A stretch of DNA of 32,000 bases from Mycolicibacterium smegmatis (GTDB lineage: Bacteria > Actinomycetota > Actinomycetes > Mycobacteriales > Mycobacteriaceae), in the NCBI RefSeq assembly GCF_001457595.1, contig NZ_LN831039.1:3120001-3152000 (forward strand). Reading direction: 5' to 3'. The notes beneath the pieces are model-generated. The model was not told the DNA's origin. It saw only the letters and a list, made by a program, of their open reading frames with translations, and made no database searches. This document shows positions 1 through 32,000 of the stretch, piece after piece (position 1 is the first letter of the stretch; every line of letters starts with the position of its first letter). The translations under genes and the position numbers were made by a program.

Positions 1-102
1 ATCGTCAAGCACGGGCTGGCCGGTCAGCCGCGGATGCCCGCGCCGGAGACGCCGACGCCGCAGGTCGCACGGCCCGAGCCGGTGCAGGCCGCGCTGTTCT
101 GA
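1..102 (+). CDS. 3' end of an unidentified gene (partial, runs off the left edge)
   Basis: Frame 1 is open from base 1 to TGA at 100-102 (IVKHGLAGQPRMPAPETPTPQVARPEPVQAALF*). GC3-rich codons match the neighbouring genes. Too short to assign a family. Confidence 0.3.
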   Translation: MVKHGLAGQPRMPAPETPTPQVARPEPVQAALF

Positions 103-142
103 CGGACCGGCAGTGGCCAACCTCACCCTCGGCCGCCTGCCA

Positions 143-167
143 ATAGTTATGTTTTTATAACTATAAT
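143..167 (+). promoter_or_regulatory. Candidate operator overlapping a consensus -10 box for the MFS gene
   Basis: Perfect inverted repeat: ATAGTTAT (143-150), spacer gttttt, ATAACTAT (157-164). TATAAT at 162-167 overlaps the right arm. It sits in an AT island within otherwise GC-rich DNA, about 37 nt upstream of the ATG at 204. Confidence 0.5.
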
Positions 168-203
168 CTGATCGGTAATGCGCTGATCAGAAGTCGAGGG
201 TTG

Positions 204-1487
204 ATGAGGATACGAACTGCCGCGCCGGGGACCACCACGCCGACACTGGCGTTGATCATTCTGCTGGCTCTGCTCAACGCCGTGACTCCCTTCTCGGTCG
301 ACATGTACATGTCGGCCTTCCCGGCAATGGCCGTCGAGTTCGGCACCTCGGCGTCGGTCGTGCAACTCACCCTGACCACGTTCCTCATCGGACTGGCCAC
401 CGGCCAGCTGTTCATCGGCCAGTTGTCCGACCGGCTCGGGCGCCGCGGCCCGTTGCTCGTGGGCATCGTCGCGTGCCTGGTGGCGAGCCTGCTGTGCGCG
501 GTGAGCCCCTCCATCGAGGTTCTGATCATGCTGCGATTCGTGCAGGGCTTCGCGGGAGCCGCAGGCATCGTGATCGCGCGGGCGATCATCTCCGATCGCT
601 CCAAGGGGTCCCAGGCCGCGAAACTGTACTCGGTGATGATGGTGATCGGAGTCCTGGCGCCGATCCTGGCACCGGTCCTGGGCGGTCAGGTGGTCGCCGG
701 TTTCGGTTGGCGCGCGGTGTTTCTCGCGCTCGCCGGGTTGAACCTGGTGATGTTGCTGGGCGCGCTCTTCATGGCGGGCGAATCGCTGCCGCCCGAGGCG
801 CGCCGGCCTGCCGGGTTGAAAGCCTTTGCCGGCAGCGCGGCCTCGGTTCTGACCAACCGCCGCTTCATGGGCTACACACTGACGCTGTCGTGTTCGGGCG
901 CGGCCATGTTCTCCTACATCTCGGCCTCGCCGTTCGTGCTGCAGAACATCATCGGTCTGTCGCCGCGCGCGTTCTCGTTCACCTTCGGCGGATGCGCACT
1001 GGCCGTGGCGGTCTCGGGCGTGATCTCGGCCCGGTTGGTGGGCCGGTTCGGGCCGCGCAAGCTGCTGCTCGGCGGGGTGTCGGCCATGGTGGTCGTCGCG
1101 GCGTTGATGCTGCTGAACGTCACCGTCGGCGGCGTCGTCCCTGCGGTGACCGTGGCGCTGATGGCGTGCTTCATGGGCACCGTCGGGTTCACCTTCGCCA
1201 ACGCCACCACGCTGGCCATCGGCGAGGTGCGCCACGCGGCCGGAACCGGTTCTGCTGTCATCGGATTCCTGCAGTACGGCCTGGGTGCGGTCGCCTCGCC
1301 GCTGGTGGGCCTGGCCGGCGAGCACAGCGCGGTGCCGATGGGCGTGGCGATGTTCACGTGCGCCGCACTGGCGGCGACGGCGCTGCTGGTGCTCACGCGC
1401 GGGCACATCCCGAGCTACGACGACGAACTCGCCGACCTCGACGCAGACCTCACGGCGGTGTCAGCAGGGGAGTCCACGGCTCGGTGA
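204..1487 (+). CDS. MFS transporter, Bcr/CflA-type drug efflux family
   Basis: About 12 hydrophobic segments. MFS motif A is present: GQLSDRLGRRGPLL. The N-terminal FSVDMYMSAFPAMA is typical of Bcr/CflA. Start is ATG 204 (TTG 201 also possible), preceded by GAGGG at 196-200. Confidence 0.85.
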   Translation: MRIRTAAPGTTTPTLALIILLALLNAVTPFSVDMYMSAFPAMAVEFGTSASVVQLTLTTFLIGLATGQLFIGQLSDRLGRRGPLLVGIVACLVASLLCAVSPSIEVLIMLRFVQGFAGAAGIVIARAIISDRSKGSQAAKLYSVMMVIGVLAPILAPVLGGQVVAGFGWRAVFLALAGLNLVMLLGALFMAGESLPPEARRPAGLKAFAGSAASVLTNRRFMGYTLTLSCSGAAMFSYISASPFVLQNIIGLSPRAFSFTFGGCALAVAVSGVISARLVGRFGPRKLLLGGVSAMVVVAALMLLNVTVGGVVPAVTVALMACFMGTVGFTFANATTLAIGEVRHAAGTGSAVIGFLQYGLGAVASPLVGLAGEHSAVPMGVAMFTCAALAATALLVLTRGHIPSYDDELADLDADLTAVSAGESTAR

Positions 1488-1498
1488 GCGTGCGCGGA

Positions 1499-1518
1499 AT
1501 TTCTCTTGCGGGAGAAAT
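1499..1518. terminator. Small hairpin between the convergent MFS and acyl-CoA dehydrogenase genes
   Basis: ATTTCTC (1499-1505), 6-nt loop ttgcgg, GAGAAAT (1512-1518). The stem is short and AT-rich, so support is weak. Confidence 0.2.
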
Positions 1519-2780
1519 CAACCCTTGTTGCGCTTGACTTCCCGGAACGGCACGCCGCGGTCGGCGGCGTGCTCGCGCGGGAAGCCGAGTACACGCTCGC
1601 CGATGACGTTGCGTGCCATCTCCGAACTGCCGCCGCCCAGCGAGCCGGTCTGCCGCGACAGGTACCGCACGCCGATGTCGAGCATGCCGTCGAAGTCCCC
1701 GCCCTCGTCGACCACACCGGCGGTGCCCGCGATGGCCAGCGCGGTGTCCACCTCCAACTCGGTGGTCTCGGCGTGGAACAACCGGATCAGTGTGCCCGCC
1801 GTCGGCGGCAGGGCGCCCGCCGCGATCGCCTGCGTGACATGGTCGATCAACTGCGTCTTGACCGCCCGCCGCACCAGGGCGCGGCCGGCGAGGTCCTGGA
1901 CGAACGGATCGTCGGCGCGGCCGAGTGCCTCGGCGAGGCCGACGTGGTCGGGCGGCATCTCGTTGGCGTTCTCCGCTCCGGTGCCGCTGGCGAACTCGGA
2001 TCCGCCGCCCACCGCACGGCGTTCGTGGAACAGCTGCCGCGAGGCCACGGTCCAACCGTCGTCGACCTTGCCGACGACGGCGTCGTCACCGAGTTCGAGG
2101 TTGTCGAAGAATTCCTCGCAGAACTCCTCGTTGCCGTTGACCTCCTTGATGCGGCGCATGGTGATCCCGGGCGCCTTCAGCGGCACCAGAAACATCGTGA
2201 GGCCCTCGTGTTTGGGCACGTCCCAGTTGGTGCGGGCCAGCATCAGGCCGTAGTCACCCGCGAAGGCGCTGGTGCTCCAGGTCTTGGCGCCGTTGATGAC
2301 CCACTTGTCGCCGACCCGGTCGGCGCGGGTGATCACACCCGCGAGATCCGATCCGCCGCTGGGCTCGCTGAGCAACTGCACGAGGATCTCCTCGCCGCGG
2401 ATGGCCGCGCCGATCCGGTCGCGCTTCTGCTGTTCGCTGCCCATGTCCAGGATGGTCGCGGCGCAGATCGTGAACGACGGCGTGTTGAGGATCAGCGGCA
2501 TCTCGTAGCAGCGGGCCTCGGCGTTGAACGCCCGCTGATAGGCGTGGTCCAGTCCCAGGCCGCCGTATTCACGCGGAAAGCAGATCCCGGCGAAACCGCC
2601 CTGGTACAACCGCTTCTGGAGCTCCTTGGCCCGGTCCCAGGACTCCTGGTCAGCCCGGACCGAGAACGGTGGATTGTCGGGATCGATGCGCGGCATGTTC
2701 CCGGCCAGCCACGCGCGGGCGCGGGCGGCGAAGTCCTCCACCGATTCCTGGGTTCCGGTCGACACGGCGGTCTCGGTCAT
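1518..2780 (-). CDS. Acyl-CoA dehydrogenase, FAD-binding (alpha-like) subunit of a probable heteromeric pair
   Basis: Canonical ACAD motifs: LLSEPSGGSDLAG, WVINGAKTWST, and a C-terminal SSEMARNVIGERVLG. True start is ATG at 2778-2780 (MTETAVS), preceded by GGAGG. The longer track ORF reaching 3206 is an Arg-rich upstream extension. ATGA overlap with the upstream gene. Confidence 0.9.
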   Translation of the reverse strand: MTETAVSTGTQESVEDFAARARAWLAGNMPRIDPDNPPFSVRADQESWDRAKELQKRLYQGGFAGICFPREYGGLGLDHAYQRAFNAEARCYEMPLILNTPSFTICAATILDMGSEQQKRDRIGAAIRGEEILVQLLSEPSGGSDLAGVITRADRVGDKWVINGAKTWSTSAFAGDYGLMLARTNWDVPKHEGLTMFLVPLKAPGITMRRIKEVNGNEEFCEEFFDNLELGDDAVVGKVDDGWTVASRQLFHERRAVGGGSEFASGTGAENANEMPPDHVGLAEALGRADDPFVQDLAGRALVRRAVKTQLIDHVTQAIAAGALPPTAGTLIRLFHAETTELEVDTALAIAGTAGVVDEGGDFDGMLDIGVRYLSRQTGSLGGGSSEMARNVIGERVLGFPREHAADRGVPFREVKRNKG

Positions 2781-3916
2781 GCGCGAGCCTCCTCGGGCTG
2801 GGATCTGCGGCTCAGTTCGAACACTGCACGGTGGTGGTCCTCGGGAGCGCCGAACATGGCGCGGTTGAGCGATGCCCGGCGCAGGTACAGGTGCAGGTCG
2901 TGCTCCCACGTCACGCCGATACCGCCGTGCAACTGCACGCAGTCCTGCAACATCACCGGAGCGCGCTCGCCCACATAGGCTTTCGCGACGCTGACCAGGA
3001 ACGCGGCTCTCTTCGACCGGGCACCGACGGCGGCCACGGCACCGGTGGTGGTGGCGCGGGCGGCCTCGAACCACATCTTCATGTCGGCGAAGCGGTGCTT
3101 GAGCGCCTGATACGACGCCAGGGGGCGGCCGAAGCTGTTGCGGTCCAGCAGCCACTGGTTGGTCATCGCCAGCACAGCGTCGAGAATCCCGACGGTCTCG
3201 GCGCACTGCAGCACCAGCGCGATCTGCCGCTGCCGCTCGATGATGGCCGGGGTCTGTTCGGCCGCGCCGACGACCGCGGACTCCTCGACCGCGACACCGT
3301 CGAATTCGACACGGGCATAACGCTTCACCAGGTCCAGTGACTTCTGGGCGGTGACCGTGACGCCGGTGGCGTCGGTCGCGACCAGGAACTGACGGGGCTG
3401 CCCGTCGAGCAGGGCGACCACTAACAGCAGGCCGGCCTGGTCCCCGGCCTCGACGCGGTCCTTCACGCCGTCGATGCGGTACCCGGTCGCGGTGCGCGTC
3501 GCGGTGACCGTCGGAGCCGTGGGGGCGAAGGGACGCTTGGGCTCATAGGTGGCCCATGACGCGATCGTTTCGCCGGCGATCAGGGTCTCGATGGTCTCCT
3601 CGTGCCCCTGCGGTGCCTCCACCAACCCGGCCAGCACCGCGCTCACCGGATGCAGGGGCCCCGGCGCCACGGTGCGCCCGGCCTGCTCGGCGATCAGTGC
3701 CAGATCGGCGACACCGTCGCCGGACACGCTCCCGCCGCCCAGGTCCTCCGGTACCAGCAGGCCGGCCCACCCCAACTCGGCCGCGCGGCCCCACCACTGC
3801 GCGTCGAACGACGTGTCCTCGTCGTGCAATTGGCGAACGCGGCTCAGCGGCGCCTCTTTCTCCAGGAAGGCCTGCGCGGTGGAGGTGAACAGCATCTGTT
3901 CCGGGTTGGCAGTCAT
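2777..3916 (-). CDS. Acyl-CoA dehydrogenase family protein, beta-like subunit lacking the GSD FAD-contact motif
   Basis: ACAD fold features: LGWAGLLVPEDLGG, QLHGGIGVTWEHDLHLYLRR. At the position of xTEPxxGSD it reads ATYEPKRPFAPT. Its stop overlaps the next start as ATGA at 2777-2780. Confidence 0.85.
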   Translation of the reverse strand: MTANPEQMLFTSTAQAFLEKEAPLSRVRQLHDEDTSFDAQWWGRAAELGWAGLLVPEDLGGGSVSGDGVADLALIAEQAGRTVAPGPLHPVSAVLAGLVEAPQGHEETIETLIAGETIASWATYEPKRPFAPTAPTVTATRTATGYRIDGVKDRVEAGDQAGLLLVVALLDGQPRQFLVATDATGVTVTAQKSLDLVKRYARVEFDGVAVEESAVVGAAEQTPAIIERQRQIALVLQCAETVGILDAVLAMTNQWLLDRNSFGRPLASYQALKHRFADMKMWFEAARATTTGAVAAVGARSKRAAFLVSVAKAYVGERAPVMLQDCVQLHGGIGVTWEHDLHLYLRRASLNRAMFGAPEDHHRAVFELSRRSQPEEARA

Positions 3917-3979
3917 GGAATGGGCTCAGCCTCTTGGTCGATGGGTCAGGCTGCGCGCGGGAGCGACGCAGCGTTGCGG

Positions 3980-5209
3980 TCAGGCGATGACGAGCGCGGG
4001 GACGTCGGGTTTGTACACCACCTTGTTCTCGACCTGGAAGAGGTCGACCAGGTTCCTGCCCATCACCTTTCGCACGCCCTCGTCGTCGAGGCCGTGAGCC
4101 TGGAGATCGGAGACCAGGTTGATCGGGTCGGCCAGACCCTCCGGGTGCGGCCAGTCCGAACCGAAGATCACCCGGTCGATGCCGATCAGATCGGCCATCT
4201 GCTTGAAGTTGTCCTCCCAGAACGGCGCGACGTACACGCAGCGCTTGAACGCCTGGATCGGTTCCTCGGGGAAGTCCTGCGGCATCTTGGCGTAGACGTC
4301 CTCGAACTGGTGGAACAGGTGCGGCACCCACGACGCCCCGTTCTCGATCGACAGGATGCGCAGGTCCGGGTTGCGGGTGAAGGTACCGTGACACACGAGC
4401 GCGGTCATGGTGTCCTCGATGGGACGCTTGCCCATCGCGACCATCCGGAACGCCGTCGGCTTGAACGGCAGGAACTCGTCGGCGGGTTCCCAGTCGTTGA
4501 GGTACTGCGCGTAACCGCTGTCCGAGGCGTGCATGGCCACGGGGATACCGGCTTTGACGCAGGCCTGCCAGAACGGGTCGAACTCCTCGGTGCCGAACGA
4601 GCGCGTGCCGCGGAAACCAGGTACCGGCGCCGGGCGCACCAGTACGGTCTTGGCGCCGCGTTCCAGGCACCATTCGAGTTCTTCGAGCGCGCGGTCGACG
4701 ATCGGCAGTGTGATGACCGGTGTGGAGAAGATCCGGCCCTCGTAGTCGAACTGCCATGTCTCGTACATCCATTCGTTGAGCGCATGGATGATGTCGTGGA
4801 TCAGCTCCGGGTCGTCTTTGAGCCGTTCCTCGACCAGTGAGGCCAGGGTGGGGAACATCAGCGTGTAGTCGAGGCCCAGACCGTCCATGACCTCGAGGCG
4901 CGCTTCGGGATTGCGGAACGCGGGGATGGACTTCATGGGCTTGCCCAGCACCTCGCGGTAACTCTTGCCGCCGCTGCCGTGCCGGAAGTACTCCTCCTGC
5001 GCGCCGGGGCGGGCGACCACCTCGAACGTGGGGTTCGGGATGTAGTCGCTGATGTGGTTGCGCACCACGATCTTGGTGCGGCCACGGACGTCGACGTAGT
5101 CGATGACGCCCTTGCGATGGTCGGGCAGGAACTTGGTGAGCGCTTCCTTCGGCTCGTAGAAGTGGTTGTCGGCGTCGAACACCGGGAAGTCGAGAATGCG
5201 TGAGGGCAT
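3980..5209 (-). CDS. Amidohydrolase-2 family metal-dependent hydrolase (ACMSD/LigI-like superfamily)
   Basis: N-terminal FDADNHFYEP and C-terminal IFGSDWPHPEG are hallmarks of the amidohydrolase_2 TIM-barrel family. GGAGG lies 6 nt upstream of the ATG at 5207-5209. Confidence 0.85.
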   Translation of the reverse strand: MPSRILDFPVFDADNHFYEPKEALTKFLPDHRKGVIDYVDVRGRTKIVVRNHISDYIPNPTFEVVARPGAQEEYFRHGSGGKSYREVLGKPMKSIPAFRNPEARLEVMDGLGLDYTLMFPTLASLVEERLKDDPELIHDIIHALNEWMYETWQFDYEGRIFSTPVITLPIVDRALEELEWCLERGAKTVLVRPAPVPGFRGTRSFGTEEFDPFWQACVKAGIPVAMHASDSGYAQYLNDWEPADEFLPFKPTAFRMVAMGKRPIEDTMTALVCHGTFTRNPDLRILSIENGASWVPHLFHQFEDVYAKMPQDFPEEPIQAFKRCVYVAPFWEDNFKQMADLIGIDRVIFGSDWPHPEGLADPINLVSDLQAHGLDDEGVRKVMGRNLVDLFQVENKVVYKPDVPALVIA

Positions 5210-5244
5210 GTTCGCCTCCTGGGAGAGTCGCGTTCGTCGAAATC

Positions 5245-5259
5245 GGTAATGACGTTACC
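5245..5259 (-). promoter_or_regulatory. Candidate TetR operator/promoter element upstream of the amidohydrolase-ACAD operon
   Basis: GGTAATGACGTTACC has GGTAA/TTACC arms around TGACG. Its 12-mer AATGACGTTACC (5248-5259) recurs exactly at 5992-6003. It lies 39 nt upstream of the amidohydrolase ATG. The minus-strand reading GGTAACGTCATT contains a TANNNT -10-like hexamer (TAACGT). Confidence 0.45.
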
Positions 5260-5321
5260 ACGAGGTGACCTGCGTGGACGATACGTCGGAACCGATCTGT
5301 GGCCGTCGTGGAAACGCCAGG

Positions 5322-5957
5322 TCAGACGCCGTGTGTCGGATTCGCCAGGCTGCGGAGGCAGAACTCGTAGATGTGCGGGCCCTCGATGGGTGTGCCGTTG
5401 AGTTCGACCCCGAGTGAGCGCAACCGCATGGCGCCCAGTACCGACTGCAGGATCAGGGCAGATGTGGTGTCCACCTCGACACCGGAGTGGAAGTCGCCGG
5501 CATCGATGCCGCGTCGCACGATGCCGCGGATCAGGTCGTGCAGCGGGGCCAGAACCCGCGCGTATTCACGGGGCAGGGACTCGGCGAGGTGGTCGTTGTA
5601 GTACGTCAGACCCCGATTGATGCTGTCCTGGGTGCTGGAAGAGGCGGGCGCGGTGATCTTCTCGACGAGCACCCGCAGCGCTTCGGGGCCCGGCAGGGCC
5701 TCGGTGTCGGCGCGCCACCGTTGAGCGGACTCCGCCATGATCCGGTCGATCAACGCCAGCAGGAGTTCGTCCTTGGTGGAGAAGTGCTGGTAGAACGACC
5801 GCAGTGAGGTCTTGGACCGCTCCACGACCTCCAGGACCGTGAAATCGGTGCGGCCGGTCTCGCCGAGGATCGCCAGGGCCGATCTCATGAACCGGGCCGT
5901 GCGGTCCTCGGGATCCGCGCGCGCACCGTCGGGCGATCGTTGCGTAGGTCTGGCCAT
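5322..5957 (-). CDS. TetR/AcrR family transcriptional regulator
   Basis: N-terminal HTH region: FTVLEVVERSKTSLRSFYQHFSTKDELLLAL. Preferred start is ATG at 5955-5957 (MARPTQRS), with GGAGGTGG upstream. The track ORF extends to 6047. Confidence 0.85.
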   Translation of the reverse strand: MARPTQRSPDGARADPEDRTARFMRSALAILGETGRTDFTVLEVVERSKTSLRSFYQHFSTKDELLLALIDRIMAESAQRWRADTEALPGPEALRVLVEKITAPASSSTQDSINRGLTYYNDHLAESLPREYARVLAPLHDLIRGIVRRGIDAGDFHSGVEVDTTSALILQSVLGAMRLRSLGVELNGTPIEGPHIYEFCLRSLANPTHGV

Positions 5958-5991
5958 TGCGGCACCACCTCCGTCATGCTGCACTGTGGAG

Positions 5992-6003
5992 AATGACGTT
6001 ACC
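5992..6003. promoter_or_regulatory. Second copy of the AATGACGTTACC element, in the tetR / LLM-oxidoreductase divergent region
   Basis: Exact 12-nt repeat of 5248-5259, in the same orientation. It lies 35 nt upstream of the tetR ATG (minus strand) and 47 nt upstream of the ATG at 6050 (plus strand). Confidence 0.45.
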
Positions 6004-6049
6004 GTTTTCGTAGAAGCAATGGGCGGCTTGTGATTACTGTGGTGCACCG

Positions 6050-6904
6050 ATGACAGAGTGGTTCCTGTTCCTGCCGCAGGTGCGGTTGGAGATCGGCGAC
6101 ATCGTCGAGCGGGCGCGGATCGCCGAAGCCGCCGGTTTCGACGGCATCGCGTTCATCGACCACCTCGAGGCCCCCGGCGCGACGCACCAGGGCATCTGGG
6201 AGGCGATGACCACCGCGACGTGGGTCGCCGCGCACACCGAGCGGTTGCGCATCGGGCACCTGGTGCTCTGCGACGCCTTCCGGCATCCCGCCGTGCTCGC
6301 CAAGCAGGCCGTCACGTTGTCCACGGCCAGTGACGGCCGGTTCGAACTCGGCCTCGGTTCGGGGTCCTGGCCGCAGGAGTTCTTCCGCTTCGGTGTCGAC
6401 GGCGGTGACGACGCCGCGGCGCGCGTCGACCGTCTCGAACGCGATCTGGCGCTGCTGCGGGAGCACTGGGGCGAAGGCGAACGCGGACAGGTGCCCGCGC
6501 CGGCGCACAAGATTCCGCTCGTCATCGGTGGAACCGGCCGACGCACAATGGGTTTGGTGCGTCGGTACGCCGACTGGTGGAACATCCCGTCGCACCAACT
6601 CGACCGGTTGCCCGACCTGCTGCCGACCGTGGGCGCCGCGCGGGCCTCGATGCAGCAGATGGTCGGGTTTGTCGGACGCGGCATCGACCGCGCTGCGGTC
6701 ACCGAACGAAGTTCGCGGTTGTTCGGCCATCTCGGATCAGGTCTGGTGTGCGGCGACGCGGCCGAACTCACCGGGCACTTCGCCGGACTCGCCGCGCAGG
6801 GCATCGAGCGCTTCTACGTGTGGTTCGCCGATTTCGCGGCGCCACAGACCATTTCCGAGTTCGCCGAGACCGTGATGCACACGGGACAGAAAGGGACGAC
6901 ATGA
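6050..6904 (+). CDS. Luciferase-like monooxygenase (LLM) class oxidoreductase, probably F420-dependent
   Basis: LLM TIM-barrel signature run: GFDGIAFIDHL, RLRIGHLVL, RFELGLGSG, PLVIGGTGRRTM. Size and motifs match the actinobacterial F420-dependent LLM subfamily. Cofactor is not provable from sequence. Confidence 0.8.
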   Translation: MTEWFLFLPQVRLEIGDIVERARIAEAAGFDGIAFIDHLEAPGATHQGIWEAMTTATWVAAHTERLRIGHLVLCDAFRHPAVLAKQAVTLSTASDGRFELGLGSGSWPQEFFRFGVDGGDDAAARVDRLERDLALLREHWGEGERGQVPAPAHKIPLVIGGTGRRTMGLVRRYADWWNIPSHQLDRLPDLLPTVGAARASMQQMVGFVGRGIDRAAVTERSSRLFGHLGSGLVCGDAAELTGHFAGLAAQGIERFYVWFADFAAPQTISEFAETVMHTGQKGTT

Positions 6905-7800
6905 CCACCGAGTCAACCGAAACCGCGCCGGGCGCATCCGTGCAGTGGACGCTGCAGATGCTGCTCGACCTGTTCGAGGTCGAACCGGCCGGGGAGAACC
7001 GCTTCACGGCGCCGACCGGCCTCGCGGGTGCCGACGACCGCCAGGTGGTCGAGGGCACCCAGGTGCTCGCACAGGCGATCGTCGCTGCCGCCAAACGCTT
7101 TCCGGACAAGTCCGTGCGCTCGGTGCAGGCCGTGTTCGCGCGCGCGGTGCTGGTGGGCCCGCCCGTCGAACTCGACCTCGACGTGGTCAGTGAGGGCCGC
7201 TCGACCGCGACGGCCGTCGTCACCGCGTCGCAGAACGGCAAGCGGTGCATGACGTTCACGGTGTTCACCGACGTGCCGTCGGCCGACGTGATCCGCCACC
7301 ACCTGCCGCGCCCCGACGTCGCCGGACCCGCCGACGCCAACGTCGCGCACATGCCGATGACGGGCCGTGAACTGCGCCTGGTCGACGTGGTCGACGTGAA
7401 CAGCCCCGACGAGGTCGGCCCGCCCGAACTGTACGCATGGCTGCATTACGATCCGGTCCCGACGCGCGACGACCTGGCCAAGGCGCTGATCGCGTATTTC
7501 ACAGGCCACCTGGGCATCTCGACCACGATGCGGGCACACGAGGGTATCGGCACCGCACAGGCGCACCTGACGGTGTCGACCGCGCCGATGACGGTCAACG
7601 TGAGCTTCCACGAGCCGGCGGCGTGGGACGGCTGGCTGCTCTATTCGCACGAGAGCACACAGGTGGGCGCGGGTATGTCCTACGTTCGCGGCACGGTGCA
7701 CACCGAGGGCGGCGAACTCATCGCGTCGTTCAGCCAGGACGCGATGATCCGGCCGCTGCGCACGGTCGACACGAACATCTCGGCCAAAGCACGCCTGTAG
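6901..7800 (+). CDS. Acyl-CoA thioesterase II (TesB-like, double hot-dog)
   Basis: N-terminal LLDLFEVEPAGENRFTAPTG is typical of TesB. The length (299 aa) fits two hot-dog halves. ATG at 6901 overlaps the LLM stop as ATGA. The upstream part of the track ORF (from 6577) is Arg-rich junk. Confidence 0.8.
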   Translation: MTTESTETAPGASVQWTLQMLLDLFEVEPAGENRFTAPTGLAGADDRQVVEGTQVLAQAIVAAAKRFPDKSVRSVQAVFARAVLVGPPVELDLDVVSEGRSTATAVVTASQNGKRCMTFTVFTDVPSADVIRHHLPRPDVAGPADANVAHMPMTGRELRLVDVVDVNSPDEVGPPELYAWLHYDPVPTRDDLAKALIAYFTGHLGISTTMRAHEGIGTAQAHLTVSTAPMTVNVSFHEPAAWDGWLLYSHESTQVGAGMSYVRGTVHTEGGELIASFSQDAMIRPLRTVDTNISAKARL

Positions 7801-8337
7801 CTACATCTCTGCGACGTCGTGCCCGTGGTGGACGATGTCGTGCAGGTGGTAGAGCGCGATGGTCGCGATGGTGAATTCGCTGCCGTTGCTGCGCAGTCCG
7901 CGCCGTGACCACGCGTCCTCGGGCACGCCGTCATAGGTGTCGGCGACCACCGTGGCGGCGTCGTACACCTCGGTGGCGACCACCGCCGGATCCTGCGACG
8001 CGTAGCCGTCGGCGATGGCGGTGGCATCCTGGTCCCAGTTGGGGAACCGGGGATCGGTCTCGGTGAGCATCAACCGCACCCGGGAATCGAAGATGCGGTG
8101 CACATCGCGGACGTGGCAGCCGTATTCGAGCACCGACCACATGTCGGGCCTCGTGCGCTGGGCGGCGCCCGAGCGGGTGAGGCGCTGCACCCACGCGGTG
8201 GCGTCGTCACGGATGCGCCCGGCCACCTCGGTGTGGTGCACGCTCGACGGATCGAACCCGCATTCCGGGCACGGCCGCTGCAGCACCCAGGTCCAGTCCT
8301 TGGTGTCGGGTTCGATGGGGTCGACGTCGGAGGTCAT
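7801..8337 (-). CDS. DinB-family (DinB_2 / mycothiol-dependent-enzyme-like) metal-binding protein
   Basis: Four-helix DinB-type His pattern: CHVRDVHRIF and a C-terminal LYHLHDIVHHGHD. Its stop abuts the thioesterase stop with zero spacer. Confidence 0.7.
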   Translation of the reverse strand: MTSDVDPIEPDTKDWTWVLQRPCPECGFDPSSVHHTEVAGRIRDDATAWVQRLTRSGAAQRTRPDMWSVLEYGCHVRDVHRIFDSRVRLMLTETDPRFPNWDQDATAIADGYASQDPAVVATEVYDAATVVADTYDGVPEDAWSRRGLRSNGSEFTIATIALYHLHDIVHHGHDVAEM

Positions 8338-8361
8338 CTGCCCAGTGTCCCCGGCGTCCGG

Positions 8362-10026
8362 TCAGGCCGCCAGAGCCGAGCGCAGCACGTCGAGCGGCAG
8401 TCCGCCCAGATCGAGCGCGCGGCTGTGGAATTCACGCATCGTCAGCCCGCGGCGCACGCTGTCCTCGCGCAGTTCGTGCCAGATCCGCTGGCCGATGGCG
8501 TACGACGGCGCCTGGCCCGGCCAGCCGAGGTAGCGGTCGAGTTCGAACTGCAGGTTCTCCTCGGCCATCGCCGAATGCGAGGTCAGGAAGTTCCACGCAC
8601 GTTCGGCGTCCCACACCTCACCGTCGGGTGCCGTGAGCCCGCAGTGCACACCGATGTCGATGACCACGCGCGCGGCGCGGAACCGCTGCGCGTCGAGCAT
8701 GCCCATGCGGTTGCCCGGATCGTCGAGCCAGCCGAGTTCGGCCATGAGGCGTTCGGCATACAGTGCCCAGCCCTCACCGTGGCCCGACACCCAGCACCCC
8801 AGGCGGCGCCACCGGTTGAGACGCTCGGCCAGGGCGACCGCGCGCCCGATCTGCAGGTGATGGCCGGGTACGCCCTCGTGGAACACCGTGGTCGTTTCCT
8901 GCCACGTGTGGAACTGGTCGACCCCGGGCGGCACCGACCACCACATCCGGCCCGGACGGCTCCAATCCTCCGACGGGCCCGTGTAGTAGATGCCGCCGGT
9001 CTGGGTCGGGGCGATGCGGCACTCGAGCCTGCGCAGCGGGCCGTCGATGTCGAAATGTGTTCCGGCCAGCGAATCCACGGCACGGTCGGACAGGTCCTGC
9101 ATCCACGCCTGCAATGCATCGGTTCCGGTGACGACGTAGCGCGGTTCCTCGTCGAGGCGGCGCAACGTCTCGGCCACCGTGGCGCCCGGGTAGAGCTCCT
9201 GGGCGATCGATTCCTGTTCGGCGACAATGGCGTCGAGCAGGTTCAGACCCCACTCGTAGGACTCGTCGAGGTCGGCCTCGGTGCCCAGGAACGCGCGCGA
9301 CAGCAGGCGGTAGGCGTCGCGTCCGCACGCGTCGTACTTGCGCGCCCGCGGCGCGACATCGTCGCGCAGGACTGTGCCGAGGTAGAGATACGCGTCGGCC
9401 GCCGCCGCGGCGCGCTCACGCAATTCGTCGACCGGGGCCGAGTCCGGGGCGCCGGACACCATGTCCACGAACAGTTTCTGGATCTGTTCGGTCTGCGCGA
9501 TGCCGCGCTGGACCTGTCGGATCGCCGGCGGGTCGTCGCCGGCCACGCGGGCCCGCAGCGCGGCCGCGTAGTTCTCGACCCGTTCGGGGATCCTGGCCAG
9601 ACGTGCGGAGACCACCGCCCAGTCCTCGGCGGTGTCGGTGGCCATCAGGTCGAACACGTCGCGCATCGACTGCAGCGGCGACGCGATCACGTTCAGTTCG
9701 CCGAGATCCAGGCCCGCGTCGTGCAGTTCGACCGCGACGCCGAGGCGTTCGCGCATCGCGGCGATGGTCACGACGTCGACGTCGTCGACCGGTTTGGCAC
9801 CGTCGAGTTCGCGCAGCGTGGCGCGGGCGGCCTCGGCGCGGGCCGCCACGCCGTCGGGGGAGTAGTCGGTGATGTCGTCGTCGTGCCCGGCGATCCCCAA
9901 TTCGGTGGCCGCACAGGGGTCCAGGCGCGCGTAGGTGTCGAGGTAGCGTTCTGCGATCTCGTCGACCGCGGTCTTCGCCCTAGCCAAGATCGTTGGTCGC
10001 GAACGTGTCGCACTTGTTGGGATCAC
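8362..10026 (-). CDS. DUF885 family protein (metallopeptidase-like fold)
   Basis: Conserved DUF885 motif HEGVPGHHLQ and overall length. Start is ambiguous: GTG at 10026 gives a 47-nt overlap with the upstream gene, TTG at 9987 gives an 8-nt overlap. Confidence 0.8.
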   Translation of the reverse strand: MIPTSATRSRPTILARAKTAVDEIAERYLDTYARLDPCAATELGIAGHDDDITDYSPDGVAARAEAARATLRELDGAKPVDDVDVVTIAAMRERLGVAVELHDAGLDLGELNVIASPLQSMRDVFDLMATDTAEDWAVVSARLARIPERVENYAAALRARVAGDDPPAIRQVQRGIAQTEQIQKLFVDMVSGAPDSAPVDELRERAAAAADAYLYLGTVLRDDVAPRARKYDACGRDAYRLLSRAFLGTEADLDESYEWGLNLLDAIVAEQESIAQELYPGATVAETLRRLDEEPRYVVTGTDALQAWMQDLSDRAVDSLAGTHFDIDGPLRRLECRIAPTQTGGIYYTGPSEDWSRPGRMWWSVPPGVDQFHTWQETTTVFHEGVPGHHLQIGRAVALAERLNRWRRLGCWVSGHGEGWALYAERLMAELGWLDDPGNRMGMLDAQRFRAARVVIDIGVHCGLTAPDGEVWDAERAWNFLTSHSAMAEENLQFELDRYLGWPGQAPSYAIGQRIWHELREDSVRRGLTMREFHSRALDLGGLPLDVLRSALAA

Positions 10027-10873
10027 CGGTGCGGTAGCCCTCGGTGAACCATTTCTGACGTTGTGCCGACGAGCCGTGTGTCCAGGCTTCCGGGTTCACC
10101 CGCCCGGTCGCCGACTGCTGGATACGGTCGTCGCCGACCGAAGCCGCGGCCGACAGCGCGTCGGCGATGTCCTTGTCGCTCAACGGCTCCAGGAACGGGA
10201 CGCCGGTGCTCTCCTGACGGGTGATGGAGGCGTAGTGAGCCCACACACCCGCGTAGCAATCGGCCTGCAGTTCGGTGCGCACGCCCGCGCCGGTGGCGCC
10301 CTCGGGGTCTCGCTGCGCCCGGCCCAGCACACCGAGCAGGTTCTGCACGTGGTGGCCGAACTCGTGCGCCACGACGTATTCCTGTGCGAGCGGGCCACCG
10401 CTGGAGCCGAACTGTGTCTTGAGTACGTCGAAGAAGTCGGTGTCGAAGTAGGCGGTCTTGTCGACCGGGCAGTAGAACGGACCCACGTCGCTGGTCGCGG
10501 TGCCGCACCCGGTGTTGACCTGGCCGGTGAACAGGCGCACCTGCGGCCGCTGATACCCCTGCAGCAGTTGCTGCCAGACGCCGTCGACCGAGTTGCCGGT
10601 GGCCACCACGCGGCATTGCACGATCTCGTTGGCGTCGGCGCCGGTTCGGCACTGGCTCAGATCGAAACCGCCGGCCTCGGCGCCCTCGGAGTCCATTTGC
10701 TGCTGCTGGGGCAGAACCTGGCCGGGATCGACGCCGAGGAAGAGCGCGAGCACGACGATAAGCAGACCGCCCAGGCCACCTCCGATGGCCATCCCCCGAC
10801 CCGGACCACGGCGACCACCGCCACTGGTCGAGGTGGTGCTCGTGTCGATCTGCATACCCTCGTTGAAGGTCAT
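9980..10873 (-). CDS. YpfJ-family membrane-anchored neutral zinc metallopeptidase
   Basis: Gly-rich N-terminus followed by one TM segment (GGLLIVVLALFLGV). FYCPVDKTAYFD and the zincin motif AHEFGHHVQ are present. GGAG lies 7 nt upstream of the ATG at 10871-10873. Confidence 0.85.
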   Translation of the reverse strand: MTFNEGMQIDTSTTSTSGGGRRGPGRGMAIGGGLGGLLIVVLALFLGVDPGQVLPQQQQMDSEGAEAGGFDLSQCRTGADANEIVQCRVVATGNSVDGVWQQLLQGYQRPQVRLFTGQVNTGCGTATSDVGPFYCPVDKTAYFDTDFFDVLKTQFGSSGGPLAQEYVVAHEFGHHVQNLLGVLGRAQRDPEGATGAGVRTELQADCYAGVWAHYASITRQESTGVPFLEPLSDKDIADALSAAASVGDDRIQQSATGRVNPEAWTHGSSAQRQKWFTEGYRTGDPNKCDTFATNDLG

Positions 10874-10945
10874 CGCATTGCTCCATCGCCTTCGCGCTCA
10901 CGCCGTGTTTGCGGCTCGTTCAGCTTGCCACACTACGATTCAGGC

Positions 10946-12421
10946 GTGTCCGTCGTCGCGGAACATTCGACCATCGCCCACACTTCGCTGGGCACGCTGC
11001 GCGGAACGCTCGAGGCCGGCGTCAGCGTCTGGCGCGGTGTCCACTATGCGCAGCAGCCTGTCGGCGATTTGCGGTTTCGTGCGCCGCAGCCACTGCAACC
11101 GTGGTCAGGCGTCCGTGAAGCCGTCGAGCACGGCCCTTTGCCGCCGCAGGGGCGATCGTTCGTCGGTGGCGGGCGCGACGACCCCAAGATGCGCGACGAG
11201 GCCTGCCTGACCGTCACCGTATGGTCGCCCGACACCTCCGGTGCGCTGCCGGTGATGGTGTGGATCCCGGGCGGGGCATTCGTCTACGGCGCAGGTCAGC
11301 TGCAGCTCTACAACGGCTCGCGGCTGGCGGCCAACGGCAACGTCGTCGTGGTCAACGTCACCTACCGGCTCGGTGTGTTCGGTGGATTCGAACTGGGTGA
11401 TCTCGCCGGTGATTTCTCCGACAACCTGTGTCTGCGCGATCAGCTCGCGGCGCTGCAGTGGGTCCGTGACAACATCGCCGCGTTCGGCGGCGATCCGAAG
11501 CGGGTCACGGTGTTCGGTGAATCCGCCGGTGCCACATCGGTGTTGGCGCTGCTCGCCAGCCCCTCCGCCGAGGGACTGTTCGCACGCGCGATCGCGCAGA
11601 GCCCGGCGCTGCCACTGATCGCCGACCGCGACGTGCGTGCCAGACAGGCGCACCGCTTCCTCGAGATCGTCGGCGAGGACCCGGCGAAACTGCGTGACCT
11701 GCCGCAGAAGCAACTTCGCCGCGCGGCCGGGCAGGTGCAACTGGAGAGCGCGCAACACACCCCGACACTCGCGTACGGCCTGACCCACGGCGTCGACCTG
11801 CTGCCGCGCCATCCCATCGACGCCGCGCGGGCCGGCGAGGTGCTGCCGGTTCCGCTGATCATCGGCACCAACAGCCACGAGGCATCGATGTTCGCGTGGG
11901 GCAAGCCGCCCATGCTGCCCACCACCGTGGCCGGCGTCGAGCACTATTTCCGGCGCAAGCACGCCGGGGCCAAGGACCGGATCCTGTCGGCGTATCCGGC
12001 CTTCCCGCGTCGCCGCGCGCTGGTCGCGTTCGGATCCGACGTCATGTTCGGGGCGCCCACCTGGGCGTTCAGCGACGCCTACAGTGCGCACGCACCCACG
12101 CACGTGTACCGGTTCGACCACACCACGTGGACGCTTCGGGCCCTGGGGCTCGGCGCGACCCACGGCAGCGAGATCGTGCACATCCAGCACAGCTACGGGT
12201 CGTACCTGGGCCGCAGACTGCACCCGCTGGGCAGGCACGTCCAGCCGTCGGTCGGCAGGCGCATGCAGCGCACATGGCTGGATTTCGCGCGTGCGGAGAT
12301 CGCCGACTGGCCGTTCTACGACACCGAGCGCCGTCTCACGCGCGTCATCCGGTCGACGCGCGACGACACCGTCGCCGATCCCGATGCGTTGCGGCGCGCG
12401 GTGTGGGAGGGGCTTTACTAG
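10946..12421 (+). CDS. Type-B carboxylesterase / para-nitrobenzyl-esterase family
   Basis: Motifs: GVHYAQQPVGDLRF, VWIPGGAF, and the nucleophile elbow FGESAGA. Start is taken as GTG 10946 (VSVVAEHST). TACGAT at 10934-10939 is a -10-like hexamer 6 nt upstream, so the mRNA may be leaderless. Confidence 0.9.
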   Translation: MSVVAEHSTIAHTSLGTLRGTLEAGVSVWRGVHYAQQPVGDLRFRAPQPLQPWSGVREAVEHGPLPPQGRSFVGGGRDDPKMRDEACLTVTVWSPDTSGALPVMVWIPGGAFVYGAGQLQLYNGSRLAANGNVVVVNVTYRLGVFGGFELGDLAGDFSDNLCLRDQLAALQWVRDNIAAFGGDPKRVTVFGESAGATSVLALLASPSAEGLFARAIAQSPALPLIADRDVRARQAHRFLEIVGEDPAKLRDLPQKQLRRAAGQVQLESAQHTPTLAYGLTHGVDLLPRHPIDAARAGEVLPVPLIIGTNSHEASMFAWGKPPMLPTTVAGVEHYFRRKHAGAKDRILSAYPAFPRRRALVAFGSDVMFGAPTWAFSDAYSAHAPTHVYRFDHTTWTLRALGLGATHGSEIVHIQHSYGSYLGRRLHPLGRHVQPSVGRRMQRTWLDFARAEIADWPFYDTERRLTRVIRSTRDDTVADPDALRRAVWEGLY

Positions 12422-12924
12422 CCGACCGGGTAGCGCGCGTCGCTGTAACGGCGCAGGTTGTTCAGGAAACGCTGGAACAGCCACGCCATCACGGGCCGGC
12501 CCAGCAGCATCCCCAAACGCCCGGCCGGGCCGCTCGGCTGGATCGCCATCACCCAGGTCAGGTGGCAGCCCTGCGGTGTGTCGACCACGCGGTAGTCCTC
12601 GGCGAACGCCGAGATGGCGCTCGACGTCGTGGTGTTGAACCGGAACGCCATGTGCGAGAACGGCTCCCAGGCGAGGAACTGCTCGTGTCCGACGATGTTG
12701 CCGCGCATGCGCACGGTGCGCGTGGTACCGACTCCGCGCGGTTGCGGACTGGTCCACTCCACGTCGGTGATCACCGTCGCCCACTTCGGCCACGACGTCT
12801 CGTCGGCCAGCACCTCGAACAACTGCTCGCCGGTGATCGCCAGGTCGACGGTGCTCACGAAGCGGAACGGGGCACGGTCGATGAAGTCGAGGTCGACGCG
12901 TTCACACTCGTAGGTCCGGGCCAT
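12418..12924 (-). CDS. SRPBCC (START/Bet v1-like, polyketide-cyclase-type) family protein
   Basis: 168 aa with the typical SRPBCC pattern: FEVLADETSWPKW, GVGTTRTV. Its stop shares the palindrome CTAG with the carboxylesterase stop at 12418-12421. Confidence 0.7.
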   Translation of the reverse strand: MARTYECERVDLDFIDRAPFRFVSTVDLAITGEQLFEVLADETSWPKWATVITDVEWTSPQPRGVGTTRTVRMRGNIVGHEQFLAWEPFSHMAFRFNTTTSSAISAFAEDYRVVDTPQGCHLTWVMAIQPSGPAGRLGMLLGRPVMAWLFQRFLNNLRRYSDARYPVG

Positions 12925-12955
12925 GAGTAGACACTGTAGGGGAAAGTGTCTACTC
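12925..12955. promoter_or_regulatory. 11-bp perfect inverted repeat directly abutting the SRPBCC start codon
   Basis: GAGTAGACACT (12925-12935), 9-nt spacer, AGTGTCTACTC (12945-12955). The left arm begins one base after the start codon at 12922-12924. Confidence 0.5.
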
Positions 12956-13009
12956 GGGGTCGCGATCGGTTGTTCGCCATCGCCACGTCGGCAGTGTGGA
13001 CCGACTCTC

Positions 13010-13023
13010 TAGACTGATCAGTC
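13010..13023 (+). promoter_or_regulatory. Candidate aspS promoter -10 (TAGACT) overlapping the 12-bp palindrome GACTGATCAGTC
   Basis: TAGACT at 13010-13015 fits TANNNT. The perfect palindrome GACTGATCAGTC is at 13012-13023. Both lie about 30-40 nt upstream of the aspS GTG, and AAGGAG follows at 13041-13046. Confidence 0.35.
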
Positions 13024-13052
13024 GTCCCACCCGTCTTCACAAGGAGTACTTC

Positions 13053-14849
13053 GTGCTGCGCACTCATGCCGCCGGTTCGTTGCGGCCCGCCGACGCCGGT
13101 CAGACGGTGACGTTGGCGGGATGGGTGGCGCGTCGCCGTGATCACGGCGGCGTCATCTTCATCGACCTGCGCGACGCGTCCGGGGTGTCGCAGGTGGTGT
13201 TCCGCGAGGGCGACGTCCTCGCGGCCGCGCACAGGCTGCGCGCCGAGTTCTGCGTCGCGGTGACCGGCGTCGTCGAGGTCCGTCCCGAGGGCAACGAGAA
13301 CCCCGAGATCCCCACCGGGCAGATCGAGGTCAACGCCACCGAGCTGACTGTGCTGGGCGAGAGCGCGCCGTTGCCGTTCCAGCTCGACGAGCAGGCCGGC
13401 GAGGAAGCGCGCCTGAAGTACCGCTACCTGGACCTGCGCCGCGAAGGCCCCGGCAACGCACTGCGGCTGCGGTCGAAGGTCAACGCCGCCGCACGGTCCG
13501 TGCTCGCCGAACACGACTTCGTCGAGATCGAGACCCCGACGCTGACGCGATCGACGCCCGAGGGCGCCCGCGACTTCCTGGTGCCCGCGCGCCTGCAGCC
13601 CGGCTCGTTCTACGCGCTGCCGCAGAGCCCGCAGCTGTTCAAGCAGCTGCTGATGGTCGCGGGCATGGAGCGCTACTACCAGATCGCACGCTGCTACCGC
13701 GACGAGGACTTCCGCGCCGATCGTCAGCCCGAGTTCACCCAGCTCGACATGGAGATGAGCTTCGTCGAGGCCGACGACGTCATCGCGATCTCCGAGCAGG
13801 TCCTCAAGGCCGTGTGGGCCACGATCGGCTACGACCTGCCGCTGCCGCTTCCGCGGATCAGCTACGAAGAGGCCATGCGCCGCTTCGGCTCCGACAAGCC
13901 CGATCTGCGCTTCGGCATCGAACTCGTCGAGTGCACCGAGTACTTCAAAGACACGACGTTCCGCGTTTTCCAGGCGCCGTACGTCGGCGCCGTCGTGATG
14001 CCCGGCGGCGCGTCGCAGCCCCGCCGCACGCTCGACGGCTGGCAGGAGTTCGCCAAGCAGCGCGGGCACAAGGGCCTGGCGTACGTGCTCGTCGGCGAGG
14101 ACGGAACCCTCGGCGGGCCGGTGGCCAAGAACCTGTCCGACGCCGAACGCGACGGGCTGGTCGCGCACGTCGGCGCCAACCCGGGTGACTGCATCTTCTT
14201 CGCGGCAGGTCCCGCCAAGGGTGCCCGCGCGCTGCTCGGCGCCACCCGCATCGAGATCGCCAAGCGCCTCGACCTCATCGACCCGAACGCCTGGGCGTTC
14301 ACCTGGGTGGTCGACTTCCCGATGTTCGAGGCCGCCGACGAGGCCACGGCCGCCGGTGACGTCGCCGTCGGCTCGGGCGCCTGGACCGCGATGCACCACG
14401 CGTTCACCGCGCCCAAGCCCGACTCCGTCGACACGTTCGACTCCGATCCCGGCAACGCGCTGTCCGACGCCTACGACATCGTGTGCAACGGCAACGAGAT
14501 CGGTGGCGGCTCGATCCGTATCCACCGCCGTGACATCCAGGAGCGGGTGTTCGCGATGATGGGCATCGATCACGACGAGGCCCAGGAGAAGTTCGGGTTC
14601 CTGCTCGACGCGTTCTCCTACGGCGCCCCGCCGCACGGCGGCATCGCGTTCGGCTGGGATCGCATCACCGCACTGCTCGCCGGGGTCGATTCGATCCGCG
14701 AGGTCATCGCGTTCCCCAAGTCCGGTGGCGGGGTCGACCCGCTGACCGACGCGCCCGCACCGATCACGCCGCAGCAGCGCAAGGAATCCGGGATCGACGC
14801 CAAACCCAGGGAAGACAAGCCGAAGGAAGACGCCAAGTCAAAGGCGTGA
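13053..14849 (+). CDS. aspS: Aspartate--tRNA ligase (aspartyl-tRNA synthetase, bacterial type)
   Basis: Class IIb aaRS motifs: [23 protein letters not shown] (OB fold), [18 protein letters not shown] (motif 2), [26 protein letters not shown] (motif 3). Start is GTG 13053, 6 nt after AAGGAG. The track ORF begins earlier at 12996. Confidence 0.97.
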
Positions 14850-14892
14850 TCACGGCAGGGAATACGTCCGCGGCAGGAAGGCTTGTGCAGGC

Positions 14893-15348
14893 ATGACCGA
14901 CGATTCGATCGACAAGGAAAAGCTGTACTCCGACACTGCCGCGCTGGACGACTTCAACAGCAAGGTGGTCGAGGAGTTCCGGGCCAACGGCGGCAAGGTC
15001 GGCGGACCGTTCGAGAACGGCACCCTGCTGTTGCTGCACACCACCGGCGCTAAGTCCGGGCAGCCCCGGGTGTCACCGCTGGCGTATCTCCCGGTCGACG
15101 GCAAGATCCTCATCGTCGGCTCGTACGCGGGCGGGCCCAAGCACCCGGCGTGGGTGCACAACCTGCGGGCGAACCCGAACGCGCACATCGAGATCGGCAC
15201 CGAGGCCTACGACGTCGTCGCTCGTGAACTGCCCGACGACGAACGTGACGCGACCTACCCCAAGATCGTTGAGATCGCGCCGGTGTTCGCCGAGTACCAG
15301 GCCAACACCACCCGCCAGATCCCGCTGTTCGAATTGATCCGCGCCTAG
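14893..15348 (+). CDS. Deazaflavin (F420H2)-dependent nitroreductase/oxidoreductase, Ddn family
   Basis: Family hallmarks: NSKVVEEFRANGGKVGG, LLHTTGAKSGQPRVSPL, GGPKHPAWVHNLRANP. Confidence 0.85.
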   Translation: MTDDSIDKEKLYSDTAALDDFNSKVVEEFRANGGKVGGPFENGTLLLLHTTGAKSGQPRVSPLAYLPVDGKILIVGSYAGGPKHPAWVHNLRANPNAHIEIGTEAYDVVARELPDDERDATYPKIVEIAPVFAEYQANTTRQIPLFELIRA

Positions 15349-15349
15349 G

Positions 15350-16291
15350 TCAGTCGAAGAGCGCGCGCAGGCGCAGCAACTGCTCGTCGCGCCACAACAC
15401 GCGTGCGTCCCAGTCGTCGAGATCGAGCAGTTTGCGCCGTTGTGCGGTGGCCTCGGCCACGAGACCGGGTGTCCACGGGTCGTGCTGGCCGCGTTCGGCG
15501 CCCATGCGCTCATAGGCCGGCCCCATCTTCTCGGCGTGTGACGCCAGGCCGCCGCGCGTGTTGAGGTCGCTCGTCTCGAACGGCCCCATGAACGCCCACC
15601 GCCGGCCGAGACCGCTGCGCACCACCTCGTCGATGTCGTCGACGGTCGCGACGCCGTCACGCAGCAGGCAATAGGACTCCCGCAGCAGCGCACCCTGCAG
15701 CCGGTTGAAGACGAACCCCTCGACCTCCCTGCGTACCGGCACCGGACGCAGACCCGCCGTGCGGTAGACCGACATCGTGGTCTCGACGATCTCCGGCGCC
15801 GTGGCCGGTCCGGGCACCACCTCGATCACGGGCAGCAGATATGGCGGGTTGCCCGGATGTCCGACGAGCACACGCCTGGCCACGTCGGCGGGAAGGTCGG
15901 CAGACAACGTGCTCGGTACGATCGCCGAGGTCGAACTGGCCAGTGGCACAGAACCATCCGTGAGGGACGCCGCGTCGCGCAGCAAGGGCACCTTGATCTC
16001 GGCGCGTTCTGGTGCGCACTCCTGCACGAAGCCGGCGCCGGTGACCGTGTCCGGGAGTGAGGTGGTGAACCGGATCCGCTCGATGATGAGGTCCGGATCC
16101 TCGTCCAACTGGCCGAACGCCTGCAACTGATCGAGTCTGCGGGCGAGATCGGCGCCGGCGCGTGGGTGTGCGGTCGGATCCGGGTCGAACACCGCGACCG
16201 GAAAACCTCTGGTGGCGAACAGGATCGCGAAGGACACGCCGATCGAGCCGGCACCGAGCAGCGCTGCGGAGGTGGACTGGTGCGATTTCAT
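15350..16291 (-). CDS. 3-hydroxyacyl-CoA dehydrogenase family protein (lambda-crystallin / L-gulonate- or L-carnitine-dehydrogenase-like)
   Basis: N-terminal Rossmann motif LLGAGSIGVSFA. The HADH central region VGHPGNPPYLLPVIEVV is present. ATG at 16289-16291 forms an ATGA overlap with the upstream stop. GTG 16297 is the alternative start. Confidence 0.8.
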   Translation of the reverse strand: MKSHQSTSAALLGAGSIGVSFAILFATRGFPVAVFDPDPTAHPRAGADLARRLDQLQAFGQLDEDPDLIIERIRFTTSLPDTVTGAGFVQECAPERAEIKVPLLRDAASLTDGSVPLASSTSAIVPSTLSADLPADVARRVLVGHPGNPPYLLPVIEVVPGPATAPEIVETTMSVYRTAGLRPVPVRREVEGFVFNRLQGALLRESYCLLRDGVATVDDIDEVVRSGLGRRWAFMGPFETSDLNTRGGLASHAEKMGPAYERMGAERGQHDPWTPGLVAEATAQRRKLLDLDDWDARVLWRDEQLLRLRALFD

Positions 16292-17565
16292 CGCCACCAG
16301 GACCGGTCACCGTCGTAGCCACGTTCGAGTATGCCGCGCACCGTTTCCGCGGTCAGCTCGCGCGGATTGTTGGCGGTCAGCCGCGTGGCGAGCATGGCCT
16401 GCTCGGCGACGAAATCGAAGTCGCGCGGCTGCAGGCCGAGCGTGCGCAGGTCGAGCGGGGCACCGAGCGTTGCGAGGATCTCCTCGATCCGCTCGATGGC
16501 TTTCCGGGCCTGTGTCTCTTGCGGATCTGTTTCGCTCGCGACCCCGAAGATGCGCCCGATCTCGGCGAACTCGGGTACCCGCGTCGGCAGGTTGTAGCGC
16601 ATCACATATGGCAGCAACGCGCTGATGCCGAAGCCGTGCGGGGTGTGCGTGAGGTTCCCGATCGGCGACTGGATGGCGTGTGCACCTGCGGTGCCGGCGG
16701 TGTTGATGGCCATACCGGCGCAGTACGCGCCGAAGAGGGTGTCCGAGCGTGCCTGCAGATCACCGGGCCGCGACGCCACAGCGGGCAGGGAGGTGTCGAG
16801 CAGTGCCAGCCCGGTACGTGCGTACGTATCGGCCAGCAGGTTCTTGCCCGCGTAGAGCTTGGTCGCGAGGTCGTCCGGGCCCGGGTTCTTCGCGCGCCCG
16901 GTGAACGATTCGATCAGGTGTGACAGGGCGTCGGCACCCGCGGCCGCGGTCAACCCCGGCGGGCAGGTCAGGGTCAGTTCGGGGTCGATGACAGCGGCCG
17001 TGGCCTCCAGGTGTGGGCTCGCCACACCCACCTTCATGCTCTTGTCCTCGTCGTATATCACCGAGATGCAGGTCACCTCGGCGCCGGTGCCGCCCGTGGT
17101 GGGAACCGTGATCACCGGGCATCCCGGCCCGGGAACCAAGAATTCGCCGTAGTAGTCACGCACGTCGGCGCCGTGCGCGAGCACGACGGAGGCGATCTTT
17201 GCCAGGTCCATGCACGACCCCCCGCCGATCCCGACAATGACGTCGACATCCTCGCGGCGGAACCGCCCGGTGATCTCGGTGACGTTGCGCCGCGGCAGGT
17301 CCGGTTCGGTGCCCCCGTACACCTCGACGGCGACCCCGCATGCGGTCAATCCCTCGGTGATGACGGCGAATTCGGGACTGTCGGCCATGCGGGAATCGGT
17401 GATCATGAGCACCCGCTGCCCGATCGAGGAGACCAGGCGGGGGAGTTGTCTGCGCTGCCCGGGCCCGAACAGGACCGTGCCGGGTTGACGCAACAGGCCG
17501 AGCCCCAGGCTGTTCTCGGTGCGGTGCGTACCGGTCTGAAATGCGGTGACAACCGGGGTGTTCAT
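16288..17565 (-). CDS. Iron-containing (group III) alcohol dehydrogenase family
   Basis: GIGGGSCMDLAK (GGGS nucleotide motif), TTGGTGAEVT, and His-rich metal ligands (AHAIQSPIG, HTPHG). ATGA overlap with the upstream aldehyde dehydrogenase at 17562-17565. Confidence 0.9.
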   Translation of the reverse strand: MNTPVVTAFQTGTHRTENSLGLGLLRQPGTVLFGPGQRRQLPRLVSSIGQRVLMITDSRMADSPEFAVITEGLTACGVAVEVYGGTEPDLPRRNVTEITGRFRREDVDVIVGIGGGSCMDLAKIASVVLAHGADVRDYYGEFLVPGPGCPVITVPTTGGTGAEVTCISVIYDEDKSMKVGVASPHLEATAAVIDPELTLTCPPGLTAAAGADALSHLIESFTGRAKNPGPDDLATKLYAGKNLLADTYARTGLALLDTSLPAVASRPGDLQARSDTLFGAYCAGMAINTAGTAGAHAIQSPIGNLTHTPHGFGISALLPYVMRYNLPTRVPEFAEIGRIFGVASETDPQETQARKAIERIEEILATLGAPLDLRTLGLQPRDFDFVAEQAMLATRLTANNPRELTAETVRGILERGYDGDRSWWR

Positions 17566-19058
17566 GCCAGGCCTGCTTCCTCGTCGACGGTGAGCGCCAG
17601 GTACTTCGGCTCCAGATAGTCGTAGATCGCGTCGTGGCCGCCCTCGCGGCCGAGCCCGGACGCCTTCACGCCGCCGAACGCGGCGGCTGGGTCGGCCATG
17701 ATGCCCCGGTTGATGCCGACCATGCCGAAGTCCAGACGTTCCCCGACCGCCACCGCGCGCGACAGGTCACGGGTGAACACGTAGGCGGCGAGCCCGTACC
17801 GAGTGTCATTGGCGAACTCGATTGCCTCCGAAGTGGATTCGACCTGATAGATCGTGGCGACCGGGGCGAACAGTTCGCGGCTGCACAACTCGGTGGGGCG
17901 TCCGTTGACACGGAACACCGTCGGTGCGAAGAAGAACCCGTCGCCGGGCAGCGCGTTGCCGCCGGTCAGCAGCTCGGAGTCGAGCCCGCGCAGCGTGTCC
18001 ACCAACTCCGAGACCCCGTCGAGTTGCCGGGCCGAGATGATCGGTCCCACGTCGACGCCGTCGTCGAATCCGTTGCCTACGCGCAACTGCTCGGTGAGCG
18101 CCACGAAACGCTTGGTGAACTCCTCGGCGACCGCGCGGTGCACGATGATCCGGTTGGCGGCCACGCACGCCTGCCCGGCATTGCGGAACTTGCACACCAC
18201 GGCCTGCTTCGCGGCGAGTTCGACGTCGGCGTCCTCGAGCACGATGAACGGCCCGTCGCCGCCCAGTTCCATCGACGCGTTGAGGATCCCGGGCGCGGCC
18301 TGGGCGAGCAGCGTCGACCCCACGCCGGTGGAGCCCGTGAAGCTGATCTTGCGTAGCCGCGGATCGGCCATCAGCGCCGCGGACACCGCAGAGGACGACG
18401 TGGTGTGCACGAGGTTGACCACGCCGGCCGGGAAACCGGCCTCACGCAGCGTCTCGACGAACAACGCACAGGTGAGTGGGGTTTCCTTGGCGGATTTCAC
18501 GATCACCGGGCAACCGGCGGCCAGGGCCGCGCCCGCCTTGCGGGCGATCATCAACATCGGAAAGTTCCACGGGGTGATCAGCAGGGCCGGTCCGACCGGT
18601 TGGTGTGTGGTGACCACGCGGTAGCCGCCGTGGGATGCGGGCGCGTAGGTGCCGTGCAGGTGCGCGATCTGCTCGGTGTACCACAGGAAGAACTCGGCAC
18701 TGAGATTGAACTCGGCGCGTGATTCTGCCAATGGCTTACCGCTTTCGGCGGTCATCACCGCGGCGAACGCCTCGGCGCGTGAGCGCAGTAGGCGATACGC
18801 CTCGCCGAACAATCCGGCGCGGGCCCGCGGGGTGACGCGGCGCCACTCGTCGCGCACCGCGTGGGCGGCGTCGAGCGCCGCCAGCGCTTCGGCGGCACCG
18901 GCGTCGGACACATCCGCGATGTGCCCCGTGGTGGCCGGGTCGAGCACGGTGAACGTGGAATCCGTTGTGCGCCAGTCTCCACCGATGAACAAGCCGGTCG
19001 GTACGCGGTGACCGTGCACGGTCTCGACAGGGTGGGTGCTGGCCAGCGTGGTCGTCAT
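17562..19058 (-). CDS. NAD(P)+-dependent aldehyde dehydrogenase (succinate-semialdehyde-dehydrogenase-like)
   Basis: ALDH motifs: ITPWNFP, MELGGDGPFIV (catalytic Glu) and FRNAGQACVAANR (catalytic Cys). Start is ATG at 19056-19058 (MTTTLAS). The 47-codon upstream extension in the track ORF runs through AT-rich promoter DNA. Confidence 0.9.
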   Translation of the reverse strand: MTTTLASTHPVETVHGHRVPTGLFIGGDWRTTDSTFTVLDPATTGHIADVSDAGAAEALAALDAAHAVRDEWRRVTPRARAGLFGEAYRLLRSRAEAFAAVMTAESGKPLAESRAEFNLSAEFFLWYTEQIAHLHGTYAPASHGGYRVVTTHQPVGPALLITPWNFPMLMIARKAGAALAAGCPVIVKSAKETPLTCALFVETLREAGFPAGVVNLVHTTSSSAVSAALMADPRLRKISFTGSTGVGSTLLAQAAPGILNASMELGGDGPFIVLEDADVELAAKQAVVCKFRNAGQACVAANRIIVHRAVAEEFTKRFVALTEQLRVGNGFDDGVDVGPIISARQLDGVSELVDTLRGLDSELLTGGNALPGDGFFFAPTVFRVNGRPTELCSRELFAPVATIYQVESTSEAIEFANDTRYGLAAYVFTRDLSRAVAVGERLDFGMVGINRGIMADPAAAFGGVKASGLGREGGHDAIYDYLEPKYLALTVDEEAGLA

Positions 19059-19237
19059 GAAGCCCAAGCTAGGGCGGTCGGGGCGGTATCCGTCCGACTG
19101 CCTCTTTTTGAGACAGTTCAGGCGCTGACGCCAGATCCGATTACGGTAAACTTTGTGATCCAGATCGCACTGAAGCGCAGGTTCGACGCCCTCCGGCACG
19201 TCGGTTCAGCGGCGGAGTTCGCGTGACGCAAGGAGTG
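19059..19237. promoter_or_regulatory. Divergent control region between the ALDH operon and its putative regulator
   Basis: 179-bp gap with an AT-richer core. Imperfect inverted repeat: ACTGCCTC, ttttt, GAGACAGT (19097-19117, one mismatch). Direct repeat CCAGATC at 19131-19137 and 19160-19166. Odd palindrome TTACGGTAA at 19141-19149. Confidence 0.35.
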
Positions 19238-20959
19238 ATGGTGTCGACACGGCGCAACGAGGCCCGCATCGAGGACATCCGTGCTCAGTTCCTGACAGCG
19301 TCCGAGCCGGGCCGTGCCGTGCCGGCCGATCTGCTGGAGTCGTGGGTGCGGTCCAAGGCAGCCCTGGGGACACCGGCGAACGTCCGCGACGTGCCGCAGG
19401 TGGACGAGGATCTGCTCGACAACCACCTGGTGGAGATGTTCCAGGCGCCCATGGCGCGGGTCGCCGAGGATCTCGGTGGCTCGGGTATGGGCCTGCTGCT
19501 GGCCGACGCCGAGGGTCGGATCCTGCAGCGCTGGTCGCAGGACGCATCGGCGATGAGCCATCTCGACCGGCTCGGCACGGTCCGCGGTGCGGTCCTGGCC
19601 GAGGACACGGTAGGCACCAACGGCGTCGGCACGGTGATCGCGGCTGGCAAGAGCGTCCAGATCGCCGGTGCCGAACACTTCGCCGACATCTACCGCACCG
19701 CGGTGTGCACCGGGGCGCCGGTGTGGCATCCGCTTTCGGGCAAACTGCTCGCGGTGGTGACGGTGTCGACCATGCTCAGCGAACGCAGTGGCCTGCTCGT
19801 GCCGTTGACCAACTCCGTTGCTGCGCAACTCGAACAGCATGTGCTCGACGTGGCCCAGCCGGGCGCCCGCGCCATGCTCGCGGCGTTCCTGGAGTCCTCG
19901 GCCCGGCACGCCGGCCCGGTGGTGGCCTTCGGCCCCGACGGGCTGACGATGCGCAGCCGCCGCGCCGGCGAGCTCACGCAGACTGACGTCGACACCATCA
20001 ACCATCTGTGTGCGGGGCTGCGCCGCGATGTTCAGGTGACGGCCGAGTTGTCCGTGGGCCCGACGGTCATCGACGTCGCCGCACTCGACGGCGGCGCCGG
20101 GGTGGTCGCGGCGCTGCGTCCGGCCCCGAGATCGTCGGCCGCGCACAGCATTGCGTCGTCGTCGGCGCTGGTGGGGCAGTCGAAGTCATGGCGTGCCGTC
20201 GCGCACCGCGTCAGCAGGCACATCGCCACCCGCGAACCGATTCTGGTGGCGGGGGAGTTAGGCACCGGCAAGACCTCGCTCGCGCTCGGCCGGCCGTTCT
20301 CGGCCGGCGCAGCGGATACCGCGACGATCGTGCACGGGGCCGAACGGCAGATCGTCGGCGACCAGACCTGGTTGCAGCGCGTGGCCGACGCGGTCGAGGC
20401 GGGCCCGGTGGTGATCCGCGGGGCCGAGCACGTCGACGGCCACGTCCTGGCCGCGGTCCGGACCCTCATCGACGGGCAGCGGGGCACGACCCCGATCGTG
20501 CTCACCATGACGGCCGCGCTCAGGGCCGAGGCGGAATCGGCGGCCGGCCGGTTCGGGGTGCCCATGGTGTGGGTGCCGCCGCTGCGTGAACGTGTGTCCG
20601 ATATCGGTGTGTTGTGGAATTCCTTTGTCGCCCAGTGCTCGCCGGGCGCGCGCCTCCCGCTCGCGGACGCCGCGCGCCAGGCGCTGGAGGCCGCGGGGTG
20701 GCCGGGGAACCTGTCAGACCTGCGCGGTGCCGTCGACACCGTGCTGGCGTCGGGCAAGCGCGGCACGGTGCAGGTCGACGACCTGCCCGACACCCTGCGC
20801 AGCCGTCGCACCTGGACGCTGATGGAGCGCACCGAGATCGAGGCGATCCGGCGGGCCCTTCAGGAGGCAGATGGCAACCGATCCAAGGCGGCCGAACTGC
20901 TGGGCGTGTCCAGGGCGACGATCCACCGGAAGATGAAGACGTACCACCTTTCCGGCTGA
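19238..20959 (+). CDS. AcoR/NtrC-like regulator: GAF-type sensor, degenerate sigma-54-interaction AAA+ domain, Fis-type HTH
   Basis: AcoR-type GAF core: GTNGVGTVIAAGKSVQIAGAEHF..CTGAPVWHP. Walker A GELGTGKT is at 20252-20275. PPLRERVSDI is present, and the C-terminal HTH is NRSKAAELLGVSRATIHRKMK. Start is uncertain (GTG 19223, ATG 19238 or GTG 19241). AAGGAG at 19230-19235 favours 19238 or 19241. Confidence 0.85.
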   Translation: MVSTRRNEARIEDIRAQFLTASEPGRAVPADLLESWVRSKAALGTPANVRDVPQVDEDLLDNHLVEMFQAPMARVAEDLGGSGMGLLLADAEGRILQRWSQDASAMSHLDRLGTVRGAVLAEDTVGTNGVGTVIAAGKSVQIAGAEHFADIYRTAVCTGAPVWHPLSGKLLAVVTVSTMLSERSGLLVPLTNSVAAQLEQHVLDVAQPGARAMLAAFLESSARHAGPVVAFGPDGLTMRSRRAGELTQTDVDTINHLCAGLRRDVQVTAELSVGPTVIDVAALDGGAGVVAALRPAPRSSAAHSIASSSALVGQSKSWRAVAHRVSRHIATREPILVAGELGTGKTSLALGRPFSAGAADTATIVHGAERQIVGDQTWLQRVADAVEAGPVVIRGAEHVDGHVLAAVRTLIDGQRGTTPIVLTMTAALRAEAESAAGRFGVPMVWVPPLRERVSDIGVLWNSFVAQCSPGARLPLADAARQALEAAGWPGNLSDLRGAVDTVLASGKRGTVQVDDLPDTLRSRRTWTLMERTEIEAIRRALQEADGNRSKAAELLGVSRATIHRKMKTYHLSG

Positions 20960-20976
20960 CCGGTCGTGCGTCGGGC

Positions 20977-21708
20977 TCACTGGGCCAGGTATCCGCCGTC
21001 GATCACCAATTCCGAACCCGTGACGAAACTGGCTTCGTCAGAGGCCAGGAACACCACGCCGTTGGCGATCTCGTCAGGTGTGCCCGCGCGGCCCATGGGG
21101 GTCTGGCTCACGACATAGTCGTTGATGGTGGTTTCCTGTGCGTCGGTCAGCGGTGTGCGGATGAACCCGGGATGCACCGAGTTGACGCGCACATTGTCCT
21201 TGGCGTAACTGATCGCGGCACTCTTCGACATGTTGCGTACCGCACCCTTCGTGGCGTGGTAGGCGTGCGCGCCGGCCACCGCGGCCGAACCCCAGATCGA
21301 GGAGATGTTGATGATCGAACCGCCGTGCTGGGACACCATGTGCGGGATCACCGCGCGCATCCCGAGCCACGTGCCGGTCTGGTTGGTGGCGACCACGCGA
21401 TTCCACTCGGGCACTGTGAGTTCGTGCAGCCCCTGGTAGGCGATGATGCCCGCGTTGTTCACCAGCACGTCGATACGGCCATACCGTTCTACGGTTTCGG
21501 TGACCACCGAATCCCAGTCTTCTTCTGACGCAACATCGAGTTGGCGGTACTCGACTTCGGCCGAGCGCGGGCCCAGCGCCTCGTCGGTTTTCGACCGGCC
21601 CGTCGCGACCGTGATGGCGCCCTCGCGGGCCAGGGCATCGGCGATCGCGTGGCCGATTCCACGGCACGTACCGGTGACGATGGCGACCTTGCCGTCCAAT
21701 CGATTCAT
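20977..21708 (-). CDS. Short-chain dehydrogenase/reductase (classical SDR)
   Basis: TGTCRGIG (TGxxxGxG), NNAG, the Ser...YHATK catalytic set, and C-terminal GSELVIDGGY. Confidence 0.9.
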   Translation of the reverse strand: MNRLDGKVAIVTGTCRGIGHAIADALAREGAITVATGRSKTDEALGPRSAEVEYRQLDVASEEDWDSVVTETVERYGRIDVLVNNAGIIAYQGLHELTVPEWNRVVATNQTGTWLGMRAVIPHMVSQHGGSIINISSIWGSAAVAGAHAYHATKGAVRNMSKSAAISYAKDNVRVNSVHPGFIRTPLTDAQETTINDYVVSQTPMGRAGTPDEIANGVVFLASDEASFVTGSELVIDGGYLAQ

Positions 21709-21854
21709 CTCGACTGCCTTTCTGTGATGAACATCTGGGGTTCAGGCAACGGGATTGCTGCACCGGGTCGTGGTGGTGGATCACAGTGATACAGGCGTGC
21801 GTCATTTTGCGACACCATGGCAACGGTCTGGTGACGGCGCACACACTTGCGCCC

Positions 21855-22772
21855 ATGTCGATAAACCAACCGAATGACCCTCTGGGCGTCATCTATGCCG
21901 AATGGACCGAAGAGTTCGTCGCCAACCCGGACATGTCGCTGCGCCTCATGCGGTGGGTGTTCGAGGATTGGCAACGCGTCACGTCCGAACCAGAAGACGT
22001 CACCTATGCGTCGACCCGGATCGGTGGTGTGCCAGGCATTCTCGTCAAGCCACTCGACGCCGATCCCGGGCAGATGCTGGTTGTGCTGCACGGCGGCGGG
22101 TTCGCGCTCGGATCGTCGGCGAGCCACCGCAAACTGGCCGGGCACCTGGCTCGCGCGTTCGGCGCGCACGCTTTCGTCGCCGACTTCCGGCTTGCTCCCG
22201 AACACCCGTATCCCGCACAGATCGACGATGCGACAGCCGTTTTCACCTCGCTCCTCGACAATGGCATCGACGCGAGCAGCATCACTTTCGTGGGGGACAG
22301 CGCCGGCGCCAGCATCGCCGTCGCCACCACGTTGCGCCTGTTGCGCGACGGGGCGCCCGTGCCGGGCCGCGTCATCACGATCTCGCCGTGGCTCGACATG
22401 GAGAACAGCGGCAGCACCATCGAGTCCAACGACGCCACCGACTTCCTCATCACGCGGGAGGGCCTGCAGGGCAACATCGACCGCTACCTGTCGGGCGGCG
22501 CATCGCCGACCGACCCGCTGGTGAACCCGCTCTACGCCGATTTCACCGGCTTCCCACGGCTGTACATCACGGTGTCCGACACCGAATCGCTGTACGCCGA
22601 CGCCACGAGACTCGCCGAGAAGGCACGTGCCGCGGGTGTCGACGTGACGTTCGAGGTGGCGTCCGGGCAGCAGCACGTCTTCCCGCTGCAGGCCGGAGTG
22701 CTGCCCGAGGCCGACGCTGCGATCGAGTCGATGGCGGCCTGGTACCGCTCCGCCAAACCCCTTGCCGTCTGA
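21855..22772 (+). CDS. Alpha/beta-hydrolase esterase, hormone-sensitive-lipase (family IV) type
   Basis: Oxyanion-hole motif LHGGGFALGS and nucleophile elbow GDSAGAS. Start is taken as ATG 21855 (MSINQPN). No clear SD, and in-frame GTG codons exist upstream (21786, 21831). Confidence 0.85.
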   Translation: MSINQPNDPLGVIYAEWTEEFVANPDMSLRLMRWVFEDWQRVTSEPEDVTYASTRIGGVPGILVKPLDADPGQMLVVLHGGGFALGSSASHRKLAGHLARAFGAHAFVADFRLAPEHPYPAQIDDATAVFTSLLDNGIDASSITFVGDSAGASIAVATTLRLLRDGAPVPGRVITISPWLDMENSGSTIESNDATDFLITREGLQGNIDRYLSGGASPTDPLVNPLYADFTGFPRLYITVSDTESLYADATRLAEKARAAGVDVTFEVASGQQHVFPLQAGVLPEADAAIESMAAWYRSAKPLAV

Positions 22773-22788
22773 ACGCGAAGGACCTGAC

Positions 22789-24435
22789 ATGCACCAGAAC
22801 ACGGCCAACGACTTCGAAACATTCGACGCGATCGTCATCGGCGCCGGATTCTCCGGTTTGGCGATCCTGCACCACCTGCGCGAGATCGGCCTGCGCACCG
22901 TGGTGCTCGACGCGCAGGACGGTATCGGCGGGACCTGGTGGGCCAACCGGTATCCCGGCGTGCGCACCGACAGCGAATACAGCTACTACTCGTTCTCGTT
23001 CTCGAAGGAAGTTCGCGAGGAATGGACGTGGTCGCAGCGCTACCCTGCGGGCCAGGAGGTGCTCGACTACCTCAACTTCGTGGCCGACCGCCTGGATCTG
23101 CGTCGCGACATCCGCCTCGGTGTCCGTGTCGATTCGGCACGCTACGACGAACCCGCCAACCGCTGGGTCGTCACCACCACCGACGGCGTGGAACTGACCA
23201 CGAAGTACCTCATCAGCGGTATGGGTGTGCTCTCGCAGTCGATCTACCCGGACATCCCGGGTATCGAGACGTTCGCCGGCGCGAGGTACCACACCGCCCA
23301 CTGGCCGCGTGACGGCGTCGACCTCGCGGGCAAGCGGGTAGGTCTGATCGGACTCGGCGCGTCGGGCATTCAGGTGGTGCCGACGATCGCACCGGAGGTC
23401 GCCGAACTCGTGGTGTTCCAACGCACCCCGAACTTCGTGGTCGAGACCACCAACGATCCCGTGACGCCCGAGCAGATGCAGTGGCTGCGTGAGAACTACG
23501 ACACGGTGTTCGAGAAGGCCGCCAACCACCCGTTCGGGGTCGCGATGGAACCCGCACAGTTCAGCGCACTCGAGGTCGACGACGACGAACGCCGACGCAT
23601 CTTCGAAGCGAAGTGGAACGAGGGCGGATTCCACTTCGCCAACGAGTGTTTCAACGACCTGGCCACCAACCACCAGGCCAGCGAGCTCGCCTCGGAATTC
23701 ATCCGGTCCAAGATCCGCGAGATCGTCAAGGATCCCGCGACCGCGGATCTGCTGTGCCCCAAGGACTATTCCTTCAACGGCAAGCGCGTCCCCACCGGTC
23801 ACGGCTACTACGATGCGTTCAACCTCGACCACGTGCGCCTCGTCGACGTGGCATCACAACCCATCACGGAGATCACACCGCACGGCGTCAAGGTGGGGGA
23901 GCGCGAATACGAACTCGACGTGTTGATCTTCGCGACCGGATTCGACGCCATGACCGGCACACTCACCTTCATCGACATCATCGGGCGCGACGGGATCACG
24001 TTGCGCGGCAGGTGGGCCCGCGACGGGCTACGGTCGAACCTGGGGATCGGCGTGCACGGGTTCCCGAACTTCTTCATGTCCCTCGGCCCGCAGACGCCGT
24101 ACTCCAACCTGGTGGTCCCCATCCAGCTTGGCGCGCAATGGCTACAGCGCGCCATCCGCTGGGCCGAGGACAACGGGGTGGACCGGCTGGAGGCCACGCG
24201 GGAATCCGAAGAGTGGTGGGCCGAGGAGACCGAACGTGCCGGCAAGGCCACGGTGATGTACACCGAGGGCAAGAAGGCCAAGGCGTGGTTCCTCGGCGAG
24301 AACGTGCCAGGCAAGCCCGAGGCCTTCCTGGTGTACATGGGGGGTGGGCAGGTCTACCAGCAGTACTGCCGTGAGGTCGAGCAGAGCGGCTACGCGTCGT
24401 TCCTGGCGGGTGCTCTCGTCGGCGACGCCGTCTGA
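22789..24435 (+). CDS. Type I Baeyer-Villiger monooxygenase (FAD/NADPH dependent)
   Basis: GAGFSGL FAD Rossmann motif, GGTWWANRYPG, BVMO fingerprint FAGARYHTAHWP (FxGxxxHxxxWP), and a second Rossmann GLGASGIQ. ATG 22789 lies 6 nt after GAAGGA. Confidence 0.92.
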   Translation: MHQNTANDFETFDAIVIGAGFSGLAILHHLREIGLRTVVLDAQDGIGGTWWANRYPGVRTDSEYSYYSFSFSKEVREEWTWSQRYPAGQEVLDYLNFVADRLDLRRDIRLGVRVDSARYDEPANRWVVTTTDGVELTTKYLISGMGVLSQSIYPDIPGIETFAGARYHTAHWPRDGVDLAGKRVGLIGLGASGIQVVPTIAPEVAELVVFQRTPNFVVETTNDPVTPEQMQWLRENYDTVFEKAANHPFGVAMEPAQFSALEVDDDERRRIFEAKWNEGGFHFANECFNDLATNHQASELASEFIRSKIREIVKDPATADLLCPKDYSFNGKRVPTGHGYYDAFNLDHVRLVDVASQPITEITPHGVKVGEREYELDVLIFATGFDAMTGTLTFIDIIGRDGITLRGRWARDGLRSNLGIGVHGFPNFFMSLGPQTPYSNLVVPIQLGAQWLQRAIRWAEDNGVDRLEATRESEEWWAEETERAGKATVMYTEGKKAKAWFLGENVPGKPEAFLVYMGGGQVYQQYCREVEQSGYASFLAGALVGDAV

Positions 24436-24445
24436 GCACCGTGTG

Positions 24446-24502
24446 CCGAAACGCCATTCCAGCAGAAAGTGCGAGTAGACCCCTGCTGGAATGCCGTTTC
24501 GG
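24446..24502. terminator. Long hairpin (bidirectional terminator candidate) between the convergent BVMO and thiolase genes
   Basis: CCGAAACGCCATTCCAGCAG (24446-24465) pairs with CTGCTGGAATGCCGTTTCGG (24483-24502). That is 19 of 20 bp with a 17-nt loop. There is no U-tract, as is common in mycobacteria. Confidence 0.6.
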
Positions 24503-24510
24503 CGGAAGGA

Positions 24511-25695
<1,185 letters not shown>

Positions 25696-25704
25696 CAGTG
25701 CCTC

Positions 25705-25778
25705 CTGAGTCTCACCGCTGAGTATTATTATCTGTACTCAGATGTATCACACCTGGGTATAGTGATAACAACTCAGCG
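25705..25778. promoter_or_regulatory. Nested inverted repeats of CTGAGT/ACTCAG in the thiolase / hxlR divergent region, with a TATAGT -10 candidate
   Basis: CTGAGT at 25705-25710 and 25718-25723. ACTCAG at 25736-25741 and 25771-25776. Inner perfect inverted repeat: CTGAGTA N10 TACTCAG (25718-25741). Outer inverted repeat: CGCTGAGT (25716-25723) with ACTCAGCG (25771-25778). TATAGT is at 25758-25763. Confidence 0.5.
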
Positions 25779-25792
25779 ATGGGAATGATTCC

Positions 25793-26263
25793 GTGGCAAT
25801 GCTGCAGGGTGCGCTCGCCGATCGTGACGCCTGGTCGCCGGTGGGGCGGTGCCCGATCGAGAAGGCGATGGGTCTGGTCGGCACCAAATCCGCGATGCTG
25901 ATCATGCGGGAGGCGTACTACGGCACCACACGCTTCGAGGACTTCTGGCGTCGCGTCGGCGTGACCAAGGCCGCGGCCTCGGCGCGGCTGTCCGACCTTG
26001 TCGAAGCCGGTCTGCTGGAGCGCAGGCCCTACCAGGAGCCCGGTCAGCGCGTGCGCGACGAGTACGTGCTCACCGATGCGGGCCGCGATTTCATGCCCGT
26101 GGTGTGGGCACTGTTCGAATGGGGCCGCAGGCACATCCCGAACGACTCCCCACTGCGACTCGCGCACGACGGGTGCGGCGCGTACGCGACGGTCGAGGTG
26201 CGGTGCGACGACGGCCACGTGGTGCCGCCCGACGAACTCGTCATCCGGGTGGCCCGGGCCTGA
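25793..26263 (+). CDS. HxlR-family winged-helix transcriptional regulator
   Basis: CPIEKAMGLVGTKSAMLIMREAYYGTTRFEDF matches the HxlR-type HTH. Start is GTG 25793 or ATG 25799. Confidence 0.85.
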   Translation: MAMLQGALADRDAWSPVGRCPIEKAMGLVGTKSAMLIMREAYYGTTRFEDFWRRVGVTKAAASARLSDLVEAGLLERRPYQEPGQRVRDEYVLTDAGRDFMPVVWALFEWGRRHIPNDSPLRLAHDGCGAYATVEVRCDDGHVVPPDELVIRVARA

Positions 26264-26307
26264 GAGGTGAGGGTTCAGCCCGATAGGGGCGTCGACCGTG
26301 CGCTGAG

Positions 26308-26333
26308 GGCGGGATTCGGCGCGGATTCCCGCC
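26308..26333. terminator. Weak GC hairpin between the convergent hxlR and yjbR-like genes
   Basis: GGCGGGA (26308-26314) pairs with TCCCGCC (26327-26333), with a 12-nt loop. Confidence 0.2.
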
Positions 26334-26372
26334 ACCGGCGCACGCTCGACGAAGAGTTCGGCCCCACTGAAC

Positions 26373-26753
26373 TCACTGAACGTCGGCCAGGAACTTCTCC
26401 ACGAGCGTCGCAGGTGCCTGCGTCAGCCACGCCTCGGTGACCAACTCCTCGAGTTCGTCGGGTTCGATCGCCGCCAGGCGGATCAGCACGATGGGATACC
26501 CGTCGAAGTGCGGTGTGGTGAAGTAGACAGCCGGATCATCGGCGACCAACGCGAGTTTCACACCCTCGTCGGAGACCCGGACGCCGAGGATGTCGCCGGT
26601 CGGCGCATCGGCGCCCAGCGCCGCGAGGTCAGCCTTGCGCAGCGGACGCTCCCATGCGATCCGCTTCTTGCGGACGCGCCACGTCCGCGGCGTCTGTTCG
26701 TCGGTCTCGGGCAGCGCCGCCGCGATACGAGCCACGTCGTACCAGTCGGCCAC
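26373..26753 (-). CDS. MmcQ/YjbR-family small protein
   Basis: 126 aa. The pattern WRVRKKRIAWERP ... YFTTPHFDGYPIVLIRL resembles YjbR-like proteins, judged by recollection rather than a search. GTG start at 26751-26753. Confidence 0.55.
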   Translation of the reverse strand: MADWYDVARIAAALPETDEQTPRTWRVRKKRIAWERPLRKADLAALGADAPTGDILGVRVSDEGVKLALVADDPAVYFTTPHFDGYPIVLIRLAAIEPDELEELVTEAWLTQAPATLVEKFLADVQ

Positions 26754-26796
26754 GTAGTCACGCTACCGCCGCGACGGCCCGGTTCCTATAGACCGA

Positions 26797-27543
26797 TCAG
26801 AGATGACTCACACCGAGACCCACGAAGAACACGCCGACCGCGCCGGCGATCACGGTGATCACGAGCCGCTGGTGGGTCTTCATGGCCGCGTACGTGCGCT
26901 CCACCGCGGCGCGGGTGGCCACCGGAGCGACCCAGAAACTGATGATCGGGATCAGCGCCGCGGCGAACCCGACGACGTTGAACATCACCAGCGCCGCCAT
27001 CTGCTCGCCGACCGCGGCGCCCGAGGTCAGCACCGCGGCCATCGCGGCCAGATAGTACGGCGTCGGAAAACCGTTGCTGAGCCCCAGAAGGGCTGCGGCC
27101 CAGGCAGCCTCGCCGCGCAACGCGGCTTTGACGCTCTCCGGCAGCTTCGACACGATCGGCAGTGAATCAAGCGGCGGTGGCGCCGGTCCCTCGCCCGGTT
27201 CGGCCCGGTCGGACCCGGCCGCCGGAACCGTGGCACGCCTGTGGCGGAACCGGTCGACGACGCGGGACGCGGTACCGGTGGCCACGAGAGCCGCGAGCAG
27301 CAGGGCGGCCACCCCGATCCCGATCTCGGCGGCCGGCGCGATGGCCTGGCCGCCGTCACCGGAGGTGTTCTTGAAGACGAACACCACGGCCGCGCCCACC
27401 GCGACGTTGAGACCGAACGCGACGGCGAAGAAGGGGAGCAGCAACCGCATGGGATGGCGCCGGGACAGCATGTAGGCCACCACACCGATACGCAGGGGGT
27501 CGACTCCGGCAACGACGGCCATCACCAGCACCGTGCTCCACAT
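26797..27543 (-). CDS. GAP/Sap-family (LysE-fold-like) integral membrane protein
   Basis: Six predicted hydrophobic segments split by a Pro/Gly-rich cytoplasmic loop (AGSDRAEPGEGPAPPPLD). The N-terminal VAGVDPLRIGVVAYML is typical of the GAP family. Confidence 0.6.
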   Translation of the reverse strand: MWSTVLVMAVVAGVDPLRIGVVAYMLSRRHPMRLLLPFFAVAFGLNVAVGAAVVFVFKNTSGDGGQAIAPAAEIGIGVAALLLAALVATGTASRVVDRFRHRRATVPAAGSDRAEPGEGPAPPPLDSLPIVSKLPESVKAALRGEAAWAAALLGLSNGFPTPYYLAAMAAVLTSGAAVGEQMAALVMFNVVGFAAALIPIISFWVAPVATRAAVERTYAAMKTHQRLVITVIAGAVGVFFVGLGVSHL

Positions 27544-27697
27544 CCGAAGTTGCCCGTCCCTTCACCGGTTGGCTCACCGCCGCCTTCGACGCTGCGGTGC
27601 CGCTCCCACCGTACGGGCCAACCAGCCGAATTCCCCGCGAGCGGGTGAGGATGTCGCGTGCGATGCGCGCACCTGAACCTTGTGATGGGATTTGCGG

Positions 27698-30600
27698 ATG
27701 GGTATCAAAGTGGCGCTGGAGCACCGCACCAGCTACACGTTCGACCGGCTCGTCGAGATCCATCCGCATGTCGTGCGGCTGCGTCCGGCGCCGCACTGCC
27801 GCACGCCCATCGATGCGTATTCGCTCACGGTCGAACCGGCCGATCACTTCATCAACTGGCAGCAGGATGCGTTCGGAAACCATATGGCGCGCTTGGTGTT
27901 CCCCAATCGGGCGCGCGAACTCACCGTGACCGTCGGTCTGATCGCCGACCTCAAGGTGATCAACCCGTTCGACTTCTTCATCGAGGACTACGCCGAGACG
28001 GTCCCGTTCGAGTACCCCCGTGCACTGCGCGAAGATCTCAAGCCCTATCTGCGCCCGGTCGACGAGGGCGCCGAGGGCTCGGGTCCGGGTGAACTGTGCG
28101 CCGCCTGGGTGAGCAATTTCACGATGCCGCCGGGGACCGCGACGATCCAGTTCCTGGTGGCGCTCAACCAGGCCGTCAACGCCGATGTCGGCTACAGCGT
28201 CCGCATGGAGGCGGGCGTGCAGACGCCCGACCACACGTTGCGCACGGGCATCGGATCATGCCGTGACTCGGCCTGGCTGCTGGTGTCCATCCTGCGGCAA
28301 CTCGGGTTCGCGGCGCGGTTCGTCTCGGGATACCTCGTCCAGCTCACCTCCGACGTGGAAGCGCTCGACGGACCGTCGGGACCCGCGGCCGACTTCACCG
28401 ACCTGCACGCCTGGACCGAGGTCTACATACCCGGCGCCGGGTGGATCGGCCTCGACCCCACCTCGGGACTGTTCGCCGGGGAGGGACACATCCCGCTGTC
28501 GGCGACGCCGCATCCGGAGTCGGCCGCGCCGGTCACCGGCGCGACCGGGGTCTGTGAGGCCTCCCTGGAGTTCTCCAACGTGGTCACCCGCGTACACGAG
28601 GACCCGCGGGTGACGCTGCCGTACACCGACGCCGCGTGGGCATCGATCGTGGACCTCGGCGGCCGCGTCGACAGGCGTCTGGCCGACGCCGACGTGCGCC
28701 TCACGATGGGCGGCGAACCGACGTTCGTCTCGATCGACAACCAGGTCGACCCCGAGTGGACCACCGACGCCGACGGACCGCACAAGCGCGAACGCGCCTC
28801 GGCGCTGGCCGCCCGGCTCAAGAACGTCTGGGCGCCAGGCGGACTCGTACAACGCAGCCAGGGCAAGTGGTATCCCGGTGAACCCCTGCCGCGGTGGCAG
28901 ATCGCGCTGTACTGGCGCACCGACGGCCTGCCGCTGTGGACCGACGCGGAACTGCTGGCCGATCCGTGGTCCGGCAAGACCCGCGAGGTCGCCCCCGATG
29001 CGGCCGAGCGTCTGCTGTCGGAGATCGCGGCCGGCCTCGGCCTGCCGGGCACCCAGGTGCGGCCGGCGTTCGAGGATCCGCTGAGCCGGCTGGCGGCCGC
29101 CGTGCGACTGCCTGCCGGTGACCCGGTGGGCGCCGACGAGGATCTGGCCGAGGACGGCGCCGACGCCAGGGCGGAGCTGCTGGCGCGCCTCGAGTCGCCG
29201 GTCGACGCGCCTGCCGCGCACGTACTTCCGCTGCACCGCGCCGACGACGGAACGGGCTGGGCGAGCGCGGACTGGCGGCTGCGGCGCGGCCGCATCGTAT
29301 TGCTCGACGGGGATTCGCCCGCAGGGCTTCGTCTGCCGCTGAACTCGATCAGCTGGCAGCCGCCGCGGCCGTCGTTCGAGGCCGACCCGCTGGCGGTGGA
29401 CACAGACACCGAACCGGCGCCCGGACGACGGACCGCGACCGTCGTCGACGCCGACGGTGCCCCCACCACCGCGCTGGTCGCCGAGATCCGCGACGGGCTG
29501 CTCTACGTCTTCCTGCCGCCCACCGCGGAGCTCGACGACTTCCTCGACCTCGTCGCGCGCGTCGAGGCCGCCGCGGCCGCCGTCGGTGTGCCCGTCGTCG
29601 TCGAGGGATACGGCCCGCCCACCGACCCACGGATCACCTCGACGACCATCACGCCCGACCCGGGCGTCATCGAGGTCAACGTGGCCCCCACGGCGAGCTT
29701 CGGCGAGCAGAACAAGCAGTTGGAGACCCTCTACGAGCAGGCCCGCCTGGCGCGGCTGTCCACCGAGTCGTTCGACGTCGACGGCACCCACAGCGGGACC
29801 GGCGGTGGCAACCACATCACGCTGGGCGGCATCACCCCGGCCGACTCACCGCTGTTGCGGCGCCCCGACCTGTTGGTCTCACTGCTGACCTACTGGCAGC
29901 GCCACCCCGCGCTGTCGTATCTGTTCGCGGGACGGTTCATCGGAACCACATCGCAGGCACCGCGCGTGGACGAGGGGCGCGCCGAGGCGCTCTACGAACT
30001 GGAGATCGCGTTCGCCGAGATCGCCCGACTCACCGCTACCGACGCCCCACAGCCGTGGGTCCTCGACCGCGCGCTGCGCCATCTGCTGACCGACATCACC
30101 GGCAACACCCACCGCGCGGAGTTCTGCATCGACAAGCTCTACAGTCCCGACGGCGCCCGCGGCCGCCTCGGCCTGCTGGAGCTGCGCGGCTTCGAGATGC
30201 CGCCGCACCACCAGATGGCGATGGTGCAGGCGCTGCTCGTCCGGTCGCTGGTGGCGTGGTTCTGGGACGAACCGCTGCGCGCCCCGCTGATCCGGCACGG
30301 GGCCAACCTGCACGGCCGATACCTGCTGCCGCACTTTCTGATTCGCGACATCGCCGACGTCGCGGCGGACCTGCGTGCGCACGGCATCGACTTCTTGACC
30401 AGCTGGCTCGACCCCTTCACCGAGTTTCGTTTCCCGCGGATCGGGACCGCGGTGTTCGACGGTGTCGAACTCGAACTGCGCGGCGCGATCGAACCGTGGA
30501 ACGTGCTGGGGGAGGAGTCGACGGCCGGCGGCACCGCGCGTTACGTCGACTCGTCGGTCGAGCGCATCCAGGTGCGCCTCGTGGGCGCCGATCGGGACCG

Positions 30601-31006
30601 CTACGTCGTGACGGCCAACGGCCATCCGATCCCGCTGCTTGCCACCGAGAAATCCGACGTGCAGGTGGGTGGCGTGCGGTACCGCGCGTGGCAGCCGCCC
30701 AGCGCTCTGCACCCGTCGATCACCGTCGACGGCCCGCTGCGGTTCGAGCTGATCGACACGGCAACCGGCACGTCAAAGGGCGGCTGCACGTACCACATCG
30801 TGCATCCGGGCGGCCGGTCCTACGACACCTCGCCGGTCAACGCGGTCGAGGCGGAATCGCGGCGCGGCCGCCGCTTCGAGGTCATCGGTTTCACGCCAGG
30901 AAAAGTGGACATGTCCGTCATTCGGGAGCGGCAGGCGCGCCAGTCCACCGATGTGGGTGCACCGGGGATTCTCGATCTGCGCCGGGTGCGTACCGTTCTT
31001 CGTTGA
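27698..31006 (+). CDS. Large transglutaminase-fold thiol peptidase/transferase with a C-terminal DUF2126 region (Rv2566-like)
   Basis: Bact_transglu_N-type start: MGIKVALEHRTSYTFDRLVEIHPHVVRLRPAP. Cys-His-Asp triad context: GIGSCRDSAWL (Cys codon 28259-28261), DLHAWTEVYIPG, GWIGLDPTSG. A roughly 750-aa extension follows. ATG 27698 is preferred over TTG 27692. Confidence 0.9.
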   Translation: MGIKVALEHRTSYTFDRLVEIHPHVVRLRPAPHCRTPIDAYSLTVEPADHFINWQQDAFGNHMARLVFPNRARELTVTVGLIADLKVINPFDFFIEDYAETVPFEYPRALREDLKPYLRPVDEGAEGSGPGELCAAWVSNFTMPPGTATIQFLVALNQAVNADVGYSVRMEAGVQTPDHTLRTGIGSCRDSAWLLVSILRQLGFAARFVSGYLVQLTSDVEALDGPSGPAADFTDLHAWTEVYIPGAGWIGLDPTSGLFAGEGHIPLSATPHPESAAPVTGATGVCEASLEFSNVVTRVHEDPRVTLPYTDAAWASIVDLGGRVDRRLADADVRLTMGGEPTFVSIDNQVDPEWTTDADGPHKRERASALAARLKNVWAPGGLVQRSQGKWYPGEPLPRWQIALYWRTDGLPLWTDAELLADPWSGKTREVAPDAAERLLSEIAAGLGLPGTQVRPAFEDPLSRLAAAVRLPAGDPVGADEDLAEDGADARAELLARLESPVDAPAAHVLPLHRADDGTGWASADWRLRRGRIVLLDGDSPAGLRLPLNSISWQPPRPSFEADPLAVDTDTEPAPGRRTATVVDADGAPTTALVAEIRDGLLYVFLPPTAELDDFLDLVARVEAAAAAVGVPVVVEGYGPPTDPRITSTTITPDPGVIEVNVAPTASFGEQNKQLETLYEQARLARLSTESFDVDGTHSGTGGGNHITLGGITPADSPLLRRPDLLVSLLTYWQRHPALSYLFAGRFIGTTSQAPRVDEGRAEALYELEIAFAEIARLTATDAPQPWVLDRALRHLLTDITGNTHRAEFCIDKLYSPDGARGRLGLLELRGFEMPPHHQMAMVQALLVRSLVAWFWDEPLRAPLIRHGANLHGRYLLPHFLIRDIADVAADLRAHGIDFLTSWLDPFTEFRFPRIGTAVFDGVELELRGAIEPWNVLGEESTAGGTARYVDSSVERIQVRLVGADRDRYVVTANGHPIPLLATEKSDVQVGGVRYRAWQPPSALHPSITVDGPLRFELIDTATGTSKGGCTYHIVHPGGRSYDTSPVNAVEAESRRGRRFEVIGFTPGKVDMSVIRERQARQSTDVGAPGILDLRRVRTVLR

Positions 31007-32000
31007 TGGTTCTACGCGCGAACGGCTCCCAGCCCACCTCGACCGCCGGCGCCGCCGGCGATCTCGGTGCGGGCTCCGACGTCTCAGGCGCCCCCGGTAT
31101 CCGGGATGTCGACGGAGTGCTCGAGAAGTACCGCCGCACCCGCCTGCAGCGGGCGCTGTTCGACGTGCGGGGTTCACAGGCCGGCACGGCCTACGACGAG
31201 TTCGTCGACACGGCGGGCGAGGTCCGCCCCGCATGGCGTGAGCTGGCCGAGTGTGTCTCCGAGCGCGGACGTTCCGGCCTCGACCGCCTGCGCGAACAGG
31301 TCAACGCCCTGGTCGACGCCGACGGCATCACCTACATCCAGGTCGACCGCCACGGTGAGATCGTCATCGACCGCGAGGGCGCCGCGATGCCGGGACCTTG
31401 GCATCTCGACGCGCTGCCGATGGTGATCTCCGCCGAAGAATGGGACGTGCTGGAGGCCGGCCTGGTGCAGCGTTCACGTCTGCTCGACGCAGTGCTGGCC
31501 GATCTGTACGGCGAGCGCCGCTCGATCACCAGTGGCGTGCTCCCGGCGCAGTTGCTGTTCTCCCATCCCGGCTATCTGCGGGCCGCCCACGGCATCACGG
31601 TGCCGGGTCGTCACCAATTGTTCCTGCACGGGTGTGACATCAGCCGCGGCGACGACGGCGCGTTCGTGGTCAACGCCGACTGGACCCAGGCCCCTTCCGG
31701 CGCCGGTTACGCACTGGCCGACCGGCGCGTCATCGCCCATGCGGTCTCGGAACTGTACGAGCGCATCGCGCCGCGGCCGGTGTCGCCATGGGCGCAGGCC
31801 CTACGCCTGGCCCTGATCGACGTCGCACCCGAATCCGCCGAGGAACCGGTGGTCGTGGTGCTGAGCCCCGGCATCCACTCGGAGACCGCGTTCGACCAGG
31901 CCTATCTGGCGGGCGTGCTCGGCTTCCCGCTGGTGGAGAGCGCCGATCTGGTGGTCCGCGACGGCAAGCTGTGGATGCGGTCGCTGGGCACCCTCAAACG
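31006..32000 (+). CDS. Circularly permuted type-2 ATP-grasp protein (Rv2567-like), 5' part only, continues past the window
   Basis: This frame is not in the ORF track because it has no stop before 32000. My own translation from ATG 31006 gives MVLRANGS...YDEFVDTAGEVRPAWRELAE...GPWHLDALPMVISAEEWDVLEAGLVQRSRLLDAVLADLYGE...NADWTQAPSGAGYALADRR...LGFPLVESADLVVRDGKLWMRSLGTLK. The start overlaps the preceding stop as TGATG (31004-31008). Confidence 0.85.
   Translation, partial: MVLRANGSQPTSTAGAAGDLGAGSDVSGAPGIRDVDGVLEKYRRTRLQRALFDVRGSQAGTAYDEFVDTAGEVRPAWRELAECVSERGRSGLDRLREQVNALVDADGITYIQVDRHGEIVIDREGAAMPGPWHLDALPMVISAEEWDVLEAGLVQRSRLLDAVLADLYGERRSITSGVLPAQLLFSHPGYLRAAHGITVPGRHQLFLHGCDISRGDDGAFVVNADWTQAPSGAGYALADRRVIAHAVSELYERIAPRPVSPWAQALRLALIDVAPESAEEPVVVVLSPGIHSETAFDQAYLAGVLGFPLVESADLVVRDGKLWMRSLGTLK

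Follow-up and report, generated by a model that had tools for sequence, protein, structure and literature searches.

Genes and Features of the Locus

The window, a 32,000-nt stretch of the Mycolicibacterium smegmatis chromosome, holds the 5' end of the operon MSMEG_3016-3019, namely gene 1 and the start of gene 2 out of four genes. The features are collected in Table 1. The four genes run in one direction, each stop overlapping the next start, and a 21-bp hairpin (z -6.4) closes the operon.

Table 1. Positions of genes, domains and signals in the window.
Feature	Position	Strand	Details
Conserved upstream block TGC(G)	27664..27667	+	fixed spacing of 13-14 nt to the -10-like element
Extended -10-like element TGaTGGGAT	27683..27691	+	relative to the TSS: TG at -15/-14, TGGGAT at -12 to -7
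TSS, A of ATG (leaderless mRNA)	27698	+	Martini 2019 Table S7
Gene 1, MSMEG_3016 (Rv2566 equivalent)	27698..31006	+	ORF from ATG, 1102 aa, transglutaminase-like + DUF2126
Bact_transglu_N	27713..27943	+	gene 1 residues 6-82, Pfam 9e-24
Transglut_core, papain-fold	28133..28459	+	gene 1 residues 146-254, Pfam 3e-18
Gene 1 triad, C188, H237, D253	28259-28261, 28406-28408, 28454-28456	+	inside Transglut_core
DUF2126	28550..30982	+	gene 1 residues 285-1095, Pfam E=0, 1164 bits, profile 2-826 of 826
Gly-rich motif G700-T-G-G-G-N-H706	29795..29815	+	kept in 27-31 of 35 relatives
TGATG stop/start overlap, genes 1-2	31004..31008	+	alternative in-frame TTG at 31003
Gene 2, MSMEG_3017 (Rv2567 equivalent)	31006..32000	+	first 331 of 904 codons, circularly permuted ATP-grasp

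The exact gene 1 protein is contained in M. smegmatis genomes. As the first-pass annotation had read it, the protein begins with a Bact_transglu_N-type module and carries an intact papain-like triad, and its very large C-terminal extension is DUF2126. An in-frame TTG at 27692 was rejected as the start of gene 1, because the mapped transcription start coincides with the ATG. Gene 2 had been described as open to the window end, with the conserved blocks of circularly permuted ATP-grasp proteins. The Pfam matches bear this out (CP_ATPgrasp_1, 3e-73; CP_ATPgrasp_2, 1e-68; the window end truncates both matches), and the ATP-grasp half also matches PDB 3n6x (E 9e-64). The remainder of the gene was read from a public contig that is identical to the window (L002, 13309-16023). 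The full product is an ATP-grasp/alpha-E fusion of 904 aa, whose alpha-E half is encoded past the window end. The downstream extension proposed earlier thus found both the fused alpha-E domain and the small transglutaminase gene after gene 2, and the proposed HMM searches matched throughout (Bact_transglu_N, Transglut_core, DUF2126, CP_ATPgrasp_1/2, alpha-E).

Gene 3 (MSMEG_3018) encodes this small transglutaminase-like protein, which is paralogous to the gene 1 N-terminus, and gene 4 encodes a Zn-ribbon and HExxH metallopeptidase, Peptidase_Mx. The Cys/His of gene 3 and the HExxH of gene 4 are kept in all 32 complete copies. The operon is predicted to combine two enzymes that form bonds at the expense of ATP with three that cut them. 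We regard the composition and family of the system as described here as close to certain. The Peptidase_Mx gene was not part of the first-pass annotation, nor were the nitrogen-starvation regulation and the 2024 claim on Rv2569c considered below.

The one-base overlap reported for genes 1 and 2 is present; it becomes 4 nt if gene 2 starts at the in-frame TTG. A stop/start overlap occurs at 22 of 38 actinobacterial loci versus 1 of 23 other loci. It is a lineage trait and is not conserved outside Actinobacteria.

Promoter and Transcription Start

The mRNA of MSMEG_3016 is leaderless and is transcribed from a conserved, non-canonical promoter. Martini 2019 (Table S7) maps the start to 3084783 (+), at distance 0 to the gene, and places it under the alternative 'promoter motif #2'. 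In an alignment of 20 mycobacterial loci, the TGC of the upstream block is invariant (20/20) and the next G is at least 90% conserved. Further invariant columns, T.TG.TG..AT, end 6-9 nt upstream of the start codon. The -10-like element is without the canonical ANNNT, and a sigma-70 consensus scan gave no match for this promoter.

The Two Halves of the Gene 1 Protein

The motifs GSCRDSAW, HAWTEVY and GLDPTSG bear C188, H237 and D253. These residues align with the Cys/His/Asp of Pseudomonas aeruginosa TgpA (6g49), with equal spacings (+44 and +60), and with those of the gene 3 protein. In a set of 29 diverse full-length relatives, 24 retain the Cys, 28 the His and all the Asp; five distant lineages have lost the catalytic Cys, and therefore thiol chemistry is not always required. 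Foldseek relates the N-terminal module to 3isr, a putative cysteine protease of Cytophaga hutchinsonii (E 1e-13, TM 0.75), which also matches gene 3. Both 3isr and 3n6x are structural-genomics deposits with no associated function found.

The DUF2126 region was modelled separately with AF2 (pLDDT 87). The Foldseek list for this model consists almost exclusively of YbdK, GmaS, glutamine synthetase (GS) and Dop. The best match is YbdK (1r8g; E 3e-3, prob 0.99), followed by GmaS and over 20 GS entries; Dop ranks lower and is very weak (E 0.31). The matches are weak but consistent (TM 0.25-0.36), and the structure comparison proposed earlier accordingly lends weak support to a GS/GCS2-type fold. 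About 40 polar residues are conserved in DUF2126, of which R545, H736, S740, R756 and E759 are invariant. The Gly-rich motif (G-x-G-G-G-x-H) may correspond to the nucleotide/metal signature of GS, which it resembles. DUF2126 is predicted to comprise a carboxylate-amine ligase core of GS/GCS2 type and further domains, one of them a C-terminal beta-sandwich. Its nearest structural matches are GCS2 (E. coli YbdK), gamma-glutamylmethylamide synthetase and GS; it differs from them in its length of about 800 residues with additional domains, and at the sequence level Pfam and a PDB profile search gave no link to GS/GCS2. A PDB search likewise found no solved structural relative for DUF2126, alpha-E or Peptidase_Mx. 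Iyer 2008 (PMC2588565) also places Rv2566 among the carboxylate-amine ligases and makes it the type of a family combining a transglutaminase-like domain with such a ligase, in line with the earlier description of DUF2126 as a putative amidoligase.

Distribution and Relation to Known Systems

The neighbourhood survey covered 63 species genomes, with 63 loci that had enough flank. The core (giant protein, ATP-grasp/alpha-E and small transglutaminase) is near-universal: a circularly permuted ATP-grasp accompanies DUF2126 at all 63 loci, and its fused form and the small transglutaminase at 59. At six loci no transglutaminase-like protein was found besides the giant one, which replaces the separate gene and occurs with an unfused ATP-grasp (and alpha-E). 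Peptidase_Mx is present at 28 of 32 Actinomycetota loci, and Anbu adjoins the giant gene at 11 non-actinobacterial loci, as expected from the association described for other phyla. One Gallionella locus has a glutaminase-like gene inside the operon.

The M. smegmatis operon is the actinobacterial form of the ATP-grasp/alpha-E/transglutaminase-like peptidase system, with Peptidase_Mx in Anbu's place. The Anbu operons of Proteobacteria, Cyanobacteria and Bacteroidota bring the same three components together. In comparison with them, the M. smegmatis locus is without Anbu, its ATP-grasp and alpha-E are fused, and it adds the giant transglutaminase-DUF2126 ligase and the terminal Peptidase_Mx gene. 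The ATP-grasp encoded in the Yersinia Anbu operon liberates Pi from ATP, in vitro assays of Anbu gave no peptidase activity, and the Anbu-operon proteins were not detected in a complex (PMC6376114). The same paper credits the operon to Iyer 2009, in agreement with the earlier attribution to Iyer and Aravind. The system is real and already described, its family having been predicted in 2008-2009, and it is uncharacterised.

In Mycobacterium tuberculosis, the genes that we take to be Rv2566/Rv2567/Rv2568c/Rv2569c have the same domain set and the same aspS-to-alaS neighbourhood, in line with the proposed equivalence of Rv2566 and Rv2567. In slow-growing mycobacteria the small-transglutaminase/Mx cassette is inverted and separately transcribed (observed in M. 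szulgai and at six further loci), unlike the co-directional genes of M. smegmatis. As stated earlier, published work assigns no substrate or product to Rv2566 or Rv2567, and the literature gives no substrate, product or phenotype for any family member.

Response to Nitrogen Limitation

In public M. smegmatis data, MSMEG_3016 rises 12.7-fold and 11.0-fold at nitrogen run-out, and MSMEG_3017 and 3018 about 2.1-fold. The first-pass suggestion that coupled genes 1 and 2 give 1:1 stoichiometry is unsupported, because these mRNA rises are unequal (11-13x vs ~2x) and the overlap is limited mostly to Actinobacteria. Compared with the glnR mutant, the wild type has 2.8-fold higher MSMEG_3016; the gene has no GlnR ChIP peak (Table S2), and the operon genes are unlisted in two other M. 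smegmatis nitrogen datasets. Under nitrogen stress in M. tuberculosis, Rv2566 is likewise induced (2.05-fold and 2.34-fold), Rv2569c is unresponsive, and the paralogous trio Rv2409c-2411c is induced in a GlnR-dependent manner. The Anbu operon of P. putida is similarly induced 16-22-fold on nitrate versus ammonium. A role of the operon in nitrogen starvation is therefore probable.

Proposed Function and Alternatives

The analysis supports the earlier overall interpretation of an amide-ligase/peptidase system. Each of the two ligases would activate a carboxylate as an acyl-phosphate with ATP and then join an amine. The bonds would most likely be of gamma-glutamyl or isopeptide type and be formed on peptides or proteins. 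The metallopeptidase and the two thiol hydrolase/transamidase modules would shorten the ligation product, undo the ligation or break the product down, and the whole system would serve protein or peptide remodelling and nitrogen recycling in nitrogen starvation. Domain content suggests a peptide-like metabolite or a protein tag as a possible product. As a whole, this is the best explanation, and we hold it tentatively, at slightly less than even chances.

The Pup-proteasome system offers a partial parallel. It supports amino-acid recycling in nitrogen-starved M. smegmatis, and its deamidase/isopeptidase and gamma-glutamyl ligase logic resembles that of the transglutaminase and DUF2126. PafA and Dop belong to the carboxylate-amine ligase superfamily together with DUF2126 according to Iyer 2008 (PMC2588565), and Dop is in the fold list, although very weakly. 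The systems differ in that the hydrolytic partner is papain-fold here and GS-fold there, and in that ATP-grasp/alpha-E and Mx are extra here. The genes overlap, and no Pup-like small tag ORF is conserved near the operon, as Iyer 2008 also reports.

The missing tag would also fit a small-molecule nitrogen-scavenging or biosynthetic pathway, in which the ligases gamma-glutamylate or acylate a free amine or amino acid and the papain-fold modules and metallopeptidase are amidohydrolases that free nitrogen or finish a peptide-like metabolite. Models are the Puu pathway, GmaS, Streptomyces GlnA2-4, glutathionylspermidine and ergothioneine. The top folds are small-molecule ligases, 3n6x was deposited as a 'putative glutathionylspermidine synthase', and the operon is co-induced with nitrogen-scavenging genes. 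As a variant, gene 1 may be an amidotransferase whose transglutaminase module acts as a glutaminase feeding ammonia to the ligase domain; the Gallionella gene also speaks for a small-molecule pathway. However, in none of the phyla does the system come with a conserved transporter, oxidoreductase/redox enzyme or aminotransferase, unlike known gamma-glutamylation pathways. The proteins are very large and multi-domain, and their partners are a proteasome homologue or an HExxH peptidase. Rv2567 and Rv2411c were negative when assayed for GABA-trehalose synthesis, which speaks to one candidate only. We consider this pathway unlikely. Peptide or protein substrates are favoured by the peptidase partners (Anbu, Mx and two papain-fold modules) together with the lack of a conserved transporter or redox enzyme, but the preference is held with a little less than even confidence.

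Two mechanistically different ATP-dependent amide ligases with dedicated peptidases in one nitrogen-regulated system also recall a non-ribosomal amino-acid polymer of the cyanophycin or poly-gamma-glutamate style, with a backbone ligase, a side-chain amide ligase and degrading hydrolases. Cyanophycin synthetase and cyanophycinase follow the same logic of a ligase and a dedicated hydrolase. Induction occurs at nitrogen run-out and not in excess, which is the wrong time for building a nitrogen-rich store. Pfam detects no Mur-ligase-type domain, and we know of no such polymer in mycobacteria. A polymer is quite improbable.

A 2024 paper claims that Rv2569c is a 'serine protease' cleaving E-cadherin, from which the transglutaminase-like proteins could be exported virulence proteases, and the operon not a cytosolic ligase/peptidase system. 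This is very improbable. PMSF and AEBSF blocked the activity and E-64 and NEM did not, despite the Cys/His/Asp fold, and the paper is without a site-directed active-site mutant, an inactive control or signal-peptide analysis. Inspection of genes 1 and 3 found no hydrophobic N-terminal signal. Rv2569c itself lies on the separately transcribed inverted cassette. The system comes with ATP-dependent enzymes, whose place must be the cytosol, and it is conserved across phyla in saprophytes of soil and marine habitats.

Domain Architecture and Catalytic Residues of MSMEG_3016

MSMEG_3016 (gene 1) carries a TGase domain and, by Pfam, a full-length DUF2126 C-terminal region, as in the Rv2566-type fusions, where Rv2566 was named as a TGase-like domain fused to a carboxylate-amine ligase (Iyer 2008, PMC2588565). 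No NCBIfam model was matched to the gene 1 or gene 2 protein. Residues 1–285 of gene 1 are paralogous to gene 3, the operon's own small TGase-like protein (25% identity, E 1e-14). C188, H237 and D253 align to the triad of this protein and also to the Cys/His/Asp of P. aeruginosa TgpA (6g49), with the same +44/+60 spacings. The catalytic residues of TgpA are presumably Cys404, His448 and Asp464. The ORF, the Pfam domains and the Cys/His/Asp alignment all confirm how gene 1 was read in the first-pass annotation.

The triad is largely retained among 29 diverse full-length relatives (Cys188 in 24/29, His237 in 28/29, Asp253 in 29/29). Cys188 is substituted by H, P, A, D or A in five distant relatives (representative proteins P0197, P0217, P0219, P0233 and P0250; alignments A1 and A3), which may be pseudoenzymes or else reflect alignment error. 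Several of these also lack the DUF2126 G-T-G-G-G-x-H motif. Other representatives (P0205, P0216, P0228, P0230, P0231 and P0238) resemble standalone DUF2126 proteins of ~770–840 aa, with no TGase N-terminus and a match that begins at residue ~285.

DUF2126 as a Predicted Ligase Fold

A PDB profile search with gene 1 returned TGase structures only, with no link to GS, GCS2 or Pup ligases, and a permissive Pfam scan of DUF2126 sub-segments returned DUF2126 only, with no Gln-synt_C, GCS2 or Pup_ligase; by sequence family (Pfam, PDB profile), the protein does not belong to glutamine synthetase or GCS2 proper. The AlphaFold model of the whole protein (pLDDT 87, pTM 0.86) was compared using Foldseek, which placed the N-terminal module on 3isr (E 1e-13, TM 0.75) and gave a run of weak glutamine-synthetase matches. 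Because this list was dominated by TGase matches, DUF2126 was also modelled alone (pLDDT 87, pTM 0.88). The best match of that model was E. coli YbdK (E 3e-3, prob 0.99), the founding GCS2 enzyme, followed by gamma-glutamylmethylamide synthetases and then by more than 20 glutamine synthetases; Dop appeared lower (E 0.31). The fold comparison proposed in the first-pass annotation therefore yielded matches of the GS/GCS2 type, albeit weak ones, and the predicted structure weakly suggests a GS/GCS2 carboxylate-amine ligase fold for DUF2126. The domain contains ~40 well-conserved polar residues, with R545, H736, S740, R756 and E759 invariant, and the G-T-G-G-G-x-H706 motif is kept in 27–31 of 35 sequences. 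The literature search found no published ATP-dependent amide ligase assay for Rv2566-type proteins.

The Four-Gene Operon

The stop codon of gene 1 (TGA, 31004–31006) shares a base with the ATG at 31006–31008, from which an ORF runs open to the window end, with truncated Pfam matches to CP_ATPgrasp_1 (3e-73) and CP_ATPgrasp_2 (1e-68). The remainder was read from L002, a public contig that equals the window over 14,303 shared bases with no differences and extends downstream. There, gene 2 has the alpha-E domain predicted to be fused to its ATP-grasp, and the small TGase gene anticipated downstream is present as gene 3; the fourth gene, a Peptidase_Mx, had not been foreseen. The locus tags MSMEG_3016–3019 were fixed by the supplementary tables of two papers. 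The Cys and His of gene 3 are retained in every complete copy, and the HExxH of gene 4 in 32/32 complete copies. The hairpin directly after gene 4 probably marks the end of the operon. An Rfam scan of the window found nothing. The flanks, from aspS to alaS, correspond to one M. tuberculosis region, which we take to be Rv2572c–Rv2555c.

Features of the MSMEG_3016–3019 operon (nucleotide positions refer to the window unless L002 is named)
Feature	Position	Strand	Description
Non-canonical promoter, TGC(G)-N13-TGnTGGGAT	27664–27698		conserved, 20 mycobacterial loci
Gene 1 ORF	27698–31006	+	1102 aa counted from ATG
Bact_transglu_N, gene 1	residues 6–82		Pfam 9e-24
Transglut_core, gene 1	residues 146–254		Pfam 3e-18
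DUF2126 (PF09899), gene 1	residues 285–1095		Pfam E=0, 1164 bits, profile 2–826 of 826 (full-length)
Genes 2–4	L002:13309–17961		beyond window end
Gene 2			904 aa; cpATP-grasp (CP_ATPgrasp_2 1.7e-127, full protein) and fused Alpha-E (1.6e-67, residues 564–884, past window end)
Gene 3			306 aa; Bact_transglu_N and Transglut_core; 4-nt overlap onto gene 2
Gene 4			342 aa; Zn_ribbon_DZR_6 and Peptidase_Mx, HEIGH motif; 8-nt overlap
21-bp perfect inverted repeat/hairpin	L002:17980–18036		directly after gene 4; dG -52.7 kcal/mol, z -6.4; no U tract

Distribution and Genomic Neighbourhood

A word-indexed homologue search gave only mycobacterial proteins of 81–88% identity. This set was too shallow for conservation analysis, so an exhaustive representative search and genome loci were used. 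Relatives of gene 1 formed 2,276 clusters at 50% identity (E <= 1e-30) and were encoded in 579/600 scanned stretches (one-genome-per-species contigs). Identity across DUF2126 remains ~50% in Proteobacteria, Bacteroidota, Acidobacteriota and Poribacteria.

The operon components were mapped in the best 80 loci, 63 of which had enough flank. A cpATP-grasp lay within 10 kb in all 63 of these, and the fused ATP-grasp/alpha-E and the small TGase were found in 59/63. Peptidase_Mx was present in 28/32 Actinomycetota loci and was almost absent elsewhere. A second, unfused cpATP-grasp occurred in 19/31 non-actinobacterial loci, usually with a separate alpha-E gene. Clustering of the other ORFs added a single recurrent partner, which is proteasome-like and matches solved Anbu structures at 5.5e-64. 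Outside Actinobacteria, it adjoins the giant gene in 11 loci, and no actinobacterial locus has an Anbu subunit; the metallopeptidase of Actinobacteria occupies the place that Anbu has elsewhere. In six loci, the giant protein was the sole TGase-like protein found, together with unfused cpATP-grasp (+ alpha-E) genes, and here it replaces the separate TGase gene of the canonical Anbu operon. This replacement and the adjacency to Anbu identify the operon as the Iyer-Aravind system, and its cpATP-grasp, alpha-E and adjacent TGase-like gene are all present in M. smegmatis. The cpATP-grasp/alpha-E/transglutaminase-like (Anbu-type) system was reportedly defined by Iyer in 2009, with Anbu in many members but not all.

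Promoter and Nitrogen Regulation

Twenty mycobacterial loci share the element TGC(G)-N13-TTGTGATGGGAT, which ends 6–9 nt 5' of the start codon. The published TSS lies exactly on the gene 1 ATG (distance 0; Martini 2019), so the ATG at 27698 is the true start and the mRNA is leaderless. The same map files this promoter as the alternative 'motif #2', without ANNNT, and scanning for sigma-70 sites gave no promoter. Upstream of gene 1, TGTGA-N5-TCA was discarded as a CRP-like site since its spacing is wrong; GlnR-box, AmtR-box and SigF readings were dismissed on visual inspection.

The operon is demonstrably co-transcribed and induced at nitrogen run-out. At ammonium run-out, MSMEG_3016 rose 12.7x and 11.0x, comparable to P-II in the same table, whereas MSMEG_3017 and MSMEG_3018 rose ~2.1x (Williams 2013). 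MSMEG_3019 is absent from that list. The gap between gene 1 and genes 2 and 3 might stem from attenuation, processing or array probe effects. The 1:1 stoichiometry that had been read from the TGATG overlap is weakened by this 12x versus 2x difference, and further by the fact that a stop/start overlap of the TGA/ATG type occurs in 22/38 actinobacterial loci but in only 1/23 others. Expression of MSMEG_3016 depends on GlnR, being 2.8x higher in the wild type than in the glnR mutant, yet the gene was not among the GlnR ChIP targets and had no GlnR ChIP peak (Jenkins 2013). The MSMEG_3016–3019 genes are absent from two other M. smegmatis nitrogen datasets (Petridis 2015; Jessberger 2013).

Similar responses are found in other species. 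M. tuberculosis Rv2566 was up 2.05x and 2.34x in nitrogen stress, with Rv2569c flat, and the paralogous trio Rv2409c–2411c was nitrogen-induced and GlnR-dependent; the main text of that paper is silent on all of these responses. The P. putida Anbu operon was up 16–22x in nitrate versus ammonium, and nitrogen-starvation induction is cited in the Yersinia Anbu paper (PMC6376114). The nitrogen induction of gene 1, its conserved leaderless non-canonical promoter, and the same-way responses of the M. tuberculosis orthologue and Pseudomonas Anbu appear never before to have been tied to this locus, although all are public data.

Possible Function and Competing Explanations

The family has already been described by comparative genomics and is experimentally uncharacterised, so the operon is not novel as a kind. 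The literature search found no paper assigning a substrate to Rv2566 or Rv2567, as the first-pass annotation had stated, and its full-text part gave no mention of DUF2126 or MSMEG_3014–3019. The four-gene operon of Yersinia has an ATP-grasp that hydrolyses ATP and an Anbu without peptidase activity, and no stable complex was found (PMC6376114). GABA-trehalose synthesis by Rv2567 and Rv2411c was negative (2026 preprint).

The operon holds two ligase modules of the ATP-dependent type, one ATP-grasp and one GS/GCS2-like, with two papain-fold Cys/His/Asp modules and one HExxH peptidase. Each ligase would make an acyl-phosphate and then couple the acyl group to an amine, the hydrolases would trim, reverse or degrade the product, and the whole system may serve nitrogen recycling. 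Peptides or proteins are the favoured substrates, at somewhat short of an even chance, because the system has peptidases as partners (among them, in other phyla, a proteasome homologue), is accompanied by no conserved transporter or redox enzyme, and consists of very large proteins. The leading alternative is a pathway acting on small molecules, by gamma-glutamylation or as an amidotransferase; it draws on the fold matches and is possible but on balance unlikely. A cyanophycin-like polymer would agree with the logic of two ligases but does not fit the timing of induction, and is very unlikely.

On a quite unlikely reading, gene 1 could be a single-polypeptide analogue of Dop and PafA in a second system, independent of Pup, that would mark proteins and dismantle them. 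Its TGase module would deamidate or transfer a glutamine/glutamyl group, and in the GS/GCS2-like domain a glutamyl carboxylate would be phosphorylated and then linked to lysine or another amine. The partners would be the ATP-grasp/alpha-E protein, the second TGase and Peptidase_Mx (Anbu in other phyla); amino-acid nitrogen would be recycled in starvation, and the dedicated leaderless promoter would be read by a putative factor. A small conserved tag ORF next to the ligase, as expected of a Pup-type system, was not found at MSMEG_3016–3019: the overlapping genes leave no room for one, neighbour clustering of ORFs of at least 90 aa gave no other conserved neighbour, and no Pup-like ORF accompanies Rv2566-type genes (Iyer 2008, PMC2588565).

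A secreted protease is a poorly supported and hardly credible alternative. Rv2569c, likely the M. tuberculosis counterpart of gene 3 by fold class and operon position, was called a serine protease cleaving E-cadherin in a 2024 paper. The activity was sensitive to PMSF/AEBSF and insensitive to E-64/NEM despite the Cys/His/Asp fold, and the paper includes neither an active-site mutant nor an inactive control. The serine-protease claim is doubtful, and E-cadherin cleavage cannot explain a system conserved in saprophytes. An anti-phage defence role was rejected, as PADLOC models matched none of the four operon proteins.

The cpATP-grasp/alpha-E/TGase system, with or without Anbu, is spread over a large share of the bacterial phyla, is present in M. 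tuberculosis, and has been a comparative-genomics prediction alone for more than 15 years. MSMEG_3016–3019 is its version in a fast-growing, genetically tractable model and offers an entry point to this old question, which a defined inducing condition and a defined strain make directly testable. Should the system turn out to mark proteins or recycle nitrogen in parallel to pupylation, that would matter for mycobacterial persistence physiology.

Further Observations on the Loci

Seven mycobacterial loci, including M. szulgai (L012, L013, L014, L015, L020, L031 and L039), carry the TGase/Mx cassette in the opposite orientation to genes 1 and 2. Gap-filling genes of some proteobacterial operons (citrate synthase, glutaminase, ParA-like ATPase, cyclase) were rejected as core parts, being lineage-specific. 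Examples are a glutaminase-like gene inside the Gallionella operon (L036:12521–13435), a citrate synthase that separates gene 1 from gene 2 in methanotrophs (L058–L060, about 12600–13950) and a ParA-like P-loop ATPase ahead of the second TGase or Anbu (L042:16269–16964). Peptidase_Mx in locus L010 (16029–17043) and gene 1 in L031 (9136–13110) are split over several frames; each is either a pseudogene or an error of MAG assembly. Within MSMEG_3017, a 5' end on the minus strand (genome 3089554, L002 about 14772; Martini 2019) could be an antisense TSS located in gene 2. Upstream of the operon, window 16288–24435 encodes an Fe-ADH, an aldehyde dehydrogenase, a MimR-like activator, an SDR, a hydrolase and an FMO-like Baeyer-Villiger monooxygenase (MSMEG_3006–3011). 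Under nitrogen limitation, MSMEG_3006 and 3007 were 2.5–4.3x lower, and MSMEG_3011 2.2x higher, in the wild type versus the glnR mutant.
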